Origin: Yuukianura sp. NJ FZ-2021
Taxonomy: Eukaryota
Reading direction: 5' to 3'
Assembly (NCBI GenBank): GCA_046563655.1
Contig: CM102289.1
Location: 1,426,001 to 1,490,000 of the forward strand
DNA length: 64,000 bases
This document shows positions 1-64,000 of this stretch, one piece after another. Position 1 is the first letter of the stretch. Every line of letters begins with the position of its first letter. The notes beneath the pieces were generated by a model. The model worked only from the letters and a program-made list of their open reading frames with translations. It ran no database searches and was not told the origin of the DNA. The translations under genes and the position numbers were made by a program.

Positions 1-232
1 AAATTGTATTTCTACTTGCCAAATCCAATCTCCTGAGTCGTAAATCACAAAGTCCCAATGGGATTCCAATAACAAATTTTTACTGCTACAAAATTAACGC
101 TACAAAGTTATTAACTGCCGTCGAATTTCATCCTACTTAACGTCAAGTTAACTGTCGACTGAGGAAAATTGAATTCAAAACTGCAAATTCAATTCAAAAT
201 TTCAGAAAAAACTATTTACGACTTTTTTTTAG

Positions 233-3200
233 GATGATGATGATTCGTTGTCCGGTGGCTCCAACTCAGGTGACGAACATGTTTTAGCACCTTCCGCTGA
301 CATGCCGGACGAGCATCTTTCCAGAAAATGTTTACTGTGGGCATGCAAAGCTTGCAAACGCAAAAGTGTGCGAGTTGACCGAAGAAAACAAGCGACGCTG
401 CGAGAGCGAAGACGTCTGAGAAGAGTAAATTTGAAATTGCCTTTTTTCAAATTCTTCAAAATTTAAAAAAAAAAGTGTTTAAAACCGGTTTTTGAGTTTC
501 GGTCAACCTTTTTTGTTTTTGCTTTTGTTATCATGGGTATATGTGTCTGCACAAAAAAAATTCAGAATTTTTAAACTTAATAGACTAGAGTAAAATTCTA
601 CCAAAATTTAAGTTTAAGTCAAAACATTCCTCAACTAAAAAGTGTTCAAATTTTGAAACTTTTTTGAAAACGTCTTTGTAGGTAAATGAGGCTTTTGAGA
701 AGTTGAAACGCCGAACATGCAGTAATCCGGAACAGCGCCTTCCGAAAGTCGAAATTCTGCGAAGTGCAATCGAGTACATTGAAATTCTGGAGGAATTGCT
801 TCATGGCTCATCAAATTCTGGAAATTCTGGAAGTTTTTCTATGCATAGCAAAGACTACCTTCGTCACAGTTCAAGTGGCACACCAATTTCTAACGAGAAT
901 TCAATCATCCTGGTAAGTTTTTCAAAAATTTCAAAATTCCTAACTTTCTTTTTCAAAAACATAAACAAATTCTTTTCCAAGGCATGCTAAATCCCATATT
1001 TACAAATTCTTACAAAAAGCTAAAAGAGGCTTTTGGAAAAGGTTTCGGAGGTGACAGTTTTAAGTTCGTTTGAAAATAATGTCAAGCATTAAGAATTTAA
1101 AATTTGTGCCAAAATGGTTCAAGATCCAGAAAAAAGGAGCTCTTAAGAGAAGTTTATGATTTATGTTTGTAGTTTTTTTTTTCAAAAGAAGCGGTTGAGG
1201 ATCAAGAGGCTGTTTATAAATCCCGCGATCCCTAATTTTGGTTTACGGTTCCGCTGAAACGAATCTTGATCTGGATTTTGAGAGTGGGAGTTTCGAAAAG
1301 GAAAAAGAGAAGCGACGTCTCCTTCATCATTATTCCCATTTGATAACATTTAAAACCTCTCTCGAAAAAGTTCCAGATGCAAAGACACTTTTTTTTTGGC
1401 TTGCATGCTCCGAAGACTTAGAAACAGAAAAGATCTGTTTAGATTATTTAAATTTTCCCACTGTGTTCGAAATTCAAATAATTTCGCAAGGTAAAGATAC
1501 CGCTAATTTTAGAGTTTTTGGAAGTGATGCGTAGCAGAGCAAAGGAAAAATATGAAAATGGAATGGATCCAAAATATTATATTCGGAAACACTCTCATTC
1601 CAAATCAAAAGCTGAATAGACTTCATTTAGGAATAAAAAATTTTGAAAAAAAAGCATTAAAAATTTGCAGCGTGAAAAAATTCCTTATGAAAACTAAACA
1701 GAAAAGATGCCAAGCAAATTCACAAACTTTCCAAGTAACAAAATTCTAAAATTTTATGAATTTGTTATCGTTTTTGTTTTTAGTCTCACTTTTTCTTTTT
1801 TGGATATTCGCTGCTAATACTTCTCAAATTTTAAATACATATTGTTTCAAGTAGTTTGTGTTGCATTTTCTTAAAAAGTTTGAAAAGTTTGAAAAATGAA
1901 CTGAAATCGGGAAGAGCCAAAAAGAAATTTGTGAGTGTTGTAGATTTTTGAGTGCGTCGGTTTGAAAAAATGTGTTTTTCAAAATTTGTAAAAACCTGAG
2001 AATTTGAAACGTTTCTTTTTATAGCTTTAGTTAAATTGTAAGTGCCAGAATGTCTGTAGAGCAGAATGAATCTAGGAAAGACACAAGACATTTAGACATT
2101 TCTAAAAATTCAAAAAAAAAGTTTCAAAAAAAGAGTGACGCTTGAGTCTCCTCTTTTTTTCTTGTCTTTTTATTACGCCAGTCTCCCTTTTATTTTGAAT
2201 TTCTGAAAATCCTTGGTGCTTGCAGGCTCTGTTTTGGAATGGGAGCAATAGGAGATGCGATTGGGTTGATAATAAGTCTTTGTCATTTTGTACAAACAAC
2301 GTGCATTTAGGGAGTTGAGTGTTTGGGCGGAGGACACTGTGATATTTAAACTCCGAAAATGCCCGGATGGAGAAGTCAAAACAAGGCATGTTGACATGGA
2401 ATATAGGAAGAGCTCGGGTCACCACCAGCAGCCTCCGCATTCAAACCCACTCGCATTTCCTCCCTCGTACATCTTAAGGATTAAGTACTTTTCTCAATAG
2501 GCTCCCTAAAGTTATAAAATTAGGAAACAACTCCTCGTATTACTCTCACTTTTAGTCAAATGAAACAAAAAAAAAGTTTCAAAAAACGGCAGAAATTTGT
2601 CTGTTGTTTAAATTTCGTGACTAACGTTTGACTTTTTGAGTAAAAAGAGATTTAAGAGAGAATGCAATTTGTCGAGTTTTTTTAAACTCGAAAAATTTGC
2701 AAAGAAAAAAACAGATTTAAAAACAGATTGTAAAACAGAACAATAAACACAAATTTTTGGTGAATTTGAAAGAATGTCTGAAAAAAGAGAAAGAAATCTT
2801 TCCGAAAACGAAAGAAAAAGGAAAGCTTAAAAAAATTCACACCAAATACAGATTCAAAAAAAAATTTAACCTTTTTTTTGAAAAGAGCGAGTTTTGAAAT
2901 TTGGTATACATTTCCGGTTGAGAAAGTTTAGAGTTGCATCTGTACTTGGGTGTTCTCTACTTTGTCGCAACAATTTGTCTCAAATTTTCTTATTTATTGT
3001 TTTTATTATTTTTAATATATTATTACAACTAAGTTGAGTCTTTCGTCAGTTAGTTCTCAGATGACAAATTAAGTGTTAAGTGACTTGTGTTTCATTTGAA
3101 CTTAGAGTCCTGCCTACTACAACGACTGTTTTTCACATCCCTCTGAAGGATCATCTCTCTTCAACCCCATCCATCTTGAGTCACTCCACATCTCTTCAAA

Positions 3201-3537
3201 TGGTGAGTGTACTTTCCAAAATGCGTTTTTAAAAAAACTCACTTTTTAGAAAAAGGTAATTATTGTTGAATTCTAGTCACTTCAAGAGTTTACCCCAGAG
3301 TTGGTGAAATGAAAGGATGTTGATGAAAGATTCTTTGTACACAAAAAAACCGTTTTTTGAAAACTTAATTTTACGTTTTTTTTTTTAGAATTGCCGGACA
3401 ACAAGAATATTTCAAACGCGTCAAGTTTAGATCGGTTGAGCCTAATAGTTGACAGCATCAGTCGAGAGGGAAGTACTGACGAACAATCAGCAGCGCTAAC
3501 AAGATCTCAGCACAGTCGACGCATGATGCATCATTAA
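233..3537 (+). CDS. nau: MyoD-family myogenic bHLH factor (nautilus), 5' end upstream of the window; exons ~233-424, 682-912, 3106-3202, 3389-3537
   Basis: Spliced translation gives EHVLAP...[12 protein letters not shown]...[56 protein letters not shown] (His/Cys-rich region plus bHLH). The last exon has [13 protein letters not shown] (MRF helix III). Introns are GT-AG with consistent phases. Confidence 0.95.
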
Positions 3538-3664
3538 AATAAATTTCTAAATTATATTTCAAAAAAGAAAACATTCAGATCGGCTCATGGTCTACAAATG
3601 TACCAAAAATTTTACAACTAAATAGTAAAAGTACTTTACTTTTTCCGTTACTTACTTGGAGAAA

Positions 3665-3715
3665 TTAGCAGACTGACTGCCTAACTTCGCTGCTGCTTCC
3701 AAATCAACCTATTAA
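3665..3715 (-). pseudogene. ~50-bp duplicated fragment of the TTC36 last exon and its acceptor
   Basis: ttagcagactgactgcctaacttcgctgctgcttccaaatcaacctattaa aligns with 37194-37244 (ttagcaaattgactgcctaacttcgctgctgcctcaaaatcaacctattaa). Confidence 0.8.
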
Positions 3716-4120
3716 CGCTTTTCAGCAATCTCAAGTGTTCACGTTTTCAACTTTTGCCAATTTTTCAGGAAAATTCTTACATTTGTATATACAAAAAAAA
3801 AGTTTTAAATAGCGTCGAATGATTATGCTTTTAAATACATTAACTTGCAGAACTTAAGCTATTTTTTTCTGATCTGATATTTTATTTATAAAGTTTAAAG
3901 TTTATAAATACTTATTTTGTTGGACAAAAATTTAATTTTTTCAAGTGCTTTTAAACACGCCTTTACCAAAAAATAGATTCGTCAAATCAAGCAGCACAAC
4001 AACACAACTCCAGGCTCAAAATTTAGTCACGCGTTCTGTTGTGGTATACTTTGGAAAATATCTTCAAAATACTAAAAGTACAACGTACTAAAACATTTGC
4101 TTATTGTTTCCTCAGTTACC

Positions 4121-6279
4121 ATGTATACCATACTATATTGTTGCTTAGTTTTATACACAGCTGTTAGTGAGTTAGTTATCAGTGAAGCATCACATATAGA
4201 CTTGAATCCATGGTTCAGTCCATTTGCTACAGAGTGCAACATTTACATAATCAACTTGAACGCAACAAATTTTGAACCACTTGAATTCCCCATCATTACG
4301 CAAAATTTGGTTTATAAAGTAGGAGTAGATTTTAGTAATACCTACATAAATCAAACCGGTTTCTACAATACGTTACTGCCGCATGAGAAAAAAATAGAAC
4401 CAGAAATATATTCAAAATTAAAATGTTATAATTACATTTTTCTAATTACATCATTTGGCACAACGCAACTGTCAGAGGACCAGCCCTTTCCGTTCCCAAC
4501 TAACCTACCATTCTGGTCCAGACTTTGGCGCAGAAACATGATGCTCATAGACGACTATAACTTTGCATTTAAAGAATTTGTGCTGGACAGATCCGCAATC
4601 CTGTCTTTAGTTGCTCCATACAATCCGAATATGATAGAAAATTGGCGTTTGCGGACCAGGCATTCACCTACCTATGACTATGTTGGAGTAGCTAAATTGG
4701 TAGTCTACGACCTACAAAAGGTCAAGAGATCAAACACCTACATAATCAGAGGAAGTGCGATAATTTGCACGGACTGTACTGAATGCAAATTCATGTTGCA
4801 ACCATTTCGTTATTCTCGAAACCTATCAAAAATTAAGGCACAGTGGGGACCGGTAGATCCAAAGCTCAAGTGGCACGTTGACCCCAAAATGCCACACAAT
4901 TTAAATTTTGCGCCTTACAAATACCAACTTGGCACTTGGGAACACATTGTGCTCAGGGCGATTACTAACAAGAGCATTGTTTGGACTGACCAACCGTGGT
5001 GTCCTGGCCAAAGAGGGCATCGTCCATCCGTTGAGTTTGGTTCAACATGTTACTCCCTCTTCCAAACTCATTACATCAAATTTCAATTTTTAACTTGTGA
5101 TGGATTTTTGGAAGAAGTTTCAGATTTCAACAGTTTGATTTCTGCATTTGATTTAAAAAGTTGGGCCATTTTGGGTGTGGCTATTTTTGCTATGGGCATA
5201 ACGGCTAATGTTGTGTTAAAAGTAAAAGGTAATAAATGTGATGGATTTGTAACAGTGTACTCTGCACTGCTGGAACACAGTTGGGATTCTGCAACTAATC
5301 CTCATGGGTTAAGTGCCATGTACTGGGTATCTAGCAGTATGTTGCTAACTTTAATTGTGGTTACCAATGGTTACAAAAGTTTCTTTACCGCTGACATAAC
5401 TTCACCAAGAAATCCGGAACTTATAACTCACTTTGGTCAAGTGATGGATAAAAACTTGACTATTTATGTCCGACCAGGTACTAGTGATATATCTGACTTC
5501 AAGTCAGACGCGCATAAAGCATATGTGAAAGTGTTGGAAGAAATGTATAACAAGCAAGACGAAAAAAGAGAAAAGCGAGGGCGAAAGAAAGTGGACCGGA
5601 TGAAAACAATAGATGAAAGGAGCTACCACTACCCCCTGTCAAGCTGTCCTGATTTTTACTTCCAATTTGTAGCTCCTCTACTAACAGGTTTTGGTATTCC
5701 TGTGTCAAACTGGAGAAAATTTGTTAGAGATAGCAACACCACTGTGATTCCAGCAACACTAAAACTAGTAGTACCAAAGTTGTTTGTGCCATGGGATGAA
5801 TTTGAATCTAAAAACATAAGTGATGATGACCCACTGACGCCATTGGTCAAAGACTGTAAAACGGCCTACGCTGATTGGTCGGATATAATCGACCACCAGT
5901 ATAGACTTTGGAAGATCTCAGGAGATAAGGTAGTGAAAGTCTTGCAAAAGGAACAGATAGTCTGGGTAACATAACTTATGGATGGCAATTTACTTTTGTG
6001 ACGGATCCTAATATACGGCCAAGATTGAAGTACATGGAACAGGCGGGAGTAATTGAATTTTGGAAAAATTTAGATGTAAATTTAAAATTTTTGAAAGAGT
6101 TACGACAACTTGAAGTTGCCAAATCTACTATAAAAGTGCTCGATCTGTATGATAAAATCAGAGTAGCCTTTTTTGTGTTTTTGAGTTTATTGCCACTACC
6201 ATTATTAGTTTTTGTTGTTGAGTACATTGTTGCCAATTTCCAGCGAATTTGTTGTACTAAGGTGCTCTGTGTTTTTTAA
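4121..6279 (+). pseudogene. Divergent intronless ionotropic receptor (IR/iGluR-like), frameshifted near 5930-5972
   Basis: Signal-like N-terminus, M1 (SAFDLKSWAILGVAIF), pore-like VYSALLEH, M3-like IVVTNGYKSFFTADITSP. The S2 end and M4 (YMEQAGVIEFW...AFFVFLSLLPLPLLVFVVE) lie in a different frame that is open from 5929. Confidence 0.7.
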
Positions 6280-6970
6280 GTAGTTGCTCTAGTATACACT
6301 GCTTTTTTATGTATAAAAATAGTTTTTCGGACTTTATGTCGTGAGAATATTTTTTATGCAAAAGCGAATGAAACGAGACTTTCATGTTGAAAAAACTAAT
6401 TTGTTTAGAAGTTAAATTAAAACCACACGATATTTCTATGGGACGTGGTCCGCTAGCTTGGGCATCAAATATATAAAGCCTTAGTTAAACTTTAATGTAG
6501 TCAGGTTCTGAAAAACTTGAAATTCCGAACGAAATTCTTGTTTTAGCAAAATTTAATTTTCCAAGTCATGAACGTTTAGCTGATTTTGGTCCTATTTTTT
6601 GCGAGTCAGTTTCCTCTTTGTCGTTTGACTCCTACTTACTAATTGTATCCAAATAAATTCCGAAATTTGCACTTTTCAAAAACATATAACATTTCGTACT
6701 GTCATCATACCCAACCATGCCAATGTTACTATTGCGAATTGTGAGATACACTGTGTTTTGTCCAGGGCTACACATGTGTTTTTACACAATTGAATCGAAT
6801 TCGAATCTTCGAATCTCGAAGTTTTCGAATCTACAGCTACATTCTGTTACACTACAGACTACACACAAGCACACTACACAATTTCCGTTGTTGAAAACTT
6901 ATGCACATCGGCTATCGATTTGAGAGTATTGTAGTACATTCTGCTTGTGTGTTGCGTTACGTTGCTGCAG

Positions 6971-8390
6971 TTATCGCGACTCGGACTCTTCAGAACTTTG
7001 AAATTGCACCAGCACCACGTTGTAAGTAACAACAGCGCTCAAAATCTAACAAATTCAAACACAAAAATTTAAAAAGTGTATGTTTTTTTGTTTTACTTTT
7101 TTGGCTTTGTTTTCTTACCGATGTCAGCAATGTTCGATTGATTTTGAAATAGCCAAATGCGGTTAGCTCAAATTTTGCAACGGCTGTCAACTGTTTCAGG
7201 TACGCCAAACTTTCTTGATCTGATACAGTCATTGGCGGTATCATTGAAGCACTCTTAAAAAGTAAATTGCTCTGAAAACAAGAAAAAGTAAAATTTAGTC
7301 AAAGATTTTACGACAAATTTTCATTTTATAACAAATTTAACAAAAAAGTGTTTTACATTTTTATAACAATTGCAAGTAAAGTTGGTTACCTTTGACGCAA
7401 GTCGTTCTCCGCAGTTAGTGAGCCACACCAGTTGCAAAATTATTGCAGCTATGCATGTAAAATTAATCAAAAGCAAAATAGGCAGCGCATTCAGAATGAG
7501 ATTCATTGTAGTACACACATGGAAAGTAGTCACAGTAAGCACAAAGGACGTGAAACAAAGCTCAATTACGAAAAATACTTGAGCTACATTTGCAAATTTT
7601 TCAAAAATTTCGTGCAGTTGGATTATTTCGGCTGCCACAAAATTGAAATCCGGTTGCGAAAACTTCTTACACCAAATTCCGGTTTTCAAATTTTTCAAAA
7701 TTTCACTCACTCGATGTTCCACATTCAACAAGTCTTGAATTTTGGTCAGACGTTGCTCTAATATTAGCGTTATGACCGAAATGAGTACAATGACAAAAAT
7801 ACTTGGACTTACTACTGAAATCCTAAAAAGTACAAAAATGGGGTTCAAAATTTTGAACGGAATGTGCACTCCATAAATTTCATAATTTGGAAAATTTAGT
7901 TCAAAACCTCCGATCCGTGCGAGTACATAAACTGACTCTAGTATAAAACCAACTGCAACAAGTAAAACAGGAAAAATTACGGTAACGAGTTCTTTTGCTA
8001 TAAAATTGCACCGAAGTTTGCTGTTTTTGATGTACTTGTCAATTGCACTAAACATTTGAATTGTACTGGGCAAAAAGTAAATGTAAGCAAAGTAGGTGAT
8101 ACTTACATAGGTCAAATTGGTCCAAAACAATATTTGAATAAGTTTAACATTTAGTTTGGAAATGAAATGGAGGGCATCAATTGTTTCATTGATGGCAGCA
8201 ATGTCAAATGGGACTATGAGTGGTGCAAATGAAATGGAAAAACTGAATACAAGGATTGTGCAAATTCCATTCACACTTTTCCAACTTAATTTGTAAATTG
8301 ACTTCCTAATGTCCAGTGGAAAAGGCCTATAAAAGCACCAAAATATACAGCAAATTTGAGCAAAGTGGAGTCAGAAACAGTGAAGCCCAT
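6971..8390 (-). pseudogene. Gustatory receptor copy A (exons 8390-7390, 7271-7119, 7045-6971) with a 4-nt deletion near 8315
   Basis: Multi-TM protein with FELTAFGYFKINR and the TM7 motif TYNVVLVQF. It has 6 nt between ATGTC and AAAAGG where the three paralogs have 10 nt, which breaks the frame shortly after the ATG. Confidence 0.8.
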
Positions 8391-9220
8391 TTTACACAAA
8401 AAGTGTAAGAAAAATTAGTTTAATTTGAGTCTAAATTTCGAAATTTTGTGACAATGCAAAACCTAAAAGCAAATTGAATTTTTCTCCACGTTGTGGGTAT
8501 ATTATATATTACAAATTTCCTTTAGTACTTGAGTTCACACTTACTCTGCGATATGACAATTAAGGTAAAAGTAAATCATCAAAATGTCAAATGTTGTAAA
8601 ATTTAAAGAAAAAAGTTGCAACAATGGGTATACGCCTTGTTTGCACAAAAACCAACACTTCAGTCAAACTTGCCGATTTACAATTTTACGTTTACGTTGG
8701 TTTTCAAAATTCCTTTTGTATTTTGGAAACCTTACTTTTCAATCTTTATTCAATTTAGAAACAATTTGGGTGCTCAGTCAATAATACTAAAATTGTTTGT
8801 CTTTCTATAAATTTTGAAAACAAATTTTCGAATTTCAGTAAATGTGAATTGGTTTATTCATTTTGTGGAAATTTCCTTTTGAAATTACTTTTAAGACAAA
8901 TATTACTTTTAGAAACTCTTTTAAATGTTTGCCCACCACTTGTCTGCTGTTCAGTGAACGGAGTACTTTGGAAACTTCCTTTTCAAAATTTCTTGCATAC
9001 AGAATTCTTTTGTAAAATTCATAGCTACAAATTGTATGTTGCTATAGTTTCAGGCAAGAGACGTCCAACTAAATTAATTTTCTACAGACCTCCGCTTCAC
9101 CAACCACAGTCCGTCTCCATATAACTTTAAGCAAGACTACTTTACGGTTTTACGTTATCTGTCTGTACTTTTTTCTGTTTTCTGCTCTTTTTTCTTTTTA
9201 ACATTTTTTATTTATTTTTT

Positions 9221-9272
9221 AGAATTGCCGAACAACAAAAATATTTCAAACCCTTCATGTTTAGATCGTTTG
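9221..9272 (+). pseudogene. Duplicated fragment of the MyoD last exon with its acceptor
   Basis: ag|aattgccgaacaacaaaaatatttcaaacccttcatgtttagatcgtttg versus 3387 ag|aattgccggacaacaagaatatttcaaacgcgtcaagtttagatcggttg. Confidence 0.8.
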
Positions 9273-9371
9273 CTTAAAATGTATGCGCATAGACGATTTG
9301 TTTGAGGTATTGTATTTATATATAAATTTATATAAATTTATCTGTATGAGTTGTGTTGCATGCTGCTGCAG

Positions 9372-10752
9372 TTACCGCAATTCGGACTCAGAACTCAGAA
9401 ACTGCACCAGGACCACGTTGTAAGTAACAACAGCGCTCAAAATCTGACAAATTAGAAAACATAAGTTAAGGAATGTATTTTTTTACCTTTGTGTTATATC
9501 CCTTTTGCTTACCGATGTCAGTAATGTTCGATTGATTTTGAAATAGCCAAATGCAGTTAGTTCAAATTTTGCAACTTTTCTTAACTGTTTCAAATATGCC
9601 AAACTCTCTTCGTCGTAGACCGTCATTGGCGGTATCAATAAAGCACTTTTGAACAGTAAATTGCTCTAAAATGAAGATCAAAATTTAATCAAACACATTG
9701 CCAAAACTTTTATAGTTTGTTAGTTAAACGTAGAATTTTGTTACCTTTGATGCAAGTCGTTCTCCACAGTTTGTGAGCCACACAAGTTTCAAAATTAGGG
9801 CACTCATGCTTGAAAAATTAAGCAAAAGGAAAATAGGCAATTCATTGAAAATACGATTGGCAGTGCTGCACACATGGAAAGTGCTTACGGTAAACAGAAA
9901 AGACGTGAAACAAAGTTCAATTACTAAAAATACTTGAACTCCAATTGCAAATTTTTCAAAAATTTTATGCAGTTGGATTATCTCGGCTGCCACAAAATTT
10001 ATATCCGTTGTCAAAAACCTTTTGTGCCACATTCCTGCGTTCAAATCTTTGCAAATTTCATTCACACCATGTTCTACATTCAACAACTCTTGAATTTTAG
10101 TCAGCCGTTGCTCTAATATTAGCGTTATAACAGAAATGAGTACAATGACAAAAATACTTGGACTTACTGCGAAAACAATAACTATTACAACTATTGTGTT
10201 TAAAATTTTGAACGGAATGTGTAACCCATAAATTTTATGATTTGGAAATTGCGTTTCAAAAGCTATTGTCCGTACAAGTATATAAAGTGACTCAAGTATA
10301 AAATTTCCAACAAAAAGAAGCAAAACTGGAAATATTGCTGAAACGAGTTCTTTTGATGTAAAATTGCATGAAAGTTTGCTGTTTTTGATGTACTTCTCAA
10401 TTGCACTAAACATTTGAATTGTTCTGGGCAAGAAATAGATGTAGGCAAAATGTGTGCTACTTATTGAAATCAGATTCGTCCAAAACATTACTCGAATAAG
10501 GAGTCCTTGCAAATCTGAATTTAATTTTGCTGCATCAATTTCTGCATTGATGGTGTCAAAGTCAAATGGGACTGTGAATGGTGCACAACAAATGAAAAAA
10601 CTGAATACAAAAATTGTGCAAATTCCGTTCAAACTAGTCCAACTTAATTCGTAAATTGACTTCCTAATGTTTTTGACAGGGCAAAGGCCTATACAAGCAC
10701 CAAAATAAGCAACAATTTTTAGCAAAGTAGACTCGGAAATACTGAAGCCCAT
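9372..10752 (-). CDS. Gustatory receptor copy B (exons 10752-9745, 9665-9513, 9443-9372)
   Basis: Intact multi-TM ORF, 153-nt exon 2, C-terminus ILSAVVTYNVVLVQF (Gr TYhhhhhQF motif). Confidence 0.88.
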
Positions 10753-11310
10753 TTTACACAAAATACAAAGCGTTAAAAAATTATTCCTTTAGATTCGATT
10801 GTAAACTATTCCGAAATTTCATGACAATGCAAAACCAAAAAGCAAATTAAATTTTCTTTCCAACTTTTCTGTATTTTATATATTATAGATTTTTTTAGCA
10901 CATGAGTTCGCACATACCCGTGTTAATATTAAAATTACGGTAAAAGGAAAACATCAAATGTTCAAATGTTTGTGAAATTTTGGGGAAAAAAAGTTATAAC
11001 AATGGACTTTTGCCGTTTTTGTGCCAAAAACCAACACTCAAGTTAAATACTATCTCAATTTGCAATTTCACTTTCCGCTTTCATGAAACTTGTTTTTCGT
11101 ATTCTTGAATGTTGGACACAATAGCATCTTCAATCAATAATATAAAAACAGTGTTTGACGGTCCATAAATTTTGAAAACAACTTTTCGAAATTCAATAAA
11201 AAGTGAATTAATTAATTCATCGCTTACAATTTATGAAAATTGCTTTTAATACAAATTTGAATATTAGAAATACTTTTAATATATGCTGCATCTTCATTCG
11301 TTATCTGATA

Positions 11311-11455
11311 TACATTGTTAGCGTTTCATTTCATTTCATTTTAATAACATGAAACGCGTACAATGGAAATTTCCTTTTCAAAATGTCGTGTGTACAGAAT
11401 TATTTTTGAGATTTAAAGCATCAAAAGTAGCGAAAACCACTTCATGCATTTACGA

Positions 11456-11488
<33 letters not shown>

Positions 11489-11756
11489 GGCAGGCGTTGG
11501 CAGGCACCGCTGAAATATAAACAAAATTTCCTTAGCTTAAGAATTGTTCAGATTGACTATTCGTTGCTTCGGCATTCATACAGCAACTACTTGTGACTGG
11601 GGTGACGCTGTTGCAGTTGTGGCGACTCCAGCTTCTCAGCATTTCGAAATTGCATCAGCACCACGTTTAACAATTGCGCTTAAAATTTAGTAAATTTAAA
11701 AATACAAAATTTCAGTAGTGTATATGGTTGTCGTTCTGCCTTTGTTTTGGTTTTGG
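11311..11756 (-). pseudogene. Gr 3'-end remnant (degenerate last exon plus 3' flank); direct repeat of ~17460-17760
   Basis: Aligns to the Gr copy C last exon, intron and downstream flank. It has a small deletion in the TY codons, a mutated acceptor and an expanded (GTCT)n tract. Confidence 0.8.
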
Positions 11757-12245
11757 TGAGATTTCATATCAGTTACATTTCAATTTTGGAAATTTCAAAC
11801 ATGTTTTAAGTCTTTTCGGACTAAATTCCAGTGTCGTTAAAGATATTGAATCTTGATTTTTTAACTTAAGTTTAACCAAACCTACTTTAATGCAATGAAC
11901 TGATTGTGAAACTTAACGAGTTTCTGTGGGGAATACTAAAAGCTGAAACTAAAAGGTGTCAAAGTATATTTGTTGCACTTTATAACGCCCTAGCTTCCTC
12001 GTTAGTTTGACGTTTTTTCAAACTATTTTTCAAAATAATCAGTAGGAGTAGCATAATTAATTACGTCACCTTAGTTTAACGAAGTAGAATTTGATTTGAC
12101 ACGTAAAATCTTTAACTTTTTAAAATGAAAAAGACGGTTTTCGTATGCGAAGCATTTTCCAGTCAAACTTTAAGTGTGTGTGTGTGTGTGTTAAATAAAC
12201 CAACAAAATTTTTATTCAAAATTTAAAACTGGGCAAAAGCTTCAA

Positions 12246-15200
12246 ATGGCGAGTGAAAGTGATAAACCGATAACAAAAAGGAGTTTCATTTCTTCAATAT
12301 TATTTTGGTAATGAAACTCAATTAAACTCAAAACAATCGTTGATTTTTCATAAAACTGAGAATTTCAGAAAAAATTCGTTGATTTTTTTTATAGTTGGAT
12401 ACTTCCATTCCTCCGTATTGGGCGTAAACGAAAATACGTTCCATCTGACATCTACAGAATTCCTGAAATTTACTTTTCCAAAAATTGCACAGATAGATTA
12501 CAGAAAGAGTGGGAAAGGGAACTGCGCAAGTCAAATCCAAGCTTTGGACGGGCAATGTCACGTGCCTTCCGGACGCCTTTTTTAAAATGTCTGTTCATTC
12601 GTATTTTCAGTTGCTGTTTTCTTACGTGAGGCTTTGAAATGATTACAAGGTTGTAATCATGTGTTCAAGTGCAAATTTAAAAAAAGTTGTCATTGTTTGC
12701 AGTGTGGCGCGAACTGCAATTCTGGGCTTCATTGTAACATTTCTGGCCAACCAGAAGCAAAAACAGACCTCTGCTAACTCTTATGAAACGATGCTGATTT
12801 TTGTAGGAATTCTGATTGCTCTAATCATAAGTAATACGACACTGGACACCTATGCGGGGTTTTACGGTAACGAGGTTGGTATATGGGCAAGATCTGCTGC
12901 AAGTAACATCGTCTACGAAAAAGTAAGCTCACTATACCGGCGTTTCACTATTCCAGATTTTATGTTTCTCGTAATTTCACTTTTCAATAAAACAAAAAAA
13001 GATCTTTTACATTAACCTTTCCCGTCATTTTTGAAAAAATTTCTCTCGCATGTTTTCTTTTTTCATTTTTACTGTAACTGAAGACTTTGAAATAATTTTT
13101 TATTTATTTTTCGTATAGACACTTCGACTAAATGCAGCTTGTTTTGATGAACGTGATGTTCCGCAACTAGCAAACGTTTTGTCAAATGACATTAACCGAC
13201 TGGAAACCAACATTAAATATGTTCATTTCATAATCATAGCCCCCATACAACTAGTTATGGTCACTTTAGTACTCTGGCCATACCTAGGGGCATGCGCACT
13301 CACTCCTTCTCTCTTCTGCCTCTGCCTTCTCCCAATTCAGTTCATTATTGGTCATGCCTATCAAAGAATTCGGTTCAACGCGTCTGCGCAATCTGACTTA
13401 AGAGTGGAAATTCTCAAAGAAATTATCAACGGAATCAAACTCATCAAGATGTCTGCACTAGAAGTAGTTTTTGGCCAGAAAATTGACGCGCTTCGTCAGT
13501 AAGTTTTTTCTGTAAAAAAAAAAAAGAGTAAAATTCTGAAGATTTTTGTAGCACGACGTAATTTAATATTAACAGAACAGAACTGAGGTATACCAGAAGC
13601 AAATCCTATTTTGATGCATGGAACCGTTGTATTTTTGATACTGCGTCCAAAACGCTAGTCCTACTTACACTGTTTGTTTACGTTGCAACTGGAAATACAA
13701 TTACAGAAGCCAGTGTTTTTACAACGCTAAGTTTAGAACAGTATATCAGATTTACCATCACAAGTTACTTCCCGCAAGGAATCAATGGAATTTTCGAATT
13801 GTCCGTTTCATTTTCACGGATTCAGGTAAAAAATGCCGAATAATGCTTGGTTTTAATTTTGACTGAAATTCAATTTGCTTAAATTTTGAATTTAGCGCTA
13901 CTTACAACTGCCTGAAAAACAACCATGTGCTACAATACAACAGTCAATGCTTACGCCTATCAATTCAGTTGAACTGACCAATCTGAGCGTCAGTTTTTCG
14001 CAATATGGTGCTGCAGCGTTATGTAACGTTTCGCTACAGTTGAAACCGCAACAGCTCAAGGTCGTTCTTGGAATTGTCGGGGCGGGAAAGGTTTTTTGTT
14101 AAACTTTTTTTAAAAATGTGGAATTTCTAACTGAAAAGGTTTAAATTAAAGTTAAAAATTGTGAAATTTTAGACATCACTACTTTTAGGAATCTTAAACG
14201 AGTTGTACGTGCTCACTGGATCTGCGCATGTCAATGGCTCCATAGCTTATGTTCCTCAGGACCCATACATATTTTCTGGAACTATTCTAGACAATATTTT
14301 GTTCGGAAAACCGTACATGGCCGAATGGTTCCGAAAAGTCCTCAGCGCTTGTGACCTTGAGCAGGACTTGACCTCCTTCTCATCCAGAGAATTTACATGT
14401 GTCGGAGAAAACGGAACCACTTTGAGCGGTGGACAAAAAGCTAGAGTTGGCCTGGCAAGGTATTTGCTTAAATTAAGAAACTTTTTTTTATGGTATTTGC
14501 TAAAATTAAGAGACTTTTCTTGTTCAAATTTTGACTTTTTTTAGAGCAGTTTATGCTAACGCAGATGTGTATCTCCTTGACGATCCATTGAGTGCAGTTG
14601 ATCCAAAGGTGTGTAGACACTTGATGGACACCGTAATCCATGGAATGTTAAGGTCAAAGGCCATTTTGCTAGTCACGCACCAAGTTTACTACATAGAACC
14701 CGCCACTGAATATATTTTAATTGAGAAAGGGCGAGTTGTACAAGAAGGAAGGTTGAGCGAGTTGGAGTTCAGGGCCGGATCGCCATTCATTTCCGAAACA
14801 AAGTCAATGACTTTTGACATTGATACTGTAATGGGCAAAGAGACTCCGCCCCCAACAACTCTATCTATTAATCCTTTTATGTGAGGCAACTACATACAGA
14901 ACAGTTGCATTTACTATATAAAAAAAAGTTTTATGAAAAGTTTGATGAAATAGTTAGGTGTTTGGTACTTTCAGAAAGGCGCCTTTTTCTGCAAAAATCG
15001 CATTTGAACGTAAGATAGAGCAGCGAGTGCAGGGCGTGTCGTGGAAAGTGCACTGGCGGTACTTCAAAGCCGGAGCAACATTCTTCTCAGGATTTTTGTT
15101 CATAGCAATCAGTATTCTGGGCCAAATACTTCTAACAGCATCTGATGACTGGCTAAAAGTGTGGTATGTTGAGAAAATTTGAGACATACGGTGTTAATTA

Positions 15201-17255
15201 AAGTGCCTAACCACAGTGTTTTCTTTTTCAACTGTCGAATTTTAGGAATCACAATCAAAATTTGTGGAAAGAAGAAAATGGATCGAAAACTACGTATTTT
15301 TTGACAATTTATGCAGCAATGGTTGTCTGTCTATTTTTCGCGTCACTTGTATCAAACTTCCTCCTCGTCCACATTTGCATGAACTCTTCATGGAAAATTT
15401 CAAAAAAGTTGTTTTTGGGGCTATTGCGCGCTCCAATGTTATTTTACGAAAAAAACACAACTGGGCGTGTAATGAACAGGGCCGTAAGTGACGTTGGTTA
15501 CATGGATGAAACGGTGCCAAAAGCATATCAATTTCTCATTCCCGTGAGTAAATTTGTGTCATGCCAAATACAAAAGATTTTTTATATAGTTTCAAAATAC
15601 AATTTAGAGTTTGCTCCAAACCGCCGGTTCTGTCGTTTTGATGCTCCTGATTGATTGGGTTCTGGTGGCGCCCTCTATTCTAGTAATCATCTTGTACATA
15701 ATTGCACACCGCTTCTACGCACCTCCAAGTTGCGACATCAAACGACTGTCTTCTGCAACACAGTCGCCAGTTTTTGCTCAAGCGACATCAACTGCCGCAG
15801 GACTTGCGACAATTCGCGCCTTTGGAATTCAAAATTTCCTCATTGAACAATTTCGCGCCAAACAGGATGCGTATGTGGGTGCGTACTTTCTTAATTTAGT
15901 GGCTCAAAAGTGGTTCAACGCCGTTACAGTTTGGATTGTCAACATCTACGCCTCTGTAGTGCTTATAGTTTTAATTTTTACTACGAAAGGTATTCATCTA
16001 AAACTTGGTAGTAGTAACTTTATTACCGTAGTACCGTTATACGTTTTCAAAAAAGTAATTTTTTTTTCAAATTTTAGATCCGGCTACAATTGGACTTGGG
16101 CTTTCCACTACACTCTCTCTAACGAGTTTCTTTCCCGTCTGCATTTTTTATATTATTGAACTGGAAAATCAAATTATTGCTGCTGAAAGAATTTTTGAGT
16201 ACTGCGATATTGAGCCTGAAGGAAATCTTCGAAGTTTAGGTAAATATATAAACAAAATAAATTTGTTAGATTTTTATTTAAAAAATTTACAACATTCAAA
16301 TTCTCACAAGATCAAATACCTCCGCCATGTTGGGGGCAAGACGGAAAAGTTGAAGTTGAAGGCCTCTGCGTAACCTACGACTCTAACACTGCTCTGCACA
16401 ACGCCTCGCTGTCAATATTTCCAAATGAAAAGTTCGGAGTGGTCGGTCGCACAGGAGCGGGAAAAACATCACTCGTTTCTGCCATTTTTCGACTAGTCGA
16501 ACCCTCGTCAGGAAGAATCCTGATTGACAATTTGGACACGAAATTGTTCGGTTTGCATGATTTACGTGAACGCATCACCATAATTCCCCAACATCCGTTT
16601 CTATTTAGTGCAAAAGTGAGGGAAAATTTGGATCCGCACATGCAGCATTCTGATTGCACGTTGATTGAGACTTTGACTAAAGTAGGACTTTCAATTGACC
16701 TCGATACACAACTCACTCACGGTGGAACAAATTTAAGCTCTGGACAGACACAGCTCCTTTGCTTAGCAAGAGCAATTTTAACAAAAACTAAAATTTTGAT
16801 CTTGGATGAAGCTACTGCAAGCATTGACGCTCGGTGAGAAACAAAAACAAACAAAGATTTTGAAATATGAAAAATCTTCAAAAAAAAAAGTTAAAAATTA
16901 GTAATTTTTTGGAAAATGTTTTGCTTTTTAGAACGGATTTCTTAGTACAACAAGTACTGCGAGAACGGTTTCGAGACTGTACAGTGATTACCATTGCACA
17001 TAAACTGGATACGGTAGCGTCTTCTGACCGGATCTGTATACTACACTCCGGGACAGTAAAAGTAAGAAAATGATAAAAATTGAATTCCAAATTTTTAGTT
17101 TAACGCTTTTTAACACTTTGATTTTTTAGGAAATTGGTGTCCCACTTCAACTGTTGCAAGATCAAGACAGTCAATTTTATTCAATGGCAAAGCAACTTGG
17201 GCCAAAAGGATTTTCGTACATTCAATCCTTGGCTAAGAAGCAAAAACACTTTTAA
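12246..17255 (+). CDS. ABC transporter subfamily C, short MRP4/ABCC4-like (no TMD0), multi-exon
   Basis: L0-like start FCWILPFLRIGRKR, TMD1 (SNDINRL...APIQL), NBD1 GIVGAGK/TS, LSGGQKARVGLAR, YLLDDPLSAVD, TMD2, NBD2 VGRTGAGKTS, LSSGQTQLLCLARA, ILDEATASID, TIAHKL; stop at 17253-17255. Confidence 0.93.
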
Positions 17256-17626
17256 CTCAGGAATTGCTAAATTTTAGGACATTGAGTTTAGAAAGTCGTG
17301 AAAAACAACGTCTAAGTTACAAAAAACAAGTAAAATGGAGGCGAAATTTAAATTTGCAATGTACAACTAATGTAAAGCAGTGGGATTTTGTCGGTAACCT
17401 GTTCATCATCTATTCATTGCCGTTGTTTTGTGTACTCAAATTTCTGTGGTACAACACTGTACATTGTCAGCGTTTCATTTCATTTCATTCTAGTAATAGC
17501 GTGAATACTAGTGTCCTTTTCAAAATGTTTTTTTTTGTACAGAATTCTATTTAAGATGCAGAGTATTGTTAGGTAGCGAAAACCACTTCATGCATAGAGG
17601 ATGTGTGTCTGTCTGTCTGTCTGTAG

Positions 17627-19035
17627 TTAGGGCGACTCCAACTCCTCAGAACTTCGAAATTGCACCAGCACCACGTTGTAAGTAACAATTGCGCTTAAAA
17701 TCTAGTAAATTTAAAAATACAAAACTTAAGCTTGGTTGTCGTTTTGTTTTTGTTTTTGGTTAATACGTTCTTACCGACGTCAGTAAACTTCGATTGATTT
17801 TGAAGTAGCCAAATGCAGTTAGCTCAAATTTTGCAATTTTTCTCAGCTGTTTCAAGTACGCCAAGCTGTCTTGATCAGATACTGTCATTGGTGGTATCAA
17901 CAAAGCACTCTTAAATAGTAAATTGCTCTAAACAACAGAAAAAAAAATTTAATCAAAAATTTTGCAAATAATTTTTTATAACAATAACTTATTTTTTATT
18001 ATATCATTTAAATGTAAATAGTTTGGTTACCTTTGATGCAAGTCTTTCTCCACAGTTAGTGAGCCACACTAGTTTTAATATTATTGCACCTATGCTTGTA
18101 AAATTAATCAAAAGCGAAATAGGCACATTCAGAATAAGATAAGCTGTACTACACACATGGAAAATGCTGAGGGTAATCAAAAAAGAAGTAAAACAAAGTT
18201 CAATTACCAAAAATACTTGAACTCCATTTGCAAATATTTCAAAAATTTCATGCATTTCGATTATTTCGGAAGCAACGAAATTAAAATCCGGTTGCAAAAA
18301 CTTTCTATACCAAATTCCGGTTTTTAAATTTTTGCAAATTTCACTCACTCGAGGCTCTACATTCAACAACTCCTTGACTTTAGTCAAGCGTTGTTCTAGT
18401 ATTAGGATTGTGAAAGAAATGAGTACAACGACAAAAATACTTGGACATATTGCTAAAATCCTAAAAACTACAAAAATTGTGTTTAAAATTTCGAACGGAA
18501 TGTGCAATCCATGAATTTTGTAGTTTGGAAAACTGGTTTCAAAAGCAATGGTTCGGTCGATGACATAAAGTGACTCAAGTATGAAACTTCCAACAAAAAA
18601 TAGCAAAACTGGAAAAATTGCGGTAACGAGTCCTTTTGGTGTTAGATTGCATCGAAGCTTGCTGTTTTTGCTGTACTTGTCAATTGCACTAAACATTTGA
18701 ATTGTACGTGACAAAAAATACATGTACACAACGTGAGTTGTACTTGTGTAAATCAAACTGGTCCAAAACATTACCTGCATTAGTTGCTCACTTAAATGTG
18801 AATTTAACTTGACTGAATCAATTTCTGCATTGATTGTGGCAATGTCAAATGGGACTATGATTGGCGCACAAGAAATGAAAAAACTGAAAACAAGAATTGT
18901 GCAAATTCCATTCAAACTGTTCCAACTTAAGTGGTAAATTGACTTCCAAATGTCTATAACTGGGAAAAGGCCTATAAAAGCACCAAAATATGCAATAATT
19001 TTTAGCACAGTAGAGTCAGAAAGACTAAAACCCAT
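17627..19035 (-). CDS. Gustatory receptor copy C (exons 19035-18031, 17927-17775, 17701-17627)
   Basis: Intact paralog with the same exon structure and TYNVVLVQF motif. Confidence 0.88.
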
Positions 19036-20076
19036 TTCAAACAAAAAATGCAAAGCGTTCAAAAATTTAGATTTGAGCCGAAATTCTGTGACAATGAAAA
19101 AACTCAAAAGGAAATTGAATTTTTGGCCAACTTTTCGTGTATTTTATATAGTACAAATTTTTGTAGCACTTGGAACAGTCACTCTGCTTAATGTGACAAT
19201 TACTGTAAAAGGGAAGCGGCAATGTCAAATTTTGTGAAATTTTGAAAAAAAAAGTAATGCCGTGTTGGCGTGAAAAACCAACACTCAAGTTGAATACTAT
19301 GTCAATTTACATCATACATTACGTTTTTTTCTTGTTTTGAAAATTTGAGTTTTGTATTTTTGAATGTCACCACTCACGAATAATATTCAAAAGCGTTTCT
19401 CTTTCAACAAATTTTGAAAACCACTTTTCGAATTTCATTAAAAACTGAATTGGTATATTCATTGCTTAGAACTCGTGGAAATTTTTTTTTAAGTTTTTTT
19501 TGAAGACAAAATTGAACTTCAAAAACAGTTTTAATGTTTGCCAGCCACTTAGTAAAGCCTTTTGCACAAATGCTTTACTAAGAGTTATGACGTTACTATA
19601 CGTTTAGCCTTTGCTTTGATAATCTCCTGTTCAATTACTTTCAAGCTTTACAGAAAACCGACACGTTTTTAACCACCCTTAACCTTTCTAAACAATGAAC
19701 AAAGAAACGCTTTACAAAAAAGTATTAAAACCTTAAATTGTTTAACCTTGAAAAGGTGTCAAAAAATTTTCAACTATTCCTGCTGAAAAATCTGCTGTTT
19801 ATAAGCAAAATAGAAATTGGTAGTAGTCTGTCTGTGTACAGTTTTTGTGAAAAACCTCTTTTGAAAAATATAGAAAGGCTTACGAACAAAGGTAAGATTT
19901 AAAAAAAAACTGAAAAGTCGAATTTTGGAACTGTTTTTCTGATACCCAATTATTATTTTTATTGGCCAATATACAAATAAACTAGAATCCTAACATTAAC
20001 AACCTTACAAAATTTGCTTAAGTGGTCGGGAACTCCGATTCCCGAATTTTTGTGTTTGGTAAATTGTTTGCAAGTA

Positions 20077-20808
20077 TCATTTCTGTGCGGATTCTGTGCC
20101 TATACTTGAAGTAGTTCCTTTAAGGTCTGGGTTAGTTAGGCTTGAATTAGATTTTCCGGTGTCTCGGGGAGAGTTTGGGAACTCGCATTTTTCTGGGTTG
20201 GAGGCAGGTTTACAAGCTTCTTTTGCTGAAACTACTTTTGGACAGAAGCAGTACACATTGTAGTTTTCAGCGTCGTAGAGGATTTTTGCCACAGTGTTGT
20301 ACACATTTTGTTGTCCGGCAAGATTCTTGGCCAATGTCAACCTATTCACAGATTCTCCGTCTTCGCATGCGAGTTGTGCAGGACGACAATTGTGATTGCA
20401 AATACATTTTGCAACACCCAAAGCTTCCTGGACAGTCATCAGAGCGCTGGCGGCGATTCTCAGTAAAGAAGTCACAGTAGACTTACCTGAGCCCCCCACA
20501 CAGACGTCGAATCCATTCTTACCAAACAGAGTCCCATTGCACGTATGGCGAGGTAGAGCTAAAATGAAATATTACGTAGTACTTTTACGTACTTTTTATG
20601 CAGTACATATTACGTCTCTGCATATTGCATATTGTAAGTAGTATTACATTAATTACATAAATTACATGACCTGTTTTTACAACAAATTTATGTAATTTCG
20701 GATTAAGCAAATTTACAACTCACTTTTGCCTCCGCTGGCTTGAACCGATGTTAAAGTCAATGCCCAAGAAAAAGCGAGAGCTGCAATAAATGCAAATGTT
20801 GTCGTCAT
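20077..20808 (-). CDS. Secreted 10-Cys protein, family copy 1 (exons 20808-20724, 20558-20077)
   Basis: Signal-peptide exon MTTTFAFIAALAFSWALTL, phase-1 intron, conserved AKCxCNxxC...CxDG...YCFCP...ACKP..NPEKCE; longer Ser/Thr tail than the other copies. Confidence 0.85.
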
Positions 20809-21130
20809 AGCGTAGCTGAACAGGAATTTCTAAAATCGCGAAATTGTTGCTGCGTTTGAGCCTTTTGAAAAAGTTTGGAAATTCTTTATGATTGAACAAA
20901 ACTTCCAAAAACTGAAGTTTAACCTTTAAGTTGATTATCTCCTATATTTAGTTACGTGCTTTACACAAAAACGCCGCTTTTTAAACCCCACTAAAAATTT
21001 GAACAATAGTCAAAGAATAGCTTTACAAAAATTAACAATTATCTACGTCAAACTTTTTATGAGAGAAACGCGCCAAGTTTAGATCGGCCGAACTCTTCAC
21101 TAAAATGTTTTTTTTTAAGGTAGAGTTTTC

Positions 21131-21897
21131 CGTAACCAGGCATTAACGGACGGTCACTAACGGCCCGATATACTAACGGACGGTCACGAACGGACGGTCA
21201 CTAACGGACGGTCACTAACGGACGGTCTCCAACGGACGTTCACTAACGGACGTTCACTAACGGACGGTCACCAACGGACGGGCACTAACGGACGGTCACC
21301 AACGGACGGGCACCAACGGACGGTCACCAACGGACGGGCACCAATGGACACATACTCTAATGGACACTTACTCTAACGGACGGTCACTAATGGACATTGA
21401 CACACCTTGTTTCAGTCACTGAAAATTTACAAATTTTTGAAACGCAGCGACAATAAAGTCGGCTCTGAATTCAAGTTGGCAACATTATTTACTAATTAAT
21501 TCAGTAAATCTGCTTTAATTTTCCCGCGCCGAAGGCGCGGTGTTAGGTTATAAAAATTGGCAGTTGTGATTAGGTTGTAGGTTAGGTTAATTAACTTAGG
21601 CTATTGCCGCTAAGTTCAAAAATCAGTTAATTTTCAGTGACTGAAGCAACGTGTGTCAATGTCCATTAGTGACCGTCCGTTAGAGTAAGTGTCCATTAGA
21701 GTATGTGTCCATTGGTGACCGTCCGTTGGTGCCCGTCCGTTGGTGACCGTCCGTTAGTGCCCGTCCGTTGGTGACCGTCCGTTAGTGAACGTCCGTTGGT
21801 GACCGTCCGTTAGTGAACGTCCGTTGGGGACCGTCCGTTCGTGACCGTCCGTTAGTATATCGGGCCGTTAGTGACTGTCCGTTCGAGTCCGGGAATC
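21131..21897. mobile_element. Non-autonomous foldback/MITE-like element with ~285-bp inverted arms built of 14-bp subrepeats
   Basis: (aacggacggtcact)n on the left and its reverse complement on the right. Unique inner arm sequence is also inverted (21395-21428 vs 21629-21661). Direct repeat gagttttc at 21123-21130 and 21898-21905. Confidence 0.85.
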
Positions 21898-22026
21898 GAG
21901 TTTTCAGTTGAATTTTTCGAATCTACACTAGTAGAAATTCTGTTTTACTACACACACTACTAAACTACACAATTTCCATAAGTTGAAAACGGATACACAT
22001 TGATATTTTGAAGGCATTGTAGCAAT

Positions 22027-23412
22027 TTATTCTCCTTCAGACTCAGAACTGTGAAATTGCACCAGCACCACGTTGTAAGGAACAACAGCACTCAAAATCT
22101 AACAAATTTAAAAATTAAACTTAAGCAGTGCATGGTTTCTGTTCTGTATTTGTGTTGTTAAATTTATCCTTACCGATGTCAGTAATGTTCGATTGATTTT
22201 GAAATAGCCAAATGCAGTTAGTTCAAATTTTGCAACTTTTCTTAACTGTTTCAAGTAAGCCAAACTCTCTTGGTCTGATACAGTCATTGGCGGTATCAAT
22301 ACAGTGCTGTTAAAAAGTGAATTGCTCTAAAACGAAATAAAAACAAAATTTTACAACGAAGTGTTTACAACATTATTTTTTAAATGTAAGTAGTTTTTGG
22401 TTACCTTTGATGCAAGTTTTTGTCCGCAGTTAGTGAGCCATACTAGTTTCAAAATTAGTACAGCTAAGCTACCGAAATTAATTAGAAGCAGAACAGGCAA
22501 CACGTTGTAAATAAGATTCATTGTGCTACATACATGAAAAGTTGTCACAGTAAGCAGAAAAGAAGTAAAACAAAGTTCAATTACAAGAAATAATTGAACT
22601 CCATTTGCAAATTTTTCAAAAATTTGATGCAGGTGGATTATTTCAGTTGAGATAAAATTGAAATCCGGTTGCAAAAACTTTTTATACCAAATTCCAGATT
22701 TCAAATTTTTGGAAATTTCAGTCACACGATGCTCCACATTCAACAGCTCCTCAACTTTAGTTAGCCGTTGCTCTATTATTAGTGTTATGAAAGAAATGAG
22801 TACGATTACAAAAATACTTGGACATGTGACTAATTGCATAAAAACTACAACTAAAGTGTTCAAAATTTTGACCGGAATGTGCAATCCATAAAGTTCATAG
22901 TTTGGAAAAATTGATTCAAAAATTAATGTTCGGTCGACGACAAAAATGGACTCAAGTATAAAACTTCCAACAAAAAGCGGCAAAACTGGAAATATTGCTG
23001 AAACAAATTCTTTTGGTGTCAAATTGCATCGAAGTTTGCTGCTTTTGATGTACTTTTCAATTGTACTAAACATTTGAATTGTTCTGGGCAAACAACACAT
23101 GTAGGCCAAGTATGTGCTAGTTATGTAGGCCAAATTGGTCCAAAACATTAACAAAAGAAGCTGCTCGTGTAGATCTGAATTTAATTTGGCTGCATTAATT
23201 TCTGCCTTCACGGCCGCACTGTCAAATGGGACTACGAGTGGTGCACAACAAATGACACAACTGAAAACAAAAATTGTGCAAATTCCATTCAAACTCTTCC
23301 AACTTAATTTGTAAATTGACTTTCTGATGTCCACAACCGGGAAAAGAGCTGTAAAAGCACCAAAATATGCAATAGTTTTTAGCAAAGTGGAGTCAGAAAG
23401 ACGGAAACCCAT
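22027..23412 (-). CDS. Gustatory receptor copy D (exons 23412-22405, 22326-22174, 22098-22027)
   Basis: Intact paralog; TM7 motif reads PYNVVLVQF. Confidence 0.85.
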
Positions 23413-24395
23413 TTTACGAAAAAAGGAAAGCGTTAGAATAGTTTCCGCAGATTTGATATTAAACAGTTGCGGAATTTTGTGACAATGCAAAAGCCAAAAG
23501 AAAAATTAAATTTTTCTCCACTCACTTTTCTTTATTATATATATTACAAATTTTTTAACACTCGAATTTACATTTACTCTGCATAATGACATTAGGGTGA
23601 AAGGAAACCGCCTAAGAATCAACGTTTGGTGAAATTTTGGAAGAAAGAGTTATAACAATGGACATCTTTTTTTCATCAAAACCCAACACTTAAGTTGGAT
23701 ATTTCAATTTACAAATTCACTTTTCGAAATTTGTGTGTTTTTTCTTGTAACGGTTGAATGTTTATTTTTGTATTTCTGTTCGTTTTAGACACATTGTCGT
23801 TTTTGGTAAATTCATGCAGAAACAAGGTAAGTCTTTCTATAAATTTCAAAAACAACTTTATAAATCTGTATAAAAATTGAATTAGTAAATTCATGACATT
23901 ACAGTTGACGGAAAACTTGAAAAAATACAGATGCTGTACAGTGTTCAGCGCAAATTGAAAATTTTCATTTTGAAATCTATTGTGTGAAAATTCTTTTGTG
24001 AATTTTAGACAAGAGACGTAGAACTAAATTGAACTAAATTTTTTCTACAGACGCCATACTCATCAACAAAACTCCATTCCTCTGTACTTATAACCAAGAA
24101 AGACACAATGCCTTACAAAACATCGTCCACTTGATGATATTTTGTGTTTTATTTGTGTAAACTTTCACTTTCCTTTGATTGACATCTAAGGACGAAACTG
24201 GTTTATGATTTCCAATTCTGACGAAAGAAGAATGCTGTAACCACTTCTGCTCTTGCAACTGATCATCCATTTCAAGAAATTTAGTTACTTTGTTAGTATA
24301 AATTTAGTTACTTTGTTACTTTGAAATTACTTTGAAATTTAGTTACTTTGTTTGTATAAATTTTACAAGGTAAATAAGAAAATTAAAAGTTCACA

Positions 24396-25969
24396 ATGGT
24401 TCATCAATTTCGATGTGGTTTTGTTCTTCTATTTATTTTTGTTTTACATTCTCAATACTTTTTTGGTGTCCTCAGTAGCGGAAGTTCAACCGTAAAACCG
24501 AAAACGAGACTACAATATTTTGAACTACGAAGACAAAAGCAAGTCGTAAGTATTTTCTTTTTTAAGGGGAGACATCAGGTCAATAAAAACAACGCCAAAG
24601 AGTGTTTTGTAGACATGGCAACGACTGAGAATTGCGAATTTAGAACTACGTAATCACGAAAAACCCGAACGGGTGGATTCTTTACGATTGAAATTTTGAA
24701 CAACTCTCAGGCTAACTCGCTAATCACTGTGTTAAATTTCAAATTTGAGAACCATTTGCCGTTTTTCTAAAACTGTCAGACGAAGAGGATGAGCCATTTC
24801 TTAGCCTCAATTCTCAGGTTGCCCTAACTCTTGGTGACGTAATACGAAATTGTAAATTGTAAACACAAAATTCGTGGACTCTGACCCAATCTACTGGTGC
24901 ACTTCCTGACTGATTGGTAAGACCCTCAGAAAACTACGACCACACTTTTCGCATTAGCACACGCTAATAAACATCACACCGATGGACTATATGACGAAAA
25001 CAGGAGCCTTCGTCCAGAAAACTTAGGTTTTCTGGATTTCCGCGGGGATTTCAGAAACATCTTCCAGAAAACCTAAGTTTTCTAGCCTTAGGGTCCTGTT
25101 TTCGTCATATAGTCCATCGGTGTGATGTTTATTAGCGTGTGCTAATGCGAAAAGTGTGGTCGTAGTTTTCTGAGGGTCTTACCAATCAGTCAGGAAGTGC
25201 ACCAGAAGTCTTATGGGGAATTAGGTAATAAGCGAATCTGTCCATCGTAATCTTAATTAGGTTTTTCAAATGCCTAAGTTGTAGTTTGTAAATCATACTT
25301 CAAAATTTGTATAAGAAAACTTGAATTTTCAAAACGTTATGAACCATAACCTAAACCTACCACTTTTTAGCATAATCTGCAACTTTTTCCATTTTCTAAA
25401 CAGACCACGTCACTGCCTAGCCCATCTCCAACATCAACACGGAAACAAAAAACGACGACTGAAGCCACGGTAGACGATGAAGAAGTTGAAAAACCTCGCG
25501 TTTTTGGAAACGCTCGCGGCGGGGAACAAAGTTCAAACGAGCCGGAAGTTTCAGAATCCGAAGATTCAAAGGAAAAGTCAACCCCCGAAGTAACTTCCAA
25601 AAGGACTAAACCTACTTTGAATGGACGTCGAAGCTACTTGGAGTACTTCCGTCCCGGAGCTCGAAACAAGGTCGGGGCTCGATTCTTGTCAAAAGCAAAT
25701 TGCCAATTTTTTAAAACTACTTTTTAAAAGTTGTTTGGTGTGATTTTTAGTCAAGTCCGAGAACGACTACTACAAGAGCTCCAAGAAAATCCAAACCGAG
25801 GGAAGAATCTAACTCAAATGCTTCAGCTCCACCTAGTGGCTGCAGTGAATGTCGGTTTTACTGCAAACAGTGTCGTGGAACTGAAGAAGTTTCTACTGGC
25901 GGAGTATGGGGATGCTGCAACCATAACTGTTGTGGCGGGAGGTGTAGTTGTCAAAAAGTTCAAATTTGA
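24396..25969 (+). CDS. Secreted S/T/E-rich protein with a C-terminal 10-Cys domain (exons 24396-24545, 24613-24649, 24780-24817, 25404-25670, 25751-25969)
   Basis: Signal peptide MVHQFRCGFVLLFIFVLHSQYFFGVLS and phase-consistent GT-AG exons. Last exon encodes ...GCSECRFYCKQCRGTEEVSTGGVWGCCNHNCCGGRCSCQKVQI*. The two small middle exons are less certain. Confidence 0.72.
24894..25205. repeat. Intronic palindrome / MITE-like element: 112-bp inverted arms plus an inner 21-bp inverted pair
   Basis: 24894-25005 is the reverse complement of 25094-25205; inner pair agaaaacttaggttttctgga / tccagaaaacctaagttttct. Confidence 0.9.
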
Positions 25970-26422
25970 AAAAAAAAGTTCGAAATGTTCAGAATCTGAA
26001 CAACTTACTTAATTAGTTTACTACAAACTTGATTCTATTTGATTATACTATTTTTAAATTTGAAGAGAAAAATTTTTGTACAATTTGCAACCTGAAATAA
26101 TAGCAAGCAGTATTTTGCTGTTTTCAAATTTCTAAAATTTTTGTGAAATTCGTTCTCGCTTCAACAGTTGCAAAATGAAGAGTCAATTTTATTTAAATTG
26201 TATAAAGCAAATTGGATAGCAATTTTTTTTGCACATTTAATTATTGGATGAAAACGTAAACAACATTGGAAATTGCAAAATTATAGAACATTTTAGGTAT
26301 TGAGGAAGTTGTAAAAAAAAAAACAAAGTTTAAGTTTAAAATTAAAGTAAAATGGTGCCAAAATTTAAATAGTATACAAAGTGAAACTGCCGGAAGTAAC
26401 TTTGTCGGTTACTTAAATCCAT

Positions 26423-27076
26423 TCATGGCCCTGGTGTTGGGTACTCGCATTTCTGTGGTTTGTTGACCGACTTGCAAGCGTCTTTTGCAGAAACAAATTC
26501 AGGACAGAAGCAAATGGCCTGGTAGTTTTCAGCGTTGAAGAAAATTTGTGATAGTGCGTTGAGCACGGATTCATGTCCAGCAAGGTTCAGCGCTAATGTC
26601 ACCGCATTTACCAGTTTTCCATCTTTACAGACGATTGTAGGCGGATGACAACTTTGGTTACAAACACATTTGGCAACACCCAGAGCTTCTTCAACAGCAA
26701 ACAGAGTGTCTGCAGCGAGTTTTAGCAGAGAACTCTCAGTGTTCGTACTTTTGTCAAACACGCAGACGTCAAATCCATTATTTCCCAAGAGTTGCGCATT
26801 ACAGGTTTTGGCAGGCGTGGCTAAAATAAAATAATATATAGTATAACATAATATAAGTTGTCCAATTAACACACTTTTTGCACTTAATTGTCAAATATTA
26901 CTACATCACATATTGCATAGCACTTTAAAATATTACATGATTACATATTATATAATTTGTGAGCATGTTATGTTAAAACAAACTTGAAACTTACAACCTC
27001 CCCCTCCTACCATAACCGACGCTCGCGTTAGTGTTGAAGATGCTAAAACTGCAAGGAGCAAAACTGCCGTCGCCAT
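26423..27076 (-). CDS. Secreted 10-Cys protein, family copy 2 (exons 27076-26995, 26820-26423)
   Basis: Signal peptide MATAVLLLAVLASS, same intron position, conserved Cys pattern ending NKPQKCEYP. Confidence 0.87.
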
Positions 27077-27586
27077 GGTTTCCGTAGTAGCGTTCCTGAA
27101 CTGAAATTTTGAAAAAGCGCGAATTTTTTGTTGCTGCTACTGCTTGAGTCCCGACTTCCAACTGAAAGTTTTTTCGAACTTTTTCTTTATAAAGTCAAAT
27201 TCGGACGCTCAGACAAACGAAAAAGGTCATTTCAAAAAAGTTTATTTTTAAAAAAAGTGTTAAAAAGATCCTTTGTTTTTGAACAAAACTTTTCAGGGTT
27301 TGGTAAAATTTTAAGCTTTATCTTGGTAATGCGGTGTCTATTTTCACGTTTTTCGGAAAAACTTTTTTTGTTGTCCCCGATGAACAATGAACAAGGAAAT
27401 GCGTTTCCTTTAGCCTTTAGCAAACTTTCAGAGAAGCAATTTTCCAAAACATTTATTAATTTTTATTAGAGAAAAAATTAAAAGATTTGCATTCTTGAAA
27501 AGAAAAAACAAGTAGAGTGGCACGAAATTTGAATTTTGAAAACTACAATTGATGGAAGTGGCACAACTTTTAAGTTCACTTTTATT

Positions 27587-28205
27587 TCATTTTTCTTCTG
27601 TGGAATTTGGATACTGGCATTTCTGTGGATTGGGGACCGGTTTGCAAGCATTTTTCGGCGAAACGTGTTTTGCACAAAAGCAGTGCAGCGTGTAGTTTTC
27701 AGCGTGGAATATAATTTGTACCAGTGCGTTTAACACGGACTCATTTCCAGCAAGGTTCAGTGCCAATGTTAACTTATTGATCAAATTTTGATCTTTACAG
27801 ACGACTGTTGGCGGAGTACAGTTTTGGTTGCAAACACATTTTGCAAGACGCATAGTCTCCAACACAATGCCCAAACTGTTTCCAGCAAGCTTCCCAAGAG
27901 AACTCGGAGTGTTTGTACTTGAATCAAACATGCAGGCGTCATATCCGTTGTCTCCAACCAAAGCAGGATCACATGTCTTAGGGGGCGGAGCTAAAATAGA
28001 ATTTATATCTAGCAATATATATTACATATTCTACTGCAACATGTTGCGTAGTACTGTTACGTTAAATAGATAACATTATTAGAGTAATAAATAATAAGTT
28101 TATTTAACATATTTAGAACTTACATGTGCGTGCAATGGCTTCAGCCGATGTTAACGTCAATGCCCAAGATGCGAGAACAGCAAGGAGTAAAAATACTGTT
28201 GCCAT
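27587..28205 (-). CDS. Secreted 10-Cys protein, family copy 3 (exons 28205-28124, 27990-27587)
   Basis: Same two-exon structure and Cys pattern. Confidence 0.87.
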
Positions 28206-28544
28206 GGTTTCTGTAGTAGCGTACTGGACTCAAATTTTAAAAGTGGCAAATTTTTTGTTGCTGTCTCCTGAAAAAGTTACCGTAACCTAAATCGCGTATT
28301 TTCCAGCAATTGCTGTAAGACACTACTAAAAGTTTAACCTTTACCTTGAAAATTTCATTCATAATTTCATTGTTTAATTACTTACATTCTCTATAAAGAA
28401 AACCTTTACAATACTCTTTTACAATACTAAAATTTTTCAAATAATGAACAAAAAACAGACTTTACAAAAACTATTCAAACTTTCATCAAAATTTTTATTA
28501 AAGAAGCAATAATTTATTTAATAGCTTGAAGAGGATCGCAGTAT

Positions 28545-29140
28545 TTACTGCCCTGAACTCGGGTATTCGCATTTTTCAGGATTGGCGACAGGTTTACAAG
28601 CGTCTTTTGCGGAAACTTGTTTTGGGCAGAAGCAATGTACTGCGTAGTCTTCAGTATTGGCAAGTATTCGTACTAATGCACCAAAAACATCCTCGTGACC
28701 TTCCAACTCCAGTGCCAATGTCAACAAATTGACCAATTTCCCATCTTTACAAACGAGTTGTGCTGGATGACAACGTTGGTTGCAAATACATTTCGCAACA
28801 CCCAGAGCTTCTTGAACTGTTAGCATAGTGTTTTCTGAGATCTGCACAAGCAAACTCTCAGTGTTGGCGTTTGAGTCAAAAAAGCATGTGTCGTAGCCAT
28901 TCATTCCGAACAAAGTGGCGTTACATGTGGTAGAATGTAGAGCTAAAACAAAAAATTACAACACATAATTGATTTTGAATAGCATAATATGACTGTTACT
29001 TTTTTTGAATAGCAAATATTCTAACTCGAATATTATTTCAAGCAAAAAATGTACTTACGTTTGTTTCCAGTCAGAAGTTCACTTGAAGTTACCACCCAAA
29101 CTGTCATAGCCGCAAAAAGCGTCGGGGATACTGTCGCCAT
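28545..29140 (-). CDS. Secreted 10-Cys protein, family copy 4 (exons 29140-29059, 28942-28545)
   Basis: Same two-exon structure and Cys pattern. Confidence 0.87.
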
Positions 29141-29864
29141 GGTTTCCGCAAAGTTTTTAAAATTTGTAGCTTAATAAATAGTGGGTAATTAGTTGTTGCT
29201 GCTACAAGTTCAGTTTTGGAAATAAAATTTCTAACTTTCAAAGGTCAGAATCAAAAGTTTTCTTTGAAAAAAAGAAAAAAATGATTTTAAAGAAGAATGT
29301 TTTTGTTCAGAACCCACAGTTCTTCGTTTTTACTAGAACTAAACAGAATTTTAGCAATTTTTTTACCCACTGATTGAAATTTATGTAGTTGTTCAACTAT
29401 TGCCTTGTGAAGTCTTTTGTTGCAATACAAATACAACAGTATGTATTTCAAAAACCAAAAGTCATTTTAAAAAGTTTTTAAAAAATTTTCCACTAACCTC
29501 GCTGAAAAATCTATTGCTTATGATGAAAACTTTTAAACGCAAATACACACTCAAAAGTTTCGTGGAAAACCTTTTTTGAACAATGTAAAAATGCTTTGGA
29601 AGAAAAGTAGTAATTCTAAAAACGAAACTGAAAAGTCAAATTTTGGAACAGTTTTTTCACATATCCAATTGTGCTACTTTTTTGTTTATTAATATATAAC
29701 TAACGTAGAACCCTAACATAACATAGCAATTGAATTGAAATTGTAGCAAGTTAAGTACCAAATGTAACGTACACATCAAGTTTGTGACTACAACAACATT
29801 TTTGTGTTACAAAGGTAAAATGGCGTCAAAATCATATTCAAAAAAAAACTTCCGAAACCGAGCT

Positions 29865-30535
29865 TCATGATCGGGAATTTGGATACTCGCATTTTTGTGG
29901 GTTAGCAACTGGTTTGCACGCTTTCTTTGCTGGAACGTGTTTTGGACAGAAGCAGTAAAACTGGTAGTTTTCACTGCTATACATGATTTGCGCCAAAGTG
30001 TTGTACACAGACGCATCTCCGATTTTGAGGGCCAATGCCAACTTACTCACCAAATGGCCATCTTTACAGACGAGTTGTGAAGGACGACAACTTTGATTGC
30101 AAACACATTTTGCAGCATGCAAAGCTTCTTGAACAGTAAACAGAGCCTTTGCTGCCATTGTCATAAAAGTAGTCGCAGTAGTATTACTTGAGCCCAACAA
30201 GCAGATATCGTATCCATTTTTGCCAAACAGATTCCCATCACACGTTTGGGGGCCTAAAATTGATTAAAATATAGTATAACATAATTTAATTGGTTCAATT
30301 AACACATTTGCTGGTTGCCAAATATTACTACGTAATAAATATTACACAATCACATATTAAATCATTTATACTTCTCATATTACGTCATATTGCATAGTAG
30401 TAATACACTAATTAAATTACATTATTACATTAAGATTAACTATATTTACAACTTACGTTTGGCTCTCCTGGCTTCAGTCGATGTCAATGTCAAAGAAAAA
30501 GCGAGAGCTATGAGGAGTAACGATACGGTCGTCAT
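29865..30535 (-). CDS. Secreted 10-Cys protein, family copy 5 (exons 30535-30457, 30253-29865)
   Basis: Same two-exon structure and Cys pattern. Confidence 0.87.
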
Positions 30536-31323
30536 GGTTTCCGTAGAAGCTAGTTAATTTTTGAAATCAAGTTTGTTGTGTGCTTTTTGAAAAAAATTAA
30601 AATTCTTTATTTATGAATATAAGCTATAAAAACTTACTGGAATTTTAACCTTGTACGTTGATAATCTCGTGATTAATTACTTATGCTTTACAGAAAAACG
30701 GCACTTTTTGAGCCTTACTAAATTTTTGAACAATAGACAACAAAAAGCTTTACAAAAATGACAATAACCTACGTCAACATTTTTATTAGAGAGGCAATAA
30801 TATTTTTCATTACAAAGCATATTGACCGCCTACCGTATTTGGATATACGAATTTTCTGGATTAGCTTTTTGAATGTTTTGTTAATACGTAGGAGTCAAAT
30901 GCATTAAGAAGGAAAAAGAGCGTCTCCAAAAGTAAATTTTGAACGAATCTCACACGGAACTTGTATTCATGGCAATTTTTTTTCTTACAACCTAACTACT
31001 TCGTGCAGAACCCCGAAAGTTTTTGAGCAGTTTTCAAATTTAGTAAATTTAGTAAAAAATTTCCAAAACGTTTTCTACCGAAAAATTATCGGTGCCGAGT
31101 CGAATTGTACTGCAGTTTTCTATAAAAAGTTTTATTTGGATACAAACGAAACCAAAGTTAAAAACCAAACATGAACTAATCCAACTGAAATTTAAAGAAG
31201 GGAAAACACAAAGTCAAAAGTTAGTTGCTCAACAGCCTTTAAATGTTAATAAGATTTAAAAAAAATTCAGCAAATGAAGAAAATGGCGCCAAATTTGATA
31301 CATTCGAAAAAGAAATTCAGAAT

Positions 31324-32166
31324 TCAAGCTTCATGGTCGGAGTTCGGATACTCGCATTTTTCTGGGTTGGCGACTGGTTTGCACGCCTTTTTTGCTGAAA
31401 CTTGTTTTGGACAGAAGCAGTAAATCTGGTAGTTTCCAGTGTTGTAGAGCATTTGAGCCCAAGTATTGTACACAGACGCATCCCCAACCACACGCCCCAA
31501 TTTCAACGTAGTCAGCAAATGTCCATCTTTACAGACGAGTTGCGAAGGACGACAACTTTGATTGCAAACACATTTTGCAGCATGCAAAGCTTCATTGATA
31601 GTAAAGACAGCGTTTGAGTAGAGTTTTATAAAAGAACTGGTTGGAGTCGAACTGGAGCCCATCGCACAAATGTCAAATCCATCCTTGCCAAACATAGTCG
31701 CATCACAAGTTTGAGCAGCTAAAATAAATTAACATAGTATAACAGAATTTAATTAGTTCAATTAACGCATTTGTTGCCAAATATTAAATGATTACCACAC
31801 CTGTCAAAAATATTTACCAAAAACCAGTAGATCATTTACGGACATAATATTAAGGGCGTGGGTGAATAAATAAATATTCAGTAACAAAAGAACTGAAATA
31901 TTGATTTTGTTCATTACAGGCGTGAGAACTAAATATTTTTGGCAGGCCTAATAATTAAGTATTAAATATTACACCATCACATATTAAGTCGTTGCATATT
32001 TCATATTAGTATGACATTAATTGTATAAATTATATTAAATTGATTAAAATTAAACATACTTGCATTACGTGTTTAACTTACGTTTGCCTCTCCTGGCTTC
32101 AGTTGATGTTAACGTGAATGCCCAAGAAGAGGCGAGAGCTATGAGGACTAACGATACTGTCGTCAT
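31324..32166 (-). CDS. Secreted 10-Cys protein, family copy 6 (exons 32166-32082, 31718-31324)
   Basis: Closest to copy 5; intron enlarged by an insertion. Confidence 0.87.
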
Positions 32167-32802
32167 GGTTACCGTAGTGACGTAGCTGGACTTTAAAATT
32201 TGTTTCCGCTTTGTAAAAAAGTTTAAAAATACTTTCTTTTTTTTAATTTTGAATAAAAGCTTTTACAACTCACTAATAAAAGTTTGACCTTTAAGTTGAT
32301 AATCTCTTGTTTAATTATTTATGCTTTACAGAAAATCTACAGTTTTTAAACCCTACTAAAAATTTTGAACAATGGGCAAAGAAAGCCGTAACAAAAACGA
32401 AACTAACCTTTGTCAAAATTTTTATTAGAAAAGCAATAATATTTTTCTGTAGTTACCGATTGTAATTCATTTGTTCTGGAATTCCTTTTTGATTTTTTTG
32501 TTAATACGTAGGAGTAAAGCGCAATGAAAAACGAAAGCGCTCTTTCGAATAGTATACTTTGCACCAATTCCACACAAAAAAAGGGATAGACATAACAAAG
32601 AGTTAGAATTCAAACATGAACTAAATGAATTGAAATTGGATAAACGGACAACACAAAGTCAAAAGTTTAGTTGCTCTAGATTAAAAACTTGATTTCCATT
32701 TCATTAAAAAACCTTATTGAGTAAATGGTTCAAATTCCGTCAAATTTAACAGAGTCAAACGGGAAATTGAAAAATTAATTTTAATTTTTCAGTTTCTCGT
32801 GT

Positions 32803-33422
32803 CTATGCTCGGGAATGTGGATACTCGCACTTTTGTGGATTGTCGACTTTTTTGCAAGCATCTTTAGCCGAAACTAGACCTGGACAGAAGCAGTAAAACT
32901 GGTAGTTTTCAGTCTGGTAGATGATTTGCGTTAGTGTCTCGAGCAGACCCTGGTAACCAGCAAGATGTGTTTCAAGTAGCAGCCAGTCCACCAATTTTCC
33001 ATCTTTACAAACGATTTGTGATGGATGACAACTTTGGTTGCAAATACATTTTGCAATACCCAGAGCTCCTTGGACTGCAAAGTCAGGGTTTCCCAGAATA
33101 GCCAGAAGAGTACTCTCTGTATTCGTACTGGAGTCCATCACGCAGATGTGAAATCCATTATCGCCAAACAGAGTTGGGTCACATGTTGCGGGAGGTTGGC
33201 CTAAAATAAAATAACATTTTATATAATTAAATAACTAGTTTTTAATAGCATAATATCTTAATATGTTACTGCTGTTGAGTTGAGTAAAATATTTCCATCC
33301 AAATACTATTTTAAACATTTTAACCATAAAATCAACTTACTTTTGTTTCTCGCCAAAAATCCACTTGAAGTTACCGTAGAAACCGGAAGAAACGCAAGAA
33401 GTACGAGGGATACTGTCGCCAT
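32803..33422 (-). CDS. Secreted 10-Cys protein, family copy 7 (exons 33422-33341, 33200-32803)
   Basis: Same two-exon structure and Cys pattern. Confidence 0.87.
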
Positions 33423-34044
33423 GGTTTCCGGAAAGTGGCTCAAATTTGGAGTTTAGGAAAGAGTATTTTTTTGTTGCTGATGCTACAAGTTTAGTTTTGG
33501 AACTGAAATTTTGAAGATTAAGTTCGAGTGAATAGTTTTTTCGAAAAACTAAAACCAAATGGCAAAAATAGTTGTTTTAAAAAAATACTATTTTTGTTCA
33601 GAACCCAAATTAGTTCGTTTTTTTATTACAGCAAAAAAAAAACGTTTATAAAATTTTGTACTAATCCTGTGTGTGAGTGGACACTTCATGAAAAAGCTCC
33701 ACGTTCGAAAAATTTTTAGAACAATGTAAAACGACAATGTTAAGAACATAATTTCAAAAAGTACCAAGAACCATAACCCCCCAAGTTGGATTTTGTGCTC
33801 ATTGTTAGTTTATTTTCGGTTACTTTTTTGCCTCAAAAAAGCTTTTTTCATAAAAAAGGTTTTGCTAGCTTAAGAAAATTCGTCCTGTGTATTGCCAGAT
33901 GTCATTCCTACTCACTTGCTTTAGCGTGTCTGGCCACTTGTGAAGTAGCGTACAAAGGAGTTAGGTTTAACCTGACTCAAAGCATATAATATAAATATAA
34001 TACATTATAAGACATATTAATATTATTTACCCAACATCATATTT

Positions 34045-35089
34045 ATGGATAATTCTCTACAAAGTCATATTGGAAAGTGCACAGCTACGCTCACGGGAAC
34101 TCTCACTTATAAGAATGTACAATGGTTCCTCGTCCACAATAGACGGGAAGCACATATTCGGATTTGCTTCATTCTTCCGGAGGCAATTGGTGGTAAGTGA
34201 TTGTTTGCATTAAAATGTAATAAGTACGGAAAGCTACTTCATATTGTCCAGTTCTATGCGCCTCTCCAAGGTTCCTTGACACCGAAAAGTTAATTCTCTC
34301 TAACTTTTCGGGAAGAGGTTAAGTAGTACCTTGTAGTTTGGATTCACTTGTATTGTAATTCGGATTGTCTGCCAATATTGGTACCAATTTTTGTTTTTTC
34401 ATTTTTTTGTCAACAAGTGAGGTAGTACTTAACCTCTTCCCGAAAAGTTAAATAAAATTAAATTTTTGTTGGCAAGGAACCTTTGTGCCTCTCCGTCAAT
34501 CCGTCTGTTTGTCTGTCCGACATTTGTATCTGCTTGGCGGTAAATAGTCGATTTTGCTTCCAGGTTGTGCACCACATGTTTATTTCGCTACTTACTATAC
34601 TTCGTTTATAACGGGTTATTTATTAGAAAATTAGTATATTATGAAATGTAATGCTAACGTTTGTTTTAGGAAAGTCTGTCATTGGTTTCACCTTCGGTGG
34701 ACTGAATAACCCAAATACTTTAACCTCCTTAGGAAAATGCTCACAACAATATCGTATTCAGCAAGTTCTGAAAGGAGAGGTTGATGTGGTGACAGTCAGA
34801 TTCAAACCTTACGGTAAATCCAAAATTTTATGAAGACAAAATTTCAGCGACTTTGGTTATATGCGTAACAAATTGTAGCCAATTGTTTTTCCGTTAAAGA
34901 TGCTAATAGCATGAAGGAGCTCTTGTCTCGTTACACCTTGCTCGGTTACATTCTAGAAAATGTAAGTTTTTTTAACCATTTTTGCCAAATGGAGAAAAAT
35001 TTTATGAGAAACGTATTAACATATCATTTTTATTCGTTTTTGTGTTGGGTGGCGTAAAGATCACCTCGACCTCACATCGAGGGTTTTGA
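34045..35089 (+). CDS. Orphan 127-aa protein, paralog 1 (exons 34045-34192, 34670-34813, 34900-34961, 35060-35089)
   Basis: MDNSLQSHIGKCTATLTGTLTYKNVQWFLVHNRREAHIRICFILPEAIGGKSVIGFTFGGLNNPN...MKELLSRYTLLGYILENITSTSHRGF*. Exon sizes 148/144/62/30 mirror paralog 2. Confidence 0.78.
34268..34483. mobile_element. MITE with ~65-bp imperfect TIRs and an 11-bp target-site duplication
   Basis: Ends aaggttccttg...caaggaacctt; flanks tgcgcctctcc (34257-34267) and tgtgcctctcc (34484-34494). Confidence 0.8.
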
Positions 35090-35901
35090 ATTGGCGGAAA
35101 ATCTGTAACAACGGAATGAGAGGACAGGCAGAATGGAAGGCTTTGTTTTTGAAAAACTAAAAACCAAATGGAAAAAATCATGTTCAGAATAGAATTTTTG
35201 TTTAGGACCCTGACAAATTCCTTTTCCTCTTTAGAGCAGAAAAAATTTAGTACTCAACGATAATGCTAATCCAGTCTGAACGTGAACATTTCACGAAAGA
35301 ATTCCACATTGGAAAAATATTTTAAAACAAAGTAAATTAAAAATTTTCAAAAAATGATTTCAAAACAACCAACAGGTTGGTCCCCAAAATGAATTTTGTT
35401 TCACCCTTTTCGTTTACTTCTGACAAATGCTTTTCGGACTTGTGTTGAATTTGGAAGAAAAGTCGTCAACTTTTTTAAAAAGTATTCACCTTTTTCAGAA
35501 AACGGTACATTTTTTGAGAAAGTTTTAGTATTTGCATCGACTAATATTTTATCCAAGGTAACAAAGGCGAACAAAGTAATTTGGAAAACTCCTGCTCAAA
35601 ATTCTTTTGCTTCTACTATACCCAATTGTTCCTTAAAACGCAAAGATGGATAGCTTTTCCGTTTTTTTCACTCAACGCCAATGCTAATCCTGTCTGCTTA
35701 TTATAATATTATAAATTATTATAATGAATTAACTTTTAAGTTTTAATCGATTTCAGTTTTCATGTGGTTACTAGTTTCCTGTTAATTTTAGCGGATGATA
35801 TTGTGTAGTTTAGATTAGTCAATTTTAACTTCCCAGCATAAGTAAGGGTTAATTAAGAATACAAGCATAAAGTAGGTATTGTCACACCCAAAATCCCCAC
35901 A

Positions 35902-36785
35902 ATGGACAGTTTTTCTATAAAATATTGTGGGAAGTTTGTGGTTCAGGTCACTGGGAACGTTGAAATGCAAAATGTAAAGTGGTCATTTTACGTGAACATC
36001 ACCCGAAGGCAAGTTAGAGTCTGTTTGATTCTTCCAGCTCCAATTGAAGGCAAGTTTTTAAATTAGTTTTAATTAATTTTTAATTTTGTTAAATTAGTTT
36101 AATTAAAGTTTTTAAATTCCGTGCCCCATCTCCATCGCCTCCAACTGTCGGCGCCACGTTTTTGCATCGTTTTGTGTTTTCTATTTTAGGCCGGGCAGTT
36201 CTGAATTATGACTTTGGAGGGGCCACAAACCCGAATAGAATCGTGTACTTGGGAGATGTGTCGCAACAAGTTCGCATTTTTTCTGTTCAAGACGAGGAAT
36301 CTATCGAAGAGATCAATCTGAAATTAGTATCTGCTGGTAAATACGTCAATTTACTAAATTTGCTAAATTACTCACCTATTTTGTCTAAATTTTTGAAAAT
36401 TTATAATTAACTGTTGACTTGGATTACACGACATCTCACATTTGCTATGTTTTTAGAGTATACAGTTCTAAGAGGACTCCTCGATACGTATGCTCTACTT
36501 GGCTTTATCGCGAACAATGTAAGTCCATAAGTCCACAGCAATTTTCGTTCACGCACAAAATTGAATTTTTTGTTTCGAAATACGTTTTTCGTTTAGTTTC
36601 GAATTTTGTTAATCCTGGAAATTACTATATGCTACACCAACTTGGTATTTTTGCTTGAACGCCACACTTTACATCAACTGTGCAGGCATTAGTTTCTTTT
36701 ATGCATGAAAATTTAACTGCATGGCTTCATTCCTTTTTGGCTGGGTGGTTCAAAGGTTACGCCGACGGAATATCGAGGCCTATGA
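35902..36785 (+). CDS. Orphan 128-aa protein, paralog 2 (exons 35902-36049, 36190-36336, 36457-36518, 36756-36785); GC-AG first intron
   Basis: MDSFSIKYCGKFVVQVTGNVEMQNVKWSFYVN...RVCLILPAPIEGRAVLNYDFGGATNPN...LRGLLDTYALLGFIANNVTPTEYRGL*. Exon sizes 148/147/62/30. Confidence 0.78.
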
Positions 36786-37063
36786 ATTGATGGAAGACCC
36801 TTGAATAGTCGGAGTTTGCACAGAACTTGGCGCATTTGAGGGAAAAATTTCACACTTTCCACATATTTTTAGGATTATAAGTCAAAATTTTGTACAAATG
36901 TAGTGCATGTGTGCTTTTTTCAGGACTCGATGCTTCGATGATTAAAATTTCATAGTTTCCGCAAGTGCCAGAAACTTATTTTTGCACAATTTTAGTGTCC
37001 AGTTTTATTTCTTTGGAGTAGAGTTGCTACTTTTTGAAAAAAAATTCACTTAAAGAAAAAGTT

Positions 37064-37961
37064 TCAGTATTTGCATCCAGTTTGGTTAGATTCAGCGTAG
37101 TACTCGGATTCACCACGAGCCAATTTTCCCATAACGTCTTTCAACATACGATTGCACAGAGCTGCATATGGATTCATCTGAACCAACTGAGCTTTAGCAA
37201 ATTGACTGCCTAACTTCGCTGCTGCCTCAAAATCAACCTATTAAGTCAAATAAAGTAATAAATTAAAAATAATTTAAATAAATTAAATTATTTAATGCTT
37301 GACCTTGGCATCTTCACTTCGATTCTCCTTCAAGGCTATGAGTGCACGCTGACACAAGGCTTGTCGACCGGTACGCCCTTTCCGCTCACTCAAGGCCAAC
37401 GCACTTTCCAAGTCCAGTTTAGCTTCTAAAAACAGAAACACAGTTTTTTTTGAAAAAGTAGTCAAAATTTTGAAAGTTTTTTTTAAAAGTCACCTTCAAT
37501 GAGCCCTTTGAGTCTGTACGTTTGTGCTCGGTTGTTGTAAGGCGATGCTCGAAATGGCATGATTTTGATTGCTGATGAAAACAGTTCCAGCGCTGTGTCA
37601 AAGCGACACGCTTCGGCTGCTCTGACTCCTTCCAGCTCCAGCGATCGCGAAAGCTCCGCTTCTTCACTTTCGTCATTCACTACTTCATTGTCATCTTGTA
37701 CAAATTACATAACGTATAAAATATCTGATACAGTAATTATATAAAAAAATTCAACCAAATTTTTTCAGAAAATTCTGACGACTAAAACTGAACTAAAAAC
37801 TCAAATTTTCCAAAAAGTCAAATCGTTTCAAATTTTAGAAGCTTATTTTTAAAAAAACTCCCCATACCTTCTAAAACTTCTTCTTCGACCAACGGAGTGC
37901 CTAGTGGAAGCAGAGGATTGAAGATGTGATTCAAAATTTCACGATCTGCAGCAGTTGACAT
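37064..37961 (-). CDS. TTC36: Tetratricopeptide repeat protein 36 (exons 37961-37868, 37694-37494, 37425-37304, 37237-37064)
   Basis: [14 protein letters not shown]...[10 protein letters not shown]...[13 protein letters not shown]...QALCQRA...[31 protein letters not shown], the characteristic TTC36 sequence. Confidence 0.92.
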
Positions 37962-38418
37962 TTTGAAAAAAAACTAAATTGAAAATTGAAAGATCTCAAA
38001 TTCTGAAATTTGAAATTAGCCTATATTCTACGTGGTGCAGGTTAAAGTGGTTCAATTGAACTAAGCACATCCAATAATAAGATGTTCAAGGTCAACCAGT
38101 TTTGAACCTGGCTGCAAGTGAATCTGGATGGCAATGGAATTTTTTGCTTTGCGCATGTGCAAAAAAAAAATGAGAATTTTTCCATAAAGAAATTATGTCA
38201 CACGTTTTTTATTTTGAGATTCACGTGACACTAAAAATTCAACTTTTTCGGGCGTTTAAACCTCCGTTTTCGCTACTTTTGTGTTTTCTTTTTCATAAAA
38301 TGTTAAACACTAAGGTGAGTTCTTTGTTAAGAAATTAATTTATTGTCAAAATTTTGGACAAAAAGATATGTACACTTTGATTCAAAGTTTAAAAAGTTAA
38401 CACTTTTCAGGCCAAACT

Positions 38419-39056
38419 TTAGTGATGAAGATGATGTCGGGCCTCATTGCGCAACAAAACAATGAAACTGCGGCTCAAACTGGTAATTTCTGTCAGTGAT
38501 TTTCGGAACTCGTGTCGAATGTTTTCCACCGTAAGTTGTGGAAGTTTAGTCAAAATCGGGGTGATCAAAGCCTCTACTTTGTGTAGCATTGACCTCAAAC
38601 TGTTGATGTAACCTCTCGCACTAGTCGGGGTCAACGACTTGTCGCCAACTTCTTTTGTTAATTTGTCCAAGTTGGTAGCAATTTCAGGTCTGGTTGAATC
38701 CAGCGCATTTTGGAGTTCTGCGCCGACTGCTGCATTGCCCCGAATTCCCTCTGCCACCATCGACTCAACCATCCTCGTGATCGCTTTTCTAATTTCGTTC
38801 ATCTTTTCCACAATTTGGGACCAGTTGACGTCGTGGTCATGGTCAGCAGCTAAAGCCAAAAGAATATATTATCCAAATTGTATTATATTATTTAAATTGT
38901 ATTATAATTATTTAAAATGATTTCGCAACATTTTTTGAGGCTGGCAAACAACGTCCTACTTATTAGTAGTTTTTGTAACAATTGGTTATTGTAACAACCT
39001 GGAGATGCCGAACACGCCAAAAATCCAAAAACCAAAAGAACGAAAGTGACTTTCAT
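38419..39056 (-). CDS. Secreted amphipathic helical protein, ~165 aa (exons 39056-38999, 38849-38419)
   Basis: Signal peptide MKVTFVLLVFGFLACSASP, phase-1 intron, Cys-free mature region with heptad-like helices and His-rich ends. Confidence 0.8.
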
Positions 39057-40170
39057 GATTACTGCCTGGAAAAAGTCGAAAACTGAAAATCAAAATTTTA
39101 GGTTTTGACGTTTCGGGAACCTATTTGACTTTTGACGTTTGACGAACTTAAGAAAATCTGAGATTCATTGAGAGCTTTTATACATTGCTTGGACAATGTG
39201 GAGATAATGTCCAGAAATATCAAGTTATCATTGACTTCGGGCGATTTTGAAGAACAATGCAAAATATTACCATAGCCTATTTTTTCTTATAAATCGCCTT
39301 CATCCAAGGCATTACTCCAGAACCGATGGAGAAAAAATTTATGCCAAATGCTATAATAGCCTACGCAAGAACGAAATTAAAAAGAAGCTTTCTGGACTTT
39401 GAACTTTTTGTGACGATAATCTTGTAACTATCATCGGGCGTCATTTCAGTGGAACAGAAAAGACATCTCCAAGGTCAGCATAAAGTGTCGAAGGTCAACA
39501 GTGCAAAAAAGTGAAATTCGTCTCGATTATCATCAGATTGTGCTAAAACAGGAATATTCTAGATAATTATTGAGCACACTCAACTATTTACATAGCAATG
39601 TTTCAAAAAAAAATGCAAACTAACTACATAACATTAATATAGTAAAAGAAAAAATTATTCGCTTATGCTATTTCAAATTGGACTTTGGTGACAACGTTTA
39701 AAAATGAACAAAAAGACTAAAAATTTATTCTTTCGGAAGCGTGTATTTCCGCGAATTTTTTTTCTCCAAATGTTGCATATGTGGCTGTGGTTTTTCCAAA
39801 AAAAAACTGGTTTGGTTCCAAAAAATTATGAACTTCAGAACTTTCAAAATTTGCCGGAACTTGAACTTTAATTTTTCTGGTAACACTGAAAGTTTTATCA
39901 ATAAGTGATCAATCATCTACACAAAGAGCACAACACCTGAGTATATTGTAATTTCAACACAAAAAGTACATATATCAATTGAAATGTCCAAACCAGAAAT
40001 TTTTTTAAATTTTGCCAGTGTATTTAAACTCCACCGGCAAAACTCAAATAACAACATTAACTTTTTAAACAAAAAGGTAATGTAATAAAAACTAAAACAA
40101 AATTTGAAATTTTCGAATGCGATATTTAAGATTTATTTTTTCAATTTCAGAAACTTCCAATTTTTCAAAC

Positions 40171-40614
40171 ATGTCAGCACTTCCGATCTTCTTGAGCGCA
40201 GTTATTCTAGTGTCTGGACTTTTTGACTGTACAGATGCCACGGCTACACACTGTGACCGTTGGAACGGAAACCGTGAATACCGTTGTGCTAAAGACAACT
40301 ACCGAGATGACGCCATTCGAATTACAAGCAGAGGAGAGCGCGTAGAATTCAAAATTGGGAAATGGGTATCTGACTGTGGCAGAGGAGGAGTCAACTACGA
40401 AAATATTGACAGTTTCGTAGATCCCGGTAGAAGTAGAGACTACTACTTCCGGTCAGCAGGGAATGGAAAATGTGAAGAATTTTACATTCACAACTGCCGT
40501 GTCCGTGGTGATGGACGCGACTGCGTAAACGTCCTTAGTCCAAATCCTGTCAATCGCAACTTTGTTCAACCACCGCGCCGCACTGAAGCACCGAAAGGGG
40601 CTATTTTCTTGTAA
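40171..40614 (+). CDS. Small secreted 6-Cys protein, copy 1 (single coding exon, 5'-UTR intron)
   Basis: Signal peptide MSALPIFLSAVILVSGLFDCTDA, then THCDRWNGNREYRCAKD...KCEEFYIHNCR...DCVNVL; close paralog ~1.3 kb downstream. Confidence 0.85.
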   Translation: MSALPIFLSAVILVSGLFDCTDATATHCDRWNGNREYRCAKDNYRDDAIRITSRGERVEFKIGKWVSDCGRGGVNYENIDSFVDPGRSRDYYFRSAGNGKCEEFYIHNCRVRGDGRDCVNVLSPNPVNRNFVQPPRRTEAPKGAIFL

Positions 40615-41457
40615 AACTACTGCTTTAGTAGTAAAATGGCCAATAAATTTTAAAAATTTCAAAATTTTTAAAAAATTTGTTTGGAATAATTTATTAAGTG
40701 GCGGAAGCCAGTTTTTGGATTGACCTTATTTGACTGATTGATTTGCAAGAGATAGACGCAAAGTATTTCCAGAAAAAATATTGTTATAGGCTGTGTGTTG
40801 TTAGGTTAGGTTTTTGAATATTCTTAATTACTGAACGTACCAAATTGTTTTATGGTATTTTCAAAAAAAAATTGATTTGAAACAGTTATAAATTGATTTT
40901 GAACATGAGTACTAACAAGAAATTTAATCTACCAGTTACGCACTATTATTTGACATTTATTGCGATATATTATATCGCAACATTTAAAATATGAACAAAT
41001 GCTCAAAATTTATTATTTTGAAAGTGTTTGACATTTCGACGAAATTAGTTTAGGAATGTTAGAAATGTGGCTGCGGTTTTCTAAAAAAAAATTGTTTAGT
41101 TTCAACAATAATGAAAGTTCAAAACATGAAGCCGCTATTTGAAGTTCTTTTCTGGAAACGCTGAATGCTTTATTTGTATGTGATCAGTCACCGATACAAT
41201 GAACACAGCAGCTGAGTACAATTATTTAAAAGTAAAAAACAAATATATCAACTTAATTGTCCAAAACGGTATAATTTTTTAAAATTCGTTCCCTATATAG
41301 TCCACCCGAAAAAATTTAACTGGAAAATTAACTTTTATCGCAAAACTTTGAAACTTAGAATTTAGAGCAAACGGTAAGGGAAAACAAATTAAGACGAAAT
41401 TTTGGGAATAACTAATTGAGTTTTTTGTGTTTCAGAAACTTAAGAAATTTTTTCAAC

Positions 41458-41861
41458 ATGATTCGGATTTTCTTGACCGGAGTTATTGTAGCGTCGGGAT
41501 TTTTTGAAGCTACAGAAGCCACGGCGACACACTGTGACCGTTGGAACGGAAACCGTGAATACCGTTGTGCCAAAGACAACTACGGAGAAGACAGCATTCG
41601 AATTACAAGACAGGAGATGAGCCCGTAGAATTCGACATTGGGAAATGGTTGTCTCATTGTGGCCAAGAAGGAGAAAACTACGAGAAATTTGACAGTTACT
41701 TAGATCCTGGCATGTACAAAGACTTCTACTTCCGGGAAGCAGGGAACGGAAGATGCGAAGAATTTTTCATTCACAATTGCCGGGTCGGAGGTCACTATCG
41801 CGACTGCGTCGACGTCCTCCAGGCCTCCATTACGCCAAATCCTGAGGCTATTTTCTCATAA
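41458..41861 (+). pseudogene. Small secreted 6-Cys protein, copy 2, frameshifted near 41610-41625
   Basis: The N-terminal half (THCDRWNGNREYRCAKDNY) and C-terminal half (VEFDIGKWLSHCG...RCEEFFIHNCR) are in different frames; 17 nt sit where copy 1 has 15. Confidence 0.78.
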
Positions 41862-42061
41862 ACCTACTTATGTAGTACTAAAACGGGCAATAAAGTTTCG
41901 AAATTTCGAAAGTTTCAAAACATTTCTTTGGAATGATTTTTGTGCCTATACTTTTGAATGTTGCTGAGAGATAAATAGGTCGAACATGATAGGATTTTAA
42001 TGTTAGAGCAGAGAGATATTGCTCTCGGAAGAATATTTGTAAACGAAAATGACAGATGCAG

Positions 42062-42248
42062 AAGTATTTCCAGCACAATACTGTGGCGTCTGGCAGCAAA
42101 ATATAGGTGGAGCCTGACAGCTCAAGGGTTAGAGCTCTTCCTGGATTGAAGAGATGTGGGTTCGAATCCGACTTGCTCCATTCTTTTTTTCCACGCTCTC
42201 TTTGTCTTGTGAGCCCTGAACCTCACAATACTTGTGCTGGAAATACTT
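42062..42248 (+). mobile_element. TIR-bounded element containing a degenerate tRNA-like (Pol III A/B box) sequence at ~42108-42180
   Basis: 17-bp perfect inverted repeat aagtatttccagcacaa / ttgtgctggaaatactt. Inside: D-arm gctc-aagggtta-gagc, anticodon-like arm tcttc-ctggatt-gaaga, B box GGTTCGAATCC, then a T-run. Confidence 0.7.
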
Positions 42249-42309
42249 ATAGGTTATGCTGACTACAAGATTAGGCTATGTTATGTTGTTCAGGAATATT
42301 GCTCTACAT

Positions 42310-44139
42310 TTAGAAGCTGACTTTTCCTCTGACTTTGTAGAAACCGAGAGAATTGGCATTGTGGAAGAGAGAGGCGATTCCCACGTAGGTTTCAATGATA
42401 ATCGGTTTATACTCGATCCGACAAATCGGAGATCGTTCTCCGCCGCTCCCTTCGCTTAACACGTCAATCAGCTCCCGTGAAAAGGCCTCGACATCAAAAG
42501 AACGATTGGATCCGCCTCCACCTATTAAAAAAAGTTAAAGTTAGGCTAGTTAGCCTAATGTTAGGCTTAATTAACGTTAGTTTGTTAGGCTATATTGACC
42601 TTTGTGCCACAGGAGAGGATGAGAAGTGAAGGTGATCCAAGGAATAGATTTGTTGAATGGATTCCATTTTTGAGTAAATGTCACCGGCGACTCTTCGTTC
42701 CAAAGCAATCTGATTCCTTCAACATTTCGAGTTCTAAAATTTTGAAGGAAAAAAAAATTTTTTAAACGAAAAATTGTTTTTCAGAAAATTTTTGGAAACT
42801 GTATTTGATGGAAAACTTTTGACAGTGTATTGAGAATTTGGAATTTTGGTGATTGGGAGTGTTTACCTAGGCTCAAAATTTTCAAGAGCAAGAGCAGTCA
42901 TGAGTGATTTTGAGTGCGGAGTTTCCCGTGGCGGTAAATTTTGATTTTGCGGTGGAGAAGATGGCGCCGAATCAGTCGTTGTCGTGGATACTGCTGCGGT
43001 GGGTGTCTTTTTGGCCATTACGGCACTCCCTACGGATTCCATAGTGCCCTGAACGGTAGGAATTATGCAGTCTTTCATTACCCCAACCAAACCACCCGCA
43101 ATTCCATTCAGACGCCTGAAAACAAGTGAAATTCTAAAAGATGTTGGAAAATTTTAAACTTTTTCAAAAATTTTGAAAGGAATCTTACGGTGCTAAAGAC
43201 CGCTGTGGGTACTTCAGTTCTCCTCGCAGTATTCTGTCTACTCCGGCAAGAGTAACACGTCGATAGTCCTCCTTTTTCATTCCGATAAAATCGTACTTGA
43301 CAATCACGATTGTCTTTTCACAAAGCACCACAATACGCTCTTTTTCGTTGTCCCAATGATCAATCCTAGCAAAGAAAAAACCGAAGTAAGTTACCGTAAG
43401 TACCTTAATCCAAGCATGACTGTTAGAATTAACTAATTCTAAGCACTAGGTTTTAAAAAAAATGAAAAATTGCTGAGGTCAGGTTGGAGGGATCGTAGCC
43501 ACGGCCATCACTGATGAGTCGGGAACACTATACAGAAGGCTATTTTCCTCAAAAACGATCTTCTTAATTTTTTTAAGTTGTTTTGATCATTTTCTAAGCT
43601 TACTCTGTTAAAAGCCATGTTCCACGAAGAGTTCCGTCGGATTCTTCGACTAGTTTTTCCACTTCTTTCAGCACGTGATTAAGTATGGAGTCTCTGTAGG
43701 CAAAAAATTCTTTGGCTTCGTTATCCGACTTCGGAGGTCGCGGACTCTGCGGTCTCCAGTACAAGTTTGGGCTGACTTGACCTCTGTACTTTTGGCTTTG
43801 AAACAGCGGAGAGCCACATCCAGAATTGAGACTCACCGTACTATGTCCATCGTCGGGTGACAGCGAACGAGGGGTCATCGGGGTCACGGAGATCATCGGT
43901 AAGTCACATAGGTCAGCCGGTTTTAACTTATTCCGCTTGATGTGGTTGTCAATCTCGGTGGCCTCGAGCCCAAGACACACCTCGTCGTAGGCACCATTTC
44001 CAGAATTTAAATCTTCCTGTTGGTCGTCATCGTCGTCGCCATTGTGGTTCATCTGCAGTTTAACTTGGCTGAAACTTTCGTGATGGTCGTCTAGCAGTTC
44101 ATCGTCTGAGGCAAATGCCAAATCTTTTGACGGTGTCAT
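42310..44139 (-). CDS. TPRG1L: Tumor protein p63-regulated gene 1-like (hSac2-domain) protein, multi-exon
   Basis: GTWLLTE|IDHWDNEKERIVVLCEKTIVIVKYDFIG...KWNPFNKSIPWITFTSHPL...IETYVGIASLFHNANSLGFYKVRGKVSF*. Confidence 0.88.
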
Positions 44140-45067
44140 AGTTGACACTTTCACTCTAACTTTCACTTGACCATTTTAAAATGTCTTGCTTCTTTCTTGT
44201 TGAAACGAAATTGTGAATTGAAATTTTAATTTCATCTGAACTTGAATCATTTCTCAGAAGTTTTTGTTGGATGTGGTTTGACTTTTAAGAAGAAAAAAGT
44301 GACATTTTCGGTGTTGATTTTCAACTTTTAGCCCTTCCCGGAAATGTTCCAGAAAGTCCATGACTCACTCCAATAAGAACCGAATTCGGACTCGTCCAGA
44401 TCCGGTGGACAACCGAACAATAGCGTAAGCCGCAACCATTGCAAGTAAGAAGAAGATCAATTACTTTACATTAAAATTAAGCTGAAAATCGCGGAACATT
44501 TCTCAAAAAATTTTAAGATCAAGTTTAATTCAACAGTAAAAGTTTTATGTAACTTTCAACATAGTGATGCGGTTTCTAAAATTTTTCACTTTGTGGATAC
44601 ACAAGGTTGACGTCAGCCTTACTGCAACCGCGTGTATCCTGTTTTTGCCATTACTTTCTTATCTTCATCGCTTCAGCTTAAAAACTCTCATCTTCTCGCC
44701 TTTACAAGCTGAATTCCAAACCATTTGACAAGAATAGCCTTTTCTAAGCAAAAAATGAGTGTGATCTGTTCTGGATTGGTGTGAAGTGAGAGAGTGGGGG
44801 GCCATAAGGTCACGGAGAACAAGATTCCTGTCTGCACCATTCATCCAGAAGTGCTGGCAGGGGAAGGAGGTGCACAAAGTAAGTGGGACAATTTTACTCC
44901 GTTTTGAAAGCTCTGTAAAGTCAGTTAAAAGTTTAACCTCAATACTCAACTACACGTCTGCTCAATTGCCAGTTGGAGATTCCAGGTCAGTCAATTTCTA
45001 TACCAAATTATTGTGGCATTCGGGTTTAGATTAATTATATGTCTAATTTGTTGTATTCAGGTAAACA

Positions 45068-48000
45068 ATGGGGTCCAAATCAGCTGTTCCCGGCTTCTAT
45101 GAGTTCCTCATCGAAGCAGAACTGCAACAATACTACAATGCGCTTAAAAACGAACTCAAGGTGACATTAGCTAAGATTTACTCTCAGTCAAAAGTTAGTT
45201 AGTAGTTAGTGTAAAAATATGGACAGGACAGGTATAGTATAACTGCTGAAGTTGTATCAAGATAAACTGCAACTTCTTTTCTACATTACAGGTCCAGAAT
45301 GTGTCTCAGCTCAAGTACGTATCAGAAGATGACATGGCTCACATCGGAATGTCCAGGCCCGAAATGCGGCGACTCGTCAAGTTCTTCCACAAACACTGTC
45401 CACAGACTTACCTCGCCAAAATGAAAAAGGTGACTCACAGAGATAAATAAATATTGATCGTAATTAGCCAGTTTGTTTTTAATTCCATCTTTCCCTCTTC
45501 CTTCTAGAAACTGCTTCAACGACGTGATGACTCTACTAACTCTGCTGCTCTGTCTGGTCCATCCTCAACTATTCCTGGCCGTTCACCTCGAGCTATAGCT
45601 CCAGGTCGGCACATCATCCAAGCAGATGCAATCGTTAGGTATAACTACACAAAACATCTCTTTGTTTGTTCAGTGCAGGGTGTTGGTAATCTAATTTGAT
45701 CGGTATTGATTAGTCATAAGACGCTTGGCTCAGGAGAATTTGGCACGGTGCAGCAGGGTGTTTGGACGAGCGAAGAGGGAGAGCGGGTGAGTCACTTTCA
45801 GAATTACTTCCTTTTACGACTTCTTCTCAACTTTCATTTTTCCCTGACGACTAGAGTTCTGAAAACTTTTCTTTTTCTGTTCCAGATCCAAGTGGCCATA
45901 AAATGTCTAAGTCAAGAACGAATGGAGAATAACCCGGTGGAGTTCTTAAAAGAAGCGGCCATCATGCACAGTGTGGATCATGAGCATATCGTCCGACTTT
46001 ATGGAGTCGTCCTCGACACTTCATCACTCGTCCTCGTAATGTCACAAAATCTACCATAATCGTAGCAAAATCGTTTTTATCCGTCAGTGATTTCAAGAAA
46101 CTTGTTTGTTTTTTTTTTGGTCGAAGGTCACGGAACTCGCTCCACTTCGCTCTCTCCTGGAGTGCCTTAAGGTACCACTAAAAACTGCTGCCGCCGTATT
46201 TCAGTACTCCGGCAGTGCTACTGCCTCCGCAGCACATTTTGAGCCTTTAAAAGTGAAAACTCTAAACATTTGTGTTCTATTTCACAGGAACCATCAATGC
46301 GTCCAAATCTCACCATCCAAACCTTATTTGACTTTTCGATCCAAATTTGTTCAGGCATGGAGTACTTGGAGTCAAAACGACTCATCCATCGGTAAGTTTT
46401 TCATATTATGTGAGAAATGATATGAAAAAGGTGTGAAAAATGGCACTTCCTTGAAATTTTTTAGCACGCTTTCCACTCCTTCGCTCCTTACATCACAAGT
46501 TGCTGAGTCGTCATTCACTCAATCCAGTTTATTTGTGTTTCTGTTTTTAGTGACTTGGCTGCTCGTAACATTTTGGTTTTTTCCAAGAGCAAAGTGAAGA
46601 TATCGGATTTCGGCCTCTCTCGAGCTCTGGGAGTAGGAAAAGACTACTACCAGACCAACTTTAATGTCAACTTGAAACTTCCTATTGCTTGGTGTAAGTT
46701 ATGGAACTCAAGATTTCATGCAAAACTAAAACTTTTTTTGATTTTCTTTTTTGGATTCTGGTTTTAGGTGCTCCTGAATGCATCAACTTCCTCCGGTTCA
46801 CTTCTGCCTCGGATGTTTGGGCTTTTGGTGTCACGCTATGGGAGATGTACAGTTACGGGTTCCAGCCATGGGCTGCCCTCACTGGACAACAAATTCTGGA
46901 TTCCATTGACGAACCAAACTATCATCGACTGGAACGACCAGAATCCGCTCCAGCTGAAATCTACTACCAAATTATGCTCAAATGCTGGCAGCATGACCCA
47001 GCTGATCGGCCAACATTTGTGGAGCTTCTGAATCTCCTACCAGAGGTTGGTTATTTGAAACGTCAACGTGAAAAAAAATCATTCAATCAATCAATCCGTT
47101 TATTGATTTGGCCAATGCCCGATAAATTACATTCCTGCAGCATTAAAAAAAAACTGAATTTTTCATATATTTTTTCAGTGTAAGCCGGAGCTGGTACAGG
47201 CCATTCGTGAGAGTAGTGGAAAAAGCAGAGATTATTTATCTTTTGAGCCAGGAGATCTCATTACTGTCATTGACAAAAAGTAAGCAAAACATTCCCTTTC
47301 AAAAAATGTAAATCCAAAAAAAGATTGTTTTTTGGATTTACATTTTTTTTGAAATTTACATTAGTCACTTGTGACTGATCGACTCCAAGTGCTACTGTAA
47401 TCTTATCCAGTTCATTTCCGGTGTTTCTACTCAGCGATTTCTTGGGTTGAGTCCAAAACCGCAAGTTCACATGCATCTTCCTCTTGTGTCAACTGTCAAT
47501 GTCAGTACATGAACACGAGAGGATGAATGTGCACTGGAATGAAATTAAATGTTGGACAATTGCCAATTAAAATGCGTTTCTTGTATCTTCCCACACACTT
47601 AGTGCCGAGATAAATCCAAACTAATTGCTTTTACATTCTACACATAATTTTCCGAATCAACGCAAGCGGCACTTCCGAGTTCTAATTTTAGAACACACTT
47701 CTTGCCCTATACATAGGAAATTTTCTTTTTACAAGTGAATCATTCTACATTTTTTATGCTTGTTACTACAGAATTCCTGGCGCTGAAGATACTGGGGCGC
47801 TGGAGTGGAAAGGAGTTTTAAAATGCGGGAAAACAGGATTATTCAATCCAGCACATACGATTACTTATCTCGGGTCCAGTTTACCATCGGCCAAGGATTT
47901 GTCGCAGCGATTTCAGCGCAACGGTAACAACAACAACTTGATGCCACTTTGACATTGATCTTGAATGATTCATTCAAATATGTTTGTCAGCGAAGCACAC

Positions 48001-51000
48001 TGATCGATGATTTTTTAGTTCAATTTGAATTGAATATTTTGAATTTTTGAATTGTTCACACAGATTCCCGCTCTTCGTCACTTCGAAAAGGGCGTTTGAG
48101 TGCTGACATGATCAGCCGTCCACAAGGAGACTTCAAGCACACGGGACATGTTGGGCCTGATGGACACTTCTTTGGTGACATTGCCTTCATCAATTCAAAG
48201 GTGACACTTTGACAAGGTTCATGTCCATGTCACATGCCATTAGCATAACGTGCTCCGTATTTTCATTTTAGAGTTGGGTGCCACGTCAAGTAGTTCCGCC
48301 ATACAAACCAGAGTCACCGATATCCAGAGATGATCCATTTGGAGCCACGAAGATTGTGGATGGCGAAACTTTGTCCAGTGACACGGACCCACTTCTGTGG
48401 GAAGCCACGAAGGAACCACTGCAGAAAAACAACTGGAAAAAACTTGTACTACCGACGACCAACGGCAGTGGCAACCGTGGCAACGGCGGTGGCAACTGCA
48501 GCCTCAGCAATTCCCAGGAACCACTTGAGGCTGAGCTGGACCACGAGTATCATGAAATTTCTGATGAGGAAAACGAAATGCTGACGACGAGCAAGGAAAA
48601 CAAGCACTACGGTGTTTCCAATCCAGCACTTTGTTCCCAGAGTCCTCTTGACAGTCCATTTGATGTAAGCTTTGCTTTTCGATTTTTTTTTGATTTTTTT
48701 GAAATTTCGATTATGTTATTTTATTTATTTATTTTTTTGATTTTTTCAGAAAGCGTTTGACATGGGTCCGAGCTTAATGGAAGAAGTTTTTGGAGCTTTA
48801 GAGGAAGAGCAAGGGAAGAAATCAGCGATTGCAAGTGGGAATGAGCATGAACCTGCTTCTTTTCCGCCGTTTCACCACCGATCGAAAAAGAAGTTTGCAA
48901 CTGTGAAACCCATTTCGTCTAAAGATAGAAAACGACTGGACACGGCCATTGCAATTGCGAATGAACTTGCTAGCCGATCGATGCTGGACTTGGACCAAAG
49001 AAACTCTGCTTCCTTTGATGACATTTCGGGAGATACTCCAGCTTCTCCCACTCATCGCAAAAAGTTTTCATTTCTGTTAGGTGGGCATAAGGGTAGTGAG
49101 AAGGAACGACGAAATTATACTCAAGAAGCTGCGTCGATTCCTGACATCCAAGTGAGTAACGATTTCTGATTTGTCTGTGAGTTAGTCACCTCCAGTTTTA
49201 AGATTTTTTTTTGCTTTTGAAGTTGAATTTGTTCGTTTTTTGTTGAATTTTATTTCATTTGTTTATTATTTTTTAGTCAACACTTTCTGACGAGGCAAAA
49301 GAAGCGTACAATTCGCTTATCGAAAAACCGACGTCAGTTGGAAGCTTGGGTACTTTTTTTTTTATTTGTTTTTCTTTCCTTAGTTTAAGTGCATTTAGAA
49401 TAGTGGAAATTTTTGGACTTAAAAAAGTTCAACATTTTTTTTGTTCATTTCAGGCGTTCTGACTCCTTCCTTCGAAAACAAATCTTCTTCGTTTCACTTT
49501 CCGGAAAAATGTAGTTCTAAGAAGTCAGCTTTTTTCGACAAAGAGCCCCTATGTCCTCCACCCCCCTCGCCTTTCTTTGACTCTTCATGTCTTCAGTCAC
49601 CCACGACCAACACCGCCCCACAGGAACCATTCACCCACCCGGCCCCACCAAAAGCACAGCGGAGCCACCATGCCAAAAGCGAAAGCTGGAACGGAAGTGG
49701 GACTCATCAGACTCAGAAAGTTGCACAACCGCTGCCTATTGCTCAGTTTCCAGCCACGGGGTCCGATGAAGAGGAAGAGGACACTAATCCACTTCGTCGG
49801 CTCAGGTAAAGAAACGATAAACTTAAAAAAAACGTTGTGAAAAACGTTTAAACATCGTTTTCAACTTGTTTTTAGGAAAAGTAAAGTTCCGAATGTGCTT
49901 CCACTTCCACCAAAACGGCTGAGTACTGAAATGACTCCAGGAAATTCCCCTGCAGAAACGACTCCCACTTCACCACTGGCCAAACTCTGTCTGAACGACA
50001 AGAAAACGTCGTCCACGAGGCATCAACGTAAACATCCTCTGCTTATTCCGCAAAGAGTGACAGTTGACACGACGACGGACACTACGACTACTGCGTCCCA
50101 CCGAGCTCCACCTCCTCCTCCGAAGCCACAACGGCAACATTTACCTTCTTCTCCTCCAAAAGAACTGGAAGCATCTTTCTCCAATGGAGAAATTCAATTG
50201 GACAGGAGGAAGTCGTCACTTTCCTTTGAGAAACCGATTCCGCTGTATGAAAACTACGAAGATGACGACAGTGTGGAGTCAAAAACTGGAAAAACACAAA
50301 ATCGTGAAGAAAGCCAAGAAAATGGAGAAGCTTCCGATGGTGCCCTAGCGCATGCGCAAGTGCAGTTTGTGCCAAAAGAGCCAGACGTTGACATTCGTCC
50401 GACTCCAGAGTACCAGTCTCACGTTGCCCCGAAATTTGATACTTTTCGGACGGAAGTAGAATATTCGGAAATTGTTCATGAAGAGCCACAATCGATGATG
50501 AAGAGGAATAGTTCAGAGAGTTCTGAAAGCTGCACAACGAGAACTGTTCCTGAACGGTCTGCGCAGAACGGAGCAGACGAAATCCAGTCAACAAATTTTA
50601 AGTCTGAAAAAGAATGGAAACCGACAAACTCCGCTAAGGTTATCAGAGATGCTGCTGTTCCTGTTAACAGAGATGCTCCTGTTCCTGTTGTCAACAGAGA
50701 TGTTCCTGTTCCTGTTGTCAACAGAGATATTCCTGTTCCTGTTGTCAGCAGAGATCCTCCTGTTGTCGTGGCCACCTTGTCATCAGCTGATGATCCTCCG
50801 AAGTCCAATGGTTGTTCACTCAAGGTCAAAACGGTGCAGCGTATCCTAGGTTCTTCGGTAAGCTTTCAAAAACTTTTAAAATTTCGTGTAATTGTGATAT
50901 TTATTATAAAAAAAAATTAGAGTAATCGATTGATTGGTTATAATGTGTTGAATTGCAGGCGACGGAGCGTGACTGTGAGTGGGCCTTGGACATGTGTCGG

Positions 51001-51288
51001 GACGATTCTGCCCATGCCGTGAAACTTTTAAGACTTCGCAGCCTCCTGCCGCCAGCATTTCTTGAAAAAGATGTTGACAGAGTAGTTTCTGTGCTGGAAA
51101 TGTCGCATTGGGATGTTGCTAGAGCCTCTGACTTTCTTCTGAACACGAAGAATGGAAATGCCCAGACGAAAAGAGTAACTTCTTTACGTAATCTGCAGAG
51201 AAGGCCTTCCGTGGAAGCAGATGATTTTAAACCTGACTCTGCCCAATCAGCTTCCAATCCAAAGTACATCAGGCCGACTCGTGTGTAA
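45068..51288 (+). CDS. Ack-like: Activated Cdc42 kinase-like (Ack-like/PR2) non-receptor tyrosine kinase, multi-exon
   Basis: SAM ([13 protein letters not shown]), kinase ([35 protein letters not shown]), SH3, CRIB ([16 protein letters not shown]), Pro-rich region, C-terminal UBA-like segment. Confidence 0.93.
50645..50768 (+). repeat. Coding minisatellite (24-27 bp units) encoding RD[A/V/I/P]PVPVVN in the Ack-like gene
   Basis: About five tandem agagat..cctgttcctgttgtca units, in frame. Confidence 0.9.
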
Positions 51289-52021
51289 CTTACGACGATT
51301 GACGAGTAATCGCAATCACGATTGTAAGTTGACCAACTTGGTGGGTCCGTGGGATGGTGGGCCCCGTTGGGTTCTTCTATTTTCTGTACAAAATTACTAG
51401 TTTCTAGTTAGTTAGACTATTCTAGTGACGATGCTTACTTTATCTATGCTGATTGTTTTTAGAAAAACATAGAGGAAATTATTAGAAAACGCATAGAAGT
51501 TGTGAGGTGTAAAAGTTCGTGAGAACGCAACTAGAGGCCAAGTTTATTCAGAAAAAAATTGAATTAAATTTCGAAAAAATATTTACAAAAACAACACGAA
51601 TTTTTGAATTTTGGCATTTCCTGTGCTAAAGTTCTCTCAATGAAGTTTGGAAGGTGGAACTGGGGGGTATCCAATTTTTTATGTAAGTACGAAACATAAA
51701 AATAAAAATATTGAACCTGTAAACTAAATGTTTTTCTTTTCGATTTTTTGTTAGATAGTTGCACCAACTTTTGGATTATTTGCGGATTTTGTGTCTCGTA
51801 AGAGAGGAGTTGAGTGACCAATTAATCAGATGGATAATTAGTTATTCTTTCATCTGCTCCTGTTCTACCTGCATCAACTTCAGTTATTTTAATTAATTAA
51901 CTTTAATTATTTTGGTTCAATTAATACAACGTTTGTCAGTTGCAGGTTGGAACCATAGTACTACACTCCAGATTCTCAGTAAATTTCAACTTGTAGAGCC
52001 ATTTAGAACTTTTGATTTAAG

Positions 52022-53791
52022 ATGTCCACGGGATCAACCCTGATCCGGTTCCTGATTGGATCAATTCTGGTGGTAACTTGTACAACTTTTGCGTCGTCCC
52101 ACCAAGAAAGCCCCACCGGAAACGACGTTTTTCTGGACACATTACAGGCGGAAGTAGAGGGCAACGTTAAAGAAGCTCAGCAGGAATTGGTCACTGAAGC
52201 CAAAGCAGTCGCTGCCGCTACTGAAAAATATGCCAAGGTCAAGCTTGCTCAGAACATCTTTCGGGTGTGTTTTTTTTTTTTTTCAAAAATTTAAAGCATA
52301 ATTTTCGAAAAAATTTTTTTTGGTCGAAAGGTCAATGACCTCATCTTGTCTGGATTTTTTTTCAGGCCCTGAGAGTCTTGGTACTAAAGGAGCTGGAGCA
52401 GGTTCCGTTGCAACTGCGTATGCGTCAACCACGTCAAGAAGAAGCAGAAGAGTCACCGTCAAGCGGATCTGGCGACGATGAAGACACAAACGACACTTCG
52501 GGAGGCAGTTCGGCCGAAACGGCATCCACGACGAAACGAACTGTGCCGCTCATTCCGGTCGTAAGTGACCTGTACCGAATTTTTAGGCTTTTGCAATTTT
52601 TTTTTGTTTACGAACCTTGGTCGGTTTTGCCTTTGCAGTTGGCGGGAATTTTGAAATCGGTGCTCGGAGGAGGGGAAAACGCGACAACACAGCCACTGAA
52701 CGTCACTCATACGATCCAGAACCTTCTGTTTCCACTTGGAAATCCGTTTCAAGGAGTCCAATCGCTGCTAAACCGTCGTCNNNNNNNNNNNNNNNNNNNN
52801 NNNNNNNNNNNNNNNNNNNNNNNNNNNNNNNNNNNNNNNNNNNNNNNNNNNNNNNNNNNNNNNNNNNNNNNNNNNNNNNNAAACCGTCGTCGTCCCACCG
52901 CTGCTCCAACAACGGTAATCAAGTACTATCCAGTACCGGTTTACCCGACGACTGAAGCCCCACCACCGACTAAAGCCACCACTCCACTGCTCCGCCTGGT
53001 GGGGCGTGAAAATATCCGCGTCAGACGTCATGCTTCTCCTCTCGCTCCGCGTAAGTAAGAACCGACAAAGATTTTGCAAACAACGCTGAATTTATCCGCG
53101 CGTCGATAAATTCACAACTTTTGAAAACCAAAATTAAGTGAGTTTTAATTTTTCAGGAGCCGAGAGTGATTTGAACCGACAAGTTCCTGCCGCGCCACCA
53201 TTTCAAAATCCCGCCGCTTCTTATGTCTATGCTCCCGCTTACGTTAATTCAAATAAACAAAAAATCACGGAATTCCCGCCATCCGGTACCACCGACTCTC
53301 CTATGCTAATCTACGCTCCGAAACATGTTGTCGGTAGCGCTTATGCTCCACTTCACGTCAACCCGCCAACACAAGATTCGGTTTTACCGGGAAATTCAAA
53401 ATTAACCGCCGACACGACCACTCGAGCTCCAGTAAAACACAGACCACAAGAACTTTCGCTTCCGGTTTTTGCCGAAGCATTTCCCGATCCGACAACGGTT
53501 GCTCCTCCCACCGTAAATTTCGTTCCCACGGTAACGAATCTTCCGAAAGCTGCCGTTCCGGTGACTACGATCGTTCCGTCGGTATCGGGCGGCACTAAAA
53601 ATTCGGAGGGAAATTCAAATACGACCACAACGACTCCAGGCCTGATCTACGTTGATTCCTTGGCTCGCGATGTCCAAAGCAGTTTTGACGGTCTCGTCAA
53701 AAATTTACCGGACATTTTGAAGGGAGCGAAGGAGGCAATTGGACTACTCGCCAATCTCCGAGAAATTTTTGGAGAGGAAGACGACGCTTAG
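52022..53791 (+). CDS. Secreted Pro/Thr-rich low-complexity protein (exons 52022-52237, 52366-53050 spanning the N gap, 53157-53791)
   Basis: Signal peptide MSTGSTLIRFLIGSILVVTCTTFASS, phase-consistent splice sites, P/T/A-rich body, amphipathic C-terminal helix. Confidence 0.8.
52781..52880. other. 100-N assembly gap with an 11-bp overlap on both sides
   Basis: aaaccgtcgtc at 52770-52780 and 52881-52891. Confidence 0.95.
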
Positions 53792-54386
53792 TAAAGCCAG
53801 AAAAACGTTTTTTGTTCTTCTGAAAACGTTTTGTCTTTAGAAAAACGTTTAAAAAACAGACATTTTTTGGCTTTACTGTTGCTGTAAAGTTAAACCAGAT
53901 AACTGTTAAAAATTGTTAAAAAATTATATAAATCAGACGGAAATAAAGGCGCCAGGAACTTGTTTTATTCATGAAAAATAATCACATTTTGACTCCTTAC
54001 CAGAGTTTTTCTAACATTCCAAATTCAATTTCATAACAACTTTCTTCTTTTTCAAAATTTTGATAAATATTTGATTTTTGTGAGCTTTCTGTTTGTGAGA
54101 TTTTGATTTCGACCGTTTGGACTCGGCCTCTCTGATAGAATTTAAAGAACAAGAAATGACAGAAATACGTAAAAGAGAGAGACAGAGACTGTAAGCTAAG
54201 AAGTACTTTATGGATATATGTGTTATATAATATATAATATAAAATATAATTTATAGAATATAATATATAAGCTCTCGTTTTCAGTTTTTATCACTTAAGA
54301 CACTTAATTTGGGCGGAGACTTTATACTTGATTGCTTACAGCCATTATAGAGTGAAGGGTGTGAGTAGTTTAGTTATTGAAGTATC

Positions 54387-57366
54387 TCAGTCGTTGGGTG
54401 GCGTAAGCCACGAAATGTACGTCACGTGACGAGATTTCATCGCTAGAGTGCCAACCGGAGACACCTAAAACAATCAGAGAAAAATTAACCCAAAAAATAG
54501 TGTGGTTTGAGTATTCGATATTTAAATTCGAATTTTCGAAATCAAAAATTCAAGAAAGTTTTTAAGGACTGCTTGCCTTTGTGTCGTCCACGATGAGTTG
54601 CCAGAGTTTGCGCAGTTTAGCCAAGTAGAGAGCCATTTTCTCGTCAATTGGAATGAGGAGGTGGAGCTTGAGCAGTTCTGAAAAAAAGTATAGACAAGAT
54701 AACAAGTCCGTAATTTTTAAAATTTTGTATTTTCTTTGACACAGTGCATTTGTAAGAGATAGTGTCTCTACATTAGCATACTTTGATAAGATTATGTTAG
54801 CATATTTCAAGACTCACTTGGAAGAAGCTGGAGATGAGAAGGATAATAGTCCCGAAGTTGAATAGTTCCTTGAAGTTGAGCCAGCACTTTTTCCAGTGGA
54901 TAAGTTTGGTCTTGTCCATAAGCATTCGGAGCAGACAAAATGAGAGTTTCAATATTTGGAGCCCATTCTCCCATGAATGTCAGATGTTCCGGTGGAGGAT
55001 TGACCAATTCGAGTTTTGTGAGATAAACCGAAAATAGATTCGGCATTAAGTTTTCTGAAATGAGATGACGCACGATGGATGTGTCATGGAAGTGCAGTTT
55101 CAAACGATTGAGTGGAGTGAGGATGCTACGTAAGTAAAACGTTTCATTTCCGTAGTTCAGGTGCAGAACACATCCCTCTCTAATGAAACAGAAGAAAACA
55201 CATGTTAGAAACACAACAATAATAATTGTGTGAAAAGCTCTGATCATCTGACCGTAATCAGTAATTCTGATCATCTGATTTTGAGCCGTAACTTTGATAA
55301 TCTGATCATGATCAGAAGTTCTGACAATTTGATCGTGATCAGAAGTTCTGATTATCTGATCATGATCAGATGCTAGGTGAAACTTACAGAACAGGGAATT
55401 GGTCCTTGTCAATCGGACAAATTGGCAACTTGTGCGATTCGACTTCAAGAAAACGCAAAGCGGGAAGTGTTGGCAATCGAAGCGGCGGAGGTAGCCGCCT
55501 GGCCTCCAACCCGTTCTGACGATAGTCACCTCGACGTTGGATTTTCAAAAAACGCAAACATTTACGAGTAGCACGCATGAGTTTCAGGGCTTCCTGCAAA
55601 CACAATTATACATACGCATCGATTAATATACGTAGCAAAATACATACGAGTGTAAAATAAGAAAACTAAAACTAAAAGTTACCTTGAAAATATACACTCC
55701 GGGACCGAATCTAAAACTGAGTGCGTTTATTTTCGTGTTTTCTTCCGTAGCCACTAGCTTGATGAGCATAGGAATGAGCGGGTTGTCATTCGATTCAACT
55801 AGCAACATAAGTGCAATTGATGGCACGAGTTTGGCAGCTTCATCGGTAAGGACACGATGCAATTCGCTTGGTTCGACATACATGTTACAAGGTTCAGGAA
55901 GTTTCATGCGGAGTTTCTTCAAGTCTAACGTGTGTCGGAGAATCTCCACGGTCAAATCGGCACTGAACTTGCAGAATCCACTCGTAGCGAATCCAATCGA
56001 AAGTTTTTGGAGTTTTTCAAGATCAAAAGCCACTTTGAAATCAAGTGCAAAGTAGTCGTAGTGGCCCATTGCTGGAAACATAATGTCCAGTTGTTCCACC
56101 GTTCGAAGTTCACCTAGGACTCCAGTTAGTTTGTGAATTAGACGTTGTTGCGGAATCTCCTCAATTTCAGTTCCTCGATCTCTTGATTTCCTCTCAAACG
56201 GTTCAATAGAAAGATCCAGGATATGCAAGTCGTAAGCACGGATGAAATTCATGAGCAAGTGGCGCTTGATTGGTTCAAGAATTAGACGAAACCGGGAAAA
56301 TGGAAACTTGAAACTTCCGCTCAAATCATCGTTGAAAGAGAAGACTTTGTCCTCATTATCGATGGAAATACGAGTGTGACAGGTGAGGAAGACGTCTGTT
56401 GCTACGTCGTTGAATCTCTTGCTGACCATACGCATCGTTTTCAGTTGACCTTCCTTGAGATACTCGCATACTGATTGTAATACCTAAGAAAGTAACAAAA
56501 TATAAAAAACGAATAATTATAATTAATAACGTTGAAACTAACTACTATAATTCGATTTTTCTTGTTGCCGAACCTAAGAGTGGGATTCCAGACTAGTGCT
56601 CACCTGTCACCCAGTGCACCCAAACCTAGATGGGCATAAATTAAATAAACTAATTTCATAATTACTTTTAAAATTACTTAAAAATCTCCAAATTACTTTT
56701 AAAATTATTTAATAAATTTAAATTAAATTTTATTAATATAAAATATTTTTTTAATGTTTTTTAGTTGTTCTTTTTTTGGATTAAGATTTAATAAACGCGT
56801 TTTGATTTTCCAAAAAAAGAACAACTAAAAAACATTAAAAAAATATTTTATATTAATAAAATTTAATTTAAATTTATTAAATAATTTTAAAAGTAATTTG
56901 GAGATTTTTAAGTAATTTTAAAAGTAATTATGAAATTAGTTTATTTAATTTATGCCCATCTAGGTTTGGGTGCACTGGGTGACAGGTGAGCACTAGTCTG
57001 GAATCCCACTCTTAGGTTCGGCAACAAGAAAAATCGAATTATAGTACTTAAGCATTATTAGCAGGCAAACCTTGTCAGGAATGTCGTTGATGCCAACCTT
57101 CTTCTTCCCCTTTTTCGTTTGCTTCTCCTGGTTCCCATTGGTATCTTTTATGGAGTCCCCCTCACCTCCGACTATTGAGAGCCCAAAGAGATCATCGACT
57201 AAACTCCGATCCAACCCTGAAAAAATAAGTGATTTTTTAAAAGATTTTTCAATAATTTTTGAAAATGTTTCAGTTTGTTTGAATCGATTACTGCATTCGT
57301 AATACCTTTGCCGGATAATTTCGAAGGTGGAAGATTTTTGAGGAACCGATTCAACTTCTTGCTCAT
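54387..57366 (-). CDS. F-box protein with degenerate LRR-like repeats, multi-exon (last exon uncertain; alternative stop at 54562)
   Basis: Spliced F-box INDIPDK|VLQSVCEYLKEGQLKTMRMVSKRFNDVA, followed by LxxLxL segments (LEKLQKLSI, LDLKKLRM, LPALRFLEV, LTKLELV, APNIETLIL). Confidence 0.78.
55235..55372. repeat. 27-bp intronic minisatellite (~5 degenerate copies)
   Basis: tctgatcatgatcagaagttctga... units between the donor at 55387 and the acceptor at 55180. Confidence 0.85.
56543..57046. repeat. Near-perfect 504-bp palindrome (238-bp arms, 28-nt loop) in an F-box intron; MITE-like with TA ends
   Basis: 56543-56780 is the reverse complement of 56809-57046. Confidence 0.93.
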
Positions 57367-58636
57367 CGTGTCTTCTGAAATGAACAACAGAAAGTACGAT
57401 CCTGTTGCCACCGTAAATCGCAGTCACGTAGTAGTACGGTTGTAGGCAAGTGACGAAAATGATGTCCAGATGAACTTGAAACGCAGTGGTTACGTCCGTC
57501 CGTTTATCTGAAATGAAAGATAACAAAACAAGTTTAAAATCTGATGTTTTTTTTAGAATGAAAAGACATGAAGTTTAGACACACGAAATAAGAACGACTA
57601 CAATAATCGCGGAAGTATAAACGCAAGGGCATGAACAGACAAACGACAACAACAAGGAGATTTGATTGTTGAGGGAGTTTGGCTTGACAGTACCCAAAAC
57701 CCTAACTGTTTCAATTGAAAAGTTCTAAACAATGGTTTCCATGGAAATGGATACAGCGTAACCACCCCCGTGACCTTCCTGGCCCTGAAGGACGAATAAA
57801 GTTTGTATCTCTCGGAGCGGAGAAGTGGAACGGAAGTTGATATCAAATGTTATGAGAACGATTATTACCTAATTTGCCTTTGATCTCCTCTCTCAATTGA
57901 ATCCAACCCAGTAACGGTTACCAAGACACTTTAACATTAGAATAGAGAAATTACTTACGTTTTGAATTCTTTGGAGAATCAGCGAATTGATCTTATTTTT
58001 ATAGTAGTAAATCAGTCGGTCGTCGTCAGTATTATATTGGTACACGTACAACTCTATCAAATGTAGTAAGGATCGGATTATCTGATGATCCGGAGAATAA
58101 GAACAAAAGAGGTCGGATAGTTTACTAACATTAACTTATCTAAACGGGTACTACAAAGCTAAACTATAAAGCTACAAAGCTGAATGTCCTTGGTGCAGTC
58201 CAACCGGATGACTAGGCTTTTCTCATGATATGACATGAGTCATCTGTGTTTTGTTGATGTCTTGAGTACCGTAAATAATCCATGAGATGCCTCTTTATAA
58301 AGTAACCTATTAACACGATGTGTTTTACACGATGCAATCTCTGAGTAGATACTCCTCAAGGACAACTCAACTCGATAAAAGTTAATTGCTTTTGTAATTC
58401 GATCAATTGTCGACGATGCAGAATTCCTAGATGCGATGAACATAAAATCCACATCGATGTTCATCATCATCCACCATCCAGTTCCAGCAAAGTTTCACTT
58501 TAGTGATTAGATTACCAACAGATTTACTACATAAAGTGTTTTTTACATGTACACATTTTTCTCTTATTATTACTCATTCAGCAACATTTATTAACGACGG
58601 AAAGAGAGATAAAAGATTTATGTCTAAATCACTTGC

Positions 58637-58703
58637 CTCATCAAAATCAGGCAAAAGCCTTCGCATTCTGCGATTCATGCATTTGCCGTCATAAAGGATC
58701 AAG
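58637..58703 (-). promoter_or_regulatory. SECIS element (type II) in the SelT 3' UTR
   Basis: Minus strand reads AUGA-C-GGCAAAUGC-AUGAA-UCGCA-GAA-UGCGA-AG-GCUUUUGCC-UGAU: GA quartet core, helix II, unpaired AA and apical ministem. An AATAAA follows at 58592-58587. Confidence 0.85.
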
Positions 58704-58840
58704 TTCTCACGACACTCACTGCTTTCTCTTTCCATCGAATTAATGTTTGTGGATTTACCTTACCTCTACTATAACATAAAATCAAATGGTTCATAACAAT
58801 ACGGTAAATGACACGAAATCACAAAGAAGGGATAGAATGA

Positions 58841-59744
58841 TTATAGGTCGTAGTTCGTCTTGAATTGGTAGTTTTGAGCTGCTGCGGAAAGTTGTGGCTC
58901 CAGAATATGCACCAATTCTTGAACGGAAGGCAGGCGACCGCTTTCAAGTTTTGACCAGACTTGGACATCTACGAAAAAAAAATTAGAATCATTGACACTT
59001 ATTGATTGATTATAGGATATCTTAATTTAAACTGGAGTACCATTAAGATATATTTCGAAAGCACCAGTGCTCATTAACTGCGACTCAAGGAAATTGCTTA
59101 TAAAGAAGGCCATAAGACAAGCGTAGATTTTGTTCTGTCGCATCCACTCGATTCTACTTGCCGGAATGTGAAGGAATTGAAGAAGTGCAAACTGGTTGAA
59201 AACTAAACTTCCTATCACCACAAACTTAAGGATTCCCTGCAACAGTAATTAAATTAGATTCAACTTGTCGTATTTTGTTGTCACCAACTAAACATTGAAT
59301 CATCTGCTCCTTACTAGTACTTGGGCTAATATTTGTCTCCATGTCGCTGGTGGGTAGTTGCTTCCTTCCATGTAAAGGTCAGGAAATCTATGCGTCAGTA
59401 CTTGAGCAAACTGCGCATAGGCATTCCGGTACCCTCAAGAGGAACTGAAAAATGAAATCAGAATATTCAACGTTAGCACGAGATCTTTGTTTTACGGTAG
59501 CAGTAGCAGTCGTGAGCAAACCCAGAGATTTTTACAGTCAACCGATTGCTTACCAGTAGAGGAATTTAAGCTCGGGTACGTCCGGAGCTGATTTTGTTAC
59601 TGAAACCCCCAGTTCATCTCCAATTGCCGCATGATCACCATGTTCGCCTGCATGTCCATCGTCAGGTGCCATAGCCTGGTACACTTCCCGGAGTGTAAGA
59701 GCGATGGCCAGCATGATTATATAGTGTTGTGTCTCGAGAGCCAT
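58841..59744 (-). CDS. SelT: Selenoprotein T with Sec (UGA at 59437-59435); exons 59744-59554, 59444-59315, 59236-59041, 58968-58841
   Basis: LKFLYCSS-UGA-GYRNAYAQF...FPDLYMEGSNYPP...NKIYACLMAFFISNFLESQLMSTGAFEIYLNDVQVWSKLESGRLPS, the SelT/Rdx family signatures. Confidence 0.93.
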
Positions 59745-60372
59745 TACGAAAGCTTCGTCAACACTGCTGCCGCTGCTCGCCTAATGAAGAACAAGATTCA
59801 ATGGGCATTAGATTAAAAATGTAATGTAATGGCTGGATAGTTAGCGTTAGTATGCTATGCTGAACAGACAAGTTGAGACAATCAATGTAACTTTACCTAA
59901 AAGAGGAAAAATACGAGGTTAAGGTTCGTCACCATCAACTTCTACAGTAAAAATGTCCGTGTTACACTGAAAATTAAAGTTAGTTAACTAAAACTAAAGG
60001 ATGAACATAATTTTGTAAATGATCGTCTGCGGTTAATTACAATTAACCCAATTAAAACAATTAAATTATTCAATTAATCACCCAATCCGATCCCGATCAA
60101 ATCAATCGGTGCGCCCTACCTTCAAGTTTCAATTCGATTGAATGTGCCCGTGTCGTGTCCCCCTCCTCGTCCTCTCCAGTTAAAATGAAGTAATTGTAGA
60201 GGTTACACACATTTTTTCACCCATACAGCTAGACGATAGCATATGGACAGTCGTCGAGTATTTAATTAAAATTAAACTATTAAAAATTATTTATAGGACC
60301 AACACAAAAATATTAAAAAATCATATTTAATCACGTTTCAATTAAAATATTCATTCATGAATTGATCTAATC

Positions 60373-61059
60373 TTAAGATTTCCGTTGAAGTAGCATGAAA
60401 TTGGTCATACTGTCGAACATGTAAACTCCAGGATCAGTTAATTTAGAATTAATTAGTGGCTTAACCATTTCATTTAAAGTTTCTAAATCATTTTGTAGCT
60501 GTTCACAGTTGGACACAGACGGCTCGAAATTCCTGTACCCATACGCAAGCGTTATATGAAATCCCGGGAATATGCTGTCCGCAGTCTCATAAACGGCGGT
60601 CAAACGTTGTCGGACGTGTATCATCTTTTGGTGGTAATCATCGTGCAGGGTAAGGTTTAGTTTCAGAACAGCGAGTTTGTGACCATCCACGGAACTTCGG
60701 AATGTCATGTCCTTGATTCCACTGACAGATGCCGGCAACTCCGACAGAATCGCTGAAGCTTCTTCGTTTTGCTTAGCAAGTACTTCGTCTGGTAACCATC
60801 CTTCGACGGGAACGGTCACCGCAGAATCCTGCTCGAGCCAACGCTGCACTGGAGGTATCAGTGGACCTTTCTTTGTGGTATAAACATTAAAAATGGTCAT
60901 ATGGTAAGACTCATGCGGTAGCGGCGAAAAGTACTCCGCAAGGGACGAGGTCCGAATGAAATTTTCAATCCTAATCCCAAGATCTTCCGGATGCTCAAGC
61001 ATTACGAGAGTTGTGTATCCATAAAACGGTAAATACTTCCCATTGTCATCCAACTTCAT
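60373..61059 (-). CDS. 2H-phosphoesterase (DUF1868-like), single coding exon, 228 aa
   Basis: Two HxT motifs (LPHESYHMTIF and FHITLAYGY); N-terminus KLDDNGKYLPFYGYT; upstream GT-AG intron at 61192-61118 in the 5' UTR. Confidence 0.8.
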   Translation of the reverse strand: MKLDDNGKYLPFYGYTTLVMLEHPEDLGIRIENFIRTSSLAEYFSPLPHESYHMTIFNVYTTKKGPLIPPVQRWLEQDSAVTVPVEGWLPDEVLAKQNEEASAILSELPASVSGIKDMTFRSSVDGHKLAVLKLNLTLHDDYHQKMIHVRQRLTAVYETADSIFPGFHITLAYGYRNFEPSVSNCEQLQNDLETLNEMVKPLINSKLTDPGVYMFDSMTNFMLLQRKS

Positions 61060-61793
61060 CGTGTGCGTGCCTTTCGAATGAATTCGGCCGCCTGAATAAC
61101 CAAAGTACTCCAATTACCTGACAAAGAATTGCTTCATAAGAACAAGTGAACATAATTATTAATTAGTATAATCAAGAAATGTCAGAACTTACCAATACCT
61201 AGATATTAAAGCGTAGATTCTAATCAGAACGAAAACAGTTAGTCAAGGGTTTGCAGTTTTACACCACTACGTCTGGAATTGGAATTGCCAAGAGTTAGGC
61301 TAATCAGCGGAATCGGTAGAAAACGAGAATCAGCGGCGCAGTCTTAACTGCAAACAAAAATAGGCTGACGTAAGGCAAAAGTGCATACGTGTAAAATACG
61401 GTTCAAATATATTTTAAAATTATAATATATATTTCACAACATGTAATAATTCATACATATAGTCATACAACATACACATACGTATATATATGTCATCTGT
61501 GTAATAAATGCACGGCGGTATGAAACAACGAAATTGCAAAAACATATTGTGTCCTTTTCAAGCAGCATAACGCTAATGCATTAAAAAAAATTAATTTTTA
61601 ATCTATTTAAGTACCTTGAATTTACGTAAAGAAATTAAAGCCAAGGTTCGTAAAGAAACACATTGTTTATTCTACACTGTAGTAAATACCATTTGTTGTA
61701 TTTCTTTTGTCAAAGCACCTTGTTAAAAACTTACGAATAGTTCCAGTTACTAATAATTATATTAATGAAGTTTTAATGATGGTACGCCGGTGA

Positions 61794-64000
61794 TCAGTGT
61801 TGAAAGGCCTCTTGGAAAGCATGTTTGAGAATAGAAAATGTTGGTCTAGCTTCGGGATCTGTCAGCCAGCATCTCATCATGAAGTTGTACCTGTCAATGT
61901 GGAAAATGTTTCTTTTACAAAGTAAATTCAAAATTTGAAACTTAATTTTAAATATGAAGATTTTGGTTTTTGTTGTACACTTCTTCCGAGGCATAAGGTG
62001 GTTTAGCCATTCGATATCCCTCTGTCAACATCTTCCATGAACTGCAATCCCAGTGTGGAAGGCCAGGATATGGCGGTTGACCCAAGCTGTAAATTTCCCA
62101 CAATGTTACGCCGTAACTCCACACATCAGATTTCACAGAAAATTCCAAATCTCTCAAAGATTCAATTGCCATCCATTTTAGCGGAAGTGGACACTAAATT
62201 TTAAATTTTCATTTTTCAAAATTCAAGCGCCATTTTCCAAATTTTAAGAATAGTTAACCTCAAGCCGTTGGACATAAACCGTGTAGTCGCTCAGTTGTTT
62301 TGACAAACCGAAATCTCCTACTTTTGCTGTCAGGGACTCTGTCAACAGAATATTGCGGGCTACAAGCAAGCGTAAGTAAAAAATCAAAATAAATTCAAAA
62401 CAGTATCATTTTCATAGTTGATTTTTTTTTCATAAAATAAAGTTATAGTGGGGTTAGTACTACACAAAAAGTAAATTCAAAGTTATGATTCAGAAATTTA
62501 CCCGCCAGATCTCCATGCACAATCTGAAAATATGAACAACAAAAAACCGCATTTACATCAGAATTTGAAGTTTTCGTTTTTTTAAACATTTTATTTCAAC
62601 GTTTTTTACTGAATGTCATACGTTTTTGTCGCTAAGAAATTCCATTCCGGAAGCAATTTCAGCAGCCCACCTCAGTAAGTCTTTCGAGGAAATTTTCTTT
62701 ACCGAAACATTTTGGTAGTCAACGACACTAAATTTGATGTAAAATTTAGTTAACTTATTGTTAACTACAATTAAGTTAATTTAGTTGTCATTCAAAAAGT
62801 AAAGTATCAGCATCTTTACCTGTGACGTGACGGTGTGTACCGTCCATGCGCAGCGAGATGATTGACAAACTGGTCTTTGTATTTTCGTAAATATTTTAAA
62901 ACGTTTCCATTTGCACAGTACTCATAAATTAAATAAACTTCCCCTACAAATTAAGATGGCACCTAATTTTCAATTTCAATTACAATTCAAATTAGAACTT
63001 CAAAAATCTTACGTTTTTCTATATTTTGAGTACATCCGCCAATTAAGTTGACAATATGTTCATGTTGCCCCACGAAACAACAAATTTTGAGTTCTGACAA
63101 CAACACCTTGAGGTACGAAATGTCAGCAAATTTTTTGACTGTTTTGATTGCAATGTACGACTTGTCCAACTTCCCTCTCGTTACTTTTCCAAATTGCCCA
63201 TCGCCCAACACTTTGGATTCTGTAAAGAAAATTTCGAAAAAAAAGAAAAGAAAAAAAAAGAAGATTTTTATGAAAAGCAGTATTTGGAAATATTTAGTTT
63301 TATATTATACCAAATTTTATTTTTGATTTTGGAATTTCAAACTCTGTGTTGTATGGGTAGAAGAGCGGAGAATTTTCATTTTGCATTTGTTTATCTCCGT
63401 GAGTGAATTCGTGAATTTCCTCTTCCGTTAATTTTTGAATTTCGCGGTATTTGGCGCGTAATTTGAGGTAAACGACAAATCCAATTCCAAGCAAAACGAT
63501 TAGAACTAGAATTGGAAAGCCTATAACTACAGCTATGTGAAACCTCCCGGATGAATCTGTTAATTTCAAAAAAAAAAATTCAAATTTTTTTTTTTTTTTT
63601 TTGATTTCTTTGTAAAATTTTGAAATTTAAGAAAGCATACGTGTTATCGTGTGGTTGAGTTGCTTTTTTTCGTAAAATGAAATATCGGCTTCACATGTAT
63701 ACGTTTCAACCGAACCAGGATTTTTAGTAATTTTTAAAACCGAAGTTATTGCACTGCCGACTATTGTGCTGTTCCAGTGATCAGCATGTACTGCCTACAT
63801 AGACAAAAATGTCAACAACAATAATGTCAACAACAATAATGTCAACAACATAATGATCAACCCTGTGTAAGTATCGAAATTTATGTGTTACAATATCATT
63901 TTTCCTCCATGTAATCACAGGTACCGGTTCACCGGTTGCCGTACAATGCAGTTCAGTCACGCTGTTACCCTCGGTAACCTCTGTTATGTTCAAAATAGAG
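61794..64000 (-). CDS. Receptor tyrosine kinase (Ig domain, TM, PVR/VEGFR/FGFR-like kinase); 5' part beyond the window
   Basis: Ig ([17 protein letters not shown]...YTCEA), TM ([24 protein letters not shown]), [58 protein letters not shown]. Confidence 0.9.

Follow-up and report, generated by a model that had tools for sequence, protein, structure and literature searches.

A seven-gene tandem array encoding putatively secreted ten-cysteine proteins of an undescribed family in Yuukianura sp.

Much of the chemosensory, immune, reproductive, and salivary biochemistry of arthropods is carried out by small, secreted, disulfide-rich proteins encoded by tandem gene families. OBPs have six cysteines and CSPs have four; both are all-helical, and most members of both groups are acidic. 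The Ly6/uPAR three-finger and TIL type domains are also small, but they are all-beta. A ten-cysteine arrangement is found in Clf (crustacean larval factor) and FCP3 (follicle cell protein 3C) of crustaceans and insects, which are proteins of 100–200 amino acids that start with a signal peptide and conserve ten cysteines (PMC6391395). That source presumes that the ten cysteines form five disulfides and reports several paralogues or isoforms per species and the binding of recombinant Clf to chitosan; its authors could assign no Pfam domain to the Clfs. The supplementary sequences of PMC6391395 give a Clf/FCP3 cysteine order of CxC..C..C..C..C..C..CC..C.

The array analyzed here resembles the OBP and CSP families in encoding small, putatively secreted, disulfide-stabilized proteins in tandem with diversification between paralogues, and a functional analogy is possible. 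It differs from them in its ten cysteines, a predicted five strands and four helices, and the lack of a Pfam or Foldseek match. Membership of the OBP (PBP_GOBP) or CSP (OS-D) families was rejected on the absence of a Pfam match at E ≤ 1 (7/7 copies), the ten cysteines, and the alpha/beta model. Ly6/uPAR three-finger, TIL, and other ten-cysteine Pfam domains were also rejected, with no match at E ≤ 1 and long helices in the prediction. Retroactive, which we take to be a Ly6-type protein, surfaced in the literature search and is unrelated.

Gene models and upstream sequence

The window is the whole 64,000-nucleotide stretch of DNA that was analyzed. Seven intact minus-strand paralogues encoding putatively secreted ten-cysteine proteins lie at 20077–33422, bounded by the stop codon of copy 1 (20077) and the ATG of copy 7 (33422). 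In each gene, a phase-1 GT..AG intron separates the signal-peptide exon from a single large exon. The introns are 116–363 nt long, the precursors contain 155–188 amino acids (n = 7), and the mature proteins are about 14 kDa. An ATG-opened hydrophobic leader of 20–22 residues is located upstream of every stop-to-stop ORF (7/7); these leaders were taken as signal peptides by eye, and secretion is accordingly putative. The phase-1 donor is GTAAGT in six copies and GTGAGT in copy 1, and all seven donors join in frame onto TTTTAG. A poly(A) signal is found 1–190 nt 3' of the stop codon in 7/7 copies. The ORFs, leaders, and splice sites bear out a preliminary description of the window that had proposed seven intact two-exon minus-strand genes with a phase-1 intron. 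The features are as follows.

20077–20808, minus strand: copy 1; exon 1 20724–20808, phase-1 intron 20559–20723 (165 nt), exon 2 20077–20558; ORF 20077–20571; 188-aa precursor with a Ser/Thr-rich C-terminal tail of 28 residues that is absent from the other copies.
26423–27076, minus strand: copy 2; exon 1 26995–27076, intron 26821–26994 (174 nt), exon 2 26423–26820; ORF 26423–26890; 159 aa; a second possible phase-1 donor lies 3 nt upstream; query for the structure model.
27587–28205, minus strand: copy 3; exon 1 28124–28205, intron 27991–28123 (133 nt), exon 2 27587–27990; ORF 27587–28021; 161 aa; CQYP at the C terminus.
28545–29140, minus strand: copy 4; exon 1 29059–29140, intron 28943–29058 (116 nt), exon 2 28545–28942; ORF 28545–28955; 159 aa; the most distant from its paralogues at synonymous sites (dS 1.2–2.0).
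29865–30535, minus strand: copy 5; exon 1 30457–30535, intron 30254–30456 (203 nt), exon 2 29865–30253; ORF 29865–30263; 155 aa; sister to copy 6.
31324–32166, minus strand: copy 6; exon 1 32082–32166, intron 31719–32081 (363 nt), exon 2 31324–31718; ORF 31324–31728; 159 aa.
32803–33422, minus strand: copy 7; exon 1 33341–33422, intron 33201–33340 (140 nt), exon 2 32803–33200; ORF 32803–33234; 159 aa.
33423–33722, minus strand: upstream block of copy 7 (promoter plus short 5' UTR), an example of the 300-nt block before every ATG.

Copies 2–7 recur with a repeat unit of about 1.0–1.5 kb and are separated by intergenic gaps of 340–789 bp. Paralogue-against-paralogue tblastn gave E values of about 1e-51, which shows that the resemblance is not due to chance. 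Tblastn over the 64-kb window recovered the seven loci and no eighth copy or fragment, with a stray chance match at E = 0.28.

The 300 nt preceding each ATG were compared using z scores calculated against 30 mononucleotide shuffles. The earlier statement that upstream blocks are conserved applies to subsets of the array: 13 of the 21 copy pairs had z ≥ 5, whereas 8/21 had z < 3. The similarity groups are copies 1, 5, and 6 (with copy 3 as a possible addition) and copies 4 and 7, and the strongest values were found among copies 1, 5, and 6 (z 28–36) and between copies 4 and 7 (z 29). Copies 1 and 5 have an upstream z of 33.5 compared to 5.7 for their introns. The context ..GGAAACC ATG is common to five of the seven copies, and an Inr-like TCAG lies 20–30 nt 5' of the ATG in several. 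Neither Rfam families nor tRNA genes were detected when the window was scanned for them. In a comparison made with an ABCC nucleotide-binding exon to place the DNA taxonomically, the two top-scoring matches were beetle sequences (53% and 46% identity), and plant, fish, and mollusc sequences reached 50–52%.

Cysteine frame and family relationships

Copies 2–7 are 46–58% identical to copy 1. Of the columns in the seven-copy alignment, 30 are invariant, and all ten cysteines (7/7 copies) are among them. The cysteine order following the signal peptide is C..C..CxC..C..C..CxC..C..C, and the family motifs CxC-x3-C-x-P-x4-C and C[FY]CP are present in every window copy. The sequence pattern quoted in the preliminary description, including CQYP in copy 3, is right except for three small deviations: GFH instead of G[FY]D in copy 7, C.DQ instead of C.DG in copy 3, and VPAK instead of VS.K in copy 5.

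No Pfam family matched any of the seven copies at E ≤ 1, and a PDB sequence-profile search returned no matches. The family was not described in the literature searched with the locus name, peptide motifs, and ten-cysteine and tandem-array themes in insects, Coleoptera, Collembola, and Folsomia candida. When 1.84 billion representatives were searched exhaustively with an HMM, 11 matches were obtained. Nine are true relatives (P0001–P0006, P0008, P0010, and P0011; profile E 5e-17 to 7e-4), and the other two are bacterial Ig-repeat proteins that were judged spurious. The sole named relative is P0005, the "uncharacterized protein" LOC110852041 of the springtail Folsomia candida. None of the nine relatives had a PBP_GOBP or OS-D Pfam match at E ≤ 0.1. 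A word-indexed search for homologues gave no match to a single copy and, with a 16-sequence profile, three proteins, all among the relatives already identified. A collection of 15 billion proteins contained no identical or near-identical protein (best E 5e-17), so the genes may not be annotated anywhere.

The nine relatives have the same cysteine order as the window copies together with the CxC..C.P.Q[IL]VC and Y..xC[FY]CP motifs, and the full-length relatives P0003, P0005, and P0008 also start with a hydrophobic leader. They are 23–36% identical to the window copies. A GN..W motif in helix A is kept by most relatives but is lost from all seven window copies. P0003 has an additional Cys-rich N-terminal region, and P0008 has a C-terminal extension of 80 residues. 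A function is described for none of the nine. Eight Cys and one Pro are invariant across the 14-sequence family alignment, and one Cys (≥90% of sequences), one Val, and one Pro are near-invariant; strict conservation in the wider family is limited to cysteines and one Pro. The seven window copies form one clade with support of 97/97 in a tree with seven outside relatives, which indicates a lineage-specific expansion. Judged from these sequence comparisons, the array is a tandem lineage-specific expansion of an undescribed family that is old but rare, because only nine relatives were found in 1.84 billion representatives and one of them is in a springtail.

The family had not been recognized in the preliminary description, and it matched nothing in Pfam, PDB sequences, Foldseek, the ESM Atlas, or the literature; clear membership of a characterized family was looked for with the HMM and Pfam searches, and none was found (Pfam, 0/7 copies). 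The idea of a new class holds in that no characterized family contains these proteins, but they are not confined to this genome, with nine relatives elsewhere including the springtail protein. We are highly confident that these are real genes and that they belong to an unrecognized family.

The Clf and FCP3 proteins raise the idea that the array encodes structural proteins of the extracellular matrix (cuticle, eggshell, or peritrophic matrix). The two groups have the same size class, a signal peptide, ten cysteines, and multiple isoforms, and recombinant Clf binds chitosan (PMC6391395). However, the cysteine order of Clf/FCP3 starts with CxC and has CC close to its end, whereas the window family has two internal CxC, and visual comparison with the supplementary sequences revealed no common sequence motif (PMC6391395). 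Clf/FCP3 identity was rejected because the cysteine order differs in this by-eye comparison. The window copies also lack chitin-binding and low-complexity regions as well as any Pfam match, and their charge is neither uniformly acidic like Clf nor basic like FCP3. A matrix role is improbable on these grounds.

Constraint and predicted structure

Pairwise dN/dS values were 0.16–0.68 and below 1 in 21/21 pairs, with dS among the copies of 0.48–2.0. These values show that the seven genes are constrained, and all seven copies are under purifying selection. Pooled dN was 0.52 and 0.44 in the helical segments (columns 25–49 and 68–101, respectively) compared to 0.14 in the Cys core, 0.19 in the C-terminal part, and 0.34 in the N-terminal part. 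The dN/dS was 0.75 and 0.47 in the helices versus 0.15–0.26 in the Cys-rich parts. The preliminary description of a fixed cysteine scaffold with variable helical segments agrees with these data, as 10/10 cysteines are invariant and dN is highest in the helices. Its proposed dN/dS analysis, run pairwise and by segment, reveals constraint and the helical excess in dN, but none of the segments tested exceeded 1 and diversifying selection is not shown.

The survival of the open reading frames might instead reflect recent duplication, with the copies being non-functional or never expressed. The lack of an identical or near-identical protein in the 15-billion-protein collection is compatible with this explanation. 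In contrast, no reading frame (7/7), splice site, or cysteine codon (70/70) has been lost despite the dS range, dN/dS is below 1 in every pair, and the upstream blocks are more conserved than the introns (copies 1 and 5). We regard non-functional duplicates as very improbable.

The AlphaFold model of copy 2 computed with the 14-sequence alignment is of moderate confidence (pLDDT 71.5, pTM 0.67). Four of the five models had pLDDT values of 70–71.5, and residues 68–75 were below 50; an alignment of the seven paralogues only gave a poor model (pLDDT 39). The predicted strands are residues 6–8, 18–21, 51–55, 62–66, and 102–105, and the predicted helices are residues 28–46, 73–79, 84–98, and 112–115. 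The model predicts a small alpha/beta domain in which a sheet of Cys-bearing strands (KCxCN, xxVCK, and xCFC) is packed with three amphipathic helices. When this model was compared with PDB and BFVD by Foldseek, no match had an E value under 0.66, and E ≤ 0.001 was reached by 0/65 PDB and 0/80 BFVD matches listed. The best PDB chain among those listed had E = 3.3 with TM ≤ 0.21. The structure prediction and Foldseek search suggested in the preliminary description have thus been carried out, and no known fold was matched in PDB or BFVD. The ESM Atlas queried with copy 4 and P0005 gave no usable feature match, and the structure matches for P0005 are meaningless because the Atlas model behind them has a pLDDT of 0.38 and their TM values are ≤ 0.37.

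The copies have pI values of 5.0–8.8 and net charges of −6 to +5, and the GRAVY scores of the mature proteins, −0.31 to +0.07, are fairly hydrophobic for secreted proteins. The mean pairwise difference in helix A was 0.59 for hydrophobic-class columns and 0.58 for polar columns, and the corresponding values in helices B/C were 0.47 and 0.58. Hydrophobic and polar helix columns are about equally variable, so the sequence gives a variable surface no advantage over a variable pocket.

Neighboring genes and candidate functions

According to the preliminary description, gustatory receptors and an IR are interspersed with the array. This is true in part: a single GR-like gene with weak support (22027–23505) falls within the array, but three further GR-like genes are found beyond it at 7.3 to 19.1 kb, and the ORF called an IR (4076–5974) had no Pfam match and chance-level PDB sequence matches only (E 3.6). 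The TM7 motif of insect gustatory receptors has a ..QF end. The final exon of the internal GR-like gene (22027–22098) reads ..PYNVVLVQF, and its small exon (22111–22326) weakly resembles 7tm_7 positions 325–358 (E = 0.012, under the gathering score). The large exons of the four GR-like genes had no Pfam match at E ≤ 0.01, two of them rescanned at E ≤ 10 had no 7tm_7 match, and a PDB sequence search with one GR-like ORF gave chance matches only (E 0.71). The position of this one gene is as compatible with chance as with the carrier idea.

The array could encode soluble carriers of small hydrophobic ligands that are analogues of OBPs, CSPs, and NPC2, with the helices enclosing a paralogue-specific pocket. 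The proteins are small, putatively secreted and disulfide-locked, and tandemly arrayed, and the GRAVY scores are in keeping with this role. Hydrophobic side chains in the helices vary in size (L/G/V/M/I at column 33, M/F/G/L at column 41, and Y/F/A at column 95), and three GR-like genes within 13 kb add to the one in the array. However, no copy matched PBP_GOBP, OS-D, ML, or any other Pfam family (E ≤ 1), the sheet-core model had no Foldseek likeness to solved carriers among the matches listed, and the pI spread differs from that of the mostly acidic OBPs and CSPs. Receptor-gene adjacency is not known as a predictor of carrier function, and the chemoreceptor-context argument for a carrier role is weak. 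We consider carriers unlikely. More unlikely still is the stronger version, in which the seven copies would be the first representatives of a novel fold and of a new arthropod extracellular ligand-carrier class beside OBPs, CSPs, and NPC2; such a class would be so old that springtails share it, and it would be expanded here next to chemoreceptor genes.

The reading that we prefer is extracellular binding by a rigid scaffold. The ten invariant cysteines would form five disulfides that lock the frame. Conserved His, Asp, or Ser residues that would suggest catalysis are lacking, and this points to non-enzymatic binders outside the cell, a role that we think is somewhat likely. Macromolecules or surfaces may be bound through the variable helical face. 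Because the paralogues differ in their helices and net charge, each copy probably has its own partner or affinity. We lean weakly toward a recognition or effector-type role of the secreted proteins, as immune, reproductive, secretory, or signaling ligands, rather than dedicated chemosensory carriers. The full statement that combines a constrained undescribed family, the predicted fold, non-enzymatic binding, and an effector role is tentative, and that every part of it is correct is rather doubtful.

This family lacks a Pfam model, a solved or recognizable structure, and any literature, although it reaches back far enough to include a springtail protein. If the model, which is of moderate confidence, is correct, the fold may be new. 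The present value of the array is as a lead, an orphan family. Two-exon genes of this size are easily overlooked, and naming the family and providing a profile would permit its annotation in other genomes.

Gene array and gene structure

A stop-to-stop ORF search of 19.5–34 kb of the window returned seven alike ORFs of 132–164 codons on the minus strand. All aligned straightforwardly with copy 1 (46–58% identity), and 30 columns are invariant among the seven, including the ten cysteines, which follow the order C..C..CxC..C..C..CxC..C..C. A hydrophobic leader, M[AT]T..L.LA..A...LT.TS, starts at an ATG ~115–450 nt upstream of each ORF.

The seven paralogues (ORF, strand, precursor length)
20077–20571, minus, copy 1, 188 residues
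26423–26890, minus, copy 2, 159 residues
27587–28021, minus, copy 3, 161 residues
28545–28955, minus, copy 4, 159 residues
29865–30263, minus, copy 5, 155 residues
31324–31728, minus, copy 6, 159 residues
32803–33234, minus, copy 7, 159 residues

Enumeration of GT donors and AG acceptors gave one common splice solution in 7/7 copies: an exon 1 of 79–85 nt, a phase 1 donor (GTAAGT in six, GTGAGT in copy 1), an intron of 116–363 nt, and a pyrimidine-rich TTTTAG acceptor. Copy 2 has an additional phase 1 donor 3 nt away. A poly(A)-type AATAAA or ATTAAA lies 1–190 nt past the stop in every copy. Copies 2–7 are separated by just 340–789 bp, and copy 1 stands 5.6 kb off from the others. Copy 1 also carries a Ser/Thr/Asn-rich C-terminal tail of 28 residues past the last cysteine motif (20080–20170, minus strand), possibly an extension that is glycosylated or disordered.

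A tblastn search of the 64 kb window with all seven proteins recovered these loci exactly and detected neither fragments nor pseudogenes of the family outside them. ORF scan, alignment, splice models, and tblastn thus confirm the array reported in the preliminary description, and the consensus pattern quoted there holds overall, with small deviations in copies 3, 5, and 7. The upstream conservation it mentioned is present, in groups. Scored as z against 30 mononucleotide shuffles, similarity was 28–36 among copies 1, 5, and 6, 29 between copies 4 and 7, and 11–13 for copy 3 with copies 1, 5, and 6; z was at least 5 in 13 of the 21 pairs and below 3 in the other eight. In several pairs conservation is higher in the upstream block than in the intron, and ..GGAAACC ATG is common to five copies, with copy 6 one base different. 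The array is a real, intact, and constrained set of seven genes of an undescribed secreted ten-cysteine family.

Relatives and divergence of the copies

No Pfam family, those of OBPs, CSPs, Ly6, and TIL included, matched any of the seven copies at E ≤ 1. Copy 4, used as the query in a word-indexed search of 5.8 billion clusters, gave no match. An exhaustive HMMER search of 1.84 billion representatives with the seven-copy profile gave 11 proteins at E ≤ 0.001, two of which, long bacterial Ig-repeat proteins, were treated as spurious. The remaining nine (P0001–P0006, P0008, P0010, and P0011; E = 5e-17 to 7e-4) have the same cysteine frame and two common motifs, CxC..C.P.Q[IL]VC and Y..xC[FY]CP, and none contains a Pfam domain. 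The best match reached only 78 bits, far from identity, so these genes and their close orthologues are absent from that collection. The sole named relative is uncharacterized protein LOC110852041 of the springtail Folsomia candida, and two further relatives derive from ~1 kb JGI and Logan contigs. Judged by profile similarity, distant relatives of the family occur in at least one springtail. A literature search by locus name and motifs, covering insects, Coleoptera, Collembola, and Folsomia candida, did not find a description of the family. Crustacean larval factor and follicle cell protein 3C (Clf/FCP3; PMC6391395), a pair of ten-cysteine arthropod domains, are the nearest described analogue, a likeness by description. 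Compared by eye, Clf/FCP3 have CxC first and CC near the end, unlike the order found here, and for this reason the family was not filed with them.

The seven copies group as a single clade (support 97/97) in a maximum-likelihood tree of 14 sequences; inside that clade copies 5 and 6 pair (98/96), copy 1 joins them (83/89), and copies 2 and 3 pair (85/84). The family is older than the array, which is a lineage-specific expansion within it. Pairwise Nei–Gojobori estimates for the mature part gave dS of 0.48–2.0 between copies and dN/dS of 0.16–0.68 in all 21 pairs; the duplicates are old. All reading frames, splice sites, and cysteine codons are intact despite this age, a sign that purifying selection acts on every copy, and it is very improbable that they are non-functional duplicates.

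Divergence by segment (alignment columns, pooled dN, pooled dN/dS)
1–24, N-terminal part, 0.34, 0.26
25–49, first helical segment, 0.52, 0.75
50–67, central cysteine core, 0.14, 0.24
68–101, second helical region, 0.44, 0.47
102–130, C-terminal cysteine part, 0.19, 0.15

The proposal of a fixed frame with variable helices is borne out by dN of 0.52 and 0.44 in the helical segments versus 0.14–0.34 elsewhere. Pooled over the seven copies, dN/dS exceeded 1 in none of the five segments, and these values do not show positive selection.

Neighboring genes and elements

Four paralogous gustatory-receptor-like (GR-like) ORFs look seven-transmembrane.

7321–8370, minus strand, GR-like ORF
9724–10788, minus strand, GR-like ORF
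18004–19143, minus strand, GR-like ORF
22351–23505, minus strand, GR-like ORF

Divergence among these genes is great enough that none of their large exons matched Pfam at E ≤ 0.01, and neither of two large exons rescanned at E ≤ 10 matched 7tm_7. A small exon downstream, 22111–22326, aligns with the last part of 7tm_7 at E = 0.012, with a score short of the gathering threshold. The final exon, 22027–22098, ends in ..PYNVVLVQF, which we take to resemble the GR TM7 motif. The four genes look like GRs on that small exon and the ..VLVQF C terminus only. The family had been described as interleaved with gustatory receptors and an IR. Only one GR-like gene (22027–23505, minus strand) falls within the array, where it separates copies 1 and 2. 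The putative IR ORF (4076–5974) matched nothing in Pfam at E ≤ 10, and PDB sequences matched it no better than E = 3.6. The chemoreceptor-context argument is weaker than first stated.

Other elements in the window
4076–6279, plus strand, "IR" locus, a 632-codon ORF and an adjoining ORF
12638–16837, plus strand, likely ABC transporter exons; the one scanned (16244–16834) matches ABC_tran (E = 3e-31), with ABCC proteins as best database matches; two beetle proteins score highest, and proteins of many phyla are ~50% identical to it
21139–21883, foldback-like element between copy 1 and the GR-like gene, with two inverted arms (best pair 21200–21441/21615–21856, 242 nt, 93% complementary) of a tandem 14-nt repeat, TAACGGACGGTCAC, ~10–15 copies per arm
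24891–25208, near-perfect hairpin that looks MITE-like (146-nt arms, 96% complementary, 26-nt loop)
38419–38868, minus strand, 149-codon ORF, helical-looking by eye, no Pfam match at E ≤ 0.01
40108–40614, plus strand, one-exon ORF whose product has a hydrophobic leader and several cysteines, no Pfam match at E ≤ 0.01
45700–47183, plus strand, tyrosine-kinase exon (PK_Tyr_Ser-Thr, E = 5.5e-27)
60373–61113, minus strand, ORF with a 2H-phosphodiesterase/DUF1868 match (E = 2e-5)
~52.85–52.95 kb, run of X that breaks ORFs, suggesting a run of N where a draft scaffold has an assembly gap

Predicted structure and function

AlphaFold2 failed with the seven paralogues alone (pLDDT 39). With 14 sequences it predicted an alpha/beta fold (pLDDT 71.5, pTM 0.67), consistently in four of five models (pLDDT 70–71.5). 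The cysteine motifs sit on short predicted strands (residues 51–55, 62–66, and 102–105), helices are predicted at 28–46 (19 residues), 73–79, and 84–98, and residues 68–75 are poorly defined. Foldseek found nothing at E ≤ 0.001 in the PDB (best E = 3.3, TM ≤ 0.21) or BFVD (best E = 0.66), and the family profile matched no PDB sequence at E ≤ 10. On this model, the family is one without a recognizable fold, and a new fold is a possibility.

Nine cysteines, two prolines, and one valine are invariant or nearly so in the 14-sequence alignment, and these conserved residues read as a scaffold rather than an active site. At ~14 kDa, the mature proteins have GRAVY of −0.31 to +0.07, pI of 5.0–8.8, and net charge of −6 to +5. 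We infer that the products would be secreted, disulfide-locked, non-enzymatic binding proteins, with paralogues differing in partner or affinity. Hydrophobic-class and polar-class columns of the helices are about equally variable. Where hydrophobic helix positions differ, the substitutions change side-chain size, which would fit a pocket, as in a carrier of a small hydrophobic ligand. The charge divergence and fairly high dN/dS point instead to effectors or ligands whose partner would be a macromolecule or surface, a reading toward which we lean tentatively. A carrier role appears less likely, and a role as structural matrix proteins is quite doubtful. The copies represent a moderately interesting orphan family, whose value hinges on expression data and structure.

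Follow-up and report, generated by a model that had tools for sequence, protein, structure and literature searches.

A candidate selenocysteine-encoding selenoprotein T gene with an in-frame TGA codon and a predicted type II SECIS element

On the minus strand of the 64,000-nucleotide stretch of DNA analysed here (hereafter, the window), a gene resembling selenoprotein T (SelT) contains a TGA triplet within its reading frame, which raises the question of whether this triplet terminates translation or is read as selenocysteine (Sec). When the region 58300-60300 was read on the minus strand and the exon borders were located by script, the SelT locus resolved into 4 exons with a product of 214 aa, running from an ATG at 59744-59742 to a TAA at 58843-58841 and interrupted by three GT..AG introns. 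The coding part of exon 1 (59554..59744) specifies a hydrophobic N-terminus, and its final TG is the start of a split Cys codon. It is followed by intron 1 (59445..59553; 109 nt, phase 2; GTAAGC...TTTTTCAG) and by exon 2 (59315..59444), to which Pfam Rdx and the blastp and tblastn alignments assign the CxxU redox motif together with the first helix of the Rdx fold. Intron 2 (59237..59314; 78 nt; GTAAGG...TTGCAG) precedes exon 3 (59041..59236), in which phmmer, hydropathy and Pfam Rdx located a hydrophobic, helical insert of the SelT type along with the conserved STGAFE strand. After intron 3 (58969..59040; 72 nt; GTACTC...TTCGTAG), the coding part of exon 4 (58841..58968), also recognised by Pfam Rdx, begins with VWSKLESGRLPS... 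and ends with the TAA. All three intron positions, as well as the TG|T split codon and the TGA, were the same in L068, a genomic contig from a related locus which also carries a SECIS element and whose encoded N-terminus equals the MALETQHYI of the window protein with one change.

The family assignment was addressed with several searches. The Pfam Rdx profile (PF10262) matched exons 2, 3 and 4 colinearly, at profile positions 6-30, 35-53 and 51-72, with 16.7, 12.2 and 18.3 bits, respectively; these scores, obtained for each exon singly, all fall below the Pfam cut-off of 22.6 bits because the 74 positions of the domain are spread over several exons and interrupted by the insert. The relative L006, which can be read at full length, scored 63.4 bits against the same cut-off. 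An exhaustive phmmer search with exon 3 returned 244 proteins at E<=1e-3, and a word-index protein search with the same exon among longer proteins gave 17 candidates, none of them significant. Names were looked up for 20 of the phmmer-found proteins and the majority turned out to be nameless; the names given by their sources were Selenoprotein T (goat, goby and Daphnia magna) and thioredoxin reductase-like selenoprotein T (Daphnia carinata, Daphnia magna and a mite), so that the named relatives among those 20 are SelT and not SelW, SelH or SelV. With the spliced window protein as query, blastp reached E values of 1e-41 for a Daphnia 'thioredoxin reductase-like selenoprotein T' and 7e-41 for the goat 'Selenoprotein T'. 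Identities amounted to 58-59% with the closest cluster, P0001 (window residues 75-213), 46% with P0003 (residues 32-205) and 35% with P0006 (residues 1-203), and the protein alignments spanned all three exon junctions. In a SelT tree, from which L068 was left out, the window protein formed a supported clade (99/99) with L006/L017, P0003 and P0006; this clade lacks a named member and the backbone of the tree was unresolved.

A hydrophobic helical insert between beta2 and beta3 defines SelT and is not known from SelW and SelH. In the window protein, hydropathy values ranged from 1.3 to 1.9 over residues 97-133, with the peak of 1.9 over residues 103-121, and residues 1-25 were also hydrophobic (Kyte-Doolittle value about 1.1). 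The structure was modelled for the L006 relative, 56% identical to the window protein, with its TGA taken as U. AlphaFold run on the single L006 sequence gave an unusable model (pLDDT 43), and the model based on an alignment of 50 sequences (pLDDT 82.6) was taken instead. Its order of elements is beta, CxxU turn, alpha, beta, long helical insert, beta, beta, alpha; the redox motif lies between a strand (65-70) and a helix (76-90), the insert helices occupy positions 105-169 between strands, and the stretch matching the hydrophobic window residues 1-25 is helical. The best PDB matches of this model were SelW-related proteins, MIEN1 and mouse SelW, with TM scores by target of 0.72-0.86, and the PDB Rdx chains of about 80 aa stretched over about 150 columns when aligned to it. 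The model thus has the Rdx fold, carrying the insert typical of SelT. Taken together, these data support the prediction that the locus is an intact SELENOT (selenoprotein T) gene of the Rdx family.

We then considered the TGA itself. This triplet (59435..59437, read as 59437-59435), the predicted selenocysteine codon 67, is the sole in-frame TGA among the 214 codons. The sequence-only reading had proposed an exon 1/exon 2 junction that creates a YCSS-UGA-GYR motif, and exactly this junction was recovered: exon 1 ends with ...TAC TG at 59554, followed by the donor GTAAGC, and exon 2, preceded by TTTTTCAG, opens at 59444 as T TCC TCT TGA GGG TAC, giving Y-C-S-S-UGA-G-Y-R, where the predicted Sec is followed by G. 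Use of an alternative AG located 11 nt further into exon 2 would remove the TGA, but the resulting frameshift would lead to an early stop, so this AG offers no in-frame splicing around the TGA codon. Beyond the UGA, the frame claimed to be open does cross two further GT..AG introns and stays open to the TAA at 58843-58841.

Codon 67 closes the frame when the standard code is applied, and one reading of the TGA would be a true stop in a decaying or truncated gene that yields a 66-residue peptide only. Against this, three downstream exons remain in frame with intact GT..AG sites, and the region behind the TGA has kept its protein sequence. The comparison was made with L006, the closest relative and a probable ortholog, which is identical to L017 over 1178 nt and is a 1692-nt contig on which the whole window protein aligns in one piece, indicating that L006 is a spliced transcript. 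Both sequences share the start MALETQHYI and the segment YCSS-TGA-GYRNAY. Behind the TGA, 88 of 143 aligned residues were identical (62%), with pN 0.236 vs pS 0.726, and ahead of it the identical residues were 36 of 66, with pN 0.325. Were the TGA a true stop, the stretch behind it would stay untranslated, yet this stretch is the better conserved one and evolves as a protein, and these substitution rates indicated purifying selection on the predicted protein downstream of the TGA. The homology to SelT that had been claimed past the UGA was therefore borne out by Pfam Rdx, by blastp to the goat and Daphnia proteins, by the shared introns and by pN being lower than pS. Given also that the TGA is kept in 56 of the 80 relatives described below (the best 80 of 180), we regard a terminated or decaying gene as very improbable, and a TGA that is translated as the better account of these data.

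Scanning metagenome contigs yielded 268 matching stretches, 180 of which encoded relatives, and the best 80 of these 180 were kept as loci; the contigs encoding P0003, P0006, P0041, P0083 and P0089 are absent from them. Among these best 80 of 180 loci, the codon opposite U67 was TGA in 56, TGT in 7, TTT in 4, TTA in 1 and TCT in 1, and the position was uncovered in 11; codons other than TGA or TGT thus accounted for 6 of the 80. The UGA therefore falls, as the earlier reading had it, on the redox CxxU position, here C64-S-S-U67, where the aligned codon specifies either the putative Sec or Cys in most of these loci. A mite protein (P0077) is a Cys form of SelT, and the Drosophila SelT homolog carries Cys. 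Database proteins of the closest relatives either start just past the Sec codon or have W, G or S at its place, residues which would be explained by TGA having been read under other genetic codes.

If Sec is encoded, a SECIS element is expected in the 3' UTR, and a predicted type II SECIS was found there, on the strand of the gene (58631..58704, minus strand), by Rfam SECIS_1, by the minimum free energy (MFE) fold, by the covariance model R1 described below and by covariation. Its helix I pairs 58704-58694 with 58639-58631, the outermost pairs beginning at 58704. The core is formed by AUGA (58692-58689) on the 5' side and UGAU (58649-58646) on the 3' side, helix II pairs 58687-58679 with 58658-58650 (8 of 9 pairs, with one U.U mismatch), and the unpaired AA (58675-58674) precedes a ministem of 5 bp (58673-58669 with 58665-58661) closed by a GAA loop. 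All the features attributed beforehand to a hairpin about 140 nt past the stop (AUGA/UGAU, 8 of 9 helix II pairs, AA and a 5-bp ministem) were hence present where they had been placed, and so was the AATAAA said to follow it. This putative polyadenylation signal (58587..58592, read as 58592-58587) lies about 40 nt past the SECIS stem and is the sole copy from the stop to 58560; the signal is presumed to be used.

The Rfam model SECIS_1 (RF00031) matched 58700-58635 on the minus strand over its full length (model positions 1-64), including the AUGA, AA and GA features, and the match begins 140 nt past the stop (first base 58700), the AUGA lying at 148 nt. The score was 28.1 bits, short of the Rfam gathering score of 35 bits, with E values of 0.0074 in the 2-kb region and 0.24 in the whole window. 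At gathering thresholds, no Rfam family matched anywhere in the window; when the whole window was scanned on both strands (128 kb) at E up to 10, the hairpin was the sole SECIS_1 match among 16 weak matches to Rfam families. When SECIS_1 was run on 20 TGA-bearing relatives, 10 matched at E<=1 and 4 reached 35 bits, the elements of L006 and L017 with 36.4 bits lying above the cut-off. As 16 of these 20 relatives failed it, the model is insensitive for the SelT group. In its MFE fold, the hairpin formed helices I and II together with the 5-bp ministem, and its stability was ordinary (z = -1.4), 19 of 200 shuffles folding as well or better. A loose SECIS descriptor of our own, which required AUGA, the AA spacing and no fewer than 8 of 9 helix pairs and tolerated one bulge, matched 20 times in the window on both strands and, being too unspecific, was dropped for covariance models.

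These data also bear on the possibility that the TGA is an assembly or sequencing error, that the real codon is TGT or TGC in a Cys-form SelT and that the hairpin is coincidental. The TGA does rest on a single assembly sequence, and Cys forms exist in 7 of the 80 loci (best 80 of 180) and in the mite protein P0077. However, the closest independent relatives (L006/L017 and L068) all have the TGA and a SECIS behind the gene, and because the hairpin is the only SECIS_1 match in 128 kb, a SECIS arising by chance on the right strand and no more than 150 nt past the stop is unlikely. We therefore hold such an error to be extremely improbable, and a genuine TGA accompanied by a putative SECIS to be the more appropriate reading.

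Comparative evidence for the element was obtained from a covariance model (R1) for which the SECIS of L006 was the sole input, with its structure written by hand, and which was run over the 80 loci plus the window (242 kb). At E<=1, R1 gave 7 matches: L006, L017, L068, L001, the window element, L031 and L043. In the window it produced a single match, at 58702-58633, with 24.1 bits and an E value of 0.005 in 242 kb. In the alignment of 6 SECIS sequences that came from this search, 91.9% of the cells form standard pairs, vs 37-45% after the partners had been shifted by 1-3 columns; changes on both sides were seen in 20 of 21 pairs, and the observed values were reached in 0 of 500 shuffles. It should be considered that this alignment contains 6 sequences only and was fitted to the structure of the model, which favours pairing. 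A MAFFT alignment of 11 SECIS elements misplaced the 3' arms and was left out of the structure counts. The letters of helix II and the ministem in the relatives differ from those of the window at most positions, whereas pairing is kept. The geometry is also shared, with the AUGA lying 148 nt past the stop in the window vs 132 nt in L006; in both, the AA starts at a distance of 17 nt from the A of AUGA, and a loop of 3 nt closes the 5-bp ministem. L006 thus resembles the window gene in its start, in the motif CSSU and in having a SECIS of type II whose ministem has 5 bp, with 56% identity over the full length of the protein. These results support a predicted SECIS that is conserved, with covariation, among relatives.

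There is a precedent for a conserved in-frame UGA which is translated without Sec, since insect SPS1-UGA genes, in the part of PMC4561486 consulted, retain such a codon and do not use Sec. By analogy, the UGA of the SelT gene might be read through by near-cognate decoding, as proposed for those genes, with insertion of a standard residue. The same part of that paper describes the SPS1-UGA genes as devoid of a SECIS, whereas the SelT gene has a predicted one in its 3' UTR that covaries with those of its relatives, and its UGA lies exactly at the redox CxxU/CxxC position, occupied by Cys in 7 loci (of the best 80 of 180). Readthrough of this kind is in our view very unlikely.

We consequently favour Sec as the residue encoded, and consider it highly probable that this SelT gene is functional and encodes Sec. 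At the level of sequence, the homology, comparative and covariation tests supported the gene model, the assignment to SelT, the position of Sec and the SECIS. In this gene, the mRNA would be spliced from four exons and the ribosome, on arriving at UGA codon 67, would insert Sec with no termination. The type II SECIS hairpin, located in the 3' UTR about 590 nt past the UGA, would recruit SBP2, eEFSec and Sec-tRNA(Sec), and the product would be an ER-type thioredoxin-like oxidoreductase with the redox centre Cys64-x-x-Sec67. From the established eukaryotic Sec pathway we infer that Sec is actually inserted at codon 67, that the organism has the Sec machinery and that the transcript ends after the AATAAA. 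A tRNA gene search of the window found none.

The gene would mark the organism as a Sec user. It also matters for annotation, as standard gene-calling programs end their models at the UGA or begin them past it, and the gene should be annotated as a selenoprotein of 214 aa. As for other genes in the window, an exon of an ABC transporter showed at most 53% identity to its matches, which are spread across eukaryotes, and the gene neighbouring SelT showed 33-38% identity to its own.

Were the organism a springtail, and thus one of the hexapods that are not insects, the gene would be one data point for the timing of selenoprotein loss in hexapods. According to the excerpted text of PMC4244043, this loss is placed at the base of Insecta; in the part of PMC2375036 available, the only selenoproteins of Drosophila are SelH, SelK and SPS2. 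We see about an even chance that, in such a springtail, a Sec-form SelT would help to show that Collembola kept the larger, 'non-insect' selenoproteome on land. If true, the collapse of the selenoproteome would have occurred after the springtail split and not at the base of the hexapods, which would sharpen the base-of-Insecta statement quoted from PMC4244043. A springtail genome paper, in the portion consulted, lists 6 tRNA-SeC loci along with 4 SECIS matches and carries the analysis no further (PMC5644144), and our full-text literature search found no paper on a springtail selenoproteome.

The window gene is a further SelT whose mechanism is textbook, and a Sec-form SelT has already been published for a terrestrial arthropod, the centipede Strigamia maritima. 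In the part of that report available (PMC4244043), this species is credited with 20 selenoproteins, each with a SECIS, among them SelT and SelT2, and with a full Sec machinery. By description, its Sec-containing SelT with a SECIS is like the window gene, and the two SelT genes of the centipede compare with one visible in the window. The Sec form of SelT is widespread: algae and a diatom (PMC2375036) as well as six invertebrates (PMC3473315) are also listed with it, and SelT is expressed in a tick (PMC3840058), as the excerpts of these papers indicate. The Daphnia 'thioredoxin reductase-like selenoprotein T' (P0026/P0284) shares 48.6% identity with the window protein over 140 residues, with the same domain order; these Daphnia entries are mis-predicted around the Sec codon and lie outside the tree group of the window, in a tree with an unresolved backbone. 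The goat Selenoprotein T (P0021, UniRef A0A452EZS1) and the goby protein (P0010) showed about 46% identity over 133 residues. The goat entry has 199 aa vs 214 aa for the window protein, and it looks mis-predicted just ahead of the GYR block. Unlike vertebrate SelT, the window protein has the motif CSSU, and its residues 27-56, before the core, are acidic or His-rich and unrelated to the vertebrate sequence. What vertebrate SelT and the predicted window protein share is the Rdx core, the hydrophobic insert, the GYR...STGAFE...VWSKLESG blocks, Sec at the CxxU position and a SECIS in the 3' UTR.

The Sec column, that is, the alignment position of the in-frame TGA of the selenoprotein T gene SelT, was examined in 158 database protein relatives, of which 27 span it. 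The residues found in these 27 proteins, which were taken from protein entries whose DNA lies outside the SelT loci compared, were cysteine (13), tryptophan (6), serine (2) and one each of glycine, methionine and leucine, the remaining 3 showing a gap. Many further database relatives begin immediately past this column. Judging from the protein sequences, these residues and late starts look like the work of gene callers that translate TGA under other codes or truncate selenoproteins. Among the relatives surveyed were the database proteins P0001, P0003, P0006, P0014, P0041 and P0083, together with others.

SelT is adjoined on its upstream side by an intronless ORF of the DUF1868/2H-phosphoesterase type (60373-61113, minus strand; Pfam PF08975, 25.2 bits), whose top named relatives are proteins of the fungus gnat Bradysia, with 33-34% identity. 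A Pro/Thr-rich ORF on the plus strand (52339-53058) holds an assembly gap at about 52800-52910, where the N stretch is translated as a run of X.

Two groups of repeated genes occupy the minus strand. Four paralogous single-ORF genes of approximately 350-385 aa (7321-8370, 9724-10788, 18004-19143 and 22351-23505) contain numerous hydrophobic segments and share the C-terminal motif LVWLTNCGE(R/K)LASKVT; neither of the two paralogues tested gave a Pfam match at E ≤ 1e-3. These genes may constitute a lineage-specific family of multi-pass membrane proteins, and we raise, with a question mark, a chemoreceptor-like nature for it. The other group is a tandem array of 7 ORFs of 132-164 aa (20077-33234) with many conserved cysteines, in the pattern CVCNQSC.P...VCKDG...CFCP...AC.K...P.KCEYP, and the single ORF of the array that was tested had no Pfam match.

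On the plus strand, weak Rfam matches to two plant miRNA families, MIR7533 (34267-34484; 53.5 bits, where the family cut-off is 230) and MIR9486 (24995-25103; 36 bits, where it is 100), most likely correspond to hairpin-forming repeats and not to members of these families. The same strand carries tyrosine kinase exons (46698-47183; PF07714, 95 bits) and exons of an ABCC/MRP-type ABC transporter (15211-16837; PF00005, 109 bits), the top named matches of the latter being about 50% identical and spread over animals, fungi and plants.

Follow-up and report, generated by a model that had tools for sequence, protein, structure and literature searches.

The window, i.e. the whole stretch of 64,000 nucleotides of Yuukianura sp. 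NJ FZ-2021 that was analysed, carries a gene for a 2H phosphoesterase of the DUF1868 family. This is a real host gene, physically linked to a SelT-like gene and a receptor tyrosine kinase gene. Its nearest relatives are encoded by invertebrate iridescent viruses, which makes an exchange of genes between these viruses and their hosts the most likely explanation. Sequence comparison indicates that the sub-lineage of the protein is common to invertebrate iridoviruses and a few insects.

The 2H gene and its neighbours

The gene lies on the minus strand, where ORF analysis shows a frame that is open stop-to-stop from 60373 to 61113, with the first ATG at 61059 and the stop codon at 60373-60375. The CDS needs no intron and yields a product of 228 aa. 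The features of the locus are as follows:

58841..59782, minus strand: SelT-like gene, multi-exon, downstream neighbour (spliced X4 contig record 24)
59298..61547, no strand given: 2.25-kb unit of the 2H gene and the first two SelT exons (X3 head-to-tail assembly)
60373..61059, minus strand: 2H phosphoesterase CDS, 228 codons plus stop, uninterrupted (protein P0001, DUF1868-type)
60550..60558, minus strand: second putative catalytic motif H168-I169-T170 (His in 52/52, Thr in 49/52 alignment rows)
60895..60903, minus strand: first putative catalytic motif H53-M54-T55 (His in 52/52, Thr in 49/52 alignment rows)
61060..61117, minus strand: 5' UTR part of the coding exon (in-frame TAA at 61116-61114; X4 record 26 covers 60776-61105)
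61118..61192, minus strand: GT-AG intron of 75 nt in the 5' UTR (GTAAGT...CAG; skipped in a run X4 contig)
61193..61230, minus strand: non-coding first exon, with 38 nt or more seen before the splice (38 letters on the short side of the joint)
61794..64000, minus strand: receptor tyrosine kinase gene, multi-exon, upstream neighbour, running off the window (PF07714 on two exons)

The GC content of the CDS is 0.44, compared to 0.33 and 0.32 in the flanks. This contrast, which an earlier sequence-only reading had listed in its case for a foreign gene, is real, but host exons span 0.36-0.52. The value is inside their range, so the contrast is an ordinary exon-versus-intergenic difference and was ruled out as a sign of foreign origin. 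No second copy of the gene was found within the 64-kb window. Compared with run X3, the CDS of the window has four listed differences, three of which change the residue, and these show no clear sign of purifying selection.

Contigs from two separate studies confirm the proposed linkage to both neighbours. X1 record 7 (60925-61995) connects the CDS with the last exon of the kinase gene, and X3 record 18 connects the SelT exons with the CDS (59298-60876). In addition, the depth of X1 and X2 is alike over the gene and its flanks. In the SelT-like gene, a TGA in frame (59435-59437) occupies the CxxU position, and an Rfam search over the window gave no match, SECIS element included. A search with an ABC-transporter exon matched no species closely, the top score, for a firefly protein, being made up of multiple domain matches at 48-53% identity, and the Atlas assigned an intronless ORF no more precisely than to Arthropoda. 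Other viral-like sequence was not found in the window, as tblastx against 143 kb of viral loci matched the 2H CDS only, and Pfam identified ABC transporter and kinase domains only on 42 window ORFs. Judged on these 143 kb of viral DNA, the locus does not look like a multi-gene viral insertion.

X3 record 18 (2285 nt) contains a head-to-tail joint, 61547->59298, with a depth of 54.8 against 2.6-8 in the flanks, or about 10 times the flank depth. Back-splicing was rejected as the cause of this joint, since 59298 lies inside SelT intron 2 with no splice dinucleotides.

Splicing of the 5' UTR

One contig of run X4 (depth 4.8) lacks 75 nt with CT..AC ends and a cut of +4, which places the missing stretch exactly at 61118-61192, whereas a second one jumps 71 nt, from 61118 to 61190. 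The X4 contigs, which lack five introns of the neighbours as well as the one in the 5' UTR, also span the 2H CDS. In the neighbours, the skipped CT..AC-bounded stretches are 59236-59313, 59445-59553 and 58969-59040 (SelT) and 61884-61971 and 62194-62258 (kinase). Both the intronless CDS among intron-rich neighbours and the 5' UTR intron, as described from the letters, are thus corroborated. Immediately after the acceptor comes the in-frame TAA (61116-61114), so the upstream exon is unable to extend the CDS.

Run X4 carries the label 'DNA?', and its RNA nature is deduced from these intron-skipping joints. Its cover is absent from parts of the stretch, e.g., 60087-60320 and 61257-61607; depth is present in the bin 61140-61256 and there is none in the bin 61257-61373. 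Based on the cDNA-like contigs of this one run, the 2H gene appears to be expressed and spliced in the host.

Family membership and predicted structure

P0001 matches PF08975 (2H-phosphodiest/DUF1868) with 25.2 bits (gathering cut-off 21, E = 1.8e-5), in a match that spans only residues 2-61, or profile positions 1-63 of 116. No matches to LigT_PEase or 2_5_RNA_ligase2 were found in Pfam at E <= 1, NCBIfam returned 0 families and a PDB search with P0001 as a single sequence gave 0 matches. The N-terminal motifs G.YLPFYGYT and LP..SYHMT are conserved across the family. In the 52-row DUF1868 family alignment from which all conservation counts are taken, G7 and G14 are found in 50 of the 52 rows, and P48 and Y52 in 51. 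The marks behind the earlier assignment to DUF1868 (G.[FY]LPF.G.T and LP..SYHMT) are therefore family-conserved, and the two HxT motifs, HMT at 53-55 and HIT at 168-170, were correctly recognised, with both His present in every row.

The AF2 model of P0001 is confident (pLDDT 91.8, pTM 0.88) and places the HxT motifs on the predicted strands E53-61 and E167-174. Among solved structures, Foldseek ranks Atu0111 (2FSQ) at the top (E = 3.2e-11, TM 0.62/0.61, 234 columns), followed by Usb1, LigT, AKAP18, Acb1 and the penguinpox cGAMP PDE. Atu0111 is also found with a profile built from 30 relatives (E = 1e-8), in which both HxT motifs align, so that the 2H fold previously proposed is upheld. P0001 belongs to the 2H phosphoesterase superfamily and, within it, to the DUF1868/PF08975 family. 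Placement in the LigT/CPDase or Usb1 branch was considered and rejected (4h7w, E = 6.7e-5, and 5ldm, E = 1.9e-4, versus 3.2e-11 for 2FSQ).

Relatives in viruses, animals and bacteria

The family of P0001 is rare, with 201 of 1,835,955,588 representatives reaching E <= 1e-3 (best matches E = 5.7e-36). Named arthropod sources were counted among the matches examined, the collection comprising about 15 billion proteins. Eight of the best 30 of the 201 matches carry an organism name, Aquatica being the sole arthropod there; two Bradysia relatives came from a separate search, beyond these best 30. The closest sequence of any source is only about 40% identical to P0001, and therefore no donor can be named.

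DH26_gp015 of Anopheles minimus iridovirus (P0164, encoded in L002) has 228 aa and is 39% identical to P0001, and the best viral structure match is A0A068QL33 of Armadillidium vulgare iridescent virus (TM 0.87/0.90, rmsd 1.5 A, 36% identity). In the viral collection, 10 of 13 candidate stretches encode relatives, including one 212,482-bp record, two iridovirus-like contigs and six giant-virus MAGs. At the viral locus L001, the neighbours are a topoisomerase II, two Bro-N proteins, a NIF phosphatase and a SNF2 helicase; an NCLDV capsid search of the 25-kb fragment of that record gave no match. The sister of the window protein, P0007, comes from a 2-kb contig and has no relative in the viral collection, and scans of this collection with P0007 and P0001 revealed no closer viral donor.

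Animal homologues occur in four heterobranch gastropods, an annelid, a firefly and two sciarid flies. Annotated genes are LOC119079761 of Bradysia coprophila, one in B. odoriphaga, RN001_014225 of Aquatica leii, two in Owenia fusiformis and those of the gastropods Aplysia, Lymnaea, Elysia and Plakobranchus.

Pfam and Atlas contain many bacterial DUF1868 clusters. However, the alignments of named bacterial proteins (Pseudomonas, Undibacterium, Musicola, Ruminococcaceae) cover no more than 9-32% of the query, and a pattern scan across the genomes of 185,579 prokaryote species yielded a single close locus, L011. Its neighbours match iridovirus-like contigs at 40-48%, and the same assembly also encodes an NCLDV capsid (PF04451, 191.8 bits), indicating that L011 lies on an iridovirus-like contig inside a 'bacterial' assembly.

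Phylogeny

The careful 52-row tree puts the window protein in a 21-row clade (support 100/99) together with Anopheles minimus iridovirus, other iridovirus-like records, the firefly Aquatica and the two Bradysia. The sole 'bacterial' member of this clade is the sequence on the iridovirus-like contig. A quick tree of 96 rows also recovers the window protein with the iridovirid clade (SH-aLRT 98), and the bacterial proteins form a separate group outside. The 'mainly bacterial' kinship that had been suggested is not supported, the close relatives being those of invertebrate iridoviruses and other giant viruses.

With a giant-virus MAG group as the root, the iridovirus/insect clade sits inside a larger clade of 33 rows (97/93) that also takes in the annelid and the gastropods. 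Aplysia, Plakobranchus, Elysia and Lymnaea form one clade (100/100) in which the two sacoglossans are sisters, and the gastropod and annelid genes make up clades that neighbour the 21-row clade and are not inside it. An ancient animal gene that was later picked up by viruses would explain this nesting just as well.

In the best tree, arthropod and viral rows are intermingled, and the animal label requires 4 changes over 6 rows in 200 of 200 bootstrap trees. Forcing the window protein, P0007, Aquatica, Bradysia and P0011, P0024 and P0034 into one clade lowers the likelihood by 14.2 lnL units, a cost at which the AU test does not reject it (p = 0.207). A constraint on the window protein, Aquatica and Bradysia alone is rejected (p = 0.012), for a group that was chosen after seeing the tree and that forces out sister sequences which may themselves be arthropod genes. 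Since a single arthropod clade is not rejectable, horizontal acquisition of the 2H gene is likely only. The earlier proposal of horizontal acquisition stands as far as the relatives point to exchange with another kind of genome. That proposal had itself been set against animal orthologues grouping by species phylogeny; homologues do exist in the gastropods, with their four species in one clade, and in annelid, firefly and sciarids, and this in part speaks against the proposal.

Origin of the gene

Because the gene is so patchy among arthropods, capture from a virus by an arthropod followed by domestication is favoured. We infer both the direction and the domestication, and consider this course of events probable. 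An arthropod ancestor would have captured a single intronless gene from an iridovirus-like large DNA virus, and this gene would have landed between the kinase gene and SelT. There it would have gained a 5' UTR intron and come under a host promoter, and would now be transcribed as a host gene.

An old protostome DUF1868 gene with vertical descent, kept in gastropods, annelids and few arthropods and taken from arthropods by the iridoviruses, is possible, though we think it rather unlikely. Most insects would then have lost DUF1868, and the window gene would be an ordinary, patchily retained host gene. Such descent agrees with the single gastropod clade (100/100) with its sister sacoglossans, the two copies in Owenia and the place of the iridovirus/insect clade inside a 33-row clade (97/93) containing annelid and gastropods. 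A single arthropod clade at AU p = 0.207 is compatible with it as well, and so are the host-like GC, the spliced 5' UTR intron and the expression. It is harder to reconcile with the extreme patchiness, as the named arthropods among the matches examined are Aquatica, two Bradysia and the window, and with the interleaving of arthropod and viral rows (4 changes over 6 rows in 200/200 trees). The window protein also has the viral architecture, with 228 aa and no N-terminal hydrophobic extension, and its CDS is intronless among intron-rich neighbours.

Direct acquisition from bacteria would account for the many bacterial clusters in Pfam and Atlas and for the bacterial Atu0111. It is nevertheless very unlikely, given the coverage of 9-32% of the query by the named bacterial proteins, their separate group in the 96-row tree and a sole close prokaryote locus (L011, among 185,579 genomes) with iridovirus-like neighbours in an assembly with an NCLDV capsid. 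Viral or other contaminant DNA misjoined into the assembly, in which case this would be no host gene, might be suspected from the viral nature of the closest relatives and the lack of an intron in the CDS. That explanation is close to refuted: contigs of two studies bridge to intron-bearing host genes (X1 60925-61995; X3 59298-60876), a spliceosomal 5' UTR intron is removed in X4 contigs, X1 and X2 depth is similar for gene and flanks, the GC is host-like and the window is otherwise free of viral-like sequence.

Putative chemistry and significance

From the fold and the invariant residues, 2H chemistry can be predicted. H53 and H168, each followed by Thr, would face each other in a cleft between two lobes, where they would serve as general acid and general base towards a phosphodiester beside a ribose 2'-OH. 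Predicted substrates are a 2',3'-cyclic phosphate end, a 2'-5' or 3'-5' linked nucleotide, or a cyclic oligonucleotide. Of the substrate classes, RNA or nucleotide 2',3'-cyclic phosphate ends are our tentative first choice, at somewhat less than an even chance. Cyclic-dinucleotide immune messengers, by analogy to Acb1 or the poxvirus cGAMP phosphodiesterase, are a more doubtful candidate, and something else altogether is about as doubtful.

One joint reading would make DUF1868 a counter-defence nuclease against an immune messenger, captured repeatedly by arthropods and used by the host for self-tuning, with the X3 unit as an amplification. As a whole, it is improbable. If true, the messenger could be, e.g., cGAMP isomers of the arthropod cGLR-STING pathway, and the host would use its own DUF1868 copy to tune or terminate signalling. 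The 2.25-kb unit of X3 would, on this reading, reflect extra copies of a conflict gene, amplified in a different population or in a sister taxon.

A DUF1868 structure has been available since 2006. In the open literature, no paper, assigned function or biochemical datum was found for DUF1868 or PF08975, and an assignment of the substrate would give a function to a whole orphan family. The passages available from PMC9503650 do not mention the family, those from 10.1101/2025.04.19.649669 concern iridoviral insertions in fish and not a DUF1868 gene, and the accessible parts of the open literature contained nothing relevant linking an iridescent virus with a cGAMP phosphodiesterase. The present analysis points to one DUF1868 sub-lineage that is nearly exclusive to invertebrate iridoviruses, other giant viruses and scattered invertebrate genomes. 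At least one arthropod copy appears, from the X4 contigs, to be an expressed and spliced host gene. Genes for poxins and other immune nucleases pass between viruses and hosts. The sharing between viruses and invertebrates, together with the spliced host copy, places DUF1868 among such genes. The analysis also reveals that a public 'bacterial' assembly carries iridovirus-like contigs.

Comparison with known systems

The iridovirus DUF1868 proteins resemble P0001 most. A0A068QL33 (221 aa) and DH26_gp015 (228 aa) are of its length class (228 aa), the viral proteins have two HxT motifs and an N-terminal G.Y.PF.GYT as in P0001, and the predicted structures superpose at TM 0.87-0.90. Unlike the viral copies, the window gene lies on an arthropod chromosome, is flanked by spliced host genes and has its own 5' UTR intron, and its protein shares no more than about 40% identity with any viral copy.

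The annotated animal genes are alignable to P0001 over the full length with 33-37% identity, none being near enough for an evident orthologue of the window gene. In Bradysia, HxG replaces the second HxT and an N-terminal hydrophobic extension is present. The proteins of Owenia, Bradysia and Aplysia have N-terminal extensions, whereas the window protein is without a hydrophobic extension.

Atu0111 of Agrobacterium tumefaciens (2FSQ), the structural founder of PF08975, is the best solved-structure match. It differs in having only 17% identity to P0001, and the bacterial members stand outside the virus/animal group.

Phage Acb1 and the penguinpox cGAMP phosphodiesterase are viral 2H nucleases that break down nucleotide messengers of immunity, each encoded by a virus engaged in conflict with its host. 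Both have the superfamily fold and the His pair in common with P0001. Their matches rank below Usb1 and LigT, the Foldseek matches 7t27 (E = 2.9e-3, TM 0.31/0.45) and 9bkq (E = 8.2e-3, TM 0.39/0.43) are weak, and the sequence-profile match to Acb1 9q2g is weak as well (E = 0.049). The likeness means that P0001 may work like Acb1 or the poxvirus cGAMP phosphodiesterase, as a possible analogy in mode of action rather than as a sign of membership of their families.

Gene structure and family

The sequence-only reading described an uninterrupted coding sequence (CDS) of 228 residues with two HxT motifs and a GT-AG intron in its 5' UTR, all of which is borne out by the sequence. An in-frame TAA lies at 61116-61114, immediately 3' of the intron acceptor, and therefore the intron sits in the 5' UTR and adds no coding sequence.

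Features of the 2H gene and of other genes in the window
61113 to 60373, minus: open frame of the 2H gene, uninterrupted (sequence)
61059, minus: first ATG of the CDS of the window protein P0001, 228 residues (translation)
61192..61118, minus: 5' UTR intron, 75 nt, starts GTAAGT, ends CAG
P0001 residues 53-55 and 168-170, minus: HxT motifs
61948-62193 and 62987-63304, minus: PF07714 exons of the upstream receptor tyrosine kinase, last exon ending at 61794 (Pfam)
~59554-59782, 59314-59444, 59041-59235, 58841-58968, minus: exons of the downstream SelT-like gene
7321-8370, 9724-10788, 18004-19143, 22351-23505, minus: further long single-exon ORFs, no Pfam match (ORF scan)

A tblastn search found no second copy of the 2H gene within the window, and the sole N gap (100 N, 52781-52880) lies far from it. 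The higher GC content relative to the flanks, noted in the sequence-only reading, is real (GC 0.44, GC3 0.46; flanks 0.33 and 0.32), but nine host exons span 0.36-0.52, an interval that includes the CDS, so that the rise is what exons normally show against intergenic DNA.

Pfam PF08975 (2H-phosphodiest, DUF1868) matches P0001 at 25.2 bits (cut-off 21), over the N-terminal 60 residues only; neither NCBIfam nor a single-sequence search of the PDB gave a match. A profile from 30 relatives matches Atu0111 (2FSQ) at E = 1e-8 with both HxT motifs aligned. An AlphaFold2 model on the same alignment (pLDDT 91.8, pTM 0.88) has 2FSQ as its top Foldseek match (E = 3.2e-11, TM 0.62), followed by Usb1, LigT, archaeal 2'-5' ligase-like proteins, AKAP18, plant CPDase, Acb1 and the penguinpox cGAMP phosphodiesterase. 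Across a 52-row alignment, every row keeps both His (52/52), 49/52 keep both Thr, and the N-terminal Gly/aromatic motif is nearly invariant. Given these Pfam, profile, fold and motif results, P0001 is therefore a member of DUF1868 and of the 2H superfamily, as first proposed, and has every testable feature.

Genomic context and transcription

The kinase, 2H and SelT-like genes all lie on the minus strand. The stretch is present in five public runs from two studies, and the contigs of four of these (X1-X4) were compared with the window. X1, X2 and X4 perhaps share their sample with the assembly; X3 belongs to the other study, has a different organism label and is independent of the assembly. 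Linkage of the 2H gene to both neighbours is confirmed by contigs from the two studies: X1 record 7 (1075 nt) joins the inside of the CDS to the last kinase exon (60925-61995), and X3 record 18 (59298-60876) joins SelT intron 2, by way of SelT exons 2 and 1, to the CDS.

X4 contigs skip five CT..AC-bounded stretches in the SelT and kinase genes that are skipped in 0/3 other runs, and X4 thus behaves as cDNA, though labelled 'DNA?'. One X4 contig omits exactly 61118-61192 (75 nt, CT..AC, cut +4, depth 4.8), the splice anticipated from the sequence, a second omits 71 nt at the same place, and others cover the gene at 60417-60650 and 60776-61105. From this skip and cover in a cDNA-like run, we conclude that the 2H gene is transcribed and its 5' UTR intron removed; assembled contigs give neither transcript ends nor levels, and none of the listed runs is registered as RNA.

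In the SelT-like exon 59314-59444, an in-frame TGA (59435-59437, minus) occupies the selenocysteine position of CxxU (…SS-TGA-GYRNAY…), which suggests a true selenoprotein; no Rfam match to a SECIS element reached the gathering score. Between the kinase and 2H genes, a ~36-nt stretch (61641-61677) recurs amid unrelated flanks in many contigs of all four runs, with loose ends on both sides and a depth peak in bin 61608-61724; it is a short dispersed repeat. Further multi-exon genes in the window encode ABC transporters and tyrosine kinases, and none of the 42 ORFs scanned contains a viral hallmark domain. Pfam matches none of several long single-exon ORFs of 349-632 aa. The largest (4076-5974, plus strand, 632 aa) is placed by Atlas beside arthropod ionotropic-receptor-like clusters (score 0.97), which marks the host as an arthropod; together, these ORFs may represent clustered, divergent genes for chemoreceptors.

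In X3, a 2285-nt contig (depth 54.8) runs through 59298-60876 and then 60847-61547, with a joint 61547->59298 and a 30-nt overlap. The contigs flanking 59298-61547 have a depth of 2.6-8, giving this unit ~10x the flank depth. The unit of about 2.25 kb, containing the 2H gene and SelT exons 1-2, is closed or head-to-tail; the excess depth is absent from X1 and X2. A back-splice was ruled out since the joint lies in SelT intron 2 without splice dinucleotides; the unit may be a tandem array, an extrachromosomal circle or an artefact of assembly. A 905-nt X1 contig (depth 92) matches 60776-61113 at ~91% (30 other letters, 6 gaps) and after 61113 skips 312 nt to 61426; it represents either a divergent allele or haplotype or else a paralogue whose upstream region differs. 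X3 departs from the window at 4 listed sites of the CDS (C185W, S183P, P46A and one silent) and at 14 sites of the 590-nt intergenic stretch below it, counts too few for a selection test.

Relatives and phylogeny

An exhaustive HMMER pass over 1,835,955,588 representatives gave 201 matches at E <= 1e-3, of which 39 reach <= 1e-10 and 4 reach <= 1e-30; the top one is 41% identical to P0001. Of 30 relatives looked up, a set that does not include the Bradysia proteins, 8 carry an organism name, the others being metagenome or run-assembly contigs. The named animal relatives come from insects (Bradysia coprophila, B. odoriphaga, Aquatica leii) and from Owenia fusiformis (two proteins), Aplysia californica, Plakobranchus, Lymnaea and Elysia; one relative is titled 'Spirochaetia bacterium'. 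Chloriridovirus anopheles1 DH26_gp015 (228 aa) is 39% identical to P0001. In the viral collection, relatives are encoded in 10/13 candidate stretches.

Viral stretches encoding relatives
163,023-bp Anopheles minimus iridovirus record, protein identical to the relative P0164
212,482-bp record, which we take to be a candidate IIV-6
Two iridovirus-like contigs
Six giant-virus MAGs

At the related locus L001, the 2H gene is accompanied by topoisomerase II, two Bro-N proteins, a NIF phosphatase and an SNF2 helicase.

A quick tree of 96 rows was built from P0002-P0082 and 18 further matches (proteins <190 or >300 aa dropped) together with seven locus translations. For a careful tree, 52 of these rows were retained, namely those of the nearest clades and, to serve as outgroup, one group of giant-virus MAGs. 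In the careful tree, the window protein is sister to P0007 (90/95), within a 21-row clade (100/99) that also holds the group of the 212,482-bp record, the Anopheles minimus iridovirus group, locus L004, the protein of locus L011, Aquatica and Bradysia, in poorly resolved branching order. This clade is nested in one of 33 rows (97/93), which also takes in Owenia, gastropods as a clade (100/100) and proteins encoded on megabase contigs. In 200/200 bootstrap trees, 4 changes are required to account for the 'animal' label of 6 rows. The data show that the arthropod and iridovirus copies belong to one lineage; the trees give neither number nor direction of transfers. In the Bradysia homologues P0004 and P0005, H-M-G replaces the second HxT and the N terminus bears a hydrophobic extension of ~30 residues; both proteins may be membrane-anchored and catalytically altered.

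Origin of the gene

The sequence-only reading described DUF1868 as a mainly bacterial group, but the closest relatives of P0001 do not lie in bacteria. DUF1868 proteins from named bacteria cover no more than 9-32% of P0001 in alignment and group apart in the 96-row tree. When 185,579 prokaryote species were scanned by pattern, one genome each, a single close locus emerged, L011 (BNUT01000009.1, GC 0.23), in an assembly titled Spirochaetia bacterium. Its neighbours are 48% identical to the L004 helicase, 40% to the L001 SNF2 helicase and 28% to an Anopheles minimus iridovirus ORF, and a gene for an NCLDV major capsid protein (PF04451 191.8 bits, 459-aa open frame) is present in its assembly, which thus carries iridovirus-like contigs (L011 and G002:C166:5119-5721). 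These iridovirus-like neighbours and the capsid indicate that the L011 contig is viral material in a bacterial bin, which leaves a bacterial donor very improbable and nearly excluded. Contamination is likewise nearly excluded, its probability being minimal.

We consider it probable that the gene was captured from an iridovirus-like virus, which the host would then have domesticated. Capture is favoured because the gene has an extremely patchy distribution in arthropods, because arthropod and viral rows are interleaved in the best tree, and because the window protein is intronless in its CDS and has the viral architecture, without the N-terminal extension. Subsequent domestication is favoured by host features that need time, i.e. 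the spliced 5' UTR intron and the host-like composition. The main rival, an old invertebrate gene that viruses copied and that underwent many losses, is in our opinion rather unlikely, although the gastropod and annelid clades speak for it. A single clade of window, Aquatica and Bradysia is rejected (AU p = 0.012), but adding P0007, P0011, P0024 and P0034 gives one that is not (AU p = 0.207), which leaves room for the rival; both groups were chosen after the tree was seen. The observation behind the sequence-only reading is thus confirmed and its interpretation partly supported: a domesticated horizontal acquisition agrees with the lineage shared with iridoviruses and with a spliced host gene, without the bacterial donor and the GC sign.

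Predicted function and comparison with known systems

Acid-base catalysis by the His pair is established in the 2H fold for LigT, CPDase, Usb1, AKAP18 and Acb1. By analogy, the pair in P0001 would act as acid and base on a phosphodiester adjoining a ribose 2'-OH. Among solved structures, Foldseek places the RNA-end enzymes Usb1 and LigT next to Atu0111 in closeness and the immune-messenger nucleases further away; on this ground we rank 2',3'-cyclic phosphate or RNA ends first as putative substrates and cyclic-dinucleotide messengers second. The family's enrichment in invertebrate large DNA viruses makes the latter worth testing. The literature searched yielded no paper on DUF1868 or PF08975.

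The gene is a DUF1868 2H phosphoesterase shared between virus and host, and its main value is that it ties an orphan enzyme family to invertebrate iridoviruses. Among viral structures, the one that matches the window protein best is a DUF1868 protein from Armadillidium vulgare iridescent virus (TM 0.87/0.90), with weaker matches from an ascovirus and a Terrestrivirus.
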